Source of the DNA: Oculina patagonica
Lineage: Eukaryota
Assembly: GCF_052425735.1 (NCBI RefSeq)
Contig: NC_135762.1
Coordinates: 27,900,001 to 27,964,000, forward strand
Length of the DNA: 64,000 nucleotides
Direction of reading: 5' to 3'
In this document: piece by piece, positions 1-64,000 of the stretch
Position numbering within the stretch: position 1 is the stretch's first letter
Layout: each line of letters opens with the position of its first letter
Program-made: the position numbers and the translations under genes
Notes under the pieces: generated by a model
What the model saw: the letters and a program-made list of their open reading frames with translations, nothing else
Databases searched by the model: none
What the model was told of the DNA's origin: nothing

Positions 1-633
1 TCCTTGAACAAAACGGAGAGAATACATTCTCATACAAAAGATGTTTTCCTTTTTTTCGTAGCTTGAAACTATTCATATTAATCATCATTGACATAAAGAA
101 GCTGTCCTTTTGATAAGTTTAACAAAATCCGACAGTCTCGCAATTTTAAGTGCAACTCAGGCTTTTCAATGAATCTTGCTAGGTTACAAACACTTGGTGA
201 CATAGTTCAGTCAGCGGCTTTATCAGAAAAACAGCCGGTTCTTAAGGTGTGTTCAATATGACCGAAGGTTTGCTTTAAATAACGGGGGTTTGCGTGTACT
301 GTATTAGTTTTACACAGTTACAAACAGAGGGAACTTTACCTGTTGCTGTTATGTTTGCCCAGGCAATTAACAACAAAATTGTCGTAAAAATCTGTGAATC
401 AATCGCCATAACGTAAGAAATGAGAATGAAACTGAATGACGATGACTCTTCAGTCCTTTCTTGTGTCTGATGGAGCCGTAACATACGATAGAAAACAGTG
501 ACGCAACTCACATGATGAAAGGGGGAATCTTTTTAATGGCGGAAGCGTTATTTTGCGTAATACGCCTTTGTCACGCTTCCGCCATGTTGGATTGAAAACG
601 AGGCTAGCCGTGCATCCCTGGAGCCACGGCAAC

Positions 634-2813
634 ATGGCCGCTGCCGCGAACTTCGAATGCTGGACGAAATCGTTGAAAGCTCTTCCAGAAATCTCGCAAA
701 AATTGGTCGAAGAATGGGCGAAGCTTGAAGCTAAGGTACCAAAAAAAGTGTTACTTCGAGCATATAGTAATTTTTGCGAAGGATACATCTTCGACGTCGA
801 AGGTATTGTAATGTTTGAACTACGGCTTCTGTAAGTTTTGTCGGTTTGTATACTATACAAATGTTCTTAGACTTTATACTAAAAGTGTAATGAATTCACA
901 GTGAAATCTGTCGGGCCAAGTGAGACAAACGTAAGGGCACGCAGTTATAAATCACAGCGGAAAAACGATGAACCTTGGAGGCTTCAGGTAGAATTATAAG
1001 TTTCGCTTTATTTTGCTTTTTATTTCTGTATGCATGATAAGTTAAAATAAATCTGAATAAATTCATTTGCATCTTATGTCTTACTTTAAAGGTTGAATGT
1101 TAAATACAACCAAGAATTTCAGACGATTAGAATCCTGCAATATCGGTTCTAGTCACGTTGGTGGCTTGCAGTCTTTGTTGTTGTTTGTTTTTCCACATAC
1201 ATGATCAGTTGCAAAAGTTTATGTTCTTTAATTAGAGTTTGTGTTAACGGTTTAACGCCGCTTTTTTCTTTTCTGAGGCGTTTCACTGTCATTTGATTGG
1301 TTTCAGTTTCACCAGTCACCCAACAGAAAACTGAAACTAAAGTTTATGCATAGTGCTCAAATAAGCTCTAATTTGTGAGTTCATTGTGCTAAATTTAAAG
1401 TCGACAGACATAGTTGCATTTCAATGAAAAATGGGGTATAAGTGTCCCCATTTTTAGCTAAATACTCAGACGCAAATGAAGTTTATTATTCATTCATTCA
1501 TTAATTCATTCATTTATCATTCATTCATTCATTTATCATTCATTCATTCATTCGTTCATTCATTCCTCTAGATTACATTGACAAAAACACCACACACCAA
1601 GATTGTTTCGACTGAATGTGGATGTGAGGCAGGCAGGGGAAAATGTAACCATGTTATAGGTTTATTACATCTGTTGGCCCACTATCAGGCACTTGGTCTT
1701 GAAACTGTCCCCCCAGCCATTTCAAAAACATCTTTACCACAAACATGGAATGTACCCAGCAGATCACACGGAGTAATTCCTGGGGAGGTTCAAGATCTTA
1801 CAATACAGAAGGTCAAAATTCCAGCTGGGCCTGCAAAAAGAACAGATGGAATTCGTTCTACTTTATACAACCCTATTCCCCAGGTTGTTGGTGACATTTC
1901 TATTGTTGAAGAGCTCAGAAAAGGAATTGCACAATTTCCATCAGTACAACTCAACACCTTATTACCTTCATGTTCAAATATCACTAAAGTTGGCAGTAAG
2001 TTTGGGGAAATTTCAAAGGGTTCCATGATTTCCTACCAACAAAGGATCAAGCCCTCCCACAGTAAAAAAGTACACATAAACATTGATGCCCCAGATCCTC
2101 CATTATTTACCTTACCTCCTGTAAGTCAGGCATATTCCACAGTGCTCACCAACTCACAAAATAACTTTATAGATGGTTTACAGTTGTCTGTAGCACAGGC
2201 GAATTTATACGAAAAGGAGACCCGGAACCAAGCAGATGACTCCATGTGGCATGAGCTCCGCGCGCAAAGAATAACAGCTAGTAAGTTTAAGGACATCTGT
2301 TGTCGCAAAAAAGATTTCGAGTCACTAGTAACACGCTTTAGGAAGAAGACGGTTCAAACCGCTGCAATGAAGTATGGGATCGAGAATGAAGAAAATGCTG
2401 CCGTGAGCTATGCTGAAATTACAAACCTGAATGTTTACCCCTGCGGTATTTTAATTAACCCATCATGTCCTCATTTAGCCTGCTCTCCTGACCGCAGAGT
2501 GTATGACCCAGCAGAAACAAATCCATGGGGAACTCTTGAAATAAAGTGCTCCTTGTCTGATTCCGTCGTCGAGCTACCATACTTAAAAGAGGTTAATGGC
2601 ACATTAAAACTAAAGAAAACCCACAGTTACTACTACCAAGTAAATGGGCCTCTGCTACTCTCTGAGAATGAGTGGGTTGATTTTTTTGTCCTGTGTAAGA
2701 ATGACTATCATTTGGAAAGAATTAGAGTAGAAAGTCAGATGCTAACAACTATGAAAGACAAACTGGACCTTTTTTATTATGAGTACTTTCTGCAAAGCTT
2801 GATGAAAACTTGA
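634..2813 (+). CDS. ISL2EU accessory protein, SWIM zinc finger + YqaJ/lambda-exonuclease-like domain; exons 634-802, 902-987, 1572-2813 (~498 aa)
   Basis: GT-AG introns keep the frame. CxC..C.H SWIM motif (CGCEAGRGKCNH); YqaJ motifs WHELRAQRITASKF, CSPD, EIKC, YYYQ. Confidence 0.9.
1488..1565. repeat. (TCAT)n microsatellite in intron 2 of the YqaJ gene
   Basis: Direct reading of the sequence. Confidence 0.9.
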
Positions 2814-2912
2814 TCTCTAACTTGATCTAATAGTATTGTTCCTTGTTACTTAACAATGAATGTAAAAGGTAGTTGAAGCAAATGCTGCATGTGAATGACA
2901 AATGTACTATAA

Positions 2913-3511
2913 GGGATCGTTCATTTTTTATGGGGTTGGGGTGGGGGGGGGGGGGCTGGTGGGATTTGATAGATAGTCACTGTTATATATAATGGCCCCC
3001 CTTCTTCATTGAAAATTTTACCTGACCCTCCTTGAAATCCAATATTTTTTTGATGACCCCCCCCCTCCCAAAAAAAACAATAATCAAGATAAATTAAAAT
3101 ATATCGAGCATTGTGACAAAAGAATGTATAAGTGTACAAAAATCACATCCCCAAGTAGCTTGCATTGCCTCAACTGTTTATTGTGGATGGCATCTGTTAG
3201 TATGTTTTTTCTGCATAATTTGTAACCAATAAGTTGTTGGGTCGAGTTAATGGGATTTGGCACATAACAAAGAAGGGGGTTCAGGGCCATGCTCCCCCGG
3301 GAAAATTTGAATTTTCAGAACCTCAGGAATGTTATTTTGGGCATTCTGGCAAGATTTTTTCTGCTCTTACAGATGCCTCTTTTTAGTGACACCCCCCTTA
3401 CAGACCATTTTTTTGTGGCTGGCACCCCCTTTGAAGCCAATTTTTTTGGATGCCCCCCGCCCCCCTCAAATCCCACCCGCACCCCCTACCTCATAAAAAT
3501 TGAACCGTCCC
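2913..3511. mobile_element. Non-autonomous Harbinger-like MITE nested between the two ISL2EU genes
   Basis: Imperfect TIRs GGGA(T/C)(C/G)GTTCA(T/A)TTTTTATG; TAA duplicated at 2910-2912 and 3512-3514. Confidence 0.75.
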
Positions 3512-3794
3512 TAATTTGTAAAGTCTTTGGCTATGTTAGCTGAATGTCACTTCTCAGTATTTACTTGTAGCGCTGTATAAAGTGGGGTAATAACGCTACA
3601 TTGACAACATTGAACAACATCAAACTTTTTTGGTGTTCTTTCTCATTGTTGGCTACATTGTACATGTTACTATTTACAGCAGTTTGGTCATGTCAGTTAA
3701 ATAATATGTGAATGGGAAAAAGCTGTGAGATAAAAGTAAGAAAAAGTGTCCATACTTTTCAACACAATATAATTTCTAGTAAGTTAATTATAAG

Positions 3795-5454
3795 CTAAAA
3801 TAAAGGTCCTTTGAAATTGGTCAAAAAACAACAAACACTCCACACCTGATTTACAGATCCTCCTAAGACTAGAGGTTGGACTCTGTCAAAAAAATGATAT
3901 TCTTTGACTCGTCTTATAGCTCTCTCAACGTGTATTCGAAGTCTTGCAATTTCTTGGGTGTTGGAGACCTCTGATGATGTAAACTGTTTATTCCCAACTT
4001 TAGAACAACTTTTACTTTTGCCTAAGAATGGAGGAATTGCAAGTTTTACATTTACTTTGTTGAGAAGGTCATCGATCAAAAACCCCTTGTCTGCCATAAC
4101 TTCAGTTCCTTCTTCCAGCAAGTCCAGAATTCCACTTTGACGAGTTATTTCTTTGTCTGATATGCTTCCTTGAAACAAAGAACTCACAAAAGAGACTGCT
4201 CCATTTGGGGATATCCCGACAAGGCCTTTATATGTGGTGTGGGACTTATAAGAAGAATAAAACTCAGAATTTAAAACCTTAGAACTTGGGGTCTGAACCT
4301 TTATCTCTGTACAGTCCAAGATCACACAAGTATGTGGGTATGTTGCTCTAAAACAATCCGGTAGGTTTGCCCGCACCTGGGCTTTTGAGGGCCAGATGGG
4401 TACCTGACCAAGCATGAAATAAAGAAAATTAGCCCATGTCAAAAATACTCTACTAACAGTACTGGGACTGACTTTAAACCTTACAGCCAAGTCCTCAATA
4501 GGAAAACCTTGCTTAATTCTGACTAGAAATAAAAAGAACTGATCAAACAATGGTAGGGTACACTTGGTGCTGGTTTCAACGCCTTCTTTTCTTTTGTAAT
4601 CCACTGGCGATTGACCACTGCGCTGCACTTGGGACCATGTTGCCATGTTCTTAGCATAAGGCTGAAGCCAATTGAATACTGATTTTAAAAGTTCATAAGA
4701 ACCGAATCCTGTGTAGAACTTTATCTGTTCCGGACCTTTTGAAAATCTTTCCAATCCAAACTTTTCCAACGACAAAACGGCAACTTGTTCCTCGAGTTCT
4801 GCAATTTGTTCCTCCAGTTGTGCTATACGATTCTTCAACTGTTCTTCAGCGGTTGGTTCTGAGTTTACCGAACTGCCTTCCAACTTACTGGCTTCTTCAT
4901 CACTGGATGCATTCTTCTCAAACCGAAGTTTTTTACGTCGTTGGAACACATTCTCTGGTCGCTGCTGTGTTGTTTTGGTCCATGCAAAAACTGACGGCAC
5001 TGCTTGATCCCTTAACCGCTTCCTTCCAGCCAACGTGGTTTGAATTTCATCTGTTTTAAAATGCTCTGAGCAAACCAACGTGGAGTCTTTTTGTATCTGT
5101 AAACAATCGCCGATCGATCTAATGTTAAATTGATTGTTTATACTGTGAAAAACTCCACAAAGGAAACTAATCATAATTACATAATTCACTATTGCTGCAA
5201 AAATCAACGTTTATTGAGCTTATGTTTAGGTCTTAGTCAAGCAAAGTCAAGAACAGCGATCGATCGTAAACAACCTATTTATGCACGATTTTTACCTTGA
5301 ACAAAGGGCCTTCATCACGTCGTATGGCAATTATCCAAGCCTTTCTTAGCTGTCCATCCTTCGGGAAATTAAAAAACTTCAAATTTTTTCCGGTAGCAGA
5401 TGATTTACGTTGGTCGTTGTTACACAAAGGAACACAACAATGATAGTGCGCCAT
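3795..5454 (-). CDS. ISL2EU transposase, THAP + coiled coil + HTH + DDE (DDE_Tnp_4-like); exons 5454-5296, 5096-3795 (~486 aa)
   Basis: Exon 1 MAHYHCCVPLC...FPKD...W..AIRR joins VCSEHF to form the THAP domain. Catalytic triad in ILDCTE, MADKGF and RIHVERAI. Confidence 0.92.
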
Positions 5455-8400
5455 CTTGGAAATTCAAATGATGCACGGCTAGCCTCGTTTTCAATCCAAC
5501 ATGGCGGAAGCGTGACAAAGGAGTATTGCAGTTGTATAAAAAGAACAACCACCTTTTAACTAAATTTAAGTTGGTTACGTCAACTTGCATCCGTTTGTTT
5601 CCAAACAAATGTTTTGTGCACAAATGCCCTGCGATACTTTCGAAAGAGTTGATGATTTCTGTCAGGTACATTGTACTCTTCCTTACGCTATTTGCCTTTC
5701 TTTTTGTTTTATCAGGGAAAAGAGCAGAGTGATATGTTTACAAACCTCATCGTGAAACCATTACATCCAACTCTTTTCTGGGGTTTTGACACATGTTGGC
5801 ATAATATGAAACTTTCGATATATCAAAATTCAGCTTCGTAGGGAGCCCTGGAGGACACAAACAAAGGAAATTTTGCAAATATATTTATTCTTTTGTTTCT
5901 TCCCTCCAGGCCTCGCTGTCAAGATGAATTTTAATATATCGAAAGTAGCCTATCTGGGACAAAATACAAAAAGGGAATCCTGGCTTACAATATTACCTTA
6001 CGACATAGTTGAACGAAAAATTGCTAATTAAATAAACCGCGCGATCACAATGCCCGAGGACTTCATCGCTAAAAAGCAGTCAAACATTTTACGCTTGTAA
6101 GGGATGAATGAACAGCTAAAACCATTGAGTAAATTCCTTTTTCAAAAATACGAAGAAAAAATTTGGGGGGGGGGGGGCACCGCCCACACCCCCTTGTACG
6201 TCCAAGGGTTTATCTGTCAGAGATAATAAATGAATCTGTTTTTACCAAGATTCCTGCAGTTGTCTTTTAAACCAAGGTCTCATTTACAGTTTTAAATATG
6301 TGCTTTCGTGTTTGCCTTTCTGTGCTGTCGACTGATGTTGTGTTTATTTTAATTTAGTTTTATAATGCTCCAAACGATATTATCGCAGACTCACAGGCTT
6401 CATCGCTTAAGCAAACCGTCGCAATGTTATATTGATTTATTTCGATCAGTGTTACTGCTAGCAAATCAGTCACTCGACCTTGAATGAATATTCCATTGCC
6501 TACAGTTACAGTGTCATTCCTTTCGAATTACAAATTGTAAGCGAGGAGACGAGAAAACCTTCTACAAAAGCTGATCTACATCTCTTTTTTTCAAATATTT
6601 AATTATGAGCACAAAAGCTGTGCCAAACGCAAAGATCGTCCCTTAAGCAAAACGTGAAGAATACATGCTCATTCAAAAGATGTTTTCGTTTTCTACGTTA
6701 GCTTGAAACTATTCATATTACTCATCATTGACATCAAGAAACTATCCTTGTTACGAGTTTAACAAAATCCGTCAATCTTACGTACAATTCCGCACGGCTC
6801 CGACTTTTCAATCTTGCTAGGTTCCGAAGGTTCAGTCAGCGGCTTTACCGGTTAAACAGCCGGTTCTAAAGGTGTGTTCTTTATATCCGAAGTTTGCTTT
6901 ACATAACGGAGTTATGCCTATACTGCATTAGTTTTACACAATAAAACAAACAGAAAGAACTATACCTCTTGCTGTTATGTTTGTCGAGGCAATTAACAAC
7001 AAAATTGCTGCGAAAATCTGTGAATCAATCGCCATAACGTTAAGAATGAGAATGAATCACGATCACTCTTCCTTTCTTGTGTGAAGTCGTAACATATGAA
7101 TTAGAAAGAAGAAATCAACTCACGTGATCAAAAGGGGAATCTATTTAATGGCGTAAGTATTGTTTCGCGCAGTGGCAGTTCCGAAAAAAAGAACAACCAC
7201 CAATTTTCTAAATTTAAAATGGTTACTTCAGCTTACATGGTACATTTGTTCCTAAACAACTGTATTGTGCGCAAATGGTCTGCGATACTACTTTCGAAAT
7301 AATTAATGATTTCTGTCAGGTATATTGCACTATTCCTTACTCTTTCTGGCCTTTTTTGTTTTATTAGCAGAAAGAGCAGTGTGAGATGTTTACAAACATA
7401 CCCGTAAAACCATTACTCCTTACTCTCTTCTTGGGGTTTTGACACGTTATGTCAATAGGACAGTTTCGATATATTAAAATTCAGCTTTGTAGCCAGGCCT
7501 GGCCTGGGGGGACACAAACAAAAGAAAGGCTTCATCGCATAAGCATTAGTATACTAATTCATTTCGATCAGTGTTACTGCTTGCAGGACAGTCACTCGAC
7601 CTTAAATAAATATTTGATTGCTGACGATAAAAGCGTTATTCCTTTCTAATTATAGAAATAGTAAGCGAGGGGTTTTACAAACGCCGATCTGCATTTTTTT
7701 TAAATATTTAATTATGAGCACATAAGCTGTGCCGAACGCAAAGATCGTCCTCTGAACAAAACGGAAAGAACACATGATCATTTAAAAGATTTTTTCGTTT
7801 TCTTTGTTAGCTTGAAACTATTCACATTAATCATCATTGACTTAACGAAACTGTCCTGGTTATGAGTTGAACAAAAATATCAATCTGTCAATCTTGCAAT
7901 TTTAAGTGCAACTCAGGCTTTTCAATCTTGCTAGGTTACGAACACTTGGTGACATAGTTCAGTCAGCGGCCCTGACCTGTAAAACAGCCGGTTCTGAAAG
8001 TGCGTTCTATATATCCAAATGTTTCCTTAATATACCGGGTTTATGCGTATACTGTATTAGTTCTACACAATAACGAACAGAAGTCGACAGAAGGAACTAT
8101 ACCTGCTGCTGCTGTGTTTGCCGAGGCAATTAACATCAAAATTGCCGTGAAAATCTGTGACTCAATCGTCATAACGTGAAAAATAAGAATGAAACTGAAT
8201 CACGATCACTCTTCAGTCCTTTCTTGTGTCTGAATGAACTGTAATACACCATAGTAAAGCGCAACTCATATGATAAAAGCGGGAATCTATTCAATTGCGG
8301 AAGTGTCGTTTTGCGTAATTGCAGTTCTATAAAAAGAACAACCACCTTTTTACTAAATTTAAGTTGGTTACGTCAGCTTGCATTGCATCCTTTTTTTCCC

Positions 8401-10206
8401 AAACAAATGTTTTGTGCACAAATGCTCTGCCATACATTCGAAAAAAATGATGATTTCTGTCAGGGACAATGCACTCTTCCTGACGCTTTCTAGCCTTTTT
8501 TTTTTATAAGGAGAAAGGCCAGAGTGAGATCTTTGCAATCGTAATCCTGAAAACATTGCACCCAACTCTTTTCTTGCGGTTTTGACACATAATGTCTGCA
8601 TAATATGACACTTTCGATATATTAAAATTCACCTTCGCAGCATGCCCTGGAGGACACAAACAAAAGGAATTTTGCAAGTTTATTTATTCTTTTGTTTTTC
8701 TCCTCCAGGCCTTGCTGTCAAGATGAATTTTAACATATCGAAAGTAGCCTATCTGGGACAAAATACAAAAAGGGAATCCTGGCTTACAATATTACCTCAC
8801 AACATAGTTGAAAGACAAACTGCTAATTTTATAAATCGCGCGATCACAATGCCCGATGACTTCATCGCTTAAAAACCAGTCAATTATTTCACGCTTGTTA
8901 GGGATGAATGAACAGCAAGAACCATTGAGTAAATTCCTTTTTCAAAAATACGAAGAAACTTTTTTAAGGGGGCACCGCCCACACCCTCTTGTACGTCCAA
9001 GGGTTAATCTGACAGAGATAATAAATGAATCTTTTCTTTTACCAAGGTTCCTGCAGTTGTCGTTTTGTTTTCCAAGGTTTCATTTACATATTTTAATTTG
9101 TGCTTTCGTGTTTGCCTTTCAGTGGTGTAGACTGATGTTGTGTTTATTTTAATTTAGTTTTATATCTTCCAAACGATATTATCGCAGACGCACAGGCTTC
9201 ATCGCTTAAGTAAACCGTCGCAATGTTATATTGATTTATTTCGATCAGTGTTACTGCTAGCAGATCAGTCACCCAACCTTGAATAAATATTTAATTGCCG
9301 ACGATTAAAGTGTCATTCCTTTCTCATTATAAAAATAGTAAGCGAGGGGTCGAGAAAACCTTATACAAACGGCGATCTACATTTTTTTTTTCAAATATTT
9401 AATTGTGAGCACATAAGCAGTGCCAAACGCAAAGATCGTCCCTTGAACAAAACGGGAAGAATACATGCTCTTTCAAAAGGCTTTTTCGTTTTCTTCGTTA
9501 GCTTGAAACTATTCATATTAATTATCATTGACATAAAGAAAGTGTACTTTAAATGAGTTTAACAAAATCCATCAATCTTGCAATTTTAAGTGCAGCCCAG
9601 GCTTTTCAATCTTGCTAGGTTGCGAACACTTGGTGACATAGTTCAGTCAGCGGCTTTACCGGTAAAACAGGCGGTTCTATATGTTCTATATTTATATACC
9701 AGGTTTATGTGTATACCGTATTAGTTTTTTTGTTTACACAATGACAAGCAGAGGGAACTTTACCTGTTGCTGTTATGTTTGCCAAGGCAATTAACATCAA
9801 AATTGCCATGAAAATTTGTGAATCAATCGCCATAACGTACAGAATGAGAATGAAACTGAATCACGATCACTCTTCAGTCCTTTCTCGTGTCCGATGGAGC
9901 CGTAACATACGATAGACAAACGCAACTCACATGATGAATAAGAGGGAATCTATTCAATGGCGGAAGTGTCGTTTTGCGTAATTACAGTTCTATAAAAAGG
10001 ACAACCACCTTTTTACTAAATTTAAGTTGGTTACGTCAACTTGCATCCTTTTGTTCCCAAACAAATGCTTTGTGCACAAATGCTCTGCGATACTTTCGAA
10101 AGAATTAATGATTTCTGTTAGGGGTGAATTGTACTCTTCCTTACGCTCTCTGCCTTTTTTGTTTATCAGGGAAAAGAGCAGAGTAAGATGTTTTTCAAAA
10201 ACTCAT

Positions 10207-11038
10207 TAATAATTCATAAGCCCATCAACCTATCAACTGGTCGATAATACGTCACGTGGATCGACTTTATATTGATAAAACCTCTTCCTTATTAGTATGC
10301 GGTGTTTTATCAGATATAAAGTCACTGCACGTGATTTATGAATATTAATTACAATACATCAACTAGAACAACAAATGGTGGTGAATATTTAATGTTCTTT
10401 ACACACGCAGTACATTTACTTTTGTACAAAATTAATAGTACAGTTGTTAAATACAGATCCAGAAAAATTCTGTACCTTTCACCATTCTCTTTGCACACTT
10501 CTTCGACAAATTTAATCAGCCAAAAGTTCAATGACTCAGCGCGCCGTCATACTGGTTATGTCAGTGCCCAAGCGTTGCACTTTAATGAGTTGTCAGTTCT
10601 GAAGGCGCAAGGCTCGATTGCTGGACTTCTGTTTTTCCTACCATTCTGCCATTCTCGAAAAATTTTCAAGGACCACTTTGTCGCTGCCTGTGTTGACTTT
10701 GGGGTAGCACTTTCTAATAATTTCCTCTCTTCCTCGGCATTTTTAGGTTTCCGAAAAGCCCTGGAAGTGGACGCCATGTCCTCTTCGTTCAGTTCAAAAC
10801 ACGTGTGAGATTTGATTTTCTTGCATACTTATTTTCTACGTAATATTTTTTTTCGTATGCTAATTTCCAACGCCACAGAGGCATCGATGATATGAACTCT
10901 ATTGGGACACGCTTATTTAGGAATGTCTTTGAAGCCGTTCAATAAACTCGCAGATCGTGCTTCATCAAGTCTAAAACACTCGGCTGCGCCTCGTGTTTTA
11001 AACTTGATAAAGCACTCCTGCTTGTTTATTAAACATTA
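10207..11038 (-). mobile_element. Truncated Crypton-like (DUF3504-related) element fragment
   Basis: Interrupts the tandem unit at CAAA..CTCAT|CGTGAAACC. Broken frames MASTSRAFRKP..ATPKSTQAATKWSLKIFREW and LNFWLIKFVEEVCKENGERY resemble the N-terminal part of Crypton/DUF3504 proteins (recognised from memory). Confidence 0.6.
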
Positions 11039-11801
11039 CACAAATCTCATCGTGAAACCATTACACCCAACTCTTTTCTTGGGGTTTTGACACACGTTGG
11101 CATAATGTGAAACTTTCGATATATTCAAATTCAGCTACGTAGGGAGCCCTGGAGGACACAAGCAAAAGAAATTTTGCAAGCTTATTTATTCATTTCTTTT
11201 GTTCCTCTCCTCCAGGCCTCGCTGTCAAGAAGAATTTTAATATATCGAAAGTAGCCTATTTGATAGGCTCGATTTCCGCCGCCTTTTCGAGTCCGGTCTT
11301 TGTTGGCTGGAATTTGAGCCTACCTATTTGAGGCATTATACAAAAGGGGAATCGTCGCTTGCAATATTTGCCTCACAACATAGTATATGTGAGACAAGTT
11401 GCCAATGAAATAATTCGCGCGAGCGCGATGCCCGATTATTTCATCACCTAAAAAGCAGTCAATCATTTCACGCTTGTTACCTTTCACGACTGACTAGTTT
11501 TTTCAGTAGGCAAATGACAATACAGCTGAAGTATTAAACAAAAGAATCTAGACATTTCTTTTAAGGCTTTGGCTGTTAGAGGCAGCATAGATCGAGTACG
11601 CTACGGAGAAAACAAAAAAAATATTGGTTATTACAATACACGCTGACGACAACAAAATGGCAACTGCCTTGGTTCAACGATTTTCATTGTCGCCGAAACT
11701 CTACTGATTTCTGATTCGATCCACTGTCTTCGCGATTAAACAGTTAACTAACCGGTTCAAATGTCATATTAAGCATTTAATCTGGTTTTAAAAATCAAAT
11801 A

Positions 11802-12225
11802 CAGTAAACACCCGCATATAAGAACAAGTGGATTAAGAAGATGTATGTAGGCTGAAAGTTGGCCAGTAAAGCGCCATATATATAAGAACCAATGCAGCCC
11901 GATAAATTAAACATATTCTTATATAAAAAGAAATAGGATGCAAGAATACGAAAGCAATACAGTAAGTCATAAAATTTAAAAAAGTACTTATATTAGTAAT
12001 AGCATTTTCGTAATTTATTTATTTGAAATTAAATATATGTTGTTTAGTGTAAATAATTAAACACTATATCTAGTAATGTAAAACGTAAAGTATTTCTGAA
12101 AAAGGAAAAAAAAAATAGAACATTCTAAAAACAATTTCAGGCTGATTTCTCACTAAGCAGCTGGTAAATAAGAACTAAACCAGCCTGAAACCCGAAATCA
12201 AGGTATTATATACGGATGTTTACTG
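11802..12225. mobile_element. Tc1/mariner-like MITE
   Basis: TIR CAGTAAACA(C/T)CCG(C/T)ATATAA; TA on the left flank only. Confidence 0.65.
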
Positions 12226-12438
12226 TTTAACCTGATTTTTTCTCTGTCTTTCGGGCTAAAAATTGCAACTGCTTATTAATTGCTACGAACACGCCGCTTA
12301 GATCATTTCATCCACTCGGAGAAAAAAAAAAATACCGGCAAGCCAATTTGGTAGTTTCAGCATTTCCATTCCTTTTTCGATAGATAATTTTATTTTGTTC
12401 ACTTTTAAACCTTTAAGGATGCTTGTGTATTTCCTTAA

Positions 12439-12671
12439 AAGAGCTATATCACGGTATTTTAAGTCATTTTTCTGTTTGCTGTTAAATTGAAGGAAACCTC
12501 AAAATATCGATTTTGTAAGGTAGAAAAACACCAACAGAGAATAAAATCCTGAAAATAATTAAACAAGGATGGTTTCGACTGACGAAGATTTCAAGACGGA
12601 TTATGAATAACAAACTTGAAAATAATACTAATAATAATTTTCAAGTTGAGTGGTCCGTGACGTAGCTTCTT
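12439..12671. mobile_element. Short TTAA-targeting MITE (Kolobok-like)
   Basis: TIR AAGA(A)GCTA..TCACGG; TTAA at 12435-12438 and 12672-12675. Empty site in the paralogous fragment at ~51700 (minus strand). Confidence 0.75.
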
Positions 12672-13023
12672 TTAACGATGCAAACGAAAAGACGAATTGT
12701 AATGGAAACGGATAGAAATAGCAGAAAGTGACTAATGGCTTGAAACAATGTTCGCTAGACGTTGGCAAACCAAAAATCTGCCCTGCATCTGTAGCGTTGC
12801 CAACTATGATCTTTAAATCTCTCACTAATCCATTTAAAGGGTATTATAACAGGACTTTATATACTATCATATTTGGGAAATGGATGGTTGGACACGATTT
12901 TTACGATCGTGTGCATGTAGACACCAAGGATTATTTTAGTTTCGCGTAAACAGCTTAAGATCGAGTGCAAGTGTGTTAAGACACTGTCAAGGTTAAATCC
13001 CAGCAGAAGATGATGTGTGCTCC

Positions 13024-13995
13024 TCAAAGAGCCATTGTTCGCGAAACAGAAGGTAAAACAGCTGGTCTTACGACTCTGTTCTTTTTGGCTAAAGGAACTG
13101 ATAGGACGAAGCGCCGTCGAAACTTGACTTTACAAATAGCATACAGCATCGGGTTAAGGAAAAACGAAATCTTGGCAAAGACACTACATGTACTGGTAGC
13201 TAAAGGATTAACCTTTTGTCCTAGAACTAAAAGGAAGGACACTATAGCGTAAGGTGACCACGGGATTAAAAAAGCAGCTATGATAGCTAAAAAGTACATG
13301 GAAGATTTACGATGTTTCTTCAGAAGCGCCTGTCTCGCAGTCATTGCGAAACGACTTCCTTGGGAAGTATTAACAGCAATCTGTTTGGAAACTTGGTGGA
13401 TCTTGTAATAGCAAAACGTGATCATGGCCAAGGGTAGAAAATAGCAAGTGACAACGACAACTCCAAAGTATGCCTGATCGCTTGGAACAGATGATTCCCA
13501 TTGAACTGAGCATGTTACATTTGTTCCTTCTAGGCCATATCTTGACCACCCGACCAAAGGTGCCACGCTGAAGCCAAACGAGTAAATCCAAGAGGCCAAG
13601 ATTATCAACACCACTTTCGTCTTGTCAAAATATGAATCTCTTGTAAGAGATCTAGTTATTGTCAAATACTTTCCCGCTGAAATGGCAGCCAAGTGAGTGA
13701 TAGAAACGAGGGCGAGTAGAAATATCAAGAAGGCATGAGCCTTGCACCCAGCCATGCCAAACGGCCATTCCTTATGGAAATGCCTTGCGATCGACAGTGG
13801 AATAGCTATCGCGCAAGAAAGAAAATCACTTACCGCGATACTGAGAATAAGATATGTCGGTGCTGAAATGCGACGATGGATATTTCTACAAATTGTAAAG
13901 ATCACAATTCCATTAAATGTGATTCCAAAAAGGCAGACCAAAATCTCGGTGATCACGAAGATTGTGTTCCAGCTTGCGAGACGTCCTTCATGCAT
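13024..13995 (-). CDS. Opsin (intronless class A GPCR), copy 1, 323 aa
   Basis: 7 hydrophobic segments, TM1 GxxxN, TM2 SD, C110/C187 equivalents, WSRYGLEG (E181), retinal-binding K296 in FAKIS, NPMLY. Confidence 0.92.
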   Translation of the reverse strand: MHEGRLASWNTIFVITEILVCLFGITFNGIVIFTICRNIHRRISAPTYLILSIAVSDFLSCAIAIPLSIARHFHKEWPFGMAGCKAHAFLIFLLALVSITHLAAISAGKYLTITRSLTRDSYFDKTKVVLIILASWIYSFGFSVAPLVGWSRYGLEGTNVTCSVQWESSVPSDQAYFGVVVVTCYFLPLAMITFCYYKIHQVSKQIAVNTSQGSRFAMTARQALLKKHRKSSMYFLAIIAAFLIPWSPYAIVSFLLVLGQKVNPLATSTCSVFAKISFFLNPMLYAICKVKFRRRFVLSVPLAKKNRVVRPAVLPSVSRTMAL

Positions 13996-15685
13996 GCTTT
14001 TCAGACATTGCCTCGAGGCTTATGATCTTGGCAAACCGTTTTGTCAAAAGTGGGTCGTTCTCTTCGTGAACTGAGGTTTCTGTATGCGTTTCAACCAAGG
14101 CGTTGAAGCGCATCCGGCATCCTTTGCTATATCATTTTCGTGTCTGTTCTGTTTGCTGCGCCGGTTCCGTTAAAGCGCTATCAGGATGTTTAGGCTTCAC
14201 TTAGACATTTTAACATCCAGTCGGCAATTTAAAAGGAATGAAGAAAACCGTTTCCTCCAAAATCAGTAATCAAAGCGCATTTCACCTGTTTGTTATTATG
14301 TCTATTCATACTCTTCACCAGGAAATATCACGGCAAAAACTGTACACTTTGGTAACTTTGCGAGCTATTTGTTCAACGATTGCTTTGCATGATAGGCAAA
14401 TTTGCCGAAGCAATTAATTACCTCGTTGCCAGGTTTTCAGTGAATAAAATTGGCTGTTTAATGTAATACTTTTAAGATTGACAATAACATTGTTTTGTAA
14501 CTGAACTGTTCATTTAGATCTTCTTTTCGAATCAATCTGGTTTATACAGAACGCGGAAAATGCAAAAATGCGGAAAACAAGTATCCTTGCATTACTAGAA
14601 TATGTTGCGAGGGTTAAAATCCGTAGGGTCTTTTTTGATCTTTTTTGTTTTGTCTTATAAGTACTTCTAGATAAAGGTAAGAGCATTAAACCATCAAGAC
14701 GTTTCCAACAGCGATGGAACACATGCAGTTTCGATTTGAGATACTGAACGGACCTGAACGGTATATTATAATGTGTTTTCTTAATTCTCGTTTTTGAAGA
14801 ATGCAAAGAGATAACTACAAAGGTTTCAAATTTAATTTATCAGTACTTTTTTTTATTTACTTGCCTTTGTTTATAGATCAAAAGAATGAACCTGTTTGGC
14901 GGTATTCCATGCGCCACAAAATAATCAGTTTTATTTTAGCGCCTAAAGGCCAAAAGAATTAAAGCACAGAAATACCGTATCATCAATCGTAAATCTTTCG
15001 TTTTGGTGAATGTATTACTTTGTTGTAAATTTTAATAACCAGTTTATTTCAATTAAGAACTATTAAATTCATGTTTGAGTTTATGTGAGGCCTTGAACAT
15101 ACTTAACGACTTCCTTGTTTTGATTAATTGGGAGATCCTTGTAAAACAAACCGCTAAAACAAAGACATAAAATGGATCCAACCGGAAGAGGTAAAAGCGT
15201 TAATAACGGTTTCTGAACTAAGCTTTCCTTAATTTGTCTAAAGCAGGCATGTGTTTTTTTTTTAAATTCTTTTTGAAATTTTTTTTCTGCTTTAATTTAT
15301 AGTCATAAACAGAATTTTACTCGACGCAGAAATCGTCAAAATGAAAGCCAAGGTTGTTATTCCTAAATTATCATCCGTTCTAGATGGACGCCATTGTTAA
15401 CGAGAAACCTTACAATCAATACTGCAGCAGAAAAAAACATAGTTGATGGATTACACGAGATAATATATATAGATAGTCAGAAGCGCCGGTATATTTCAAG
15501 GAAAAATAATTATAATCATTTAGTTCAGTTGGCGGATCGACTAGAATGATTGGCCCACTGAAAAACGTTTCACCCGTCCACCCATTTTTTTGCCTCCTTT
15601 TACCGGAGGGTTGGGATGCAAGAACGTCAATTATTCAAGGAAATACTGCCTATGACAAACAAAGACTGCTGTAAATTTTTTGAAC

Positions 15686-15833
15686 NNNNNNNNNNNNNNN
15701 NNNNNNNNNNNNNNNNNNNNNNNNNNNNNNNNNNNNNNNNNNNNNNNNNNNNNNNNNNNNNNNNNNNNNNNNNNNNNNNNNNNNNNNNNNNNNNNNNNNN
15801 NNNNNNNNNNNNNNNNNNNNNNNNNNNNNNNNN
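15686..15833. other. Assembly gap (N run)
   Basis: Run of n characters. Confidence 1.
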
Positions 15834-15947
15834 TTTCTGCAAACTGTAAAGTGCTCATGTTTTGTTGAAACCTTGCGCCAATGAAGTTGCACAAGTAGTT
15901 ATGTATATCATGATATAGAGCTGATTTACAAGCATTCATTGCTTACT

Positions 15948-16099
15948 CAGGGACGGCGGAGCAATTTTCCAAGTGGGGGGGCTGACTAGTGACTTGAAGT
16001 GGGGGGGGCTTAAAATACTTTTCTCTTAGTAAGTCTTTATTTTTCGGAAATTCTGGGGGGGATAAAGCCCCTCCAGCCCCCCCGGCTCCGCCGTGCCTG
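15948..16099. mobile_element. Short MITE
   Basis: TIR CAGG(G/C)ACGGCGGAGC; TTACT on both flanks. Confidence 0.65.
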
Positions 16100-17406
16100 T
16101 TACTGCATGACAAAGATATATAACTTCTCTTGAAATAATCAACAAGTTTTGAAATCAAAACATCTAGAAATTATATTCTTTCAAGGTTAATGCCAATCTA
16201 CGAAGAATATCAAATATTTGATATCTGATAAAATATGACTACTTCCTTGCTTTATGCGCCGGGTCACCTGGAGACCTGAAAATTAAAGTTAGGGAATTAC
16301 TTTTGTGTTTCTTTCCCTGTGCGCAAACAATAGTATGGTTTTTGTTTTTCAGTTTTAAAAGCTAACGTGAAGCTGCAAAAACTATCACGAGCATAAACTC
16401 ATTCCTTGTCGTTTTGTGCTGGCGTTCATTTCTCCGCGTTCAACGATCGAAAAAATACAACAATTGAGGGCTGTGAACAGTCTATAACTGCCTTGCGTTA
16501 CATCTGTCACTGATTTGCATCTATAGGGCAACCAGTTACCTCTACGTTGTTTTGAAGATGCCAAAATATTGTGGCGCACTTTGCTATCGAAAATCGTAAA
16601 ACTCGCTGCAGCCCACGTTAACCTCTTCGACAAAGTTAGAACCATTTCGCTTTACTGGAAACAAGTCAACATAAGCCAAACAATTGAGATAGAAATACAC
16701 TACTGAAATTAAAATTAATTTATCGGAATTTTTGCTTACATTCGGTTGACAGCAAAACAGATCTTAATCTTTTGATAATCAAATATTTCACCTCTTTTAA
16801 AACTCTTAGATGATCATATAAGTCTCTAACAAAATCAGGTTTTCTTGATTGCTTTCAAGGTGAAACAAATACTACCTTTCCAATGAATGATTTCGCGAAT
16901 AACTTGCATGAAGATATGAAATAGTCAAAATAAAGAGAAAGTCAAAATTGAATACAAGCGATGTGGGTTTTTGTGGTCTTCCTATATATCGAATTAATTT
17001 GCCTATTCATTTATTTCATCATATTCAGGTCTTTTCGAAATTTAATATTATGACGACTTTCAGGTTTCGTCAATGTAGCCAGCTCAAGCAAATATCAAAA
17101 CAGAAAACTCAGTAAAAGCTTTACGTTATTTTCTTTCACTCCTGCTCTTTTGTCTCAAGAAAAGCAAGAAAGTTAGAAGGCACTTTAACTTTCATTTTTA
17201 TTCTTTTTGTGTAGCAAACATGAAAGAAACATGATACAAATTAATTTTTTGTAAACTCAAATATTATAAACAGTCTTGCATTATTCAGTTGTGGTTATTC
17301 GTAGCTCGTTTACTTCACGTCAAGCAATAATCTTTCAATTGTAACAAATTTGTTATCCACAAGTTGCATCTTCGAACACTTTTTCCTGTTCCTGTTCTTT
17401 GTAACT

Positions 17407-18815
17407 ATGATTCCGCGGAGGCTAAAAACGATATCTACTATTGCGCTCTGTGCTTTAGCCTTATGTGTGATGTTGAACGCAGTAGTGTTTTTGAAAACTG
17501 TCAAGTCAGCTCAAAGAGGTATAGTAAATAACTTTTCTACTATGTGCATTTTCTTCTACAAATAAACTTCACTGCTGCACAGCTAGAGCTGACTCAGTCG
17601 TAATAATGTGATCAACGCATAATTCTCGCTGGTTCAACCCCAGTATAACAGGGATGAAATCAAACTGAATGATAAACTGTAACTATTATGGTTTCGTTGA
17701 AACGTTTCATAATACCATCTTTGCCACCTTTGCTGAACTGAATTAAATTAAACACCTGGATTGCATGTATTTTGCTGTTGTATGTATTAACGTTTATTTC
17801 ATTTTTAACAGTCTCTTCCATGCAGAGAACCTTGAATGTTAATTTGCTGGAACCGAGAAATACAGAGGTAAGTTCTGCCTAAAAATTGTGCTGGCATACA
17901 TTCATGGCGAAAACTGAAAAGGGTCAAAATTTGTCATTGTGTTTTTGCATAAAATGTGAAGCAACTTGTTCACAATTTCCTTTTGCAATCTCTCCATTTC
18001 AGGATGACAGATTGCCTTTTAGCACAGAAGAAAGACAACGCGAACTTAAAAGTCATCTGACTGATTATTGCCGAGCAAATAAGCATAAACGAGGTTTGCC
18101 GAGCCTGTATCGTCTTCACATTATTGAATCGCCTCAAATTGTCTTCTGTATGGTTCCTAAAGTAGCCAGTCGTCAGTGGAGGGCTATATTTAAGCAACTG
18201 CGCCTGCGCAAAGGGCAAATGCGAGCTAATCTGGATCAATACGACGCAACAGATATCTCCAGTTTCCTAAGGAACTCGTACAAGTTTATGTTTGTTCGAG
18301 AACCTTTTGAGCGTTTGTTATCAGCTTACAAGGATAAATTTGTTTCAACAAGGCCAGTGGATCGACATATGCTCGATACTTACGGAAGAAAGATTATAAG
18401 GAGATTTCGTCCGAACGCCACCCAAAAGGCACTGCAAGCCGGTGACGACGTCACCTTCCCAGAATTCATAGAGTACATTTTAAAAGAAGGTATTCACGAG
18501 GGCCTGAATTGGCATTGGAATACGTATGAAGATCAGTGTAGGCCTTGTAGTGTGGAATACAACTTCATAGGACGCTTTGAATTTCTTACCCAGGATGCAG
18601 AGTATGCATTGAAGAAAGCTGCAGTTTATAATTTGACTCTGTTTCCGAGCAAGACTAGTTATTCAAAAACACACCAAGAGTTGATAAAGTATTATTCACA
18701 GATCCCCCTCGACTGGATTATACAGCTTGGTCGTGTTTACCGCAGCAGTTTTGAGATGTTTGGATATCCTTTTCCAGGTCCCCTCCAGGTCTTGTTTTAT
18801 AACGTCACTGGTTAG
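17407..18815 (+). CDS. Carbohydrate sulfotransferase, CHST11/HNK-1ST family; exons 17407-17518, 17812-17867, 18003-18815 (~326 aa)
   Basis: Type II signal-anchor in exon 1; 5'-PSB motif FCMVPKVASRQW, 3'-PB motif FVREPFERLLSAY, and HW..Y...C.PC...Y..IG.FE. Confidence 0.9.
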
Positions 18816-18990
18816 ACTGGAAAAGCTGGTCAAACTGGACAGTCTAGACCGACTGGTTAAACTGTTTAGAGCAATATAGCTGGTCAGACTGTTATAACTG
18901 GTCAGGCTGATATAGCTGGTCAGACTGACGTGACGGGTCAGACTGGACATTCTGGTTTGACTGGTATAATTGGCCCCACTGGTAAACTCT
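18807..18990 (+). repeat. Degenerate 9-bp minisatellite (CTGGTCAGA-like) overlapping the sulfotransferase stop codon
   Basis: About 20 units with CTGG/CTG periodicity of 9. Confidence 0.8.
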
Positions 18991-19880
18991 AGGGAAGGGG
19001 GAGAAATTTCCTTTTTGACGTTATCTGAGTTGACGTATTTAAAAAATGATGAATCATAAAGAAACATCTATTACCACGTAAAAAGACCAATCGTTTCCTT
19101 TTGATTTATTGACTTATTTATTAGTATGTTGTTATTTACAAGTTAAGTATTTGGTGAATGGGTAAAAGGGCGTACTTCTGCAGATATTAAAAAACGTTTT
19201 CTTTTACTTAGAAGCGATTGATAGAAATGGGAAAATAATTGATAAAGGAAATTATCAAAAACAAGAAGCCGTTAAGCTTCAATTTATATTGAGTCAAAAA
19301 TAAAGAGTGCATATTTTTCTTTTAAAGTACTGTACAAAAATGATTCAACATTATTAAGACGTTTTGGGATAATTTCTTATAGTGAACAATGCAAATGATC
19401 TACGAAAGCTGTTACACGACCTTGATCTTCAGAGAGATTTAAATCATCACCAACTAGATCCTTTTTAGAACACGAGAAAAGGATAATAAAGTAGAAATGT
19501 GGTAAAATAAGATGCTTCCTGTTGTTGTCCAGGCACAAGAGGTGTATTGTAGTATTTTTTTTTTCAATGCCTGGTTTAAAGCGAAGTATTGGGTTTTTAA
19601 TGATGTAAAAAGCTAATTAGAACTCCAGTATAAAATTGGTCCCAACTGTGAATGATTACTACTTATTCCGGGTTTTAAAACTAATTTTTAAATCGTTGAT
19701 CTAGATGATGACCCATGTTGCACGAATTTCTTGAACTAATCACAGTTCACATTGCCGATTTTTATCAGACCACTTGATGAAGAACATGTCAAACACAAAT
19801 TCCAACTGAGCGCAAAACACAATTAGGGTACAATTACAGCTAAACGAAACAGGCATACTACAGTTTTAGGAAGTGGAAGA

Positions 19881-22800
19881 TTACAATTCTACAGTAGTGG
19901 GACCGGCCTTCATTGCTTCTGTTTGGTAGTACGGCGGGGGTGCTTGCATCGGCGGCACTGCCCCTGGAGGTTGCGGAGGCTGTGCATATGCTCCGTAACC
20001 AGGATTCATTGCCATGCCAGGGGCTGGGTTATACTGACCAGCTTGAGAATAGGGATTGGGAGGCCCAGGTGGAGGCGGTCCCGGCTGCATTCCTGGTGGT
20101 GGAAGCGGAGGCGGGCCAGGCTGCATTCCTGGCGGTTGAAGCGGTGGTGGTCCTGGCGGCATTCCTGGAGCACGAGGATACTGTTGTGGGTTGTGCTGAG
20201 GATAGCCAGCAGCGGGTGGCGGATTCGATGCTACCGCGGTGGTGGTGGTAGTGGTAGTAACAGCTTGAGTTGTTACAACCCGCCGATTCTTTCTTTTTAT
20301 GAGGTAAATGGCGAGGGCGATTATAAAGACTATGACGCCAATACCGACAATGACTCCGACCACGGTACTCACCATGCTCGCTGAAGAGAGACAAAATAAA
20401 ACAAAATCCATGACCATCAATATTTGTAAAATATCAGTGGCCAATAGCAGCTTCCTCTTCGAAATCAAAATTGTTAATTTTGTGATACCCCAAATTTCTG
20501 ATACAAGATATCTCGCGTTGCAATGCTCAAAACCCTCATATATTTCGAGGTAACAACTAATTAAAATTGTATTTTTTATCTACCTGTCATAATTATGCAC
20601 GTACAATCAAAACAACGCACTGAAAGGTTTATATTTAGCAGTGTTGTTTTCTATGAGACACATTGAAGACAATTCGATAACGTTGAACCTGTAGTTTTCA
20701 GTTGTTAAATAAAATAAAATAAACTTATTTACTTACAGCTGCTTCTATTGACAACTTCATATCGAGCCTGGAACCCTTTATAACTCAACTGAGCGTCGGA
20801 CCTGAAGCGCACCCACAGGTAGCGACCACTTGATGTGATGGTAGAGGCATAGCTTCCACAATAGGTCCCCTTCTTCAAACTTGACGAAGTTGACCCATCG
20901 CGAACCTCCAGGTAATCATTTGAGGAGCACGTTCCGCTCTCCAATCTGAAGTAGTTAAAGGACAGTTTGATGCCTTTTCCGCTTGGTGCAGTGATTTTCC
21001 AGGTGCACAGCATGCTGTTAGGGTAGTAAGATGGATAAGACGGACTGCTGAATGTCCCACTGGAGGAGATGCTCAGTTGTAGATTGTTGTTGTGGAGGAA
21101 CGGGGCGTTCAAGTGGCACTTGCCGGAAGAGCGAACTGTAGAATTGAATATTACAACAGTCAATACAGTCAGGCTTAAACATTAACAAGCGTCGCCTTCA
21201 ATACGATATCACTCTTGAAACTTAGTTGGGTGAGGGCTTCTGAGCGTATCTGTGTGGTATTATTTGTGTTCCAAATGGTAGCAACACAATGCAAGAATAT
21301 ACTAACTCGGGAAACAAATAAAAGGTCATTTACATAACGGACGTAGACGGCTCTGGGGATGAGGGTGGGGGTGGGGTGAAAGCCCCCCCCCCCCTTTTTT
21401 GAGGCACAGTAGAAACTCGGTTTCTCGAACCCTCGGTTTCTTGAAACTCCAGATTTCTCGTACCAATTCTCATTTCCCTTAGATAGTTCTCCTCTGTAAT
21501 AGTTTCTCGAAGCAATTTTAGTTTCCCTTGGAGGTTCAAGAAATCAGGAATTTACTATATTTGCCCAGGTTAAAAAGAGGTATTATGTCGTGATGCTCAA
21601 ATTATCGGTAGCAGCTCATTCATCCCTCAGACAAAGTTTTATCTCCTAACTTGCCTTTGTATTGCAGTAAAACAATGTTTGCATATGCGAGTTCACTAGT
21701 TGCATCGTCTGGTTTACTTTTGTCGCACACTTTTTTTGGTTCTGAGAGGTAGTGGAATAAATTATGATCGCTATAAATTACTCTTTAGTATTATTTCTTT
21801 CTTAAGCCTGGTTTTCACTAGCGACGCAAGCACAAGCGCAAGTATAAGCGCAAGAATAACAGCTCTTTTTTCTCCGTGGAAACGGCTTCGACTCAAGCAA
21901 AAGCACAAGCGCATTATAGTTTTATGTTTGTGCTTGTGCTTGCGGCAGGCACAAGAACAAGGATCAAAATTTGTCCTTTTTGAGTGATCGCGCTTATGCT
22001 TGCGCTTGTGCTTGCGTCGCTAGTGAAAACCAGGCTTTACCTGGCACTATAGCTCTAAAAGTAGCTGAGAACTTTCGTGTCACAGGATAATTATCGTAGT
22101 CGCTGACGAACTTCACAAAAATGTACTTGTAGCTGGACACTATTATCGGCGGCAGCCTGCTTCCGCAAAACTTTCCAATCAGCTTGCTTGTCGAAAACCT
22201 ATCTCCATCGCGAATCTCCACATAATCATCTGCACAACTGGTCCTTGACTCCAGGAGGAAGGAAGTGAATTTTAACCGTACTGCATAACTGGACGAGGGC
22301 CTCTGTAGACTCCATAAGCAAACTCTGGAGGGGGGATAGTTGAAAGGGTAGGATGGACTTGTGAGCTGTCTTTCCGCGTACGTATAACTTAAATAAGATA
22401 AACCATTGCTGGAACAGGCTGAAAATAAACGAATAGATGTATGGTTGGTACTGAGCAAGAGTATGCTTCAGTGTTACCCAAGCTGTCTAAATACATAATA
22501 AAGGCTTATACGGAAAAATAAATGAAATCCTTCTTTTAGGGTCTCGTCCGATGATGGTCGTAGGGGCAAAATGGTAAGTCTTATGCGCAGCCTGTAGAGA
22601 TCTAATACTTAAACAGTTAATTATACAAATCTTCTGAAATAAATAATGAAAACTAAAATTGAATGCACGAGTTTTAGTAAAATAAATGTTAAACAACGGG
22701 AGTGGTGTCACAGATGACGTCACAGGTGGCTCACAAATCTCGAACTTTCCTGCTTAATAAAAGTGAGTTCAGGAAGCGATGTAAAATGCGTGTAAGGCAA

Positions 22801-25800
22801 CAAATTAAATATAAAAAGCTCTCAGAACATAAAATTTGGCATGGCATTGAAAGGTTAAAATTAGTATTCAGGGTTATCTGTGTTTCGGGCTGTGGCAGAC
22901 ACAAAGCAAGATTTTACCACAATGTCTGAATTAAATAAAACAAACAAACAAACAATCTTGAGATAGACAGACACACGGCACACAAACAAACGAAACTAAA
23001 AAACTCGATTAGAAGAACATAAATATCATACTTACGACTTGCCGACGATAATTTATACAGGGAGGAAATAGCTGAAAAATAAAAGGGAAATTAATTATTT
23101 ATTCGTCAGCTATGATGTAACTGAACTCACAGTAGTTGCTATTGTAGTATTTCTCCTGATAAATCTGAACTACAGAGAAGGAAAAGTACGGAAGGCACTT
23201 TTTGTACTGTATATCGTTGTTCGATAGAAATTCTAGTTTCTTTTTTATCTGTTACATAACTTGTACACTGTGTAACTGCGTTACTGATAGATCAGGGGCA
23301 CCCAACGGAATATTTCGTTAAAATATCTGTTCGGAAGACGATTTGAGATCTAGAATTTTCGGAACATTCATTGTAAATTTTTTTGCTTGCTTGCCTTTCT
23401 TAGGATTTTCGAATAACTAAAAAATGGTATAATTGTTCATTTTTAACGGATTTTTACTCTAAAAAGGTCACCTAGAATTTTCGGGAGCCCTTCTCTGGCT
23501 GGAATTTTTTCGAAAAGGTAAGTTTTGATCCCTATAACTTTCGGATCACTAGACTTTCAGCTAGGAAATCCGAACAGATAAAAAAAAATTTAGGGGATAA
23601 AAATATGCCTATATCTACCGTTTAAATACTAAAATACGTTCAACGGTGCTATCTTTAAGTGGTTTTGAACTATACTCTCGATGGGTGCCCCTGATAGATG
23701 CAGTTAGTGGGGCAAATAAAAATTAATGATTGAGCGATCTTCCTGAATTATAAACATTTTGAATTGATAGGAATCAGCTCTTCCTCGGAAATTCTACTCA
23801 TGACATGGTTTTTTAAAATCTCCCCTTCAATTTGACCTTAATAACTTTATACAAAGATCTTATAAAATTTCTGTAAATTATTTGCAAAATTTACAAGAAA
23901 AACAACAAGATTTTTTAGACATTTTATTCACGAAATGGGCGAAAATGTACAGACTTGTTATGGGTTTTACAAAATTTCTGTAAGTGTGCACGCTCATAGA
24001 CATTAAAATTTACAAGTTAAGTATAGAGATTTAATTTTTTTACAGAGATTTAAACAATTATTTGTAAGTCTGTAAAGGGTTCAGTTTTTCCAGTGACCCA
24101 GGGAGTTAAGGTTGGGGTGTACTACTGGACTATAGGTAGTAAGGGGTACATTTTTTCAGGCTGGATGCATATAAAAGGGAAGTCATTATACAAGTTGAAG
24201 TATGGTTAGGGTAGGAGAAACTTTCATTTAGTTATTTAAATGGGGTTTTCAAAATATCTGGAACAGACGCACCTTGCGACAAATTCAAATATTAATTATT
24301 TTTTTAAAAAGGAATGCAACATTTCTACTGAAGGTATGTGCAAGGGGTGCATGCTATTTTCTATTCTTGGTTTTCATGTTACGTCATAAAACTCTGAAAT
24401 CAAAATTCACTGGGCCTGCTAAATTTTCGTTGTCATTAGGCGAAAGATAAACTAAAAATATATCTTTTTGCAAATTTCCAGATCGATAGTGTCATTCGTT
24501 TTTAAAACAGAGCATTTTGAATATTTGAGTTCTCCCTCGTATGTGACATCAAGCTGAGTGCCGTGACAAAGCTGTTTTGTTTGAAAAAAGGCCTTTCCTT
24601 TCCATTTTGTGCAGATTGAACATTTCAGATAAAATAAGTGGTGTTTATGTGAAAGTGTACTAGCTCTTAAGCCAAGGATAGCCGCTGTTGTAAACAGAAT
24701 TGAGTTCCAGATGGTTTCTCTGACATCACGGCGGCCATAACTGTGTCCCTCAGAAGGACACAGTTATGGCGTCTTCATACTAAGCTTTATAAATTTGAAT
24801 AGAAAGGTTCGGAAAATAACTCGCGAACGGTACACCGCACAGACCCGAAACTTGGAGAAATTGTTTATCTATTTATCCTCTATAATAGTTGAAATTCATA
24901 GCTTCTGTAGTTGAATGGTGTCGAATTTATTATTTGATTGGGTGACAGTGAAAACCAGCAATTGAAGGTACGTATTCTAAAGGGTTACCTTTTCCGTTAA
25001 AAGGGGCATATAAATGCCCCCTCTCCCCATAAAACTCTTTTGGGTGCCCCTCCAAGGGAAGGAAAGCTCCTAAACAGATTTGATAGTCTTGCCTTGGGTT
25101 CGTCACGCGCTCAAATGCGTGACAAGCCAATCTGACAAAAGCACAGTAACTAAAAATAGCTTTGAACATTTGTTTTCTTTCAAGTTGGCACCCAGCTTCT
25201 CCTGAAATCAAAGAACAATGTGCAATGTGCAGCGTTCTTAGAAAGAAGAGCGAGCCTGCCGAGAGCTAGTGAAATTGAATTTGAAAGTGAATACGATGAT
25301 CGTTATTTGGAGTGCCGGGCGCTTGCGAATAGATGAAAATATGATCTTATGGCTCGAACAAGTTTTAATGCCCACTCTTTGTTCAAATACTAATAATCTT
25401 CACTACAAAGAAGCCTGGACATGAACACGAACTCATTAACATGAACAGGTGTAATTACGTCACCATTAGTTTAACTGCTGCCTAAGACAAACACGTTTAG
25501 CTCAGAGTAGGTTTTTGACTAATCCAAACTCAAATATTTCTCAGGGTTGCTGTAGTAACTATGGAATTATTTGTTTGTTGCGAAATTCAAAATGGCGTTT
25601 CGTCTGTTTTTTGAGCACGCAACTTTAATTTTAGTGACAGAAGAGAAAGAATACTTGCTTGTACTAATTAAAAAAGTGATAAAAATTGCTGGAGTATCCT
25701 TTACCGATGTAACCGTCGCAAAAGCTAAGAGAGTTAAAGCTACGGAACTTACTTGATTATTTAGGTACACTGAATTGCGTAGAAAAACACTGGCTTTATT

Positions 25801-26765
25801 ACGCAAATTGATCATGTTCGCGAGCCATCAAAACAAATGCTGATTTGTGTCAGCTGTCTTTTTTGCCACGATAAACTGGTTTGGCGGATACAAACTGAAA
25901 TTTAAAACTGAAATTTTGAATTTCCGCCGCCGTAAACAGTTTGATTTCTTTAATTTAATATTTGAAAAAAATATTGTTTTTACCCGGCCTTAATCTGCAT
26001 AAATGACAAGCTGATATGCATAAAGCAAATGGCATTATAACTTAAATGTTATTAAAAGAGCGGAGCATTAGCGGGCATAGCTGATTGAACGTATTTTCAA
26101 CTCTCAATACTAGTTTTAATATTACCAAAAAGAATAAATCTAACTGAATGCCGTATCCCTGAGCCTAAATTAAAACTAGTGCAAGAAATAGTTCTGATTA
26201 GAGTAAAACTGAAACACCTGTACAAACAGTTTTCTATGCTTATCTTATCTTCTCCGCAAGGTGACGTTGAGCTTAAGCTGTGACTACTAATGCCTCATGT
26301 AACGAAAGGGGAAAAGGATATTAATCGGATATTCAGGTTTCGTTAGCATTTACTGTTGATGGAAGGATCAACATATAAAAAAGGCAGTTTAAGCAGAAAA
26401 AACGCTTGATTTTTACAACAGCATCAATATTTTCGGTGCCAGTGTATAATGCGGTATCAGTTGACTGTTTTAAAAAGCCCTGATTAAATTAAAAGCGATA
26501 TTGGGTTTCTGCACGCGTGAATATGAGCAAGGCGAATGTCGACAGTTTGCAATTCGCAAGTGTGTTTTGTTTTAGTGCATATTTCATTATATAAGAAATT
26601 TCTTTTAAACGCTAGAAACGTCATTCTTGTTTGCTATCTTCATTTGAACCGGTTTCGATTCCGCGCCAGTCGACTACTCAGGCTACCGATCACAGTCATC
26701 ACACAGTTGAATGTTAAAAACTTACCAATTAGAACGATCGTTTCGACCACATTTCGAATCCTCAT
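19881..26765 (-). CDS. Type I membrane protein: signal peptide, 2 CUB domains, TM, Pro-rich PPxY tail; exons 26765-26726, 23071-23036, 22418-22041, 21135-20737, 20380-19881 (~450 aa)
   Basis: All introns are GT-AG phase 1 and the exons total 1353 nt. CUB motifs (SPSYP..YP....C.W, F..F.LE, C..DY.E.RDG, G.FCGS, V.F.SD); TM VVGVIVGIGVIVFIIALAIYLI; APPPYY. Confidence 0.85.
21805..22036. mobile_element. Harbinger-like MITE inside the splice donor of CUB exon 3
   Basis: TIR AGCCTGGTTTTCACTAGCGACGCAAGCACAAGCGCAAG; TTA duplicated at 21802-21804 and 22037-22039. Confidence 0.88.
23293..23693. mobile_element. MITE
   Basis: TIR CAGGGGCACCCA; ATAGAT on both flanks. Confidence 0.75.
24363..24962. mobile_element. 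MITE-like element
   Basis: Imperfect terminal inverted repeats ATT..TGGTTTTCA..GT.AC. Confidence 0.5.
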
Positions 26766-29102
26766 GTTTTAAATTTCAGACTCCGCGGACCAGTGCTAAT
26801 TAGCGCGACAATCAGGGTGCCTCGTTCGATTTCATCAAGGGAAAGCTCTACTAAATGAATGAAACATACTATGGTCGTCAAGAACCAGTTGTCAGGAAAA
26901 TCCTTGTTGACGTCACTGTCATTTGATGTTTGTCGATGTGTATTTATGTATCGATGTCGTATGCGTCAATATGTCACGCCATATTGAGTGACGAAAATGA
27001 AGCGCTACTAAAACGTTGAGGCTGGTTCTCATATAATCGCCTTGATCGTTTCTATCGCCGCTGTCACTTCAAAACGTTTTCTCGCGATCGGGGCGTTTAT
27101 TTTTATAAAGTGTGTGAGGCTTTTTTAATATTTTAAATATTTCGCGTTTTACGCCTTCTTACGTGACGAAGATCGGCGAACATTCTAATCGCCGAGTTTA
27201 CAATAGATTTTCTCAGCAACCAATAGGAATATCCAAAAAGCCTCACACAGTTTGTATGTAGTCCATTAACTGCTGATTGACACTGTCCAGTTTGTTTAGT
27301 CGTATGTGCGAACATGAAAGCAGGTAATTCAATTTTAACAGTTTTAATAGCAAACATCGTCAGTGTTGCTTGAAGGCTTGCGCGAGCTTACCATTAGACT
27401 AAATCTTTAAAATAATTATTTCTTTAGATTCTACATTCTATTAGCTTTACAGTGATATATACTTTTATAAGGTTTTGTAAAAAGAAATGCGCGTATGAAC
27501 GATTTTCCGGAAGACACCCCTGTTCAAGGTCCACAGTAACCTTAAGTTCGATTGCGTTCGAAAACCGAACGTTCGATGAGATACGCCGGGATAAGAACTC
27601 TTCTGATTACACAGACGATCGCTACCGTCTGCGATCACAATCGCTTGGATCGCCCGTGTTCTATCCTTTTAGCTTCTCTTTCCCTTCTTCGCCGCATTTA
27701 AACTGAACTGAGAAGATAGGAGGCCACGAGTTTTGCTCTTTCGTTGAAGGCTGCCATTGTGTTGTATCTAGGGCTAAAATGATTGTTTTTCGTAGAACTT
27801 CGCTCATACCAAGCGATCGGAACGATCATGAGATCTCCGATCCCTTCCATCGTCTTAATACTGAACGATCGATGCGATAGAAATGATCGGGGCGATCATA
27901 GGCGATCCAACCCTAATAAGAGTTCAAAATTATGTCGGGTGCGTAGGCGCCCATGGGGGAAGAGGGGCGCTTATTCGAGGAAGAACGATTAATCAAGGAC
28001 ACATGACCTATGGTTTCCTTCATATATTTTTAGTATCACTTGCCAGTTTAATCATTTGATGGGAACACACAGTGTTGGACCGGACCCATTTGGCACTGGA
28101 CTGAGTGAACGTAACCTTCGAGTTCCTGGCGGACGTCGCAGTTTTTCGTGATCCGTGACAGCTCAAACTTCTGTTTCCCGTGAATTGTAAAAGAGCTATT
28201 TTTTTTTTTTCGTGAAACGTGATTTGGTTATAGCCGTGAATCGATCCTCTTCATGAGAATTGCGAAATTTGTTTTTGACTGTAAACCGTGATTTCCTCCT
28301 CTTTCCAAAAAATTATCCAGTAAGCGTTTGAAAACTAGACTACGGGCAGTAAATTGCGTGACCAGTGCATGCGCCGAGTAATTTATACCGGCTTTTGGAG
28401 ACAAGCGACAGCTGGAAATACGTCTGCTTTTGCAGGCTATGCATGGCCGTGACTGATCGACATTTTGGGCACTACTAGGTCACGCTACTCCGATTGGTAA
28501 TTTAACACCTTTTATCTTGGTTTCATGAAATTGCTAACTCCCTCTCCCTTACAGCAAAATTCCAGAACGGGACAAGGATGAGAAATTGTTCCCTTAGAGC
28601 TTTTCTGTTATAGTCAAACCCTGGAAATCCACTTCTATCATTATCGTAAAACGAGTTAAGACTAAAATCGACTGTTAATATTCTCATTTCTTATTTATAA
28701 AAACACTCTTTATTCGTTTTGTACTGCCCATGTATGTACCATCCTACAACCGTTCCACACATATTAAAATATTATTTCTTACTATCAAAATAGCTCAGAC
28801 GTAACTCGTCAGAAGTTTAGTTACAAAGTGATCTTCACTTGATCGAGTAAAATTCCGGACATCAGCAGCAGAGGAAATCTTAACGTAAAATCATCACATG
28901 AATTTAGGCAAGGTTATTAATTAATTCTTTTCCTCTCCGATTTTTTCAGTTGCAGCCATCTTGATGTTTGGACGCGGGAAATAGACAGTTTTCGAAACTG
29001 TTTGTAATCGTCAAAGCGTTTGTCCGGGACGTGCTCGGACAAAGAAGCTGACGGACAGTCCTGAACCAAATATGACGTTCTATAACTGCTTTCCGCGTCA
29101 TG

Positions 29103-29331
29103 AAGCTCGGACCAAACGAGGATGAGAGTTGACGAGAGTTCAAACTTTCGCTCTCGTTTGGTCTGAAACTCTCATGCACTCTCATCGACTTTGAACGTGT
29201 TCAAATTTTTCATAACAGTCAATGATTGTTTTGTCTCGTTTGGCCCGAGTTAATGATAGTCGATGAGAGTTGAAGAAAATTCTCATGAGAGTCAACTCTC
29301 ATCAACTCTTATCCTCGTTCAGCCTGGGCTT
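29103..29331. mobile_element. Palindromic MITE (Harbinger-like)
   Basis: Inverted ends AAGC....AACGAGGAT(G/A)AGAGTTGA.GAGAGTT. Confidence 0.6.
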
Positions 29332-29456
29332 AAGTGTGCAAGATCGTGGTGAGGAAAACAAGGTTACGGGAAAATGGATTCCCCCCTTCCCCACTCCCTC
29401 TCCTCTGCTATGAGATGCCTGGTTAGAGCAGTATTCAATTATTGAAATTCAAATTG

Positions 29457-32400
29457 CTAATCACTCCAAAACGGGCTTTTTACAGGTTGGTGACCAGCTT
29501 TTGTGATCATATGAAACACTGTCTCAAATGAATCTCCCCTTTGTAGGCTGTCAGGGAGAGGTGAGTAGAGGAATTTTATCCACTGCCGCAGCGCAAACTT
29601 GGTACCAGTGGAGAGTCGTTCTTTGTTTTGCTCCCGTCCGTCTTCCCCCGTGCGGGGTAGGGACGACATTAGGTTTGATAATGGAAGGTTTTTCTCAACT
29701 GTGTGGGAATTTTCAATCACAATAGCTCTGTTAAAGAAAAACAAAAAAGAAGAATTAGTAGTTAGTTACACAGTAAAATTAAATTTGCTTCACAAAACAG
29801 CCGAGTGCCTCAGGACTGTAGCCGCGTCTTTGATAAGCGAGAGAAAACGATTTTTTTAGGAGAAATAGTTTTTTTTACGCAAAGGCTTGCGTAACAAGCA
29901 GGGACCAAAATTATTGTCCATGATGTAACGGGGTTTCCTTAGTAGACGGACGATAACTGACGGTGGTCTGAATTTTGTCTGCCGTGAGACCAAATAAACT
30001 GTATGTGATATGTGTGACTGTATGGTCTCTCGCGACAAGTGAATATCTACATGAATACAAAATGTGTGTGAGAATTTTATTGGCATGAAAAAAAAAAAAA
30101 AAAAAAAAAAAAATCAAAGTTAGTTTTCAGTTTTGTTTTTGCGGTTCTTTCTGTTGCTGCCGTTGTCGTACTGATGTGTGTTGTTGTTCCATTATCATTA
30201 TCGCGCTGATTAGTTGTGAGTCATAGATTTTTAAAACGTGAATTAAAAAGTTGGTGAAGTTTTTTTTTTGGCCATGTTGCTGTGGTTGTTGTCTGATGTT
30301 TACTGTGGCGGAGCAGGGAGGCGTTTTGGTACCGAAAATTGTTTGTCAAGATATTTCGTCTCGTGAGTGAGTTGAAACATCTTCAAAACTTCCTTGGGAG
30401 TTTAGGTTCGGAAAAGTACGAAAAACGATCGCAAACGTCCGTATGTTCGAACAACAATCGGAGAATCTTCGCTCTAGAAACGGCTCAGAAAACAAAACGT
30501 TGCTTGAACGGGAAAAAGGTTGCTCCAAATATGACATTCATGGCAACCCCCCCCCCCCCCCCCCCCAAGTTCCAAAACGCTCCGCCGTCTCTGCTACAAA
30601 CCGACCTGAAATATCTTTGTGGTACTTTTCTTGATTGTCCAAAGTCATCGCTGCGCGCTGCCTCGGTTGCAGTCGCCTCATCCAGCCATGTGGCTGCATC
30701 AACCTCTTTATGGTGCAGGTTGAGTCTTCCTTGCAGTGTGCGATGGTCTTCACGGGCTTGGGCTAAGAAGTACACGACGATATGGTGCCTAACGGGTAGA
30801 CCCATTGACAGAATGGGTGGAAACACCGACTGAAAATCAATAAAAACAGTGATTATAAAGATGGGGCTGCTTCGAAGCTGCTGGATTTGAGTGAAAAAAA
30901 AAAAAACTCCAGGGGCCGTTGTGGAAACAAAACGATCGTATAATCAACACCAACACTAAGTGTTACATACACCCTCGATTTGATTACCTGTACTTAGATC
31001 AAGAAAATCAATTACATTGCAGAACGAAAACAAAGTCATTAAAACAAATCAACTGGGGTGTGTCAGTTAAATAGATTTCAATTGTAAAAAAAGATTACCC
31101 TTATGATTACCCTTATCCTAAGGGGGCGAGGAAGTGGGGGGGGGGGGGCGGTGGTGGAGAGGGTATACAAAATTGATGGGGGTGATTGGTGAAAACTTGC
31201 CCCCATTTCTTGGTCCCCTTTACGGTACAAGGGTAACTTTAACGGATTTTAACCCCGTTGTTTGAAGGTTTATTAGACAAGAAAAGAGTTCCCCTCTTTT
31301 TTTCACAAAGTGCATGCATAAGATCATTACAACACAGCCACGGATTATTTGTGTACCCACATTTTGTGGGTCGATTATATCACACGTGTAAAGGAGAACT
31401 TGACATTGTAGAGACTGACAATTGGGTATTTGGCACTGTAGGTGCTGTGTGTGATGATGCAAAGGCCAAAACGATAACAACTATCAAAAGTCAGAGCTGT
31501 GTGAAAGTTTAAGTTAATTTTCATTACCTCCCAAAGACCAAGTGGTGCGATGTTGAGGTTTCCCTCTGAAAATGTCAACCCAGTTTCTTCTGATAGCTCT
31601 CTTAGAAACGCTTGATGGAGCTGGAATGTCAAAGAAAGAATGTCACAAATTATCATAAGCATATCTCTGCAATCATTTTGACCAGTTTGTAGTTACTGCA
31701 GAGACTATGTACATTGTTAGTCATCCGTTTTAAGCATGTTTAACAACGAGGCCAGGCACACAAAAAGTTAGTGGTGTCAGTTTAAAAGAGCTAGGACTAT
31801 TGTCAAGATTCACACTAAACAACAAGCAGGAAAAAAACACTTGTCTGAAAACATGAACGTGGGCTTCCACTTTCCCCCTCAATATTACCCTGTTATCGAG
31901 TTTACACAGTGTTTATTTCTGACCGTTAACCTTATCTTTTAAGCTAATAAGGCAATTGTTTTACACACACCGTTTCTCCAGGCTCTACATGGCCACCTGC
32001 AAAAAAAAAAAAAAATACGTACGGTAGCATAAATATGCATGTAAATCTTATTCATGTGAGTTTTGTAACCCCTTAATTTTAATAAATTGAGGTGAGGGGC
32101 TAATAAACTATAATTTATTATCTTCAAGGAAATTATTCGAGTAATTTAAAAGTGAATGTTAAGGGCACCCAAGAGAAAACAGTAGGATGCCATTTTATGT
32201 TTTGTTTTTTAATTGGTAAACTTCTTTGTTTTTTTCTTTCATAATTGCATTTTTAGGAAATCCTTTTATAATGCTTTCTACATTTCTATTTTTATCTCTG
32301 TAAGCTACTTATATATATAAGGTTTTTTGCATTCATCAAGGGAAATATCATTCATTATCATGAAGAAAGAAGAAGGACCTTATTGGCCAAGATTGCATAA

Positions 32401-35400
32401 AGAAGGAAAGAAGGTGAGGTTACATAACTAGATTCAGGTGTTAATTTTACCCCCAAGGCATTAAAAAAAACATGTTTTTAAAAAATGTTATCGTATTTTT
32501 TTAAATTTGCGGCTTTCATTATGGCAATTATTTAGAAATGCAGTGTAATAATGAACGGAAGGTGGGTAGGAAGTGAAGTTTTTTGTTTACTAAAGGTGGA
32601 TAAAATGGAAAACACTGATTTCGGTCTTACATGGTAGGATTTGTGGGGTTGGGGGTTTGGGGGAAAAAAAACCCCCCCCCCCCCACAGTTTGGAGTCAGG
32701 GTTTTCTGAAGTGTAAGGGGATTTGGTTGTGAGGCTGGGCAGGGGTCCCAGTTGGGCAATACATGCTTCTTATTGAGCTTGTTAGTGAATTCAATGATTA
32801 ATACATTTTTTTAATAAAAATAATGAGATTATCTGCTGCTGCTGCTCAACTCAAGGAAACCAATAAGTTAATTAGCTAACTAGCAATGTTTGGAAGATAC
32901 TTGTACACTGTACTACATCCCTTTAATAAGTTTTTGTATCAAGGTTACCTGGAGGAACCCACACACATGGGAATGTCCGCATATGTTCTGCTCGCCGTGT
33001 CAGCAGCACATGGCCATCTGATGACTGAAGCAAGACCGCAACTGCTACCTTAACTCCGTGACACCTCTCTCCCTCTGGAATGTTGGCGATATCTGATGCT
33101 GTCAAAAAACGACAAGGACACCCAGTGGGATGCTGTCACAGGGAAAAATATGCAGCAATCAGAAAAGTACAGTACATGTAATAAAGATGTTTCATTGTTG
33201 ATAAATTTCAGTAAAGGTAAATAAAAAAACCTTCATGTTCTTTTACAGCACAGTGCACAGGCACATTCAGAACTCATATAACCTATAGTAACTTGCATAA
33301 CCCTAATTCAGTTGACTTTTACCCGCTTTGAACACATCAGAGATGAATTGTAACTCTAAGAAGAACAGTATTATAAATTTTCAGATTCAGCTGGTTTATT
33401 CTTGTACAGGAAATTTTAATTCTGAGCAACAAATGATACTGCAAGGACCTTGGGATCTGCATGTTCATCATAGGGAGGGTGGGGGGGATCTCATATTATG
33501 TTTCCTGGACAATGGAAAAATTGAAAGACTGTCTTGTCACCAGCAATTACTCTCTGACTGTAAGTCTACATTGGTTACAGAAAATTGGAAGCTATGAGAC
33601 TATTTTAATGATCCTGATCCTGAGGGGGGCAGGGGGAGGGTGGGGTTATGGTGATCTTTGAGTGTATTACATGAACGTTGGAATATTTCAGGAACTACCT
33701 GTCTACTCAGTTTTAAAGAAAAAAAAAAAACAGTAAAAGCTGCCATCCTCCTTGCTTTAACACTGTGAAAATGTAAGTTAGTGTTCCCCTCAGGCTGGGG
33801 TGAAAATGTCAATTGGAGCTACATGTATGTGTATGCCCACAAATGAGATTGGATATATGTATGTTATGGATACTTTTATACATGTATGTGGGTACCTCTA
33901 CCCTCCTTTCAACAACAATGAGAAAATCTGGGATGGGTGAGTGCTGTTGACAATGCACTTACCGAAGTCATGACATTAGTTTGTTTTATTGTTTTACCCT
34001 TCTAAAAGTGGACATTCCAGGGCCCAATTGTTCAAAGGATGGATAACGCTATCCAGTAGATAGAATTAAATCACTATCAAGTGAATAAATTTTAGTTAAC
34101 AAAACAATTACTTTGCTATCCACTGGATAGCAGTTTAAGCCAATGGATAGCGTTATCTGCCCCTATTGAACAACTAGGCCCAGAACGTTCTATTAAATAA
34201 TTAAATATCATCATCTCTGAAGAACAAAACCCAAGGCCATGCAGTCAAGATGGTCCATTTCTTACCGCAAGCTTGAGGCCTTGCTCAATTGGATAAATCT
34301 CTAGTCTCTCATTCTGGTATTTATACCCAACATCCATCCTGTTTTCTTTGCAGCCCATAACAGTTAAACAGCACTAATGGTAAAAAGTTAATAACAAAGA
34401 TATAAGTCTATGGAACATATAAGCATTTAAAATTTATATAAAGGGGAAGCCATGAGCCAAGTTGCCCATACTTGCCAGAGCTTATCCCGGATTCTGTAGC
34501 ATTAAGCGGCTAGGAATATTACAATCCCAACCCCTCCCCCCCCCCCCCCACCTGAATGGGATGCTAGTCCATTGCTGGGTAACCCTCCCCAAGCATTATG
34601 TCACCAGTACCCATTTATACACATGGGTGGAGAGAGGCGCTATGAGATTTAAGAGTCTTGGCCAAGAACACAACACAGTGACCCTGGCCAGGCCTTAAAC
34701 CCGGACCGCTTGATCCGGTCTGACACACTAACCATTAGGCCACGACGCCTCCCAAATTTATCTAAAGCATGCATAATTGTGTTTACCTTTGCATCTTTAC
34801 ATCCTTCAGCTAAACCCCAACCAAATAATTTTATACAGTACATAATATGACATGCAGTGCACATACACTGTAACTGAATTTTGCAAAATGGAATGGAAAC
34901 ACTTGACAAAACTTCTTTGACTGATTCAATGGATAGGCAATGTGACATGTGAATTTGGTTAAAATTTGTGCGTGAATTAGGATCACCCCCCCCCCCCCCC
35001 CCTCCCTTGCTACCCTCTAAAAGACAGTTTAGTTTATTTGTATTTCCCTCAAATCGATTAATCGAAAGTTACGCAATCATTTAACTTAATGGAGCTCAAT
35101 CGAAATAATCAAAAGGAACCAAGTGTTTGATTGCGTTCGATTGCTCCAGATTTCTGTGCAAGTTTGATTGCGTTCGATTACAGAACCCAATCGAACCCAA
35201 TCATGGGCGATTAAAGTTCGATATTTGAGCTCGATTAATCGAACGTTCGATGTGGCTCGATTAGTCATGATAAGTTATAGCCTGTGGGGTGGGGATTCAG
35301 GCTAACTAGATCGAGGTCTGCAGGTCGCATTGTCGCACACCGATCAGTGCTTCATTCTGAGATAAACAATCATTAACTTACGATTGGTATTTTTGTTTTA

Positions 35401-35577
35401 TTTTAAATTTAAAACTGCTAAACAGTAAGCTAATTAGCACTTAGATGTGCCGGTGTGCAATAAAGGCAGGTATTTACTGCTGTTTTGTTTACCTACTTTT
35501 TCGAATGATGCAGGAACTGCCCCTCCTCCTTGGGAATCTTTGCACAGAAACACTCTTGGATCACTTCTTCCAGACAT
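29457..35577 (-). CDS. NUDT17: Nudix hydrolase 17; exons 35577-35497, 34373-34266, 33132-32949, 31996-31971, 31620-31528, 30829-30606, 29727-29457 (~328 aa)
   Basis: Spliced frame is continuous. Nudix box GGHVEPGETLHQAFLRELSEETGL, plus NUDT17-type motifs LLTRR..MRTFP.VWVPPG, LWESVFP, HHIVVY and ERLSTGTKFAL. Confidence 0.9.
34018..34182. mobile_element. Short MITE in a NUDT17 intron
   Basis: Inverted ends GGGCC.A.TTGTTCAA...GATAACGCTATCCA. Confidence 0.65.
34440..34755 (-). mobile_element. tRNA-derived SINE
   Basis: Minus strand starts GGGAGGCGTCGTGGCCTAATGGTTAG (A box) ... GGGTTTAAGGCC (B-box-like), followed by a TGTGTTGTGTTCTTGGCCAAGAC core. A decayed relative lies at ~44190-44365. Confidence 0.7.
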
Positions 35578-35759
35578 TTTAGAGCTAAGTCGGCGACAAG
35601 AGCTCGAAAACCAAGCTGATAATCTCTGTACACAAACGTACATCCACGAGCAAAGCGCGGTTGCTAAGTTACGATCCTGATTTCTGGTTTCCAGAGCGAG
35701 TGTTTCGAATAATCGTATCGGCCATTAAATAGGGGGAGCTCTGGGAACGAGCTACAAGA

Positions 35760-36071
35760 CATTCTCGTCCCCATAGCCCTTTCGTTTCTCTTAGCCGGCT
35801 GAGCCTTGGCACGAGAAAACGAAGGGCTCTGGGGACAGAGAATTTCCAGTCCTAGATTCTAGGACTTCCGGTCTTCATGTATGCAGTCATGACGTTTCAA
35901 AAGAATGTATGAGAGAGTCGTTATGTTTTTGACTTCCGTTTAGGAATTCTTTGTTCCAAACAGCCAATCAAAAAAATTCGAATTAATTCAAAAATCCTAT
36001 GTCCCCAGAGCCCTCCGTTTTCTCGTGCCAAGCCGGCTAAGAGAAACGAAAGGGCTATGGGGACGAGAATG
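35760..36071. mobile_element. Palindromic MITE with 9-bp TSD (Mutator-like) upstream of NUDT17
   Basis: Long TIR CATTCTCGTCCCCATAGCCCTTTCGTTTCTCTTAGCCGGCT; GCTACAAGA on both flanks. Confidence 0.85.
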
Positions 36072-36119
36072 GCTACAAGATCGCTAAATAAAACAAAATC
36101 CATAGGCCAGAAAGAGTAA

Positions 36120-37200
36120 GGAAATTCTTTCGAATATATTTCGCAGACCATTTGTGCACAATTGTTTACGAACAAAAGGGTGTAAGTTGACGTAACCAAC
36201 TTAAATTTAGTAAAAAAGGTGGTTGTTCTATTTTTAGAACTGCCATTGTGAAAAACGATACTTCCGCCATTAAAAATATCCCCGCTTTCATCATGTGAGT
36301 TGCTTGCATGTTACAGCTCTATCAGACACAAGGCTCGAAGCCGTGATTCAGTTTCATTCTTATCCTCACGTCACTATGACGATTGATTCACAGATTTTCA
36401 CGGCAATTTTGATGTTAATTGCCTCGGCAAACATAACAGCAACAGGTATGGTTCCTTCTGTTTGTTATATTGTAAAACAGTTATAAATCCCGGGTATATA
36501 AAACCTTCGGAAACATAGAACACACCTTTTAGAAGCGGTTGTTCAGCCACTAAAGCCACTGACTGAACTATGTCACCAATTGTTCCTTGCAACAACCTAG
36601 CAGAATTGTAAGGCTGGAGTTACATTGCAATTTGCATTCAAGATTGATGGATTTTGTTAAACTACTAACAAGGGAAGTTCTTTTCTTTGCTATGATTAAA
36701 GCGGAGTGTTTCAGGCTATCGAAGAAAACGAAATAACCTATTGAATAAGCAAATGTTGTTTCCGTTTTGTTCAAAGTACGGTTCTTGCGTTTGGCCAGCT
36801 TATGTGCTCAAAATTTAATACTTGCTGAAAATGGACATATAGATCTGCTTTTATAGAAAGTTACTCGTGTTTTCGCCAGCTAATTTTGTAATGAGAAAGT
36901 AATGGCACTTGAATCATCGGTCATTAAATATTTATTCAAGGGTGAGTGACTGATCTGCCAGCAGAAGCACTGATCGAAATAAATTAGTATAATATTGGCA
37001 ACGTTTTTGCTTTAGCGCTGGAGCCTGTTAGTCTACAATAACATCGTTTTCAGTAGACAAAAATAACTTGCTATAAATATAGCATCGGTCGTCGCCATTA
37101 CATGTTTAAGGCAAACACGGAAGTACATCGGATGAATTTGTAAATGAAACTTTGGTAAAAAGACAACATGAACATGCGTAATAAAATTCAGTGGCGTCAT
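36120..37200 (-). repeat. Single inverted, diverged copy of about 1.1 kb of the 1.7-kb tandem unit
   Basis: Its reverse complement matches blocks such as TTTACTAAATTTAAGTTGGTTACGTCAACTT, AAAATCTGTGAATCAATCG and GGTGACATAGTTCAGTCAG in the same order. Confidence 0.82.
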
Positions 37201-37662
37201 TATGGGCTGTCAGTTCAAACTTACCGTCATGGAGTAACTATCCTTTATATTCTTCGTGTGTAAACTTGTAGTAAATACCGCTGTTCACTTTATCTATCGA
37301 GTTATAAAAAAATAAAAAATAAAAACTATTCACATAATCTTTACCCTTTTGTTTTTAGTACAACTACGGATGCTAAACGTTGTCAGACATTCTTTCACAC
37401 TTTCAATTTTAATAACCAATAACACAACGTTTGATATCAAGCTGGAACCTTTTTTTTCAGTATTATCATCGATTGAATTTCCTCGAGCAACAGATCGTCC
37501 TTTGCTGTTGACAGAGAGAGCTTTTGTTTAAAATAATGGCGGACAAATTCCTCGGACACGAGAACAAATTCGTCAGCGTTTAGCACTAAAATCAACTGTC
37601 ATGTGTATCTTTCAATTCGAGGTCTACCTGTTTCAGTCGTATTTTTTTCGTTGTCTAAGTGC

Positions 37663-40600
37663 ATGGCATGGCCAGGATTAAAGTGGTGGCATATAAAAAA
37701 TGCATATTATCTGCAAAGCAATGTTAAGTTACATGTTCTTTTCATATTGCCTGGCTACGTTACTTGTCATATAGTATCGTGCTTACAGGAGAGGGCCAGG
37801 CTTTCATTAAGTAACGACGTTGCGCTCCACCGAGCCAGGCCCAGTCTAAACACTCTATAAATTCTGTACGTATCATCTCTGTATATCACTCACAAGCTCA
37901 GTTCTATCTCAGGTGCTGACAACTCTAAACACAGAGAGGTTTATGTTTCAAAGACTGGAGATGACTCTGAAAGTTGTGGTCCACGCAGTACGCCTTGCAA
38001 GACCATAGGACAAGCCGTTCGTCAAGTGGACTGGAACGGGTACATTTACAATGATGGTAAAGATACTGAGAAAAACCCTTATGACTGCAAGCCCGCGATA
38101 AATAATAAGTCACATGTTGGAATCAAAGTTCAGAAAAGTTTGCACATGGTTGGTATGGAATACACACCACACATTTCCTGCTTTGGTGGACTGACATTTC
38201 TTTCCAACACAAAGGCACTGAAGATTGTTCTATCAGGCATCGTTTTTCGGCAAACACCTCTGAGTTTTCAAGGTTGTGATCTAGTTAAAATACTCAACTG
38301 TTCCTTTGTAAACTCGTCGACAGCTTTGACGGTTCGCATGGAAAACAACACAAGCATGCAACTTGATATTCAAAACTCCTCGCACTTTGAAAACAATACT
38401 TCATGTCTAGAAGTGTTCGTATTGAACAGCGTTGAAAATCGAGATCAGTTTCTTACTGTCGATGTCAGTGATACAAAATTTCAGAACAACGGGCTTCTAC
38501 AGATCGGTTAGGAAGAGGAGCTATAACAATAAAAAACGAAGTAGGAAAAAATTCAAGCATCGCACATGTCCAAATATCGTGCTTCAAGATCGCATTCATA
38601 AACAACCGTGGGTACTTTATAAACCTTGACTTACCAACAGCTACTACGAGCGAAGAATACGTGGATATCAAGCTTATAAATAACACCCTTTCTCATTTGA
38701 TAAGTTCATTTCGTAGAAGAACATACAGCCAAGTAAACAGTTTGTACACTTCTCGTGCAAGACAAACACGTGCTCAATTCAGCAACTTCAGATGTTCTCA
38801 CAACCACTTATTGCGATGTATAAAGATTGTGTCTGATGAAGCCGTTGTAACAATTCGAAACTCTTCATTCGTTGGACAAACTATAACAAACGACAGAGGG
38901 GCAGCGGTGTTTCTAGAGTCAAAAGCAAGCGCGACCTTAGTTTTGATCAAGAGCAGGTTTCGACGAAATAAAGCAAAAGGAGGTGCGGCGATGTTTATTG
39001 AATGTAAAGACGGGATCTTAAAGCTTAATATTTCATTCGTTAATTTCACTGAATGCACCGCAAAATCGTACGGAAGCGCAATATCGGCTGGGAATCCCAA
39101 ATGTCGTTCCCTCATGAAAGAACGGATCGAGGACAAACAAATTTACTGTAGACTTAAAAGAGGTCCAAGTACAGAAATCCTACGGAAAAAAGGTTGCCAG
39201 TGTCCACATCCTGCTGTATAATGGAAAGGTTACCATCAACAATTCTTCGTGGAGCAACAACCAAAATTCATCAACTTATGCTTTGATAGTGCAGAATACA
39301 GGTGGTAAAACTAACATCACAATTTCTGGATGTTCCTTTATGCGAGGAGGCACTGTTAGAGTTATGGCTACGAGTAAACATGCAACAGGAAGCGTTACCG
39401 TTGAAAACTGTATAACGTCTAATCAACCAAAAGGACTAAAAGTGAGCAGTTTAGTATCTGAGTCCAAAGTTCAAAATCAAGGTGATCAAAGTTGTATTTT
39501 ACTCCATACTCGGCACTGGACTCGCAATATTTCCATCGACTTTGGCAGTATGATGAAATACCGGTTGAAATTTACATCTATAACTGCACATTTATCAATA
39601 ATTCGTACGACATTCTGGTACATCGTAAGGCTACAACCGAAGTGAAGTTCACCATTAGGAATACCGATTTTAGCAGCAGAAAGAAAGAATTCAGAGGAAA
39701 ATTTGGGATTTATTTTAGCGTAAATCAGTTAAGTAAAGTAAGTTCCTCAAACGCAGTTATCAAACTGGACAACATTTCATTTGATTCCCGACCTTCTAAC
39801 AGTTTTCTTTTGCAGTTTCCTGGTAAAAAAACGTTTACAATACAACGATCGACATTTCGAAGTGGGACTTGCCTTTGTTGAAGACGTTTTTCGTCATGCC
39901 GATCTTTATACTATAGGAACCGGTGCCATATCAATACTTAACAACCCTGATAAACTCCAGAGGACGGGTTGTATTAGGAGGATTACAAATGAAGACATTC
40001 ATTCTTTGTGGAATTACGACAGTGATGTGATATTTGAAGATGTTTTGTTCGAGGGAAGCGTGGGATTAACTGCTGGCGCTGTCTACATCAGCAATGGAAA
40101 CGTGACGTTTAATAGATGCACGTTTCGCGACAATTTTGCAACCAAGCGTTCCGGCCATGTTTATTCAGCATACGGAACTGGCCGAGTTGTGTTTAAAGAT
40201 TGCTTTTTCTCAACATCAATGGAGAAGATATCAGTAAATGACACAACTTTTGACAAATCCACATTTCCTGTATTCTGAAAGTGGAGGACCTATTCTGTTT
40301 CAAAACACATCAATGGTTTCGGACAACGCTGAAAGAGCGCGTTACGCCGTAGTTGACATTTCCAGTGGAGGATACGTTACTATCGACAATAGGACAACAA
40401 TTGAATGCGGGCAAGGAAGCCAGCTGTTATTTGAAAATTACACCCACTTCGCGTATTCTGAGAAAAACTGCACCTCTTGTAGGATTAATGTAACAGTTTT
40501 AAAATATTCCTGTAGGCTATGCCCTCCTGGTTTTTACAGCCTTCAAAAAGGAGTTTCGCAAGGTTTGAATGTGAAGGGCTCGTTTAACTGTTCGCCTTGC

Positions 40601-42224
40601 CCCTATGGAGCCAACTGCATTGAGGACAACATAGCTTCGAAAGCAAATTTCTGGGGCTATCCAATTTCCAATAACCTGAGCTTCTATGCGTGTCCAGAAC
40701 ATTACTGTCAAAGTCCAGCTTCTAATTCAAAAGAGTACAACAGTTGTCATGGAAACAGAGCGGGTTTTCTCTGTGGAAAGTGTGCTCCAGGAGTATAGTG
40801 AAACTATGTTTTCTACTGAATGCCGCAAAAGTACTGAATGCAACAACCATATGCTATGGATAATAACAATCTTGTTGTCAACTGGATTTACCCTTTATCT
40901 TTTGAGTAAACCACCGATTTTGAGTTTGCTTGGAAGGCAAATTTTATGGTTTAGAAAAACGGAAAACGCCTGCGTCATACAAGACTTAGGTCACGCCTAT
41001 CAACACTCGGACCGTGGGTACCTAAAAATTACATTTTATTTCTATCAAGCAGCCGAACTACTGATTGTCGGCTCCACGGAACATTTACTCCGAAAGATTC
41101 CGTTTATTTTCAGCGTGTTTGCTGCTTTTAATTTTCAAGTAAGAACTCTAAACAGAGCGATAGACTGCCCTCTTGCAGGACTTACTGCAGTTTCCAAGGC
41201 GTTGCTACTTTCTGTTACAGTTTTCCTCACAATGGCCGAAGTTGTAGTTATATACTGCCTGAACTTTGTTTTTAACAAGATACGACGAAAAGAAGGACCG
41301 TCTCTGATCCATTACATTGCTGTTTTCATAGAGTTACTGCTGTTAGGTTACGAGCGGCTTGCAGAGACGGCGCTCAAGCTCTTGCACTGTGTCCCTATTG
41401 GCTCCAAAAATCGGCTGTTTATCTATGGGGAAGTTCTTTGTTGGCAATGGTGGCAGTACATTCTACTTGCTTACATTGTAGTATTTGTGGTTCCTTTTAT
41501 TATTGTACTTTATTGTGGTTCTTCCATGCTCTATAAAGCCTCCATTTCTGTGTGGGAGTTTCTTGGAGCTTGCATACTTCCACTGCCCTTCCTCATTTAC
41601 TGGTTTTTGAAGAGGTTTCTGCAAAAAAGGGAAAACAATTCTGTGAACACACAGGCTAACAACAAAGATGTTTTAGAAATACTGCATGGTCCCTTTCGTA
41701 AACCAAACTCTGAAGATACAGGAACGCTCTACTGGGAGAGCATTTTGATTGGTCGACGGTTCGCACTGCTTGCTTGTCTTGCCTTCATTACAGACTCAAT
41801 GTTCCGAATGGTTTGTATGACTATTGCCTGTGTTCTCATTTTACTCCATCACATACTGAAGAATCCTTATCACGATCCGATCGCCAACAAAGCTGAAACG
41901 TTCTCTCTCCTGACCTTAGTCATTATGGCAATTATTAACCTTACAAAAGCAACTCTCATCTCGTTTGGAACAAGCATTGATGGTCCAACCAAGCCTTATT
42001 TGGAAACTCTGGAGTGGGCAGAGGTCTGTGCTTTGGCGTTTGTCCCAACAATGCTGTCTATTTTTGTTGTTTTTGCCATTTTCTCTCAGATGGTACGATT
42101 ACTTATTTCTCTGGCAATGAAAATATACTGTTGCTTGCAGTGGCATCCATATCGAATATCGTTTTATTTCGCAAGACATCAGGAAAGACCTCTTCTGGAT
42201 ATTTCCGAAGGAGACGGATCTTAA
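37663..42224 (+). pseudogene. Disrupted gene for a large membrane protein: parallel beta-helix-like ectodomain, Cys-rich region, multi-pass (~7) TM domain
   Basis: YVSKTGDDSESCG...PCKTIGQA N-cap motif, repeated NCSF.N / F..N.A..GGA turns, C..CPPGFYS, CPYGANC, C.GNR.G.LCG.C..GYS, then a hydrophobic C-terminus. The reading frame shifts at least six times, and there is an in-frame TAA at 37858. The 5' end is uncertain. Confidence 0.75.
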
Positions 42225-42623
42225 TTGCTTATCAAGTGATGACACCATTTCATCAGTTAAAGATCGGTCTGTTTTTCTACACAACTAAGTATCAATTAGA
42301 GGGGCCAATTAGCACTGCAAAATATTTCTTTGTTATTAAGAACAGTGAATGGTATAAGCGAAAAGATAAAACGTTTTCAGGAATTGACAATGTTAGTTAT
42401 ACCAGATGCACAATGAGCATGTTAACAGCTCTTCTTGAAGAGGAGCTTCTAGTGCCTTTTCTATTCTGAGGCAATTAGGTTTTCCATTTTTAAGAGTTGT
42501 CCACTTGAAATTAATTAAGCCACTGTAGTGTTCAATGTCAAAATTTGATCTGGCAATAGCTATCTGAAAATTATCTATCCGTCTGGAGCCTCTTTTTTGT
42601 CTTCATCATTATATATTATATAA

Positions 42624-43239
42624 AGGGGGAGACCCTTAACTACATAATGGTTACTATGGATGGCTTCTAACTGTCATATCTTTGGCTCCCATAGTATCCT
42701 GGGTTTAGGTTTTGGCCATGTTTGTTTTATTGGAGGTTGCCGTCAATTTTTAGTAGTAATGACCGTATTTGGTAAGTCAAATGACCAGAACACAAAAACA
42801 CTAAAAACTCACACAGCTTACATTTTTCTCTGTTGAAATCAAATCACAGGGTAGAGTGCATTAATAAAGAAAAAGTGTAGCATAGATTTGTTGAAATTTA
42901 CATTATTATTAAAGCTGTGACGTCACAAAAATTTTATGACGCCATAGTTTTTTTAAGTAACGCGAATTCCAACAAATCCATGCTTCAGATTTTTATTCTA
43001 AATGCACCCTACCCTTGGTGTTGATTTCAACAAAAAAAAATGTAAACTGTGTGAGTTTTTAGGATTTTTGTGTTCTGGTCAAATAACTTACCAAATGTGT
43101 TCATGACAACCAAAAAGGAAGGAAATCTCCAAAACGAAAAAAATGACCAAAAACTTAACCCAGGATACTAAGGGAGCCCAAGATATGAAGGTTAGAAGCC
43201 ATCGATAACTACTATTTTGTAGTTTAGTGTCTCCCTCCT
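42624..43239. mobile_element. Foldback-like palindromic MITE
   Basis: The two halves are imperfect reverse complements over almost the whole length (GGGAGAC.CT.AACTACA ... TGTAGTTTAGTGTCTCCC). Confidence 0.75.
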
Positions 43240-44761
43240 TAAATATAATATGTGAATTATGATTGTAAACATCTTGCCAACAAAACCAGAGGACAGTTCT
43301 TAGAGAAGGGATTTTCCTGAATTTAAACGTATAGTGCGTGTTTAGTTGATTTAGCCAAAAAGCTTTGAAATTTATTTCAGTGCCATGAGTTATGGTGGAA
43401 TAGTGTTAAGAAATGGTAGCAAAGCATGTCGCACATAGTGCAAATAACGCCAAGGTCTGATTTATGGCAGAGCCAGGCAAATCACACACGTGAATACAAA
43501 GAAACCTACTGTAAGCGGACACCCTTGGTCCCAGAAAAGGTGTCCACTTAGAAGAGGCGTCTGCTTATGGGAGGTTAAAATTGTAGTACTTGCATGTGAC
43601 TGGGACCATGTCTAAGTGTCCGCCTACGGGATGTGTCCGACTTCTGGAGGTATCCGTTGGTGGAAGTTGAACGGTAGTATTTGAAAGGCGTGCATTAGCA
43701 CGTGGTATATGTAGTGTGCTTTGTACAGTTTTACAGTCACGGGTATATAGTACTCTTGTTTCTATTTTGGTAAATTTTCTTGAAAATTGTATTTATGGCG
43801 AGCCGATAGGAGAGCCGTTTAAACGGTCACACAGATCGGGCACGATTATTTTATTCTACTTGTGAAATGAAAACAATAAATAGCATGCAAAGTATTGTTA
43901 TGCGATTCGGTAGAGATCTGTATCAAAAGTTAACTAATACCTATTAGCTGAGCAGGAGTTTGTATCAAAAGCTAATTATATTGTTTGATTTGTATTGGGA
44001 TTTAAAGTTGTGTACAGGTGATCTGAATACTGTGCTGGGATTGGTTTGCACCCTTATGAATGGTTAATGAATTTTACAAATATAAATAAGCGAGAAGCCG
44101 AACTTTTATTTGTTTGCGCAGTTCAGTTGATAGTAAGGTAGAAAATGCATGCTTTGTCCTTGATTAGAGAAAAATGCTTATTAGTCTGCATTGGTGCCAT
44201 ATCTCCAGTTTCAGTAGCATAAAGCGACTATGAACTACCTCTAGATGCGATGGTGGTCCCGAGTATTTATTTTTTCACCTGGGTGGAGAGACTGACACTG
44301 CGAGAGTATTGTCGATCCGGAGTCTTGCTCGAACTCGTTAATCATAAGGCCAACGCACCTCCCACTACATTTGTCTACGTTTCTTGCCCTTGATTGGCCG
44401 AGGCATGCAATCTTCAGGGGAATAGTTATCGCGCAAAAAAGGAATTAACTCACCTCGAGACTGAGGATATGATAAAACTATAAGGTAGGCTTTCTAAGAA
44501 GCAGATTATCAACTCGGCTATAACAATCAATAATTCAATGTTTATTTACCCCATGGCATCATCATTTACAGTAATCTATTTTAAATATATAATAAGCATA
44601 AGGAGCCGGGGCGAAGCTCATGTTCCATTTTTCAATGGTATCCATCGTTTTAGTCTTTCAAAGTCAGTTTTAATTTTACATCCAGTTTTTCATATGCAAA
44701 GCAGTTGTACTAAGGGACGAACCCTTATTTGTTTGGAGGGGGGAGAAAAATTTTTAAAAAA

Positions 44762-44906
44762 NNNNNNNNNNNNNNNNNNNNNNNNNNNNNNNNNNNNNNN
44801 NNNNNNNNNNNNNNNNNNNNNNNNNNNNNNNNNNNNNNNNNNNNNNNNNNNNNNNNNNNNNNNNNNNNNNNNNNNNNNNNNNNNNNNNNNNNNNNNNNNN
44901 NNNNNN
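44762..44906. other. Assembly gap (N run)
   Basis: Run of n characters. Confidence 1.
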
Positions 44907-46129
44907 AAAAAAAAAGGGCCCCCCCTAAATCAAAGGAGTCAATGAGCCACTCGTGAATGCGTTACCTAAGTTGCATAGTGTTTACACCATATCGATGGAA
45001 GGATGGGAGAATGGCTAAACTTCCCCACTATACTCGTTTATTATGCATTCACGAGTAAAAAGCGGCTGTTTGACTCCAGTTTCGTTTCTCTCTCTTAGAT
45101 TGGCTGAACCAAGAAGATGAAGGATATTCACACACTCACTTCCCTTTGAAACTCTGTCTTGATTTCGTTTTGTAGGATTCGCCCTTTCGTTTATGCGTTA
45201 TCAGGAAGTAATAAAACTTTAAACACCCACTCGGTCGTGGTAAAGTTGGTCTATTTATTTTACAACACCGGTTATATATTATATGATGCCGCAATACTTA
45301 ATTACACACAACATCTTTAAATTTCCACACCTTGCAATTTCTTGTTTTTTTTTCTGTTTTTAATAAAAATTCTTCCTAGCAGTAGCTTTCAAAATAATTT
45401 AGAATATAGCCGCTGTATACGCGCGATGGAATTCTAGCGGGCATTATTTTTTATAGAACATACTGAAAACTATAGAAGCCCGGTACCCCGGATGTGCGAA
45501 TTTTTGTCGAATTTCGCTGAACGACTTCACGACTTAGCCTCTATTCTCTTGTTTTGTTGTTTAAATGATGCTTTAAAGCAGCAAGTTTTTATCAGAAACG
45601 TTTTACCTGCTTAAATGGAAGTAAGACAGTGCCAAAGGAAGCGACAGATGAAGAAAGAATCGTTAAATTTGTTTTTTTCTTTGGAGTTGTATACGCCACT
45701 ATTTTGCCGTGAACTGCCCGAAATTGATTGGAAATTATTTAGCAAAACAAGCCGGACTCTAGAAACGCTTTGAAGTAAGAAACCTTTTTTTAAGCCCCAA
45801 TCTGAAGACAGAACACTCTACTTTTGTTCTTTTTAAATCGATAATAAGAGGCGAATTTAAAAACTTCGAGTAGGCTTAACCAAACTTGAATGCGTAAATT
45901 TATTTTAACTAGATTTGTCGGCTTTGTGAGAATCTTTTGGTAGTTAGAGAAAGGACTATATACATAGGAAATATGAATGAAATGGTATCTTGGTTTATTT
46001 ATAAAGAAGCTGCCAAAGAAAAGAATAAACTAAACTTTCACTTTTACCAATGTTGCGTGCGTTTGTAAATGCCGTGAGCGGTCGCGAGTCTCAGTGTAAG
46101 TTCTGTGCTCTTTTAAATGTATATTCTAA

Positions 46130-46285
46130 ACCCACTAGAAGATGGTTTTCCTATGTCCTATAAGAAAATAATCACTTTGAGGTCTAGAAAAGCAGCGACC
46201 CCGCCGACGGCCGGGCATCCACTAGCAGCTTATAGACCTCAAGCGTGCTTTTCTATAGAAATGGAAAACCATCTTCTAGTAGGTA
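46130..46285. mobile_element. Short palindromic MITE
   Basis: ACTAGAAGATGGTTTTCC ... GGAAAACCATCTTCTAGT. Confidence 0.6.
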
Positions 46286-46609
46286 ATTATTAGCACTACC
46301 TATACAAGTTTGAACGATGGAAGGGCATAATAAAAAATAGGGTTGGTCGGCAGGTGTTCCTCTCAAACGTTCTCCAGTGCCAACCATTCAAGTCGATCCG
46401 CCAACTGCTTTGAATGATTTTAATTATGTTCCATAAAATATACCGGCGTAAAAATATAAAAATGTAAAATATACCGTCTCCCTTAGCTAAGCTGCTGACT
46501 TCGTTAACAAAGATGAGATTGATTGATTGATTGAAACCCTCAAGTATATTTTCTCATGCCGCAGTACTGACTGAAAAGTTTTCCGTTAAAAATGGTGTAA
46601 AATAAATGG

Positions 46610-49400
46610 TGTAATTTAGGAATAATACCCTTGGCCTCCATTTTGACGGTTTGTGCTCCTAGTAAAATGCTGGTTATGACCATGAGTTAAAGCAGAAGAA
46701 AATATCGAAAGAATTGAAAAAGTACATGCCCACTTTAGACATATTCAGGGGGGGGGGGGGGCTTAGTTCGGAAGCCGTTATTAACGCTTTTCCCTTTTCC
46801 TGTTGAATCCATTTCTTGCCTTTGTTTTAACGGTTTGTTTTAAAAGGATTCCCCAATCAATCAAAACAAGGAAGTCGTTAAGTACGTCCAAGGCCTCACA
46901 TAACTCAAACATGAGTTTAATGGTTCATTTTTCTTTAGTTACTTGAACTTAACTGGTTTATTTAAATATTACAACAAAGTAATACATTCACCAAAACGAA
47001 AGGTTTACGATTAATGATATAATAATTCTGTGCTGTATTTTTTTTTTTTTGACCAAAGGAACTAATGACAATATATAAATTTAATCGTGGGGCACATAGA
47101 ATACCGCCAGACAAGTTCATTTATTCGATCTATAAAAAAGAGCTAGTAAATTCAAGAAAACTTATTCTGATAATTTTAACGTGACACCTTTGTAGTTAGC
47201 TCGTGCATTTGTTCAAAAACGAGAAGAAAAAACACATGGTGAAATACTTATCTCCAATCGAAAATGTTTTCCGTCGCTGTCAGAAACGTCTCAAGGGAAC
47301 TGTGCTCTTTTCTTTTCCTGGAAGTAATTTAATACAAAAAATATTTAACAATCAAAGATCATCTAAAACCCTAGGCTAGGCTAAGCTTTGGCCTATTCTT
47401 TAAGGCGTGGGATAAATAAAAATATAATAATAGCTAACAGGTATTTACAAGGCTGGCAAGTGTACAGACAGTATTTTTTGTCGTGACTTTTGCAAGTGTA
47501 ATGTTTTCATAAACATAATGAAAAACAGGTGAAATGCGCTCAGATTACTGATTTTGGAGGAAACGGTTTAATTCATTTGTTATTTAGATTGCCGACTGAA
47601 TGTTGAAATGTTTAAGAGAAGACAAAACTTCCTGATAACTTGAACGGAACTAGCGCAACAAACAGAATAGACACGAAAATAGCATTGCAAATCAAGTTGC
47701 CGGATGCGTTGCGATCACTTGGTTGAAACGCTTACCAACAGATATGAGAAACATTCGGACACAATGCAACAACCCGCTTTTTGACAAAACAAAACGGTAC
47801 CAGCTATAGTTTAATAAGGTTATAGGCCTCGAGGCAGTGGTTAAAAAGCATGCATGAAGGACGTCTCGGCCTCGCAAACTGGAACCCGATCTTCGTGAGC
47901 ACGGAGCTTTTGGTCTGCCTTTTTGGAATCCCATTAAATGGAATTGTGATTTTTACAATTTATAAAAATATATGTCGTCGCACCTCAGCCCCGACCTATC
48001 TTACCCTCAGTATCGCGGTGAGTGATTTCCTTTCTTGTGCGATAGCTATTCCACTGTCGATCGCAAGGCATTTCCAAAAGGAATGGCCGTTTGGCATGGC
48101 TGGGTGCAAGGCTCATGCCTTCTTGATATTCCTACTCGCCCTCGTCTCCATCACACACTTGGCCGCCATTTCAGCGGGGAAGTACTTGACAATAACAAGA
48201 TCTCTAACAAGAGATTCTTATTTTAACAAGGGAAATGTGCTGTTGATAGGCTTGTCCTCTTGGATTTACTCGTTTGGCTTCAGCGTGGCACCTTTGTTAG
48301 GATGGTCGAGATATGGCCCAGAAGGAACAAATATAACATGCTCAGTCAAATGGGATTCATCTCTTCCAAGCGATCAGGCATACTTTGGAGTTGTAATCTT
48401 CACTGGATATTTCCTACCCTTGGCAGTGATCACGTTTTGCTATTACAAGATCCATCAAGTTTTCAAACAGATCGTTGTTAACACTTCCCGAGGAGGTCGT
48501 CTCGCAATGACTGCGACACAAGCTCTTTTGAGGAAACGTCGTAAATCTGCCATGTACTTTTTAACTATCATAGCTGGATTTCTACTCCCGTGGTCACCTT
48601 ACGCTATAGTGTCCTTCCTTTTAGTTCTAGGACGAAAGGTTAATCCTGTAGCTACCACTGCATGTAGTGTCTTTGCCAAGATTTCGTTTTTCCTTAAACC
48701 AATGTTGTATGCCATTTGTAAAGGCAAGTTTCGACGGCGCTTCGTTCTGTTAGTTCCTTTAGCGAAACAGAACAGAGTCGTAAGACCAGCTGTTTTACCT
48801 TCTGTTTCGCGAACATTGGCTCATTGAACAGCATGCATCAACTTCTGCTGGGATTCAACTTGGCAGTGTCTCAATACATACTTGGACTAATGGCCGTAAG
48901 CTGTTTACGCGAAAGTATAAAAAAGACTGTGTAAACATGACGCACAATCTTAAAAATCATGTCAAATCATTTAGTTCGCAATGTTGATAGTATAAATCCC
49001 GCTGTAATACCCTACAAATGGACAAAAATAATGAAGTGATTTCAATAGAGGGATTTAAGATCATTGTGAACAACGCTACTGGTACAGGAAGGATTTTTGA
49101 TTTTCCAACGTCTAGCGAAAGCTGTTCCGTGTCATTAGCCATTTTGTAAGGTTTTCCGTTCCAATTGCCTTACAATATGTATTTTCATTCACCATTTCGA
49201 CGAGATGTATAAACATCCTAAGGTTTAAAAGGGATCAAAATATAAATTTCTATCAAAGGAGGAATGGAAAAGTTGAAACTGTCAATTTGGGTAGCCGATA
49301 TTTTTTCTCCAAGTAAATGAAATGATATTAGCGGCCTGCAGCTGTTAGCAATTTATAAGCAATTGTAATATTTAATAGCATGAAAAAACTGCAAAAATAA
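46610..49400 (+). repeat. Inverted segmental duplicate of ~12240-15370 (opsin plus flanks)
   Basis: Collinear reverse-complement similarity in the CDS and in both upstream and downstream non-coding DNA. Confidence 0.85.
47850..48827 (+). CDS. Opsin (intronless), copy 2, 325 aa
   Basis: Close paralogue of copy 1. K296 (FAKIS) and E181 (WSRYGPEG) are present; NPxxY reads KPMLY. Confidence 0.9.
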   Translation: MHEGRLGLANWNPIFVSTELLVCLFGIPLNGIVIFTIYKNICRRTSAPTYLTLSIAVSDFLSCAIAIPLSIARHFQKEWPFGMAGCKAHAFLIFLLALVSITHLAAISAGKYLTITRSLTRDSYFNKGNVLLIGLSSWIYSFGFSVAPLLGWSRYGPEGTNITCSVKWDSSLPSDQAYFGVVIFTGYFLPLAVITFCYYKIHQVFKQIVVNTSRGGRLAMTATQALLRKRRKSAMYFLTIIAGFLLPWSPYAIVSFLLVLGRKVNPVATTACSVFAKISFFLKPMLYAICKGKFRRRFVLLVPLAKQNRVVRPAVLPSVSRTLAH

Positions 49401-52099
49401 AAATCAATTCTGCATGACGACCTAAGCCATACCGATCAATTGAACGTTGAAGGCCTAAGACATTTGGAGCAGCAATGCAAAACAGTGGACTAGTATGAAA
49501 CTACGACTGAAAATGAGCTACTCGGATATATTTTAAAGGCATTCTTTAAAACGTATTTGATACAATACCAATCCATTGCAAATGTGTTCCCAGAAAGGGT
49601 TATCCAACACGTACAATGACGTACACGCATTAGCTAGTGTTTTTCACTTCGGGGTGAGATAACATGACGGGTATGTGAGAATTGTTCTTTGGATGACAAT
49701 AAAAACGTGATTCAAATTTTCTTGAACACACTGAGTAGTCGTTCGACTAAATGCAGTGTCCGTTTTCCTGTCCACAGTCGCCAGTCGAATTCGAATTGGG
49801 ACTTACGCTATCGCAAAATTTTACAAACATGTATTTATTATCACTGACTTGATATAATTTACAAAGTAAACGGGGCGCTTACCTTTCACTCAGTTCGGTT
49901 TGGAATCGCAACAATTTCAGCATATGTCGCTAGCCACGAAATACAACTAAAATCTTTTATTTCTGATTTAACCTTAATTTCATTTAATTTACTACTATAT
50001 CAACTTGGAATTGAAATTGAGATGAAAAATTGTCTGCACTTTTTCGGAACCTATTTAAAAAAAATGCTTTGTGACAACAACGATTTTAAAAATTGCAAAA
50101 AAAAAAGGCCGATGTCATTAAAGCCGAATACAACATATAATAGAATCCTCGGAGTATTAACTGAAAGTTTTTCGAGGTTTTAAAAAGAGAATGTGCTGTT
50201 GCATTCAGGTCGGGATTCCGGTGAAAAATACATCAGAAAATTTATTAAGTTCTCTCTCAGAATTTCAGAAAATAAACAAACTTATGTGTACCGTATTCTA
50301 GAAGTTTCGGAGCGCCATGTGAATTCAGTTTTGCGCACAAACTTAAGTGAATCTATAAAGTAACCTTATAATGCCTTGTTATATTTTTTTCCTATGTTTG
50401 GTTTTCTTTTTTTCGAGTTAAAAGCTGAAAGCAAAATGCAAACAGGAGCGAGAATGGCAGATTGCTGTTAATTTTTTTTTCTTAATCATGAAATGCTCTA
50501 ATGATGAATGCAAAAAAAAAAAAAAAGACTCAGCAACAGTCTGACATTGCGTTTGCGTTTCCTTGTTGATTTATTCTAAATTTTATTTAATTTTTCTTTA
50601 AAATGGAAAATTTTAAACATGTTGACGACGTGTGGTCGACTAACAAAAATATTTAACTTCTTACTAATTGGCTTAAAATAACTACTTTATCAGGACGTTG
50701 TGAGAACAATATTCATTTTACGACTGTCTGGCTGGAGCTATCTCATAACGAACGATCAGCATTTTAACAGACAGAATAATTCTTTATCATGATTAGTATA
50801 TTCGAACCAGTAACTGAAAAACGGCTTAAATCTAACTTCTAGCAGACACTGATGTACAGTGAAAGATGAAGCTGGTATGTGACAGAGTGGTCGAAAAACA
50901 TAGTGATACAACTATACATAAGTCCTGAAATGGCGTGTTTACTCCACATTTTTTAATCGTTTTAGACAGCAGGCCAAATGTTAACTTGGTTACTTGTAAC
51001 AAAGAGATACGAATCCACTGGCTCAGCTTTAGGTACATACTAACCATACGGTAAGGGACTTTGCAATAATAAGCAAGAGGGGGGAGGGGGGGGGGTTAAA
51101 CCAGACGGGGAGGGGGGCATTAACTAACGTTGTTGTAAAGATAGGGGGCCCAGAGTAAAAACATAATCATTTGACAGAGGGTGCTTTTAAGTTATATTTG
51201 AACTGTATACTGTCTTTGGTATAACGCGCAGTGTATCTTATTTTAGTATATGAAGTGAACCTTCCTTTAAAGAGTGCCAGATATTATCAGAAATACATAA
51301 TATAACTATAAATAACACGACAAACATCCCAAGTGGAAGTCCACACTGTAACTCAGTAACTAAGAATCTAGTTTATAAGAAAATCGAGGCTAAAATTTGC
51401 GAATTTTTAAGAATATTTTAAGAATAAACCCAAGGTTGAGATTTTAAAAAGAATATAGTTTTTAGTTGAAACAAAATCAGGTAGTTTCATTTCCGTCACT
51501 TTATCTCTGTGAGGAAGGCTTTGTTTAAAGCAAAAACGGCGAGGCTGCAACGAAAAGCAATGGTACATGGGCACAATGTAACACGATACAGATCTGAACA
51601 CCAAAAATTGATTTAAAGATCATAGATTTAAAGATTTTTTGTCACTTTCTGCTATTTTCTTTCCATTTCCATTACAATTTGTCTTTTCATTTGCATTGTT
51701 AAGGAAATACTTATAAGCATTCAAAGGTTACCGTATTTATTCGATTAAAATCCGTGGCGTTCATTGAATTTTTCGGCGTTTACTTGTTTGAGGGCGGCGT
51801 TCTGCAACTGAGTACCCCCCCCCCCCCCCCCCCCAAACCAGCGCTCCAAGTTTTGTAGTGCCAACTTAGTCTCCATCTCTTGGTCTCCAGAGAGACAAGT
51901 CTGTTATGAAGTAACAATGCAGTGTGCCATCACTTCTCTGCTAATTTAATTGGTTGTTCTTTAAATGTAACCAGCGAGACTATGTGCAGTTCTCTGTACT
52001 CAAGTAATTCGTTCCTAGCTGGAGGGCTGCAGAAGCCCAAAGCAAAGACGCGTGCTATCACCATTACATTCTCTTTTCCCGTCTCAAACATGGCCAATG

Positions 52100-55000
52100 T
52101 TAATTTCCGGGGTAGGGCGGTGGTGGCTCTCCAACATAAGAAGAATGTGCTGTTTCAAGTTGTACTTGCAGAGGCGTTGTGCATTCTGGGAAAGCGGTCA
52201 TTGAGAATTGTGGGTAAAATTCTAGCTGCTGGGGAGGTACTCGGGCAGACTGCTGCTCGTTCGGTATGGCAACTGTTATTGCTGTTGGCTGATCCGGGCG
52301 ATGTGTCCCAAAAATGTATTTGCGATCTTTGCAGCACAAAACTAAAAAGATAAGCCCGCCAATGACGAAGATTGCGAGGAAAAAGAAGCCAACAAATGTG
52401 CTCGCGTTGAAGGCTAAAAATAAAAACGATAAAAGAATAAAACTAATAATTAGATAATCGTATAAACGAACGAATGAATGAATGAACGAATGAATGAATG
52501 AATGAAGGAAGGAAGGAAGGAAGGAAGGAAGGAAGGAAGGAAGGAAGGAAGGAAGGAAGGAAGGATCGTTTCCCTTAAATCTTGTTCCTTTACAAAAATA
52601 TTTACAGTTTAAAAAAGAAGTTTTGAATAAATCAGTTGAACTTCCACATCAAACTGGAAGTTTTCATGGAAACTGGCAGTGCGGCAAAGAAGATGACTGG
52701 AAGAGTTTCCCTGTAATGGCGGAAACGACGGATTTCGCGGATTTCGCGGAAATTTTCAGATTAAAAAATAAAAAAAAATAAAAATAATAAAAATAAAAAA
52801 TAAAAAAATAAAAAATACATTTTTTATTTTTTTTATTTTTAATATTGATATATTCAACTATTATACTTACAGTTTTAAAGAGAAGAATTAAATTAAATCT
52901 AAAAATTTCCGCGAAATCCGCGAAATCCGTCGTTTCCGCCATTATTGGGAAACTCTTTCAGTCAACTGCTTCGTAGTACTGCAAGTTTCCATGAAAACTT
53001 CCAGTGCTGCAAAGCAGTTGACTGAAAGAGTTTCCCAATAATGGCGGAAACGACGGATTTCGCGGATTTCGCGGAAATTTTTAGATTTAATTTAATTCTT
53101 CTCTTTAAAACTGTAAGTATAATAGTTGAATATATCAATATTAAAAATAAAAAAAAAAAATAAAAAATATTTTTTATTTTTTTTATTTTTTATTTTTATT
53201 TTTTTATTTTTTTTTTATTTTTTAATCTGAAAATTTCCGCGAAATCCGCGAAATCCGTCGTTTCCGCCATTATAGGGAAACTCTTCCAGTCAGCCGCTTT
53301 GCAACACTCCCAGTTTCCATGAAAACGTTCAGAGCTGCAAAGCCCTTTCTTACTATCTTTTCTCCTTCAATGTGAAAATGAAAATTGTTTTTTATAGTTT
53401 TATGTATGGTGTATTTTTAACATAAGTCGTGAAAATTTTGTGATACATCACGAACATATATGCACCGTAGTAGATGATCTTTGACTCAAACATTTTTCAT
53501 TCTTATTGCGGCTTCGTTATCAAGTTAACTGTTAACTGGTGCGAAATGGCTGTCGATTGTCAGGTCAACAGATTGGCTGATCAGTGCAAATAATCGCGAC
53601 ATTAAATTCATGAAACTACTGTGGCGAAACAATTCGTCTAGAAACTCTCTGAAAAGCATTTTGGAATTGATGAAGTGACACAATTGGCTATTAAAAAATG
53701 TCGCTATGGCTTCGTTATCGGCTTGATTTTAGTGTAAAAATAGCTGCTAATTACTAGGTTATGTAATGATCTGCTGATCAACGCAAATAATCGCGATATT
53801 AAATTCATGGAAATACTGTGGCGAAAAAATTCGTCTAGAAAACACTCTGGAAAGCATTTGGGAACTGATAGAGTGACACAATTGGTCATTTAAAAGCGTC
53901 ACTGTGGCTTCGTTATTGACTTGATTGTTAGTGTAAAAAAAGCTGTAAATTACCAGGTTAGGCGATGATCTGCTGATCAGTGGAAATAATAGCGACATTA
54001 AATTCTTTCAAGTAATCTGGTCCCTACTGAGTTCATTTTTTGGCTATAATTATTCCCGGGGAATTAGCAAGTCTGCTCTCTATAAAAGCAGAACACGTTT
54101 AAAGGCATAAATCAGTCCAAGATGCAGAGCTCGAGAGCACGTTTCCCTGCGAGACAGCTAAACAGTCGAACAATTAAGAGCGCGGCGTTGTGCTATTTAA
54201 GCCCAGTGGTTTTGGGAAAGTGTAGCATTACAAGTGCGAAGTGCGTCTGCAGAGTTCAAGAGAGTGGTTTTCAGGACGCTTGGAATAGCGTGTGCCGAAC
54301 TAGAGATGCCTGTGATAGCGCACTACGAGGTTAGTTTCTGATATTGCGATTTTAAACTTGTTCAGTGTCTCTTGGGTGAGATAACCAGAAGCAGATCATT
54401 CGGTAATAATTTTTTGCTTTGTCTATTTCGCAGGCATGAAGAATGTAGCGTTCTTTTTTAGTGCCATTAGTACGCAAAAGTTGAAGAAACAGCGAGATAA
54501 GAAGAAATCAAATGATCATGACGAGAATGAAGATAGCGATGATGCGGACGAATATCCAGAATTAAGTCAGTTAGCGAGTTCAACGAGCCAACAATGGGCC
54601 GAAAGTCACGCATCAATTATAAACCACAAGCTTTGCCCAGCTGTGAGCTACTGGATCGCGTCGACAACGCCCAACGGTGCTCCACGTAGCCCCCTTGGTA
54701 TCCATCGTGTTCTCTTGGAGTGCAACGTGGACGTATTTATAAATCAGGTAACAAAAATAACATGTTTATTCACATTCGTACCAATCGCATTAGCTTCACT
54801 AGCCGGATGATAAAAAGTAGTTACTAGCTTATATGAAGGCAGTGAATCAAGCAGTGAAAATGTGACAATTCAAAGGACCATTCCAATCATCGAAATTAGT
54901 TTTGCCTTGAATTTACGCTACGTCGGGCTCCCTTAAAACTTGACAGTACTCGGAACGACGAATCACTTGTTAGGACTAGGTCAAAGTTGCTCACCACCTT

Positions 55001-58000
55001 AGAACTTTAATTAACTGGCAACTGTTCTGAATTTTAGGTCGCTTGTCACGAAGGGAAAGAAAGTGGCGCAATGAAAGAGCTTTTTAAAGTCCTTAAAGAC
55101 CACAACAACACCTTCATGGTGGAGTTGGTGAATTCGTCTTACAAATATTGCTTTCGAGATGAATTTGAAAGTGTCCTGGGTGAGGCCGATTCAATAGATG
55201 TTGACGAATGTGGTACCGAGAACGTGGTCAGAATTTGTCTAGTCGATCCCTCGTTCCATTCCAGTCTTTCGGTGGCGTTGGGAAAACTCCAAATTGCAAA
55301 GTTGGTCATCGAGCACTTCGGATTCCACGTAGACGGCTCGGATATTCAGACAGGAAACGAACCGGTCGTTGAAAAGGCAAGATTATCTGATAAACTCACA
55401 GTGCTTGTGAACGATATTGGCATCGCCATGGAAAAGCTCGGGTACGCTCTCTATGCTGGAAAGATCTACAAAAAGTGTGAAAAGGCAAGGTACACCTATT
55501 GGTATAAGTGCGAAGTTGAGGCGTTTGTTAATAGCTTGGCGGCCAATCGATCTTTCAAAGCCAGACTACTTAAGGACATGAAGAAAGTCATCGAAATCCT
55601 AGCCAACCCACATTGCGAAGTCATTCGACCTCTTTGCGTGGACTACGATTTGATTGAGGTGAACGAAGGCCAGTGCTGGTCAATCAAGGAGCGACGTTTC
55701 TTGGAAAATGCGATCAAAGACAAGGACATCGGTCATGTTACACCCCGAGCGTTTTCGCCATACGATCCAACCAAAGTTCCGGATCCAAAATATTTCAGAG
55801 AGATCTTAGAGAACAGCCTAACGGAAGCCGAAGTTGGGGAGTTCTGCGAGGATTTCATCAGGCTTCTACATCACAACCAGAAACGACACAAAGACAAAGT
55901 ACCATGTCTGATTGGCGCTGCGAACAGCGGTAAAACGAGTTTATTTCAACCGATCTTAGGACTCGTACATCACAGCAACATAGCGACTATCACGAAGCAG
56001 CGCGTGTTCAATAAGGCCATGATTAATCGCTTTACAGAAGTGATTTTCATTGACGAAGCCAGTCCCTCAACCTTAGACATCGACGATTGGAAAATCCTTA
56101 CCCAAGGCGGATTTACGGCATGCGACGTAAAGTACCAAACGGCAAAGAGCTTCATTAACCGTTGTCCAATGCTTTTGACCGCCCAGACGAAGCTTGAATT
56201 TAAGGCCGATGACCAACCCGCCATGGATCGAAGGTTGAAGAACTACACCTTCAAGAGTCTGCCCAACCCGAGAAAGAAAGCGACAGAGTGGCTTAGGAGA
56301 CACCCCATGGAGTGTGTTGCGTGGGCGGCTACGAAGGCGCGTCCACCTAGTGACCAAGAAGAGAGCTCGGACAACGGTGAAGACGAACAAGAGCCAGAAA
56401 TCGGCGATGGCGTCCTTAAAGCCGAAGAGAAGGATGCTCTGCGGACGCTGTCACTCTTGGAGGAGAGCTGTGAAGATGATTCGCTAGAAGAGACGAACGA
56501 AGCGGTCAGTGCAATGGAAGAAAGCAACGGCGAACCGGACACCTTGCAAGACCACCTCAGTCAGCTTCAGCCGGGCAGTCTTAGACACAGGCAAATGGCC
56601 CACATTCTGGAAACAGAGAAGGAGAAGCAGAAACAGATAGACCAGTTTTACCGGACGAGAGATGTCGAGAGGTATGAAGATGTTCAGACGGCGGTAGATC
56701 AGGATGAGGCACGAGGCGAAGCTGCGAGAAAAGCGTTCGAGGGCAGTTGGTTGAGAGACACCGAAATTGAACTCAAAGAGTGTTGCGATAAATATCAAGC
56801 TACGCAAGACTCTTTCGTGCGCTCGAATGTGAAGGCGTGGATGGAGGTTCTGTGCGAGAAGCTGAAAGCTCACCACCAAGCCCTGGGCACCTTTAACACC
56901 ATCGAGGCCATAGAGGAGCGAAAGAAGGTGTGTACAGCACTCGGCCTGCTCAGGAAAGAAGATCATCGTCTGGTGACAAGTGTGGCGGAGCGACTCCCGG
57001 TACTAACTCGCCCAAGTGCAGATGCAGACGAAATTGTTGCACAACAGGATGTAAGCGATGAAAGCAGTCAAGAACGGAGGCTTTTCATCACTCCAGTGCC
57101 CAGTACTAGTCGTAGGCCGTTACGCCAACACGACGACTGCGCGGTGTCCGAAGCACTGCTCCGAGCAAGTTCTACCTTAAAGCGGAAGAGAGGTTCCAGC
57201 AGTCAGCGCGGAAGAGAGCAACAAAGAAACACCATAACAAAGTATCTCTCGAGCACGCAACATGAGTGAACGCAGTCTGACGATCAGAGAACGGAGAAGA
57301 GTAGCGACGACGAGATGTTGTTTGTCAGTATTGTAGTTCTAAGTTACATGTTAAGCGACGTGCCACGATTACGACAGGCGAGATATAGAATTCATGTATA
57401 CAGACAGAGAGATATAGAACATTGCTCGCTACCAGGAGTGTCACAAAAAGTTCTTTCTGTTGTTGTTACAAAAGAGTGTACTTGTCAAGTCAAGAAATTT
57501 ATTTAATGATGTAGTAATTTATTACTGTATTCTTTATTGCACAGTCACGATTAAATGCCTTTCTTGCTTAACACAAGTTTGAAATGTCATTGCTGTCCTT
57601 GCCTTGGTAATTAAACTAGCTGCATTTTCATTCCAGCCCTTTTCTTGAGAGAGTCCGCCGTTCTTCCGTCTTGAAATTTGAAATCGGGATCTCTCAAAAT
57701 TGCCGTCCACTGTCCAAACCCGTACCTTTTTAAACCTTTCTTGAGAAAATTGTCCTCTTCTTCCGTGAATTTCAACACCCGTCGATGATTTCGTTGAATT
57801 TGCAATTGTTTTTTGGGAGGGGAGTCCCTTTCAGAAGAGGCGCTCATTGATTCTGCTGTTCCGACCGATTCTGAAATTGTTGAAGTTGTAGCGCTAAACC
57901 TCGTGTGCACTTCCTTATCCAAATCTGAGCCTTTCGTTCCTTGTAGCTTTTGCAGACACTCGTGAGCTTTCACAGCAACTTCGCGCGATCTCTGCTTTTG

Positions 58001-61000
58001 ATAGTGAACTTTTGCAACGGCAGAACTGTGTTTTTGGTCTTCTGACAAAATTTGTTGCTCCGTGCTTGTGAGTAGATTGAGGCTTTGCGTTTCGACAATT
58101 TGACGATAGCGCGTTGGATGAATATACTTCCCGATTGCATCGAACACCAATTTACTCATGACGTCGCCCAATTTGCTATGCTGGCCTCCGTTTCTAGTGA
58201 CAAGTACGAAGTCGCACTGGGGTTTGAGTAATGGCCTTACGAAATTGATGTAGCTTTCCAGCACCCGCATGCTTGCATCAGTCAAAATTAATGAGTCAAA
58301 TCCATACTTGCTGGCCGTTTTGAACTTTTTCTGGTCAATGAATCCTCCGTTCGCCTTAGCTGTTTTAACCATGTCCACCGTCAAGTACTGATAAGTCATA
58401 GGGCGAGATCCCTTCACCTTTATGAATAAATACACGGCGACAAATTTCGTGGCAAATGTTAGGTCCAAAGGATTCACTTGACCCGGAATAGTTTTGCAAG
58501 TCTTTACCGTGTTTTCGTAACGAGGCAAATGAAATGTCACCACTTCTAACAGTTCTTCCATGGTTGCCCAGTGCCCTCTAGCATCCAAAGTCTCAATGTC
58601 TAGATCTTGTGTCCACTGCAATCTCATCATCTTTGCCACGGTTTTGCGCGCTCGTTTGAGGTACAGCTCCGTTGAGGACAAATTTCGAAGAACTGTGTCT
58701 GATGCGCCATTTATCTTTCTGAAGTCGATTAATTCGGAAATCGCATCAATGTAGCCCAATCGGCCACCGTGTCCGAGTTTGCATTCATCTTGCAGGTAGT
58801 CGATAAACTTGAACAACAAACAATGCGAACACAGGCTAAAATCCAGCACTTCAAAACTCAATTCCTCTTCATCTTCGCAGCAAAATTTGAGAAATTTGAA
58901 ACACCTCTTGACTATCTGCTGGGCTACACGATCTTTCTTGCAACCCCCACCACTTCCCGTCAACCACTTCACAAACGATTCGCCAATTTTGCTGGAAACT
59001 GAAAATGAAGGCAAAACTCTGGCAGTTTGTACTGTGATTTCACTCGATTTAACATCACTGGCGCCTTCTCTTTCGTATGCAGCGAGTATTCCCAGATCAG
59101 GTTTCTCGTCAAAGTAAAAGAACCAACTGTGCTTGGTATTCACATGTTTTCTGCACCCTCTCTGACTTTGAAAGCCATCATGGTCACACACTTGTATTGG
59201 GCAATGATACAATCGGTCGGTTTCATTCTTTTCCAGGTGAAGCCGTTTTGGTTTGGGCGATGCTCCATCGATATTTGACCAATTGATTTTACACTTCTTG
59301 CTCATTTTATCATCAAGGTAAAATGGTCAACACAATCTCCTAGAACTGAATTTCTTTTCCAAAAAAATACGACGCACCAATTACACCTTAAGGAACTTCA
59401 TTCGTGTTTAAACTTGGCAAGGCGCGCCTCTTCTTGCCTGCCCTCATTACTATTGTGCAAAATTCATGACACCCAAGATTGTGCTCAGCTTGCCCAAGCA
59501 GGTCTATGCGCGCCCCATTGTTTTTCTTCATTTCAATGGACAATATAATTTAGGAACAAAATGGTCAAGTAAGCGCAAGGAATTCGGAACCAAAGAGTCC
59601 TGAATTTGTTCCTAAATGAGCAGTTTAGGAACAATACGTTCCATTTACAAACAGGAACTCGGAACAAAACGGTCTCAAATTATCAATTTGGGAACAAATC
59701 GTTCCATTCACAGTTAAGAACTCGGAACAAAACGGTCCTAAATTATCAATTTGGGAACAAATCGTTCCATTCACAGTTAAGAACTCGGAACAAAACGGTC
59801 CTAAATTATCAATTTGGGAACAACGCGTCCCATTTACAGATAGGAACTCGGAACAAAACGGTCCTAAATTATCAATTTGGGAACAACGCGTCCCATTTAC
59901 AGATAGGAACTCGGAACAAAGCAGTCCTAAATTATCAATTTGGGAACAATATGTTCCATCAACAGTTGGGAACTCGGAACGAAATGTTCCTGTTTTATCT
60001 TAGGGTGAACGTTTTGTTCCTAACTTTATAAAAAGCTGGTCCTCTTAAGGTTAACAGGAACACAAATATGAGGAACAAATTATATTAGAGGAACGTTCCT
60101 AAAGAAAAGATCGGAACATGCTACAGAACTTAAAATCAGTTAAAAACGGGCAAAGATATAAATTACAAGTCACAAAACAGTTAGTTGAGCGTTTAGGTAA
60201 AATGAAAGCAATCATCGAAACTTGGTAAACTCTACCGCACTCAAAGGCTGTAAAACACGCAGTGAAAATTTTTGGGAAACGTTAAGGAAGGAAGGAAGGA
60301 AGAAGGGATGGATGGATGGATAGATGGATGAATGATAAATGAATGAATGAATGAATAATGGTAGACTTTTCTGACCGTAGAAAAAGGCATCAAGGCAACT
60401 GAATGGAATTAATTGCGATAAACTGAAATCAGTAGATCTCGGAACGGTAGTCTGAATATTAAATAGTTTTCTGTTGTTTTATCTTTTTTCTTGTTTGACT
60501 GTACTTGTGTGTGATTTTTTTTATTTCTTTGCCTCTTGGACTATCTGTTTATCTTCTTGCTATTAATACTTAGAAGATCTAGGAGAAATAACCCTACAGA
60601 TACATTGAAAGTATTTAGATAAAAAACTGATAACCTAACACAAGCAAAGCTCAATGCAAGTTACCTTCGACTTCTTGTAAGAGGGATAACAATACTAGGA
60701 AATAAAACAAAAAATTTACAGATGCATTGTGGCTCAAAACATTAACTAAAAAATTAAGGTCGAAAAAAAAAAAAAACAACACTGGTTCATCAGCCATTAA
60801 ACCATGTCGACTGTTCACCCGTGAGCTCTCACTAAACTAATTAGTTTAAAAATCCTAAGCTGAATCTCTTTGACAAAATAAAATCAATCATTAACGCAAC
60901 TGTATGGGTTGCAGCTAAGTGTGTCATGGTAATATTATTAGTATGGATAATCAAATGGTGACGAGTGAAATTAGGAAATAATTTTACGCGCGTTTTGTCC

Positions 61001-62534
61001 AAATTCTAATAATTATTAGAATTTGGACAAAATGCAAGTGAAATTATTTTCTAATTTCACGAGTATACCATTTGATTACATTTTAATGTCATAGGTGACA
61101 AATTACGCTTGCAATCGTAGGTGTTTTTGACTGTTACATTGCATCGCGATTTCTGAGCTTTGAAAAGTTGAAAGCATACATTTTGCTTAAGTCGCAAGTT
61201 TTTTAGTCTTTGAATACAGCCTTTCAGAGATTCCTTTTTGCTGTCGACAAAAAGTTTCAAAGATGAATCAACTGTCAACTATTTCTCACATTATGACCAT
61301 AGTTCGTCTTGAATGAACTGAAAACGGCGCCCGTGTAAAACGCTCACAAATCCGCTCGATGCCATTCATGTAATTGGCTAATTGTAAGACGTTTTGAAAT
61401 ATAAAATATCATCAAAAGTTTTATTACATGGCCAAGGCTAGCTGGCTAAGATGAAATTCAAGCGAAAATGTACAAAGTTTAAGCTTTAAAACATCTTTTA
61501 TTACGGACGCCATCTTGCCACTAACTACGTTGCCATGGCAATTTTATAATTTCATATGTTAAATTATAAATTAACGTTGAAATTTCGCGCCAAAATTAAG
61601 GAGTAATTTGTCACCTATGATATTATGTCTCTTATAATTACATGATCTTATGTGAAATTTATTGGCCTACATACATCCCAGGCGTTTTATTTTCTTCAGA
61701 GCGAAAGTACGATACATGTTCTCGTTTTATTATTTTTTTTTTCGGCAGCCGTGCACATCGGCGAGCTTAGCCAGAAATTAACGGAGATAGAAAGGTAACT
61801 ACGTACCTTAACTGTTTTGCATATGGCTTACATGCATTAATTATGCATAGTTTTAAAATATTTTTTTGTGTTTTAATTTACCTTGATTCAAGCTTTTTTT
61901 TTCCTTTGTTTTAATCTCATTATTTTATTTTCCTTTGTTTTAATCTCATTACCAGACATAAGCATACCCAAAAACAAAGAAGATACAATTTGAACTAAGG
62001 ATAAAATTGAACCACCACCTATAAAGTATTCCGGGTACATTTGTACTTGCAATTAGAGGTTATCTGTGATAAATTAAATTGTGGAGACAGACTTGTTGTC
62101 GTTTTGATTTTGTTATTTTGTGTCAAGGACATTTTGTTTCGATTTTAACACCGGCTTTACTAAGTATCACCATTTCACTATTCGGAAACTCGCTTCGTAG
62201 AATTTTGCTTTTACTTTGACAGTTTTAATCGAGTTAGACGAAGACAGCGTATGCAAATTTGTCACAGTATCGAAATCGAAGAAATACTATTTTTACGTAA
62301 CATTGAGCACGCAGCGACAAATTGTTGCCTGCGATAATAATTTATGTCTTTAAAGCGTCAAAAATTTAAGCAACATCAGAGAGTTCAAGGAAACGAGACA
62401 AATGTGGAAAGCTAGAACCTACTTTGGATTAACCCAGGAATCGCATGGGATTTCAGCGCGTTACCCGAGTAAGGTAACGAGAAGAAAAATTATAACTTAC
62501 CTAAAACCACAGATGTTAGAAAACATTTCTTCAT
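52100..62534 (-). CDS. Small single-pass membrane protein with C-terminal PPxY; exons 62534-62501, 60694-60665, 52413-52100 (125 aa)
   Basis: Phase-1 GT-AG joins give MKKCFLTSVVLVLLSLLQEVEA-FNAST-FVGFFFLAIFVIGGLIFLVLCC-KDRK...GEPPPPYPGN, i.e. signal peptide, TM and PY motif. Confidence 0.75.
52465..52564. repeat. Compound microsatellite (GAAC/GAAT)n-(GAAG)n, left flank of the integrative element
   Basis: Direct reading of the sequence. Confidence 0.95.
52654..53332. repeat. Nested (double-hairpin) palindrome, candidate replication origin
   Basis: Four copies of ATGGCGGAAACGACGGATTTCGCGGATTTCGCGGAAATTTT in +,-,+,- orientation, separated by A/T tracts. The whole block is also self-complementary about ~52990. 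Confidence 0.9.
53577..54005. repeat. ~198-bp tandem repeat, 2.2 copies
   Basis: CTGATCA.(T/C)G.AAATAAT.GCGA.ATTAAATTC recurs at ~53577, ~53774 and ~53973. Confidence 0.88.
54081..54116 (+). promoter_or_regulatory. Putative Pol II core promoter of the helicase gene (TATA + Inr)
   Basis: TATAAAA at 54081-54087, TCAGT about 30 bp downstream (54112-54116), then ATG at 54122. Confidence 0.6.
54122..57269 (+). CDS. SF3 (D5/NS1/E1-like) helicase; predicted exons 54122-54329, 54434-54747, 55038-57269 (~917 aa)
   Basis: Walker A LIGAANSGKTS, Walker B VIFIDEA, motif C region MLLTAQ, Arg finger AMDRRL. A D5_N-like segment LIEVNEGQCWSI...SPYDP precedes these. Both GT-AG introns preserve the frame. Acidic/coiled C-terminus with basic LKRKR. 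The helicase call is firmer than the 5' exons. Confidence 0.85.
57611..59305 (-). CDS. Tyrosine recombinase with N-terminal C2H2 zinc finger and C-terminal Myb/SANT (TRF telobox-like) domain, 564 aa
   Basis: Catalytic set R (GSRP), K (FKTASKYG), HPTRYR, H (QKHS), Y (KVHY). Zinc finger CPIQVC...HVNTKH. Myb FTEEEDNFLKKGLKRYGFGQWTAILRDPDFKFQDGRTADSLKKR. Confidence 0.88.
   Translation of the reverse strand: MSKKCKINWSNIDGASPKPKRLHLEKNETDRLYHCPIQVCDHDGFQSQRGCRKHVNTKHSWFFYFDEKPDLGILAAYEREGASDVKSSEITVQTARVLPSFSVSSKIGESFVKWLTGSGGGCKKDRVAQQIVKRCFKFLKFCCEDEEELSFEVLDFSLCSHCLLFKFIDYLQDECKLGHGGRLGYIDAISELIDFRKINGASDTVLRNLSSTELYLKRARKTVAKMMRLQWTQDLDIETLDARGHWATMEELLEVVTFHLPRYENTVKTCKTIPGQVNPLDLTFATKFVAVYLFIKVKGSRPMTYQYLTVDMVKTAKANGGFIDQKKFKTASKYGFDSLILTDASMRVLESYINFVRPLLKPQCDFVLVTRNGGQHSKLGDVMSKLVFDAIGKYIHPTRYRQIVETQSLNLLTSTEQQILSEDQKHSSAVAKVHYQKQRSREVAVKAHECLQKLQGTKGSDLDKEVHTRFSATTSTISESVGTAESMSASSERDSPPKKQLQIQRNHRRVLKFTEEEDNFLKKGLKRYGFGQWTAILRDPDFKFQDGRTADSLKKRAGMKMQLV
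59618..59990. repeat. 63-bp tandem repeat, about 6 copies, rich in GGAAC/GTTCC
   Basis: TATCAATTTGGGAACAA recurs at 59681, 59744, 59807, 59870 and 59933. Confidence 0.92.
60284..60358. repeat. Compound microsatellite (AAGG)n-(GGAT)n-(GAAT)n, right flank of the integrative element
   Basis: Direct reading of the sequence. Confidence 0.93.
61085..61624. mobile_element. MITE-like insertion in intron 1 of the small PPxY gene
   Basis: Inverted ends AAT(G/A)TCATAGGTGACAAATTAC. Confidence 0.55.
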
Positions 62535-64000
62535 AGCTCAAAAACCGAATAGAGTCGATCTCTTTGGCCAAGTATATTATTGAACAAAATATTGCTCCCT
62601 GCTGAAGTTTGAGTGAAGGTTTGCGATCGTATGGATATTGGTCCTTGTCTAACTGTTATTGAAATGTGAAAAACCTCAGATCATTATCACGGAGGAATGG
62701 CCGCCCCCCTCAGCACAATTTGTATCGTTATGTACTAAATATTTAATTCTACCTTTGCCCCCCCACAGCACAGCTGAAAAAAAAATAAAGTAAAGCATTA
62801 TTTTTGTATCGACTCAAAACTAGGCTAGACCATTCTTTGACGATATAAAAGAAGAAAACGTACAAAAAAAAAAAAGAAAACTGAAAAAAAAGAAAAAAAC
62901 TTCGCTTGTTCAATTACAAAAACTCAAATTAATAAATTGTATTTTGAGTCCACAATAACGAAGACTAAACACTAGCTCGATAAATTGTAGTGTGCATTTT
63001 AGAAACAATAATGTCTAAAATTTAGTGTCTAATGGTCAGAAGTAACAAAAGAAGACAATGGAATTAGTGTAGTAGTGTCTATAAATTGCTAGTGAAATCA
63101 CTCCATTTCAACTGGAGATTTCACTCCTTATCAATAATATTGATCAAATCGACATCACGGTATCACAACGAAGTTGGAAAAAATGTTTAATACAACTCAA
63201 GATAATGCCAGACCATTTTCTAACGAAAGAATGCATGCATCTTTTTAAAAGCTCTCTTGTAGTAAATAAACTCTAGAAAACTAATGAATTCCGACTCTGA
63301 ACGACAAAACCCAAAACACTCAATTAAGTGACGCGAGGAGATTAACACTTAATAAACGCTAAGATTTCAATATAAGCTGTGCGCATGCTCAAGAATTATG
63401 ATCAGCATTGTCCACGTTATCAAGTTATAACATTAATATTAACTAATAATATTAATACATTATTAAGTAGTTAATCCTGGATGTAGGACAAATGTAGAGG
63501 CCAAAAACCCCAGACGGCAAATACTTTAAGGTGTCCTATAAAGACTATAAATATCGCTATAGACTAAACAATTGTCCCTAAAATTGAATATCTGGTGTGA
63601 ATTCAAAGTTCAAAGGGTTTTAACCAAGAGCAGGAGTAAATGTACACAATGGGACACTGGTCCAGTGGTGCAATTGTGATACTAATGGTTAATATTTAAC
63701 AGTGACGATGATGCACTGATGATCTATCTGCCTCTTTCGATTATAAGACTGGGGCATAAATGTGCTTAATCTTTTAAGTTCTTTGGAATTAACTTTGAAT
63801 GGTTTGAATCATATGCCTGTGAACCGATTAACACCACATGCACGATCCTGTACTGGGGCCGGTATTTCCACATATGGCGTGTCAGTCGTATGGAATTTGG
63901 TGTACTATTTTTCTACTGTGGCGGATTTTATCGCTCAATTTTGCCATGGATTAAATTCTATTGTTACTGTCAGACCACACTTTTACGCCATTTACATCTT

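Follow-up and report, generated by a model that had tools for sequence, protein, structure and literature searches.

Results

An element with two convergent genes

The window analysed here, 64,000 nucleotides of Oculina patagonica contig NC_135762.1, contains a 7.7-kb element at about 52560–60288. Its three closest copies are ~99% identical, and NCBI labels 99% identical proteins Oculina patagonica. Between the ends lie two convergent genes only: an initiator-helicase gene on the plus strand (54122–57269, located by tblastn of homologues) and, on the minus strand, a gene for a 564-aa probable tyrosine recombinase (57611–59305). No capsid genes were found between the ends. A purine-rich host microsatellite, the target, occupies 52468–52565 on the left (TRF period 4, 24.5 copies) and reaches about 60360 after the right end. 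There are no long terminal inverted repeats (TIRs); 8-bp inverted arms surround a T, a 6-bp overlap and a T (19 right and 29 left ends). The left attachment end (52560–52590, plus strand) consists of the 6-bp overlap ending in GA, followed by an arm inverted to the right end, and the right attachment end (60274–60288, plus strand) of the arm, T and the 6-bp overlap ending in GA, as in 19 of 19 right ends. GAT precedes the arm in all 29 left ends. Flanks of the examined junctions average 88% purine and are mostly simple repeats. Genome-wide, the left-end pattern matched 27 times against 0 for the control, so that copy number, judged by this one pattern, is low.

An origin-like block starts ~90 bp inside the left end and is present here in doubled form, as a long palindrome (52654–53332). 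It is followed, before the helicase gene, by a 198-bp tandem repeat of 2.2 copies (53576–54005, TRF). At the opposite end of the element, 63-bp tandem repeats (59610–59991; TRF and word count) are rich in attachment-arm-like words, with 24 in one 500-bp bin and 0–2 in the bins left of 59500. They are possible recombinase accessory sites. They travel with the recombinase module, and their copy number differs among copies. Head-to-tail element junctions occur at four loci (L056, at 470–500; L046; L092; L139) and at G000:C4 42.43–42.47 Mb; some pair different helicase modules, and such tandems could be a route for swapping modules on one recombinase. Single helicase-deleted copies (L043 and L042) retain the block, and no multicopy non-autonomous family was found among the examined copies. 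An Rfam scan of 52000–61000 returned 0 families, and a search of viral contigs found no relatives. A sigma-70 scan gave a near-chance result with a model that is irrelevant to an animal host.

The rest of the window holds other features. Convergent YqaJ exonuclease and THAP-DDE_Tnp_4 transposase genes at 1578–5207 form a separate DNA transposon. Single-exon rhodopsin-family receptor genes at 13024–13995 and 47850–48827 lie in a 1.7-kb inverted duplication, 81% identical. Overlapping open reading frames in shifting frames at 37861–42224, with a membrane-type region at the end, look like one frameshifted gene. A 660-bp fold-back at 42603–43262, 79% self-complementary, has no match to the origin-like block and is probably a MITE.

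The initiator-helicase and the probable recombinase

Three helicase exons are inferred from homologues by tblastn (about 54122–54329, 54434–54750 and 55040–57269), with a TATA-like word at 54081. In the alignment, the SF3 Walker A, B, B' and C motifs and the arginine finger are present. Profile searches agree with this assignment: Pfam PPV_E1_C matched 6 of 26 members (best E 1e-6), TIGR01613 of NCBIfam matched at E 1e-4, and the best PDB profile match was E1 (E 0.004). Other searches gave less. BFVD returned viral SF3/D5 proteins (best E 1.5e-5) and Foldseek against PDB weak D5/E5 rows only (best E 0.006), while phmmer against PDB found nothing and the plasmid collection held no match.

The N-terminus had no usable match in the Atlas. 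A fold search was made with the whole model of a homologue (P0132, pLDDT 77), and the top 7 structural matches were all Rep/HUH domains (Z 6.6–7.7, rmsd 3.2–4.7, 95–156 residues aligned). They include SIRV1 ORF119, described as an HUH protein (PMC11253617), Reps of vientovirus, nanovirus and circovirus, and a Helitron transposase. Ferredoxin-like domains came next, at Z 6.6 and below, and T antigen and E1 domains were not among the 50 rows listed. The tool cautions that Z values below 8 may reflect common folds, so the Rep-like reading is suggestive only. The HUH motif (H-hydrophobic-H) occurs in 0 of 26 rows over the N-terminal 300 columns of the aligned helicases, and no motif-III tyrosine is conserved before the invariant lysine in these rows. 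The model thus suggests a Rep/HUH-like domain without nicking motifs. A nicking-dead state of an HUH-type initiator domain has been described for polyoma- and papillomaviruses (PMC6668415), and this likeness favours initiation by melting over nicking.

The 564-aa protein carries an N-terminal C2H2 finger and a C-terminal TRF-like Myb domain. Residues R301, H396-x-x-R399, H426 and Y435 are invariant in 40 of 40 rows, which are fairly close to one another (63–91% identical). Searches of Pfam, PHROGs, NCBIfam and PDB gave no recombinase match, tblastn against phage gave none, and the low-confidence model (pLDDT 42) yielded only Myb and helical hairpins in the fold search. With no HMM or fold support, the call of a probable tyrosine recombinase rests on the motifs, the ends and a weak Atlas lead (DUF3435 clusters at 0.88). 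The Myb domain (57611–57790) found its best structural-database matches in the telomere-binding domains of TRF1/TRF2 (E 1e-4), and it could read the purine-rich microsatellite target.

A double palindrome with facing repeat arrays

The initial annotation had described a palindrome of about 680 bp built from two smaller ones, and self-inverse BLAST, folding and arm comparison bear this out. The axis falls at 52991/52992, with 93% identity over 682 columns; the two arms, compared over 341 columns, show 20 mismatches and 3 gap columns. Folded as single-stranded DNA, the palindrome reaches -342.6 kcal/mol (z -58 against 20 shuffles). Both shorter hairpins exist as proposed, the first with arms at 52653–52765/52893–53005 (89%) and the second at 52968–53090/53221–53343 (85%). 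However, the second starts near 52970–52980 rather than at 53011, and the two share a central 56-bp imperfect hairpin (52964–53019, -13.7 kcal/mol) on which the long axis lies. The block can indeed fold either way, and the long form is far more stable (-340 kcal/mol, compared with -106 and -111 for the halves alone).

In make-up, the block has four GC-richer stems and two A/T spacers, each 93% A/T and partly self-complementary, as had been noted for the loops. Each of the four stems contains the expected two copies of GGATTTCGC, within a longer array of 9-bp period. A period-9 scan placed array 1 at 52718–52757 (plus strand), pointing into spacer 1 (52762–52896), and array 2 at 52901–52940 (minus strand), converging on the same spacer. 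Arrays 3 (53043–53082, plus) and 4 (53229–53268, minus) are the inverse copies of arrays 2 and 1, and lie on either side of spacer 2 (53087–53224), the inverse of spacer 1. A nonamer, ACTGnAART, lies in each spacer, at 52865–52873 on the minus strand and at 53110–53118. The inner pair of stems differs at 0 of 68 positions, the outer pair at 1 of 68 and the cross pairs at 3–4 of 68; consequently, the long symmetry is the younger one.

The palindrome is present beyond this assembly locus. It occurs at four loci on three contigs (the window and L036–L038), with the same arm-specific differences. Run contigs were compared in four runs over the central 52833–53139 (307 bp), and in two of these, X1 and X9, from two studies, they cross the axis with zero differences; one of them may be the assembly's source. 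Contigs of the other two, X3 and X7, did not reach the axis and are uninformative. X9 also has a contig that departs at 53016 into the single-unit flank, so both forms are present there. The assembly artefact named beforehand as a refuting case is therefore not borne out. Nor is the block a MITE scattered independently of the element. Exact matches to its 23-nt motif number 19 in the 529-Mb genome, all in six element copies, and the 8 other places examined all run on into element sequence; dispersed copies independent of the element, as expected of a MITE or fold-back element, were thus not seen. Two places at C4:1.517 and 1.532 Mb, considered as TIRs of a 15-kb element, proved to be pieces of single-unit copies. 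Across runs X1–X14, with four organism codes and a coral metagenome, 75–86% of the element's words are present, a sharing that may reflect differing labels, close kinship or horizontal spread.

A conserved unit smaller than the palindrome

Conservation was assessed in 20 recombinase-gene matches and 25 further stretches, comprising ten left-module types. A repeat block lies just inside the left end in every type. Conservation covers less than the palindrome, namely 9-bp repeat arrays that face one another over an A/T-rich spacer, and not the 680-bp double form. Of 31 left ends, 30 have period-9 arrays no further than 1.6 kb away, and the remaining one is a short end stub. Among subfamily blocks, 9 of 10 have such arrays, with 2–10 in each against a shuffle mean of 0.05 or less; subfamily H8 had none at threshold. 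Periods 8 and 11 gave no arrays in subfamily blocks, and coding regions held 2 period-9 clusters in 5.1 kb. Neither the 9-bp period nor the shared motif was set in advance; both were picked once the blocks had been viewed. From 80 metagenome loci, all with a length of at least 4 kb were scanned, and arrays are present in 5 of 5 with a left end (L081, L089, L125, L139, L152); a converging pair was not detected in L081 or L152.

The G-rich array strands point to the most A/T-rich spacer in most blocks. For example, the A/T content of the converged-on spacer and of the others was 0.92/0.61, 0.89/0.51, 0.84/0.60 and 0.88/0.61–0.65, while the contrast is slight in H9 (0.73 vs 0.71) and mixed in H7. 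Compared at equal lengths and by one method, 18 of the 45 subfamily pairs had blocks aligning at z>4, as against 3 of 45 for the adjacent 400-bp spacers, although some cross-clade block alignments may reflect simple repeats. The shared motif ACTGTAAGT includes GTAAGT, a 5' splice-site word. The consensus ACTGnAART was counted 48 times in blocks totalling 8,060 bp, 0 times in 6,730 bp of adjacent spacers and 5 times in the part of the window that lies outside the element (56,260 bp). It is present in most subfamily blocks and does not track helicase type.

The repeats themselves follow the helicase. In three modules the recombinases are 99–100% identical, the helicase cores 47–51% identical and the repeats unrelated, and a single helicase type occurs with recombinases whose identity is 77%; the recombinase is swapped between modules. 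Over 10 subfamilies, block word similarity correlated with the helicase N-terminus (Mantel rho 0.63, p 0.0004) and the helicase core (rho 0.48, p 0.005), and not with the recombinase (rho 0.09, p 0.31); the two word measures used for this co-variation differ. The adjacent spacer used as a control also correlated weakly (rho 0.26, p 0.048), so linkage or shared descent explains part of the co-variation.

Doubling and inversion

In two ~95% identical relatives from one C4 region (L027 and L029), the right flank begins immediately after hairpin 1. These single-unit forms already hold the core of the central hairpin, and the window form is the single unit plus its inverse, joined at that hairpin. 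Sequence comparison thus suggests a one-off fold-back at the pre-existing 56-bp hairpin, in one subfamily. Other types have direct arrays (L035, L048, L050, L056) or, with the A/T core at the centre, long palindromes (L040, L045, L062, L065, L125, L139), and the relatives' long palindromes arose independently.

Inversions are few. One of the 4 copies of one type (L056) clearly has one loop inverted and the right arm overwritten from the left, and the same is probable, in low-complexity DNA, for one of 6 copies of another (L039). No flipped copies were seen among 4 window-type, 4 H3 and 2 H7 copies. Overall, there is one clear and one probable case, both one-sided, among 20 copies of five types. 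The inverted duplication had been suggested as a footprint of flip-flop replication. This holds only loosely: inversion isomers exist, but they are absent from 10 copies of three types, the doubling looks like a one-off event and there is no regular flip/flop. By analogy, the pattern is that expected of template switching near an origin, as in ODIRA (PMC10766183), rather than of balanced flip/flop. The likeness to ODIRA lies in an inverted duplication that is joined at a short interrupted inverted repeat already present near an origin (PMC10766183). Unlike the chromosomal triplication of ODIRA, the duplication here is of 340 bp within a mobile element, and the origin is a putative one.

Discussion

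The block as a candidate replication origin

We consider it probable that the block is the origin used by the element's own initiator-helicase on an excised circle, rearranged by template switching. We infer this from its position, architecture and conservation, the co-variation of its repeats with the helicase and an N-terminus that is predicted to be Rep-like and lacks nicking motifs. Of the two roles first proposed, origin or resolution site of an SF3 element, the former is thus retained by inference and the latter is not.

The leading alternative is that the block controls transcription only, as an enhancer or a helicase-autoregulated operator with no replication role. Its location ~750 bp upstream of the TATA-like word and the helicase start would suit such a function, repeats that track the helicase are also compatible with autoregulation, and ACTGnAART, concentrated in blocks, could be a host factor site. 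However, this would leave unexplained why the arrays converge on A/T tracts, why palindromes have arisen repeatedly and independently and why the SF3 helicase is intact. We regard it as unlikely, and control of transcription can coexist with an origin role.

Less likely still is a hairpin terminus or resolution site of the parvovirus/AAV or protelomerase type, or an accessory site of the recombinase. Parvovirus and AAV hairpin termini combine a palindrome bearing short initiator repeats with an SF3 helicase, and show flip/flop. The block shares the palindrome, the short repeats and the helicase. Long near-perfect palindromes with A/T cores are also found in four other subfamilies, the block would adjoin the joined ends in a circle, loop inversions occur and the shared motif is independent of helicase type. 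Several results oppose these readings. The helicase has neither the HUH motif (0 of 26) nor a catalytic tyrosine, while parvovirus Reps have HUH nuclease motifs (PMC6668415); the block is internal, and the recombination sites are the element's ends. Single-unit and direct-array forms occur, and the inversions are rare and one-sided. As for the recombinase, the repeats are wholly different between modules that share one, and attachment-like words cluster at the opposite end of the element. The palindrome as the recombinase's own site was dropped, since the repeats change under one recombinase and the attachment sites are the ends.

That the block represents neutral repeat DNA, prone to slippage and travelling with the element, is very unlikely. 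The A/T cores of the block are microsatellites whose length varies between copies, the number of units differs (L048 vs L050) and in L033 the palindrome has collapsed. Yet period, orientation, position and motif are kept across helicases that are 42–78% identical, a range over which alignment of the neighbouring spacers mostly fails. Palindromes and A/T tracts are difficult to assemble and the window has other fold-back elements, but given the shared arm differences at four loci, the axis-crossing contigs of two studies and the confinement of motif matches to elements, the chance that the palindrome is an assembly artefact or an independent MITE is negligible.

A possible replication cycle and its implications

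If the block is the origin, the recombinase would excise the element as a circle via its two ends. The N-terminal domain, predicted to be Rep-like and lacking nicking residues, would then bind the facing 9-bp arrays, and the helicase would melt the A/T spacer as T antigen or E1 do. Host primase and polymerases would copy the circle bidirectionally, and the copies could reintegrate into purine-rich microsatellites or next to a resident copy. Rearrangements of the unit would stem from template switching at forks starting in the block; in that view, origin firing would produce the 680-bp palindrome as a side effect, without requiring it as a structure. The head-to-tail junctions at L056, L046, L092 and L139 can be read as traces of circles but may also be genomic tandems.

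Transposition of Cryptons is described as having no experimental demonstration, and the excised circle is assumed (PMC13565253). Excision and reinsertion alone give no gain in copy number; with an initiator and an origin of its own, the element would gain the amplification step. If the origin reading is true, a cut-and-paste transposon could multiply like a small plasmid, and a replication mode that couples a nicking-dead Rep domain to an SF3 helicase would be found outside viruses, in coral genomes. The ten natural origin/helicase types offer a ready test of specificity. A broader proposal, which we put forward tentatively and hold to be somewhat less probable than not, is that these elements represent animal plasmids, integrative, self-replicating and without a capsid, which combine a T-antigen/E1-like initiator, an origin of their own and a site-specific recombinase and swap origin-helicase cassettes of different specificity. 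If so, the cassettes exchanged on one recombinase would resemble plasmid incompatibility groups, the elements would be to animals what the 2-micron plasmid is to yeast and they would provide a living model of papilloma-/polyomavirus-type replication without a virion.

Comparison with known systems

The element is best filed as Crypton-like and probably belongs to CryptonV, the name given to microsatellite-targeting recombinase transposons of cnidarians (PMC8869645). It shares with that group a probable tyrosine recombinase, the lack of long TIRs and inverted arms around a 6-bp overlap (PMC3212892, PMC8869645, PMC13565253), as well as microsatellite targets, a cnidarian host and a presumed circular intermediate; this comparison is with the papers' descriptions of the group. 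Unlike animal Cryptons, which are described as recombinase-only, it adds an initiator-helicase gene and an iteron block. No helicase-bearing Crypton, or origin of one, emerged from a literature search, and none appears in the available sections of PMC3212892, PMC4455052, PMC5753468, bioRxiv 2024.03.25.586562, PMC11296320, PMC13565253, PMC10288648 or PMC11253617; Repbase Reports, which lay outside the search, may record part of this.

Polinton-like virus end modules offer a second parallel, as they also have an SF3 helicase and a tyrosine recombinase and exchange modules (PMC11296320). Their inverted repeats have been proposed as both origin and integration substrate, a role to which we liken that of the block and ends (PMC11296320). 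Here, unlike in those viruses, the origin-like block and the attachment sites are separate, and no primase motifs or virion genes were identified.

The closest functional analogy is with the SV40/polyomavirus and papillomavirus origins. The element's putative origin likely works as those of T antigen and E1 do, yet outside these virus families because the element has no capsid gene; it differs from them also in its site-specific integration. The SV40 origin places inverted repeat pairs beside an A/T region (PMC1779811), and these viral origins and the block alike combine an A/T tract with short repeats in inverted pairs (PMC1779811, PMC6668415). Like T antigen and E1, the initiator is predicted here to join a nicking-dead HUH-type domain to an SF3 helicase (PMC6668415). 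Unlike the 64-bp core of SV40-type origins, the unit has 9-bp-period repeats flanking an A/T spacer of 95–300 bp, and units are reiterated.

Follow-up and report, generated by a model that had tools for sequence, protein, structure and literature searches.

The locus considered here raises the question of what kind of DNA carries a tyrosine recombinase together with an SF3-type helicase inside an intron of a coral gene, and how such DNA moves. The window, i.e. the whole stretch that was analysed, comprises 64 kb from the stony coral Oculina patagonica. We read the insert as one copy of a large cnidarian integrative family which probably (at roughly 0.7) moves by its own tyrosine recombinase and works in a Crypton-like manner.

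An insert in a split microsatellite

Positions are those of the window.
52100-62534, minus strand: host gene (NCBI model, 125-aa product), with the element in one of its introns
52468-52564: left host flank and target repeat, a compound microsatellite of (GAAT)n then (GAAG)15
52565-60283: whole element, element-only sequence of 7,719 bp, each bound uncertain by up to 4 bp
52567-52574, plus strand: left core arm CGTTTCCC; the inverted match to the right end reaches ~14 bp, imperfectly
52653-53343: nested palindrome of four alternately oriented ~115-nt units with A/T tracts between them
53576-54005: 198-bp tandem repeat, 2.2 copies, upstream of the helicase gene
54122-57269, plus strand: intact SF3 (D5/P4-like) helicase gene, exons 54122-54329, 54434-54747 and 55038-57269
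57611-59305, minus strand: intact single-exon tyrosine recombinase gene, 564 aa
59547-60050: 63-bp tandem array, ~6 units
60274-60281, plus strand: right core arm GGGAAACG
60284-60360: right host flank, the remainder of the split microsatellite, (AAGG)n (GGAT)n (GAAT)n

The initial annotation had described a sharply bounded insert splitting a compound microsatellite, and both junctions, as read within the intron of the 125-aa gene, bear this out. On the left (GAAT)n(GAAG)15 leads through AAGGAAGGAT directly into CGTTTCCC; on the right GGGAAACG is followed by TT, where the element stops, and then by AAGGAAGG and (GGAT)n(GAAT)n. The termini are the inverted arms (TT)GGGAAACG and CGTTTCCC(AA). 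As AAGG is common to element and flank the crossover position is ambiguous, and 52565-60283 is the maximal element-only stretch by this junction reading. The host intron measures ~8,255 bp with the insert and ~536 bp without it, close to the ~530 bp first estimated, and the target is the sole microsatellite of at least 8 units within the window.

The two genes are intact and convergent, and the palindrome at the left end and the tandem array at the right end lie where they were first noted; the 198-bp repeat was absent from that description. The palindrome has 229-nt arms that are 90% complementary around a centre at 52991/2, and its units hold eight CGGATTT and four GGGAAAC motifs. Folded as single-stranded DNA it reaches -342.6 kcal/mol, compared to -74.7 for shuffled sequences (z = -58). 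We suggest this nested palindrome as a candidate origin or accessory-site module. The motif GGAAC/GTTCC occurs at 49.6 per kb in the 63-bp array, compared to 1.5 per kb elsewhere in the window; the array may offer protein-binding (arm-type) sites, and in other subfamilies it has 13-15 units. Comparison of the subfamilies shows conservation of the exons, of the array and of the recombinase-proximal end, but none of the introns or of the sequence of the far-end module. The palindrome of one further copy, L001, is unrelated to that of Oculina.

Two conserved proteins

The recombinase consists of a C2H2 finger (C35, C40, H54, H59), a SAM-like core-binding domain, a catalytic domain and a TRF-like Myb domain (~512-556). 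Its catalytic residues R301, K329, R401, H426 and Y435 are invariant among 26 sequences, down to 35% identity, and the structure model (pLDDT 78) has XerA, integrases, XerH, XerD, Cre and lambda Int as top PDB folds. The invariant R-K-R-H-Y set and the Xer/Cre-like fold confirm the identity first proposed for this protein. In the model the Myb domain resembles TRF1 with a TM of 0.88. None of the 26 family members matched the Pfam models DUF3504, GCR1_C or Phage_integrase at E <= 1. The recombinase family amounts to 1,718 clusters at 50% identity, and dN/dS values of 0.09-0.23 were found.

The helicase corresponds to a three-exon NCBI model of 917 aa with GT..AG introns, and the ORF at 55071-57269 on the plus strand (732 aa) represents its last exon. 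In the numbering of this exon-3 ORF, Walker A spans residues 282-289 and Walker B residues 324-329. Both cores are invariant in the family, conservation is maximal at residues 241-400, and DUF5906 is matched by 21 of the 27 members, which speaks for the proposed SF3 assignment; Parvo_NS1 and PPV_E1_C were matched by 13 and 8 of the 27, respectively. For the Oculina protein itself the assignment depends on sub-threshold profile matches, at 23.8 bits compared to a curated cut-off of 27.6. It also matches the P4-family primase C-terminal domain weakly, and the best fold matches, likewise weak, are poxvirus D5/E5 helicases, from a structure model of a quality too low for the fold to be confirmed (pLDDT 56, core below 50). 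No primase or origin-binding domain was identified in the protein. A TATAAAA sequence is found upstream of the gene at 54082-54088. At the protein level the helicase changes at about three times the rate of the recombinase, and its reading frames of 730-800 aa outlast saturation of synonymous sites. NCBI labels both genes as uncharacterised coral genes; in one case a copy has been merged with the model of a host gene.

Copies, junctions and targets

Hundreds of family copies, from near-identical to 75% identical, were found at different loci and in different assemblies. Their ends are conserved while their flanks differ, and they are located in introns of unrelated genes. This multi-locus comparison leads us to reject the view that these are host genes or an assembly artefact, which the NCBI annotation as ordinary coral genes might suggest and which we consider hardly credible.

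The ends CGTTTCCC and GGGAAACG recur in about 16 more copies, which come from at least four assemblies. These arms are present in the Oculina copy, L001-L007, L009-L014 and the helicase-seeded L022; in L008 the recombinase-proximal end was not found. The gene pair is convergent and full length in the Oculina copy, L008-L012, L014 and L022, partly kept in L002-L007, and still detectable at recombinase identities of 56% and 40% (L015 and L016). It stays together, convergent and full length, down to 77% recombinase identity. Hence the two genes do recur as a pair between these ends elsewhere, other corals included, so that the first of the refuting conditions originally set did not apply; together with the conserved exons and unconserved introns this agrees with the discrete two-gene eukaryotic mobile element that had been postulated.

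The pair could also stem from a larger virus-like element, such as a polinton-like virus or an integrated DNA virus with capsid and polymerase genes. Viral helicase profiles were matched, and an SF3 helicase is reported to accompany a tyrosine recombinase in some polinton-like viruses (PMC4642659, PMC12220804). Polinton-like viruses and virophage-like elements thereby resemble the present family as integrating eukaryotic elements with the same enzyme pair, but they are described as spanning 14-40 kb with capsid and packaging genes (PMC12220804), whereas the Oculina element has 7.7 kb and neither. About 17 copies have both ends defined by the shared arms, as units of 4.7-9.1 kb directly abutting host repeats. 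The element has only two conserved genes, with no further conserved ORFs, and searches within it gave no capsid, polymerase or packaging match. An internal fragment of a virus is hence very improbable, in line with the two-gene element originally described.

Between copies arranged head to tail the sequence is GGGAAACG-N8-CGTTTCCC, a lox/FRT-like core such as a circular form should have at its joint. The junctions are GGGAAACG-ATCTTCTA-CGTTTCCC in L003, L005 and L007, and GGGAAAACG-ATCCTCCA-CGTTTCCC in L012. In the sense of the recombinase gene the 8-bp spacer is subfamily-specific, ATCCTTAA, ATCTTCTA or ATCCTCCA, where the Oculina spacer ATCCTTAA was derived from the two element ends and not from a tandem junction. 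Single insertions keep the 8-bp spacer intact at one junction, while the other shows its first 2-5 bases followed by host sequence. One full and one partial spacer indicate an exchange inside the spacer, at a short target match. The proposed circular form has indirect support: the head-to-tail junctions rebuild a lox-like site, but a circular contig was not found, and the circular signature was absent from short metagenome contigs. Tandem junctions can also be explained by insertion of one copy into another or by unequal exchange.

The centre of the spacer equals the repeat unit occupied, being (CCTT)n/(CTT)n, (CCT)n or (ATCT)n/(TTTC)n by subfamily. The pyrimidine-rich strand of the repeat always lies in the sense of the recombinase gene, so the orientation of insertion is constant. 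Simple repeats were the target in 13 of the 15 insertions with a readable host flank, as expected from the suggested reintegration at such repeats. The Oculina copy, L002, L014 and L022 sit in (AAGG)n, L001 in (AAG)n, L003-L006 in (ATCT)n, (ATCC)n and (TTTC)n, and L008 and L011-L013 in (CCT)n and related repeats. L009 and L010 are the exceptions, both being inserted in unique DNA where the match is just 2-3 bp (TC, ATC). With lox-like junctions, a spacer matching the repeat and a fixed orientation, the junction sequences give good support to a circle as the integrating form and to conservative site-specific recombination as its route into the repeat.

Mode of movement and related systems

In the mechanism we propose, the recombinase would excise the element as a circle and reinsert it by conservative site-specific recombination. 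Long purine/pyrimidine repeats would be favoured as targets, presumably because the spacer can find its match there in many registers. The finger and Myb domains may bind, as accessory sites, the conserved 63-bp GGAAC array and the repeat/palindrome module at the far end. Once excised, the circle would most likely be unwound by the SF3 helicase, which would also help to copy it at the A/T-rich palindromic module with host polymerases. By such copying the number of elements could rise, and the helicase may act in trans on copies that lack it.

The helicase gene is missing in L001 and L013, and a subfamily in which just remnants of it are left comprises at least five loci encoding an identical recombinase. 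The recombinase is intact in nearly all copies, while loss of the helicase is repeated. As helicase-less copies with an intact recombinase have multiplied, the helicase is dispensable in cis, and judged from these copies it is perhaps unneeded altogether for movement. For the same reason a replicative, plasmid-like role of the helicase is at most putative, and replication as a plasmid or satellite by means of an own helicase, as initially suggested, found no support.

A self-replicating nuclear plasmid or a helper-virus satellite, with the chromosomal copies as a resting state, would be the initial reading taken to its full extent. Here the helicase would fire a palindromic origin, and the 63-bp array would tether or partition the circle. 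D5/P4-kind SF3 helicases are replication initiators of viruses and plasmids, and arrays of tandem protein-binding units are typical of episome maintenance sites. The D5/P4-type profile matches, the A/T-rich palindromic module adjoining the helicase gene and the existence of head-to-tail multimers fit such a reading. On the other hand, a free circle was not found and the examined copies were all chromosomal, many of them in megabase contigs. Copies without the helicase multiplied, capsid and packaging genes are lacking, and with spliceosomal introns the genes evolve like those of long-resident genomic elements. We know of no helper. We find this episomal reading rather doubtful, and only tentatively put forward its most far-reaching form, i.e. 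integrative nuclear replicons in corals and other cnidarians, being two-gene circles replicated by their SF3 helicase from a palindromic origin, held by the 63-bp array, and moving into and out of chromosomes at a lox-like site, the 8-bp spacer of which would determine the microsatellite used.

It is likewise possible, though we think it unlikely, that the element is a plain cut-and-paste Crypton whose helicase is a passenger or aids recombination by opening structured repeats or processing the junction. The nearly always intact recombinase and the repeatedly lost, about threefold faster evolving helicase would fit, as would the mostly homopurine/homopyrimidine targets, since such repeats can adopt unusual DNA structures. 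Against it, the pair is retained to 77% recombinase identity and detectable to 40%, and the helicase frames persist beyond synonymous saturation with a strongly conserved ATPase core; this long retention makes a passenger role unlikely. The Crypton-like element with a helicase acting on its circle remains our preferred reading.

Among known systems, Cre/loxP and Flp/FRT share the layout of the core, where inverted arms surround an 8-bp asymmetric spacer. This spacer determines the orientation, and the two partners have to agree in it. No sequence relation to these systems was detectable, the fold match being generic to tyrosine recombinases; the arms of the element are shorter (8-14 bp), and it integrates at partial spacer matches. 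The yeast 2-micron plasmid has a recombinase and ~60-bp tandem repeats acting as a maintenance locus, whereas copies of the element sit within chromosomes. An integrase, a D5/P4-type helicase and repeats are combined, as in the element, in P4-like satellites, PICI and integrative plasmids. These however belong to prokaryotes, mostly insert at tRNA or other genes and possess regulatory genes as well as a primase domain, while the genes of the element are eukaryotic with introns and a primase domain was not found in them; of the likeness seen earlier the analogy of layout stands, and nothing beyond it. DIRS, Ngaro and PAT retroelements carry reverse transcriptase and RNase H, and the element has no reverse transcriptase domain.

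Cryptons likewise encode a tyrosine recombinase and are devoid of reverse transcriptase (Goodwin 2003; Kojima & Jurka 2011, PMC3212892; the active CryptonF-1_cRei, PMC9977147). In the Crypton model a circle recombines with a short matching target, and excision as well as copy gain have been observed (PMC3212892, PMC9977147). Cryptons are described as having no terminal inverted repeats, and their 4-6 bp terminal direct repeats are the recombination substrates (PMC3212892). The element resembles them in short direct matches at its junctions, here 2-5 bp, and in having no long terminal or split direct repeats, its ends being only the 8-14-bp inverted arms. It differs in these short core arms GGGAAACG/CGTTTCCC, in the SF3 helicase as a second conserved gene (no helicase is mentioned in PMC3212892 or PMC13465315), in the conserved 63-bp array, palindromic module and spacer-set microsatellite targeting, and in a recombinase with a C2H2 finger and a TRF-like Myb domain that lacks a DUF3504 or phage-integrase match. 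By these Pfam models its recombinase does not group with the described Crypton clades (A, F, I, S, V), for which DUF3504-type or GCR1_C-bearing proteins are examples. Judged by its sequence the working appears Crypton-like, with the helicase, the inverted core arms, the conserved array and the repeat targeting as additional features.

The closest published architecture and targeting habit we found seems to be that of the tyrosine recombinases of endogenous crustacean nimaviruses, which are reported to insert into telomere repeats and rDNA (PMC10871703). As in the element, C2H2, SAM-like and recombinase domains are combined with insertion into simple repeats, a match at the level of description; these enzymes belong to 200-360-kb virus-derived arthropod genomes, whereas the element has two genes and is cnidarian (PMC10871703). 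The layout of a microsatellite-targeting recombinase with a helicase was not described in the literature searched.

Our results bear on how such elements behave in animals. Few eukaryotic DNA elements with tyrosine recombinases are known, little is understood of them, and in most cases it is difficult to delimit their ends and sites. In the present family natural junctions reveal the complete recombination site, and the spacer varies together with the host repeat used, which for an animal element ties the sequence of the site to the choice of target. The conserved replicative-type helicase partner raises the question whether some animal 'transposons' pass through a replicating circle, a stage that could explain copy gain of Crypton-like elements. 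To our knowledge a plasmid-like way of life is not known in animals; if the replicon reading were true, the family would provide one, along with a naturally retargetable site-specific integrase. As it lies in introns and simple repeats of reef-building corals, the element is also relevant to the annotation of coral genomes.

Insertion site and anatomy of the element

The window is DNA of the stony coral Oculina patagonica, taken from chromosome record CM126639.1. The bounds given to the element by the initial annotation, 52565-60283 (7,719 bp), were correct, the crossover itself not being placeable inside the shared AAGG. The target repeat is the sole microsatellite of at least 8 units within the entire 64-kb window, and the host intron bearing the insert measures about 536 bp once the element is subtracted.

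Features of the element and its host gene
52100-62534, minus strand: host gene, NCBI model with a 125-aa product
Left junction: compound microsatellite (GAAT)n(GAAG)15 running through ...AAGGAAGGAT into CGTTTCCC, with the arm (short inverted end sequence) at 52567-52574
52653-53343: nested palindrome of four ~115-nt units in alternating orientation, with A/T tracts between
53576-54005: 198-bp repeat, 2.2 copies
54122-57269: helicase gene, NCBI model with three exons and GT..AG introns
57611-59305: recombinase gene, convergent with the helicase gene
59547-60050: 63-bp array
Right junction: GGGAAACG at 60274-60281, then TT, AAGGAAGG..., (GGAT)n and (GAAT)n

Two gene models of 121 and 126 aa, close in size to the host gene, adjoin it past the right end of the window (positions 1-5303 of locus L021), and the three together suggest a small tandem family. 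DNA-level similarity between these two models and the host gene was absent, and when the DNA of the host gene was set against that of a neighbouring paralogue in search of an 'empty' site, no alignment resulted.

The palindrome has arms of 229 nt that are 90% complementary, with a predicted hairpin at z = -58 relative to shuffles; the Rfam search of the element region returned zero family matches. Between elements with 77%-identical recombinases, the sequence of the array and of the recombinase-proximal end is kept, while that of the introns, the intergenic spacer and the far-end (helicase-side) module is unconserved. The array keeps its 63-bp period across subfamilies, with 6 units in the window's element and 13-15 elsewhere, and the GGAAC/GTTCC motif reaches 49.6 per kb in the array versus 1.5 per kb in the remaining window. 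The far-end module keeps its architecture and not its sequence, having direct and inverted repeats of long period together with CGGATTT-like and GGGAA motifs. Judged from the sequence, the array may provide the finger or Myb domain of the recombinase with candidate arm-type sites, and the strongest candidate origin is the A/T-rich palindromic module adjoining the helicase gene.

Several other features were seen in the window, the first of which probably belongs to another mobile or virus-derived element.

Other features of the window
1578-2813, plus strand: 411-aa ORF with a YqaJ-like viral recombinase/alkaline exonuclease domain (E 2e-15)
3795-5207, minus strand: 470-aa ORF, PIF/Harbinger-type DDE transposase (DDE_Tnp_4, HTH_Tnp_4) with a THAP domain
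13024-13995, minus strand, and 47850-48827, plus strand: single-exon rhodopsin-family GPCR genes, 323 and 325 aa
15686-15833 and 44762-44906: runs of N, 148 and 145 bases
17886-18815: sulfotransferase ORF
40686-42224, plus strand: 512-aa ORF with zero Pfam matches, overlapping a 186-aa ORF at 40238-40798

A divergent recombinase and its recombination site

Direct sequence searches with the recombinase (Pfam, PHROGs, NCBIfam and PDB sequences) matched the C-terminal Myb domain alone, which is of the TRF1/TRF2 kind, and the assignment as a tyrosine recombinase therefore rests on alignment and fold. An all-against-library search (E <= 0.001) gave 1,718 recombinase clusters at 50% identity. In an alignment of 26 members with identity down to 35%, the catalytic set R301, K329, R401, H426 and Y435, the N-terminal C2H2 finger (C35, C40, H54, H59) and the Myb core were all invariant. 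The AlphaFold model (pLDDT 78) matched the folds of XerA, staphylococcal integrase, Xer, YopR, lambda Int, XerH, XerD, Cre and TelA, and its Myb domain matched TRF1 with a TM of 0.88. As the Pfam models Phage_integrase, DUF3504 and GCR1_C matched none of the 26 members, this is a divergent recombinase lineage. The dN/dS between copies was 0.09-0.23.

Distant relatives of the recombinase are located on short metagenome contigs. A relative with 46% identity, the one pointer to taxa outside corals, is nearly identical to a EukProt entry with a label that we take to be that of a jellyfish genome project; if so, the family reaches beyond corals within Cnidaria. One member of the recombinase cluster of P0246 was deposited as a protein from a cyanobacterial metagenome-assembled genome, most likely a mis-binned eukaryotic contig. 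Bacterial contamination as the source of the element was rejected, as introns are present and copies lie on coral chromosomes.

In the recombinase-gene sense, used for the site sequences of this section, every element has CGTTTCCC at its start and GGGAAACG at its end; the inverted match, which is imperfect, reaches 10-14 bp. The head-to-tail junctions of three loci (L003, L005 and L007) read GGGAAACG-ATCTTCTA-CGTTTCCC, and that of L012 reads GGGAAAACG-ATCCTCCA-CGTTTCCC. This is the layout of loxP and FRT, namely two inverted arms around an asymmetric 8-bp spacer. Single insertions have the full spacer at the recombinase-proximal junction, and the far junction shows only its first bases, blending into host DNA.

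Junctions of three insertions, and the spacers with the repeats in which their elements reside
L004: (ATCT)n...ATCTTCTA then arm; arm then ATCT(ATCT)n
L013: (CCT)n...CCA then arm; arm then ATCCTCC(TCC)n
Window: (CCTT)n CCTTAA then arm; arm then AT(CCTT)n
Spacer ATCCTTAA (inferred from the two ends): (CCTT)n and (CTT)n
Spacer ATCTTCTA: (ATCT)n, (ATCC)n and (TTTC)n
Spacer ATCCTCCA: (CCT)n

Spacer and target co-vary, each of the three spacers pairing with a set of repeats that contain its central bases. Insertions with a readable host flank lay in spacer-matching repeats in 13 of 15 cases, and all 13 had the pyrimidine-rich strand of the repeat in the recombinase sense. The loci L009 and L010 are insertions in unique DNA, where the bases in common with the spacer are TC or ATC only. 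Such a junction pattern is expected from conservative site-specific recombination of a circular element with a target that matches it in part, and it agrees with the model proposed for Cryptons (PMC3212892) as well as with their observed behaviour (PMC9977147). We put the probability that the recombinase integrates and excises the element through this lox-like site at roughly 0.85.

The helicase gene and other copies of the element

The helicase gene was searched by exon (the exon-3 ORF and exon 2), and NCBI spliced helicase models were mapped onto the DNA and also served as local tblastn queries. The exon-3 ORF (732 aa) gave sub-threshold matches to DUF5906 and Parvo_NS1; across 27 homologues DUF5906 was matched in 21, Parvo_NS1 in 13 and PPV_E1_C in 8, along with a weak match of the helicase to the C-terminal domain of P4-family primases. 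Conservation was maximal at residues 241-400, and the Walker A and B cores were invariant. A search of PDB sequences gave zero matches, and the protein showed no recognisable primase or origin-binding domain. Poxvirus D5/E5 helicases were weak fold matches of the AlphaFold model; as this model is poor (pLDDT 56), they are weak support at most, consistent with the SF3 assignment without proving it. All named homologues are scleractinian (Oculina, Acropora, Montipora and Desmophyllum), from both major coral clades.

For comparison we read 21 further loci. The gene pair was found with the same termini elsewhere, for example in L022; its absence from other loci was the main outcome that would have refuted the initial annotation. 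L022, an Oculina patagonica locus found from a helicase homologue, holds an 8.5-kb element with the convergent pair, an intact recombinase of 77% identity and the ends CGTTTCCC and GGGAAATG, each within (AAGG)n-type repeats. Its recombinase is fused in the NCBI annotation into a host gene model of 1,286 aa (LDL-receptor domain and Myb), which illustrates how the element can contaminate gene models of the host. The full convergent pair is present at five of six ERZ25067879 loci (elements of 8.4-9.1 kb), the sixth holding a 5.6-kb derivative that lacks the helicase gene, and the full pair is also found in L014 (assembly ERZ26692694). In L002, again from Oculina patagonica, the pair is present with each gene apparently interrupted at least once. 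Short metagenome contigs whose recombinases are 56% and 40% identical still have, on the other strand, partial similarity to the helicase. One end each was sought in vain at two loci, the far one in L002 and the recombinase-proximal one in L008.

In other copies the helicase gene is reduced to remnants. The Oculina patagonica locus L001 is a 4.7-kb derivative inside (CTT)n, with a 99% identical recombinase, the same ends as in the window and a helicase remnant of only ~70 aa. Assembly ERZ25067872 has an identical recombinase at five loci, 90% identical to that of the window, in elements of ~7.4 kb with helicase remnants covering 26-78% of the window's exon-3 protein. Every helicase-less copy looks like a deletion derivative of the two-gene form. 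L001 also has a different long palindrome at 12980-13710 (arms ~350 nt, (TAC)n/(TAA)n in the centre), unrelated in sequence to that of the window.

In L003 and L007 a second, more distant element lies upstream (~240-6460), joined through a perfect arm-spacer-arm junction. Its helicase homologue is 41% identical to that of the window, and a LINE (RT and endonuclease genes) seems to interrupt it. From these joints it follows that spacer-sharing elements of different lineages occur in tandem.

That the element could be a fragment of a capsid-encoding virus is highly improbable, being ruled out in practice by the defined ends and the two-gene units. Still more remote is that we are dealing with host genes or an assembly artefact, given the multi-locus comparison with its many copies and differing flanks.

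Relation to known systems and the possible role of the helicase

The element works like the Cryptons, but its recombinase matches neither DUF3504 nor GCR1_C, the sole sequence-based membership test run, and the helicase, inverted arms, arrays and repeat targeting are extras. The closest published analogue in architecture and habit, likened here by description, is the family of C2H2 and SAM-like recombinases carried by endogenous nimaviruses of crustaceans, recombinases that insert into repeats of the telomere type (PMC10871703). A two-gene element of recombinase and SF3 helicase is not described in the searchable literature, where 'Crypton-H' gave nothing relevant either; a curated, unpublished Repbase or Dfam family may exist.

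Replication is the usual job of SF3 enzymes of the D5/P4-like kind. The helicase gene is under constraint and its linkage to the recombinase is kept over deep divergence, and for these reasons we favour, tentatively and at somewhat less than even odds, that the helicase would replicate the excised circle. What speaks against it is that helicase-deleted copies have multiplied; the enzyme thus either works in trans or is unnecessary. An accessory, non-replicative role is a less likely alternative. We consider it similarly unlikely that the element is a full 'nuclear plasmid or satellite'; the short metagenome contigs gave no circular-contig signatures. Replication of the circle by the helicase, the role we favour, would account for the gain of copies.

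Follow-up and report, generated by a model that had tools for sequence, protein, structure and literature searches.

Crypton DNA transposons were reportedly described by Goodwin in 2003. They are tyrosine-recombinase (YR) DNA transposons, were also treated by Kojima and Jurka in 2011 (PMC3212892), have been modelled as moving by recombination at a short identity between terminus and target (PMC9977147, PMC3212892), and have been observed to be active in Chlamydomonas (PMC9977147). Cryptons are described as devoid of terminal inverted repeats, and as possessing only terminal direct repeats of 4-6 bp (PMC3212892). Enzymes of the same superfamily are also found in viral settings: endogenous nimaviruses, with viral genomes of 280-400 kb, encode tyrosine recombinases that are tied to telomere repeats (PMC10871703), and Polinton-like viruses harbor a module that consists of a helicase and a tyrosine recombinase (PMC11131425, PMC5499653).

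The locus described here lies within a window of 64,000 nucleotides from Oculina patagonica (GCF_052425735.1, NC_135762.1:27900001-27964000). One open reading frame in that window is probably the recombinase gene of an abundant Crypton-like DNA element with two genes, found in stony corals, which is equipped with terminal arms, a helicase gene and GGAAC iterons, and which is proposed to move as a circle; no description of this element was found in the searchable literature. Like Cryptons, it is a eukaryotic DNA element with a tyrosine recombinase as its sole integration enzyme, without a reverse transcriptase or a target-site duplication, that appears to integrate at short sequences resembling its own terminus, and that gains copies even though its mechanism is nominally conservative. 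Unlike Cryptons, it displays inverted arms of 10-15 bp that form a lox-like site, possesses a gene for an SF3-helicase-like protein as well as an iteron block, bears a TRF-like Myb repeat at the C-terminus of its recombinase, and prefers microsatellites. The GCR1_C domain carried by some Cryptons was not detected in the coral recombinase, and none of 26 aligned members of its family matches Pfam DUF3504 at E<=1.

The recombinase and its active site

The recombinase gene, noticed at positions 57611..59305 in a preliminary description of this DNA, lies on the minus strand as an intact reading frame of 564 amino acids, from ATG to stop. Annotated O. patagonica proteins are 99% identical to its product. 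Homologues of the recombinase number more than 958 (1718 cluster representatives at 50% identity), and the conservation described below refers to an alignment (A1) of 26 diverse full-length homologues that extends down to approximately 35-36% identity. The protein consists, in order, of a C2H2-like finger, a helical core-binding region, a YR catalytic domain, a Ser/Thr-rich linker and a TRF-like Myb repeat.

Membership of the tyrosine recombinase superfamily, which the preliminary description had also proposed, is supported by the predicted fold and by invariant residues in canonical order. A Foldseek search with the AlphaFold model (pLDDT 79) recovered XerA, Xer, XerD, lambda Int, Cre and TelA with probabilities of up to 1.0, the top match being XerA (5hxy; probability 1.0, E=2e-3), and further paired the model with viral integrases and VLF-1. 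The catalytic domain (approximately residues 280-445; 57971..58468, minus strand) contains a candidate active site composed of R301, K329, R399/R401, H426 and Y435; R301, K329, R401, H426 and Y435 are invariant in the 26 homologues, down to approximately 35% identity, and their order and spacing correspond to the R-K-(H)xxR-H-Y pattern, from which, rather than from superposition, the probable roles of these residues are assigned. Libraries of sequence families were silent: no member of the 26 matches Pfam Phage_integrase at E<=1 (one matches Phage_int_SAM_1 at 0.005), a PHROGs search and a PDB profile search gave no tyrosine-recombinase match for the family, and hhalign comparisons with single sequences of Cre and lambda Int were likewise negative. 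The preliminary description had HPTRYR replacing the HxxR box. The box is indeed atypical: H396 varies, conservation of R399 reaches only approximately 90%, and it is R401 that is the invariant arginine, with T398 three residues ahead of it, so that the histidine of the box is ambiguous. It is nevertheless not simply replaced, HPTR being literally an HxxR.

The predicted N-terminal finger (residues 35-59; 59129..59203, minus strand) was also borne out, in that each of its ligands (C35, C40, H54 and H59) is at least 90% conserved across the 26 homologues. It is modelled with a pLDDT of 82-89, and its Pfam support is scant, zinc-finger models yielding a weak match in just one of the 26 members.

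A TRF-type Myb repeat at the C-terminus

Following a disordered linker (residues 473-509), the protein ends in a single TRF-type Myb repeat (residues 512-560; 57626..57772, minus strand), recognized through Pfam and through PDB sequence and structure matches; the C-terminal sequence quoted in the preliminary description is present, and its likeness to telomere-repeat binding factors was upheld. Pfam Myb_DNA-binding scores 28.5 bits over residues 512-556 (E=1.6e-6; gathering cut-off 24.4 bits), the Myb domains of TRF1 and TRF2 rank best in a PDB sequence search, and a family-profile search gives E=5e-7 for TRF1 versus approximately 2e-3 for c-Myb. The AlphaFold tail superimposes on human TRF1 (1w0t) with a TM score of 0.86, an rmsd of 1.8 Å and 36% identity, and a single Myb of three helices, the third of them long, is likewise found in TRF1, TRF2 and fish Terfa (TM 0.78-0.86, 36-38% identity). 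Relative to TRF1 and TRF2, the coral repeat has a loop between helices 2 and 3 that is three residues longer, no TRFH dimerisation domain accompanies it, and the telobox LKDRWR of TRF1 reads LKKRAG, a change that had been pointed out earlier and that is seen in the alignment with TRF1; A557 is nearly invariant where TRF has a tryptophan. The positions aligned to K421, D422 and R425 of TRF1, which we take to be the base-contacting residues in TRF1-DNA structures, are occupied by K, K and G, and differ considerably among family members. Residues F513, E517, D518, W533, F544, R548 and R556 are invariant in the 26 homologues, all of which keep the repeat (24 of them matching Pfam Myb_DNA-binding), and the YR-Myb fusion persists down to approximately 36% identity.

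Accessory DNA-binding modules are found in other recombination systems of mobile elements, such as the arm-binding domain of lambda Int and the Harbinger Myb-like protein. A second module that acts on subterminal repeats, apart from the crossover site, would suit the GGAAC block of the coral element; the coral module differs from those precedents in being C-terminal, of TRF type, and borne on a flexible linker of 40-200 residues.

Element structure and the partner gene

From the structure of its copies alone, we infer that the element is mobile. It spans positions 52565-60282 (7.7 kb) and contains two genes, that of the recombinase and a convergent SF3-helicase-like reading frame, and similarity to independent copies ends exactly at its two terminal arms. 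The 5' arm (60274..60282, minus strand) reads ACGTTTCCCAAAAATT in the sense of the recombinase and GGGAAACGT on the plus strand, and its motif is common to loci from 8 assemblies. The 3' arm (52565..52574, minus strand) reads ..GGGAAACGAT in that sense and ATCGTTTCCC on the plus strand, borders the left (AAGG)n tract on its inner side and is inverted relative to the 5' arm, the two termini being CGTTTCCCAAAATTT and AAATTTTGGGAAACG.

A 5' subterminal region (59500..60250) is marked by its density of GGAAC/GTTCC, with 31 motifs, or 31.8/kb, against 1.5/kb in the rest of the window. Within it lie six tandem units of 63 bp (59610-59991; 63 bp x 6.1 copies in a TRF repeat search), each containing TTTGGGAAC, which resembles the terminal arm and which occurs 7 times against 0.9 expected. 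In every subfamily the GGAAC iterons show a 10-30-fold enrichment, though the repeat units differ. They are also kept in a lineage whose Myb helix 3 carries other residues, so that a different module may read them.

The partner gene (55071..57269, plus strand; 732 residues) encodes an SF3-helicase-like P-loop protein, in which a Walker A motif (GAANSGKT) and the sequence VIFIDEA are invariant. The helicase family matches Pfam DUF5906, Parvo_NS1 and PPV_E1_C weakly, mostly under their cut-offs, and the best Foldseek matches of a low-confidence model (pLDDT 55) are to SF3 helicases and D5 primase-helicases. The convergent pair recurs at ten further loci (L007, L011-L015, L019 and L022-L024), is degraded in L002-L006, and is conserved in lineages whose helicases are 38-50% identical to that of the window. 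Two conserved reading frames only are found within the defined termini of the units, which measure 7-8.5 kb.

The pairing raises the possibility that the unit represents the module for replication and integration of a small DNA virus of the integrating, Polinton-like type, which would have lost its capsid genes and now be an integrating episome, with the iterons as the replication origin of its helicase. This origin, which would be compatible with the Crypton-like explanation as far as the integration step is concerned, is judged unlikely though far from negligible. In Polinton-like viruses a DNA helicase typically accompanies a tyrosine recombinase (PMC11131425), the same two functions. Foldseek links both coral proteins to giant viruses, the helicase through SF3/D5 helicases and the recombinase through integrases, the iteron block appears to resemble viral origins, and copy number has been gained with tandem arrays. 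However, the coral units possess no capsid or other conserved reading frame, lacking the capsid, packaging ATPase and protease genes of Polinton-like viruses at a size of only 7-8.5 kb; no recognizable primase or origin-binding domain was found in the N-terminal region of the helicase; and short derivatives without the helicase (L001 and L017), in which the recombinase gene is intact, nevertheless form arrays. Of similarly limited probability is a related proposal, in which the element would be a capsid-less, plasmid-like integrating replicon of animals, whose helicase replicates the circle from the GGAAC block and whose Myb repeat and C2H2 finger bridge that block to C/T-rich microsatellites. 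If that were true, simple repeats would constitute genome-wide, orientation-defined landing pads, and the element would parallel, in eukaryotes, the integrative plasmids of bacteria, its recombinase having a target range set by a short spacer and a modular reader.

Joined ends and a proposed mechanism

In the loxP and FRT sites, the recombinase binds two inverted arms that flank an asymmetric spacer of 8 bp, which sets the orientation. Copies of the coral element occur singly or as head-to-tail arrays, and where they are joined head to tail their arms (..GGGAAACG / CGTTTCCC..; 8-15 bp) flank an 8-bp asymmetric, C/T-rich spacer, in the same layout as the sites of Cre and Flp. The joined site reads GGGAAACG-ATCTTCTA-CGTTTCCC in L004 and L006, and the same arms surround the spacers ATCTTATA in L017 and ATCCCATA in L019; tandem junctions of this arm-spacer-arm type are present in L002, L004, L006, L017, L019 and L022, and no intact joined site lies within the window. 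In contrast to the Cre/loxP and Flp/FRT systems, the coral element naturally targets degenerate C/T-rich repeats instead of another copy of its site, and the coral recombinase carries two extra predicted DNA-binding modules.

Under the Crypton-like explanation, the element would excise as a circle, which would then re-integrate through a conservative, site-specific recombination event across the spacer; neither a circle nor an excision footprint was observed. Microsatellites rich in C/T would supply many registers of pseudo-sites that resemble the pyrimidine-rich spacer and the adjacent TTTCCC half-arm, and would be favoured because of those many registers, which would also explain the fixed orientation of insertion. 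The Myb repeat, on its long flexible linker, would serve as an accessory DNA-binding module, most likely assembling or anchoring the recombination complex on the repeated motifs of the element or on flanking DNA rather than reading one particular microsatellite. The helicase, in turn, may replicate the circular form.

Insertion sites

Compound microsatellites adjoin the element on both sides, with (GAAT/GAAC)n followed by (GAAG)n on the left (52468..52564) and (AAGG)n followed by (GGAT)n and (GAAT)n on the right (60283..60360). The (AAGG)n repeat and the 63-bp unit of the preliminary description are both real, the former standing exactly at both boundaries of the element. Its claim of microsatellite insertion is supported by a survey of 32 solo element ends from 8 coral assemblies: a microsatellite adjoins 22 of the 32, against 2.7% of random 60-mers, and 21 of these 22 are C/T-rich on the recombinase-sense strand, corresponding to a single orientation. 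Endogenous nimaviruses, compared here by description, also insert specifically in simple repeats such as (TAACC)n and may form concatemers (PMC10871703), but their recombinases, for which a Myb domain is not reported, target one repeat type. In L005, approximately 110 bp of the same imperfect repeat block lies on both sides of the element, which simple conservative recombination does not predict.

The earlier proposal that a TRF-like Myb, retuned to GGAA/AAGG repeats, tethers the recombinase to microsatellites and thereby sets its target appears rather improbable. The strength and orientation-specificity of the microsatellite preference are in its favor, as are the suitability of a long flexible linker for tethering, the presence of GGAA within the iteron GGAAC, and the fact that (CCTT)n, equivalent to (AAGG)n, is the commonest flank (in the window, L017, L020, L021 and L022, and near L019); moreover, the alternative of spacer homology is without statistical support, the association between subfamily spacer and flanking repeat type being not significant (permutation p=0.16, 17 insertions). 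Against it, an identical protein, and an identical helix 3, are found beside CCTT, CTT, CCT, CTTT, ATCT, ATCC and AGTC repeats, most of which lack GGAA, as well as at two non-repeat sites, and the residues aligned to the base-contacting positions of TRF1 are those noted above for their variability. The identical protein P0004 sits in (TCTA)n, (TTTC)n and (ATCC)n. P0052 is likewise found within (CCT)n and a CT repeat of 10 bp, and two complete copies, L012 and L013, lie outside repeats; in these two no target-site duplication was found, and the near absence of spacer identity with the target counts against targeting through the spacer. The coral subfamilies examined all share one helix 3 (GRTADSLKKRAG), irrespective of the repeat beside them. 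A strict (AAGG)n reader fails because the same Myb also inserts at non-repeat sites, an outcome that the preliminary description had itself named as refuting. In a looser version of the proposal, the Myb may help to keep the enzyme at C/T-rich repeats or at the GGAAC motifs of the element itself.

Less probable still is that the Myb is a SANT/SLIDE-like chromatin module, binding nucleosomes or linker DNA nonspecifically, with the insertion bias arising from accessible or unusual chromatin. Sub-threshold matches to Pfam HTH_CHD1_Hrp3 (21 of 26 members) and SLIDE (11 of 26), along with CHD1 DNA-binding domains among the PDB matches, are consistent with such a role, but TRF1 and TRF2 outscore CHD1 by sequence profile and match by structure, the Myb domain and its N-terminal arm are net basic, and the strict orientation bias would be left unexplained. 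That the gene is instead an immobile, domesticated host gene, encoding a recombinase-derived DNA-binding factor like the Crypton-derived genes of vertebrates (PMC3212892), is extremely improbable. Its intact reading frame and its annotation as protein-coding in Oculina would suit such a gene, but near-identical copies are present in each genome by the hundreds, with defined termini, in tandem arrays and in a genomic context that differs from copy to copy, and the catalytic residues are invariant.

The recombinase and its Myb tail

The recombinase gene of the element (positions 57611-59305, minus strand) is an intact open reading frame of 564 amino acids; two proteins annotated in the stony coral Oculina patagonica match it at 99% identity. 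The G+C content of the window, about 38%, and its small number of long open reading frames are as expected of an animal genome; nine other reading frames of 186-512 amino acids lie between 1578 and 48827 (for example 3795-5207 and 40686-42224).

Among all of the searches conducted, the recombinase domain was detected only by comparison of folds. The AlphaFold model (mean pLDDT 79) displayed as its top Foldseek matches in the PDB, when searched whole, XerA, archaeal Xer, a staphylococcal integrase, YopR, XerD, lambda Int, TelA, XerH and Cre, and in a viral library the integrases of phage and giant viruses and the VLF-1 proteins of baculoviruses and nudiviruses. Sequence searches of the domain against Pfam (for the single protein and for each of 26 family members), PHROGs and the PDB (by phmmer and with the family profile) returned no match, as did hhalign comparisons of the family profile with Cre and lambda Int as single sequences. 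The residues R301, K329, R401, H426 and Y435 were found to be invariant among relatives down to 35% identity, in canonical order and spacing. The preliminary description held that HPTRYR replaces the HxxR box; HPTR formally corresponds to HxxR, although H396 varies and R399 is only approximately 90% conserved, and the invariant arginine is R401 (T398-x-x-R401).

The Myb-like tail noted in that description is present, at residues 512-556, where it exceeds the curated Pfam threshold (Myb_DNA-binding, E=1.6e-6). The top sequence matches of the single protein among solved structures were the Myb domains of TRF1, TRF2 and zebrafish Terfa, and a profile built from 26 diverse homologues matched TRF1 (E=5e-7), followed by CHD1 (8e-4) and c-Myb (2e-3). 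The modelled tail (pLDDT 85-91 for the Myb blocks) superimposed on human TRF1 (1w0t) with a TM-score of 0.86, an rmsd of 1.8 Å and 36% identity. The altered telobox was likewise evident in the TRF1 alignment, in which LKDRWR corresponds to LKKRAG in the recombinase, and the alanine at the tryptophan position is nearly invariant in the family. The linker preceding the Myb domain is flexible and ranges from 40 to more than 200 residues across the family; an N-terminal C2H2-like finger (C-x4-C-x13-H-x4-H) is conserved across homologues and was modelled with confidence.

Termini, joined sites and internal repeats

The similarity of other copies to the window ends at two exact points, 60282 and 52565, which gives a unit of 7.7 kb in the window. 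Read in the sense of the recombinase gene, the element starts with (A)CGTTTCCCAAA and ends with TTGGGAAACG(AT), and its termini form inverted arms of 10-15 base pairs. At head-to-tail junctions two such arms are separated by 8 nucleotides, an architecture that is also that of loxP and FRT; the spacer of the element is asymmetric and pyrimidine-rich. Among the 24 family-carrying loci that were fetched and compared with the window, L004 and L006, and likewise L002, contain the joined site GGGAAACG-ATCTTCTA-CGTTTCCC; the three tandem copies in L017 display the same arms around the spacer ATCTTATA; and the corresponding spacers in L019 and L022 are ATCCCATA and ATTCTCCA, the latter accompanied by a variant arm, CATTTCCC. 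All five spacers seen are pyrimidine-rich. In the rest of the 64-kb window the element does not recur, either whole or in part, and joined arm-spacer-arm sites are likewise absent.

An iteron block of 750 bp, located upstream of the recombinase gene, contains 31 GGAAC/GTTCC motifs and includes six 63-bp units, each of which carries an arm-like TTTGGGAAC. In every subfamily the density of GGAAC in this block is 23-44 per kb, versus 1.2-3.9 per kb elsewhere, and the enrichment extends to subfamilies with repeat units of 94 or 149 bp in place of 63 bp.

A further 2.5 kb of the element is non-conserved and includes a foldback and a tandem repeat. The foldback (52654-53343), nested in the non-coding 3' part, spans approximately 690 bp; its arms of 113-229 nucleotides, 85-90% complementary, surround A-rich and T-rich cores with CGGATTTCG repeats, and it resembles a nested MITE or foldback insertion. 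A segment of L022 (8226-8442) is approximately 69% similar to it. The 198-bp tandem repeat (53576-54005; 2.2 copies, 84% match) separates the foldback from the helicase gene, and other copies of the element have not conserved it.

Insertion at microsatellites

A single compound microsatellite surrounds the element in the window: on the plus strand, (GAAT)n(GAAG)n precedes the element and (AAGG)n(GGAT)n(GAAT)n follows it. Elsewhere, copies are flanked by (CTT)n (L001), (TCTA)n (L002 and L003), (ATCC)n (L004), (TTTC)n (L005 and L018), (CCT)n (L011, L014, L016, L023 and L024), a 10-bp CT repeat (L015), (CCTT)n or (CCCT)n (L017 and L019-L022) and, at one end in L023, (CAGT)n; the complete copies in L012 and L013 lie in ordinary non-repeat DNA, without target duplication. 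When an end was counted as lying in a microsatellite if its 60-bp flank matched itself over 75% or more at a period of at most 6, 22 of the 32 non-tandem ends qualified, versus 2.7% for 60-mers drawn at random from the same loci, and 21 of those 22 were C/T-rich on the recombinase-sense strand. The element thus has a robust preference with a robust polarity, though not an absolute preference.

The possibility that the microsatellites form part of the element was rejected, as the flanks differ among copies with identical recombinases and are absent from two complete copies. In L005, the element has on either side (8612-8721 and 15956-16100) an imperfect (TTTC)n block of about 110 bp that is interrupted identically in both places; this has the appearance of a long flank duplication, an outcome not predicted by conservative recombination.

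Choice of target

The preliminary description proposed that a telomere-type reader, retuned to (AAGG)n/GGAA, tethers the integrase to microsatellites. The fusion is real, as is the association with microsatellites; the attribution of targeting to a retuned telomere-type reader is not supported. The simplest alternative, supported only coarsely, is matching by the spacer: the asymmetric C/T-rich spacer and the adjoining TTTCCC half-arm would be partly matched at many points within C/T-rich tandem repeats, which would also explain the fixed orientation. Label permutation of subfamily spacers against their own flanks did not reach significance (p=0.16, 17 insertions), and spacer-directed targeting at a fine scale is therefore not claimed. 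Non-repeat targets have just 1-3 nucleotides in common with the junction.

Several observations argue against recognition of (AAGG)n by the Myb domain. An identical recombinase protein (P0004) is present in all of L002-L006, yet these are inserted in three repeat types, and a second (P0052) is encoded by all of L011-L016, including the two non-repeat insertions. Furthermore, helix 3 of the Myb domain (GRTADSLKKRAG) is identical in almost all coral copies examined, whatever their flank, with exceptions in L003 (GRVGDSLKKRAE) and L011 (GRTANSLKKRAG).

The GGAAC iterons of the element itself are an equally possible site of action for the Myb domain. These persist upstream of a divergent member with different helix-3 residues, and they may therefore be read instead by the finger, the recombinase core or the helicase. 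That member, from a marine metagenome (L009, 1-1141), lies directly downstream of a reading frame that by eye resembles a reverse transcriptase, and its upstream 500 bp contain GGAACC/GGGAACCAAT iterons. We conclude that the Myb domain is best regarded as a conserved accessory DNA-binding module on a flexible linker, and not as a demonstrated microsatellite reader.

The helicase-like partner gene

Convergent with the recombinase gene is a helicase-like reading frame (55071-57269; 732 amino acids) with invariant Walker A and B motifs. It displays weak Pfam matches to DUF5906, Parvo_NS1 and PPV_E1_C and no sequence match in the PDB; its top fold matches are SF3/D5 helicases, which are indicative only, given a poor AlphaFold model (pLDDT 55). 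The pair recurs in L007, L011-L015, L015b, L019 and L022-L024, with helicases 38-50% identical to that of the window; the pairing is degraded in L002-L006 and absent from short derivatives in L001 (9086-13804) and L017 (4045-8884). These derivatives, of 4.7-4.8 kb, retain an intact recombinase-Myb gene; that of L017 is present as three copies, head to tail, and that of L001 has a 3' 2.1 kb with no relation to the corresponding part of the window's copy and with a 750-bp inverted duplication of its own.

The Oculina annotation of the helicase gene (P0303, 917 amino acids) adds approximately 185 N-terminal residues from upstream exons (54300-55070). Nearly all homologues start with MKELF or only slightly ahead of it (only a small number of NCBI gene models have a longer form like that of P0303), and the extra exons may therefore be a gene-model artefact or a lineage-specific extension. 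A second helicase homologue, 41% identical, is located away from any recombinase gene in L002 (962-2263) and L006 (1071-2372), where it adjoins a non-LTR retrotransposon reading frame (Exo_endo_phos and RVT_1); elements of other kinds may carry members of the helicase family as well.

Relationship to known elements

Most of the eukaryotic mobile elements known to target repeats are retrotransposons. A recent addition is the giant endogenous nimaviruses, and the same behaviour is observed here in a compact DNA element of 7-8 kb. The recombinases of those viruses combine a C2H2 finger with a SAM-like domain and insert in (TAACC)n (PMC10871703); they represent the closest animal precedent for repeat-targeted tyrosine recombinases, and a finger of this kind is also found in the recombinase of the element. 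In Cryptons, the recombinase is the sole integration enzyme, acting without reverse transcriptase or target duplication at short terminus-like sites (PMC3212892, PMC9977147). The element is alike in all of these respects and differs in possessing inverted terminal arms and in that no DUF3504/Crypton-type sequence signature was detected; we classify it as Crypton-like by behaviour, a variant form of the tyrosine-recombinase DNA elements. It also has in common with Polinton-like viruses a helicase and recombinase pair, to which a role as replication-integration module has been ascribed (PMC11131425), although the unit described here is without capsid genes.

Searches of the literature (excluding Repbase and Dfam) returned no account of the element or of a recombinase-Myb fusion, and 'Crypton-H' appears in four papers as an annotation label only, without definition; so far as those searches show, this is the first tyrosine recombinase found fused to a Myb domain of the telomere-factor type. 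The readable ends of the element, its lox-like site and its mere two genes render the rules of target choice directly testable. Should either the spacer or the Myb domain prove to set the target, the element would represent natural modular targeting in the tyrosine-recombinase class.

Distribution and recent activity

The recombinase family comprises more than 958 matches in a database clustered at 90%, individual coral assemblies contributing many of them, and clustering at 50% leaves 1718 representatives. The element is abundant in reef-building corals, where copies are 98-99% identical with intact reading frames; this abundance and apparent recency make it relevant to coral genome dynamics and to the instability of microsatellite markers. 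Another copy from Oculina aligns with the window over 2.3 kb, including the recombinase gene, at 98.4% identity and, as both reading frames in the window are intact, recent activity is likely. Ends and targets were determined in stony corals; the contigs of divergent members are short metagenome pieces, and one such member is labelled as a cyanobacterial MAG.

Follow-up and report, generated by a model that had tools for sequence, protein, structure and literature searches.

The window analysed here is a 64-kb stretch of DNA on chromosome CM126639.1 (GCA_052425735.1), and proteins 99% identical to those it encodes carry the name Oculina patagonica. It contains a 7.7-kb mobile element that extends from 52565 to approximately 60283-60288, within an (AAGG)n tract. 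The element starts with AT-CGTTTCCC and finishes with GGGAAACG-TT. The initial annotation placed the left junction, (AAGG)n followed by ATCGTTTCCCTTAAATCTT, at 52565, and the right junction, AAAATTTTTGGGAAACGTT at 60265-60283 followed by AAGG(AAGG)n, at 60283, and the sequence reads exactly so at both positions. The tandem repeat of the left flank spans 52468-52565 with a period of 4 and 24.5 copies (TRF), and the final two bases of the flank plus 52565 read GGA. No further copy of the element is found inside the 64-kb window. Its features are as follows.

52468-52564, no strand: left flank, a compound purine-rich microsatellite, (GAAT/GAAC)n grading to (GAAG)n, i.e. the (AAGG)n target tract
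52564-52566, plus strand: GAT before the left arm; GA corresponds to spacer positions 6-7 and T to position 8, which is always on the left arm
52567-52583, plus strand: left arm, with core CGTTTCCC at 52567-52574 and extension to 52583
52654-53343, no strand: AT-rich palindromic region just inside the left end, with 229-nt arms that are 90% complementary (inverted repeats I1-I4)
53576-54005, no strand: 2.2 tandem copies of a 198-bp unit, upstream of the helicase ORF
55071-57269, plus strand: 732-aa ORF; its core is an SF3 helicase of the P4/D5-primase C-terminal type, with GAANSGKT as Walker A
57611-59305, minus strand: 564-aa predicted tyrosine recombinase ORF (alignment, AF2, Foldseek, and Myb/TRF matches)
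59547-60130, no strand: GGAAC/GTTCC motif cluster in the interval from the recombinase start codon to the right arm
60265-60281, plus strand: right arm, with core GGGAAACG at 60274-60281 and extension back to 60265
60282-60288, plus strand: TTAAGGA, spacer positions 1-7, the putative element-borne part of the crossover, which stays with the right end
60289-60360, no strand: right flank, the remainder of the compound microsatellite, (AGGA)n grading to (GATG)n and (GAAT)n

A predicted tyrosine recombinase and an SF3 helicase ORF

The only ORFs of the element with domain matches are the recombinase and the helicase. The 564-aa protein combines an N-terminal C2H2-like zinc finger, core-binding and catalytic domains, and a C-terminal TRF-like Myb domain. 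Its candidate catalytic residues are R301, K329, R399/R401, H426, and Y435; among 27 sequences (31-90% identity), R301, K329, R401, and H426 are invariant, and conservation reaches at least 90% at R399 and Y435. The distances from R301 to R401 (100 residues) and from H426 to Y435 (9 residues) match those of lambda Int and XerD. A Foldseek search of the PDB with the AF2 model (pLDDT 81) returns almost exclusively tyrosine recombinases among the top 40 matches, the best being XerA (7e-4), lambda Int, XerH, XerD, Cre, and Tn1549 Int, with probabilities mostly of 0.8-1.0 and 230-390 aligned columns for the top matches. The modelled fold, together with the order and spacing of the residues, identifies the protein as a predicted tyrosine recombinase. 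No reverse transcriptase or RNase H lies beside this gene, and a DIRS/Ngaro retrotransposon was thus ruled out.

Curated profiles do not recognize the integrase domain of the 564-aa protein (no match in Pfam, PHROGs, or NCBIfam), which we attribute to a sequence too divergent for such profiles; one relative has a weak Phage_int_SAM_1 match. DUF3504 matches 0 of the 27 recombinase members and the Myb domain 23 of them, and when the recombinase alignment served as a profile query against the PDB, the Myb domain alone was matched.

The 732-aa ORF has weak domain matches to DUF5906 and Parvo_NS1, and a match to TIGR01613 (1e-4). It has 183 homologues at E ≤ 0.001, the named ones being from stony corals, and some of these carry PF19263 or PF00519. 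The NCBI gene model (P0136) is longer, at 917 aa, and we take the 732-aa ORF as the helicase gene because the 185 extra N-terminal residues of that model are missing from homologues of 737-800 aa. The AF2 model of the helicase is poor (pLDDT 51), so it was unusable for a fold search. An HUH/Replitron-like reading of this protein was rejected, as its invariant columns include no conserved histidine motif. Several families conserve the helicase ORF; one copy (L001) lacks it, and another (L010) retains only fragments. In both of these copies the recombinase gene is intact and the ends are precise, and the L010 family has multiplied, which indicates that the helicase is not needed in cis.

The GGAAC/GTTCC cluster includes a 63-bp, 6-copy tandem array (59610-59991), and a conserved GTTCC also lies about 10 bp inward of the left arm. 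In other families, the last 1.3 kb of the element holds 21-49 of these motifs per kb versus about 2 per kb elsewhere. The cluster is a candidate for accessory binding sites, origin iterons, or promoter elements.

Conserved inverted arms at both ends

The arm cores CGTTTCCC and GGGAAACG are perfect reverse complements, each located 2 nt inside its own junction, and the match of the extended arms is 14/17. Taken alone, the latter score is unremarkable, since 0.37 to 1.13 such matches are expected by chance anywhere in 64 kb (shuffles). An 8/8 inverted match at an equal offset from two independently defined junctions, on the other hand, has a chance of about 4^-8. We then compared 17 copies from three assemblies, i.e. 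the window copy and 16 more from Oculina and two other assemblies. The arms are unchanged in all 17, across families whose recombinases are 77-99% identical. They are also unchanged in a set of 11 left ends and 10 right ends of different families, and the right arm is identical in 10 Oculina right ends. The consensus across families covers about 11 bp (CGTTTCCCAAA), with TTA at positions 9-11 in the window copy. It is this position and conservation, rather than the 14/17 score itself, that makes the pairing of the arms non-random. The perfect 8-bp arms, 14/17 when extended, that the initial annotation had reported are borne out in the window, and the 8-bp arms recur in the other copies. In more distant relatives (31-47% identity), the contigs stop short of the element ends.

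Joined ends within chromosomal tandem arrays

The predicted joined site exists in DNA, at eleven head-to-tail junctions of related families. Each consists of GGGAAACG, an 8-bp spacer of the form T-N-N-A-R-G-A-T, and CGTTTCCC (CGTTTTCCC in one case). Four of these junctions, in L011, L013 (two), and L009, read GGGAAACG-TAGAAGAT-CGTTTCCC, while that of L018 reads GGGAAACG-TGGAGGAT-CGTTTTCCC. Six more are found on six contigs of the JGI metagenome Ga0126336, with the spacers TAGAAGAT, TATAGGAT, and TAAAGGAT. These six are the only ones with Crypton-like flanks among the 27 stretches that a search of metagenomes for the joined site returned; the remaining stretches were set aside as chance or bacterial palindromes by their appearance. 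For the family of the window, we infer the joined spacer TTAAGGAT by analogy, because the nine Oculina copies examined include no joined site.

The layout of the joined site is arm-T-(6 bp)-T-arm, with the arms 8 bp apart as in loxP, and the eleven junctions agree with the initial proposal that the ends share the geometry of loxP, FRT, and dif, with inverted arms around a spacer of 6-8 bp. The evidence supports the view that the ends, once joined, make up a site for recombination in which inverted arms enclose an asymmetric spacer of 8 bp. The initial annotation went further and saw in it the attP of a circular intermediate. Of this claim, the joined site itself is present at the tandem junctions, but every one found lies within a chromosomal tandem array rather than on a free circle. 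The joined site has no match in IMG/VR viral contigs, and no relatives of the recombinase or helicase are found in viral contigs either; there is hence no sign of a virion-borne form. A BLAST search with the flanks of the two non-microsatellite insertions (see below) against all retrieved DNA gave no match to an empty site, and the look-up of an empty allele via the neighbouring GPCR gene gave only the window's own chromosome. In the DNA examined, neither a free circle nor an empty site nor an excision footprint is seen.

Target sites and the position of the crossover

The copies are numerous, lie at different loci with different flanks, and carry no reverse transcriptase. Tabulating their flanks, as the initial annotation had suggested, reveals precise, conserved ends and no fixed-length target-site duplication: in all 17 copies, GAT stands directly 5' of CGTTTCCC at the left, and the right end reads GGGAAACG-T-NNARGA. 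The target tracts are (AAGG)n, (AAG)n, (AAAG)n, (AGG)n, (AGAGG)n, and (ATAG)n, plus two non-microsatellite sites. For example, the window copy, L005, and L008 are in (AAGG)n, and other targets are (AAG)n in L001, (AAAG)n in L002 and L006, (AGAGG)n in L003, and (AGG)n in L004. Host DNA directly adjoins 14 right and 15 left junctions, and a purine-rich or (ATAG)n microsatellite is adjacent to all of these except those of L015, which borders a 219-bp satellite, and L016, which is in non-repetitive DNA; the left flank of L009 is merely a degenerate repeat. Insertions in microsatellites always have one orientation relative to the purine strand.

Short inverted repeats close to both ends might also be expected of a cut-and-paste TIR transposon moved in trans by a DDE transposase, in which case the similarity of the flanks would be a target-site duplication. 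We regard this as highly improbable, given that the element has no DDE transposase ORF, that the arms are subterminal with asymmetric outer bases (AT versus T-N), and that no duplication of fixed length is seen (e.g. L016 has AAAATGAT at the left and TGGAGGAT at the right). The exact 8-bp spacing in the tandem junctions is also unexpected for DDE elements.

A second explanation is classical att recombination, in which AAGG would be a common core of attP and the microsatellite, with both strands exchanged there in the manner of lambda or Cre. The window copy, L005, and L008 agree with it, as they are in (AAGG)n and have AAGG at both junctions, and a crossover anywhere inside a shared AAGG would give an identical product. 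The initial annotation similarly took AAGG as the homology shared with the target, a claim that the other copies contradict. Specifically, the AAGG of the element remains at the right junction whichever repeat unit is the target, and it is found only there in L001, L002, L003, L004, and L006; in L001-L004 the left junction shows the native target unit, while the left end of L006 was not found. Moreover, other families have GAAG or GAGG in place of AAGG and are inserted in (ATAG)n and non-microsatellite sites. Left and right junctions consistently share no more than GA, in most cases RGA (spacer positions 5-7): the element's right end closes with RGA, and every left flank closes with GA, which is part of RGA except in L016 (TGA). 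A shared AAGG core is thus an improbable account of these insertions.

The junctions point instead to one edge of the spacer. Positions 1, 6, and 7 are invariant, and positions 2-5 are far more variable than the adjacent 100 bp. When positions 2-6 were tested, 4 of 45 cells differed (all at positions 2-3) versus 1 of 900 in the adjacent 100 bp (Fisher P = 2e-5). By our reading of the table, 13 of 13 informative right junctions have the element-type overlap and 12 of 12 left junctions the target type. Even beside non-microsatellite DNA, the A at position 7 is retained at the right junction, as in L015 (TGGAGGA then C). Because the right junction carries the spacer of the element and the left one the sequence of the target, the crossover would be located at the right edge of the spacer, and the pattern fits a cut between positions 7 and 8. 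Where the strands are cut and which is exchanged first are read solely from the junction sequences, and biased mismatch repair could yield the same asymmetry. Some family spacers also resemble captured repeats, e.g. TGGAGGAT is similar to (AGG)n and TAGAAGAT to (AAG)n.

A possible route of integration

We consider it likely that 52565-60288 holds a DNA transposon of the Crypton type that is intact and was recently active; together with its loxP-like site, this provides the best joint explanation of these observations. How it integrates can be outlined more tentatively. Each end would present the recombinase with a short inverted arm, CGTTTCCC(AAA), for recognition, and the element would be excised or copied as a circle in which the two ends are joined into the site. 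On the model of Cre, each strand may be cut after the arm plus 1 nt, with a 6-bp stagger. The first and productive exchange would occur at the cut beside the left-end arm, where the 2-3 swapped nucleotides (the complement of RGA) must pair with the target, and the remaining overlap may mismatch it, as in CTnDOT and Tn916. The Holliday junction would then be resolved without a normal second exchange, most likely by replication, to which the SF3 helicase of the element might contribute. Such a resolution would explain why there is a single junction pattern where two are expected. A resident right junction, with a perfect element-type overlap, would be the best target, and this would explain the tandem arrays.

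The integrases of CTnDOT and Tn916/Tn1549 tolerate heterology in the overlap, the overlap or coupling sequence varies between copies, and for CTnDOT integration about 2 bp of identity beside the first cut suffices. These bacterial elements have arm-type sites and host factors, and both junction patterns arise after replication of the heteroduplex. The coral element is thus similar in its heterology-tolerant overlap, and differs in that only one junction pattern is present.

Conversely, the SF3-helicase protein could drive replicative or rolling-circle copying, with the recombinase just resolving multimers and the tandem arrays being concatemers. The conserved helicase ORF of several families, the conserved iteron-like GGAAC array, and the head-to-tail arrays are all in line with this, and an active Crypton is known to gain copies despite clean excisions (PMC9977147). 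However, the helicase protein has no conserved nuclease motif, HUH or otherwise, and tandem neighbours belong to different families in L009, L013, and L018, which is impossible for concatemers. Ends are also precise in L001, which has no helicase gene, and in L010, which has only fragments of it and whose family multiplied, and the junctions fit a recombinase-type exchange at a defined site. On balance, we find helicase-driven copying improbable. Integration by the recombinase may be extended to a view of the coral elements as integrating episomes, i.e. circles with a loxP-like site, a recombinase, an SF3 replicative helicase, and an iteron-like GGAAC array, which would enter the target by a single strand exchange at RGA only and have the Holliday junction resolved by replication. 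This view is possible, but we hold it with considerable doubt.

Relation to known Cryptons and other recombinase systems

The element has the traits of a Crypton, with a short target-matching motif at one terminus and no DDE-type duplication, and it most likely belongs to the CryptonV group. As described in brief in PMC8869645 (citing Kapitonov and Jurka, Repbase Reports 2012;12:2034), cnidarian CryptonV elements insert specifically in microsatellites. On that description alone, CryptonV and the present element are alike as tyrosine-recombinase DNA transposons with a cnidarian host and a preference for microsatellites, to which L015 and L016 are the two exceptions here. The targeting of microsatellites by CryptonV in cnidarians was already known, and what is added is a new element with a well-defined site.

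Cryptons integrate by recombination of a short terminal motif with a near-identical target, as for CryptonF-1_cRei, which ends in CACCG and targets CAYCG (PMC9977147). The target motif of CryptonF, CryptonS, and the Goodwin model is 4-6 bp long, e.g. CACCG/CAYCG or TATGG, and CryptonF and CryptonS are reported to be without inverted repeats (PMC3212892; PMC9977147). Like these, the coral element has an end motif that equals the target motif (here RGA), no duplication of the DDE kind, a presumed circular intermediate, and increases in copy number. Unlike CryptonF and CryptonS, it has inverted arms of 8-11 bp flanking the crossover, a shared motif of just 2-3 bp, an additional SF3 helicase ORF, and a recombinase in which a C2H2 finger and a TRF-like Myb domain replace GCR1_C. 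CryptonA, CryptonI, and the derived DUF3504 genes are also tyrosine-recombinase DNA transposons of animal hosts, and CryptonA and CryptonI match DUF3504 and lack a C-terminal domain and terminal repeats (PMC3212892). The coral protein, by contrast, has no DUF3504 match and has a C-terminal Myb domain, and the element has inverted arms.

A further likeness in features is with the endogenous nimaviruses of crustaceans, which have a tyrosine recombinase with a C2H2 zinc-binding module and are inserted in a host microsatellite, the telomere repeat. These are several hundred kb long and use a different target repeat (PMC10871703).

Inverted arms around an asymmetric 8-bp spacer are also shared with Cre/loxP, Flp/FRT, and Xer/dif, and the coral junctions are consistent with cleavage one base in from either edge of the spacer, as in loxP. 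The coral arms are shorter, with 8 perfect bp and about 11 in the consensus, and, whereas those systems require identical spacers, the coral target has no arms and shares only (R)GA.

Significance

To our knowledge, the integration mechanism of Cryptons, proposed since 2003, has never been tested biochemically. This family offers a compact and conserved assay substrate: the joined site measures about 30 bp, the crossover position is defined, and the recombinase gene is intact and exists in many near-identical copies, so that excision, integration, and cleavage assays can be designed directly. A eukaryotic recombinase that is active in animal nuclei, uses a short site, and tolerates spacer heterology could also interest genome engineering. 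If the episome view is true, these elements would parallel, in eukaryotes, the integrative elements of bacteria that tolerate heterology, and their spacer would be gradually rewritten by the microsatellites visited. For annotation, the family accounts for 7-9-kb insertions and tandem arrays within the purine-rich microsatellites of stony corals.

Element ends and their arms

The element's left junction comes after an (AAGG)n tract that runs up to position 52564, and the element there begins with ATCGTTTCCCTTAAATCTT. At the right junction, AAGG repeats come after AAAATTTTTGGGAAACGTT (60265-60283). Read directly from the window, the junction sequences at both ends are those described in the initial annotation. 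CGTTTCCC (52567-52574) and GGGAAACG (60274-60281) are reverse complements with no mismatch, each arm core sits 2 bases inward of its junction, and the extended arms match at 14/17 positions. Shuffling predicts 0.4-1.1 matches of this kind in 64 kb, so that the match is not unusual alone; its meaning comes from its placement at both junctions and its conservation among copies.

Further copies come from nine Oculina loci retrieved via their recombinase genes and from eleven loci in two other ENA assemblies, with recombinases ~90% and 77% identical. In the orientation of the window, every copy with ends found starts with GAT-CGTTTCCC and finishes with GGGAAACG-T-N-N-A-R-G-A. The stacked ends of eleven families or subfamilies have the arm consensus CGTTTCCCAAA in common, from which the window's left arm diverges slightly in its outer part. 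Just inside the left end lies an AT-rich palindrome (52654-53343), with 229-nt arms that are 90% complementary and no loop.

The joined site

The claim that the ends rejoin as an arm-spacer-arm core site is well supported, as such sites are seen in 11 head-to-tail junctions outside the Oculina loci. The junction GGGAAACG-TAGAAGAT-CGTTTCCC links elements of the same family in L011 and L013, and neighbors from different families in L009 and L013, while the junction in L018 is GGGAAACG-TGGAGGAT-CGTTTTCCC. A scan of JGI metagenome contigs, using the arms with a free 6-bp center, adds six junctions with Crypton-type flanks, all from one sample and with spacers TAGAAGAT, TATAGGAT, and TAAAGGAT. One of these contigs is a chromosomal tandem array, because its downstream element, full-length at 7.8 kb, terminates in an (AAG)n tract. 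The spacer is 8 bp long and reads T-N-N-A-R-G-A-T in 11/11 junctions; the joined ends form a site laid out like loxP. The Oculina loci yielded no head-to-tail junction, so for the window's family the joined site is predicted, from its right-end sequence and the invariant T, to be TTAAGGAT.

Targets and crossover position

Insertions occupy several microsatellites, as well as two sites of other kinds, and their orientation relative to the purine-rich strand is identical throughout.

Targets of the insertions (L-numbers are fetched loci with further copies)
(AAGG)n: window, L005, L008
(AAG)n: L001, L039
(AAAG)n: L002, L006, L012
(AGAGG)n: L003
(AGG)n: L004, L014, L017, L019
(ATAG)n and (ATGG)n: L010, L011
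Non-microsatellite: L015 (right flank a ~219-bp tandem satellite; reverse-complement orientation)
Non-microsatellite: L016 (non-repetitive)

AAGG had been proposed as homology common to the element and its microsatellite target, which is wrong in detail: AAGG remains at the right junction irrespective of the target repeat unit, and the native unit is what stands at the left junction—e.g. AAAG-AT in L002 and GAAG-AT in L001. In our reading of the junction table, the six central bases are of element type at 13/13 informative right junctions, and target-type bases are present at 12/12 informative left junctions. Spacer position 7 (A) is kept at the right junction, even beside non-microsatellite DNA, and position 8 there is target sequence. 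The spacer's right edge is therefore the effective crossover position. Only GA is constant at both junctions, preceded by a purine in all cases but one.

Spacer positions 2-5 differ among otherwise near-identical Oculina copies. Over positions 2-6, 4/45 cells are variant in these copies, whereas the neighboring 100 bp has 1/900 (Fisher P = 2e-5), and family-specific spacers look like microsatellite units. L005 additionally contains an isolated right-end fragment of 450 bp (~12337-12788, reverse-complement orientation), whose spacer is TGGAGGA. It lies 2.2 kb downstream from a complete copy and also adjoins (AAGG)n; no corresponding left arm was found.

Genes of the element

The 7.7-kb insert carries two long ORFs, arranged tail-to-tail:
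55071-57269, plus strand: 732-aa ORF with an SF3 helicase core
57611-59305, minus strand: 564-aa ORF, a tyrosine recombinase by alignment and structure model

The 564-aa ORF is 99% identical to Oculina patagonica (stony coral) proteins and belongs to a very large family, with 958 matches in a word-indexed search and 1,718 clusters at E<=0.001 in a 50%-identity library. Curated profiles recognize only its C-terminal Myb domain, nearest the TRF1/TRF2 type. Its identification as a tyrosine recombinase is based on catalytic residues and structure-model matches. In an alignment of 27 members (identity down to 31%), R301, K329, R401, and H426 are invariant, R399 and Y435 nearly so, and the spacing (100 residues from R to R, 9 from H to Y) is that of lambda Int and XerD. 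An AlphaFold model built on this alignment (pLDDT 81) was compared with the PDB using Foldseek, and tyrosine recombinases make up nearly all of the 40 best matches, including XerA, lambda Int, XerH, XerD, Cre, and Tn1549 Int. The alignment also reveals a conserved N-terminal C2H2-like zinc finger (C35, C40, H54, and H59).

The 732-aa ORF matches DUF5906 and Parvo_NS1 weakly and the P4-family primase C-terminal domain at 1e-4, and its relatives carry PF19263 or PF00519. No conserved nuclease motif was found in its N-terminal part. The NCBI model for this helicase (P0136, 917 aa) includes ~185 extra N-terminal residues from upstream ORFs (54436-55070); this extension is probably an annotation artifact, because it is absent from homologs of 737-800 aa.

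The helicase gene varies by copy: it is full in L017, fragmented in L010, and absent from L001, a single 4.7-kb Oculina copy. In the numerous copies of the L010 family, the recombinase gene is intact and the ends are precise, yet the helicase gene is in fragments. Such copies may rely on helicase provided in trans, or may be able to do without it.

Two Oculina subfamilies (L001, L003-L006, and L008 vs. the window, L002, and L007) are nearly identical in the recombinase gene and at the right end, and differ in the remainder. Nucleotide homology ends at the recombinase stop codon (57611), the helicase genes are just ~36% identical, and the left ends diverge past the arm. Judged from sequence, this pattern looks like modular exchange between elements.

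A model for integration

Tyrosine recombinases form a 3' phosphotyrosine and make two cuts with a stagger of 6-8 bp; ligation can follow only once the 2-3 nucleotides beside each cut have been swapped and have paired with the partner. In the simplest model fitting this chemistry, the cuts would lie one base inside either spacer end, and the first exchange would occur at the cut adjoining the left-end arm, requiring RGA in the target. The remaining overlap could be heterologous, comparable to that tolerated by CTnDOT and Tn916. Exchange of both strands, followed by plain replication of the heteroduplex, would be expected to yield two junction patterns about equally often. Only one is seen in 12-13 independent insertions, which suggests either that replication resolves the Holliday junction once a single exchange has taken place, or that repair is strongly biased.

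A resident right junction, with one arm and a perfectly matching overlap, would be a preferred target, and this would account for tandem arrays, mixed-family ones included. The interval from the recombinase gene to the right arm holds a dense GGAAC/GTTCC cluster, which is conserved across families and may, speculatively, provide accessory sites for protein binding or an origin of replication.

Other features of the window

Outside the element, the window contains the following:
1488-2813: (ATTC)n microsatellite (1488-1565) and, directly after it, an ORF of 411 aa in which Pfam recognizes a YqaJ-like viral recombinase/exonuclease domain (2e-15); this may belong to a further mobile element
3795-5207, minus strand: 470-aa ORF with THAP, HTH_Tnp_4, and DDE_Tnp_4 domains, a PIF/Harbinger-type transposase
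13024-13995, minus strand, and 47850-48827, plus strand: intronless rhodopsin-family GPCR ORFs
17886-18815, plus strand: sulfotransferase ORF
40686-42224, plus strand: 512-aa ORF with no Pfam match
15686-15833 (148 bases) and 44762-44906 (145 bases): N runs

The element is flanked by these GPCR and sulfotransferase ORFs, which are ordinary host genes.

Relation to known Cryptons

Cryptons are eukaryotic DNA transposons with a tyrosine recombinase; in the accepted model, a short motif at the element's terminus recombines with a target nearly identical to it (PMC3212892). This model is supported by the active CryptonF-1_cRei, with terminus CACCG and target CAYCG (PMC9977147). The animal groups CryptonA and CryptonI match DUF3504, and have neither a C-terminal domain nor terminal repeats (PMC3212892). 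The element fits neither, as it has no DUF3504 match and possesses both a C-terminal Myb domain and inverted arms. Cnidarian CryptonV elements are described as inserting specifically into microsatellites (PMC8869645, citing Repbase Reports 2012;12:2034); host, enzyme type, and target all agree with this description, which makes CryptonV the probable assignment. The element adds a new member to an already known kind of transposon, and its value is that it offers a precise substrate with which to test Crypton movement.
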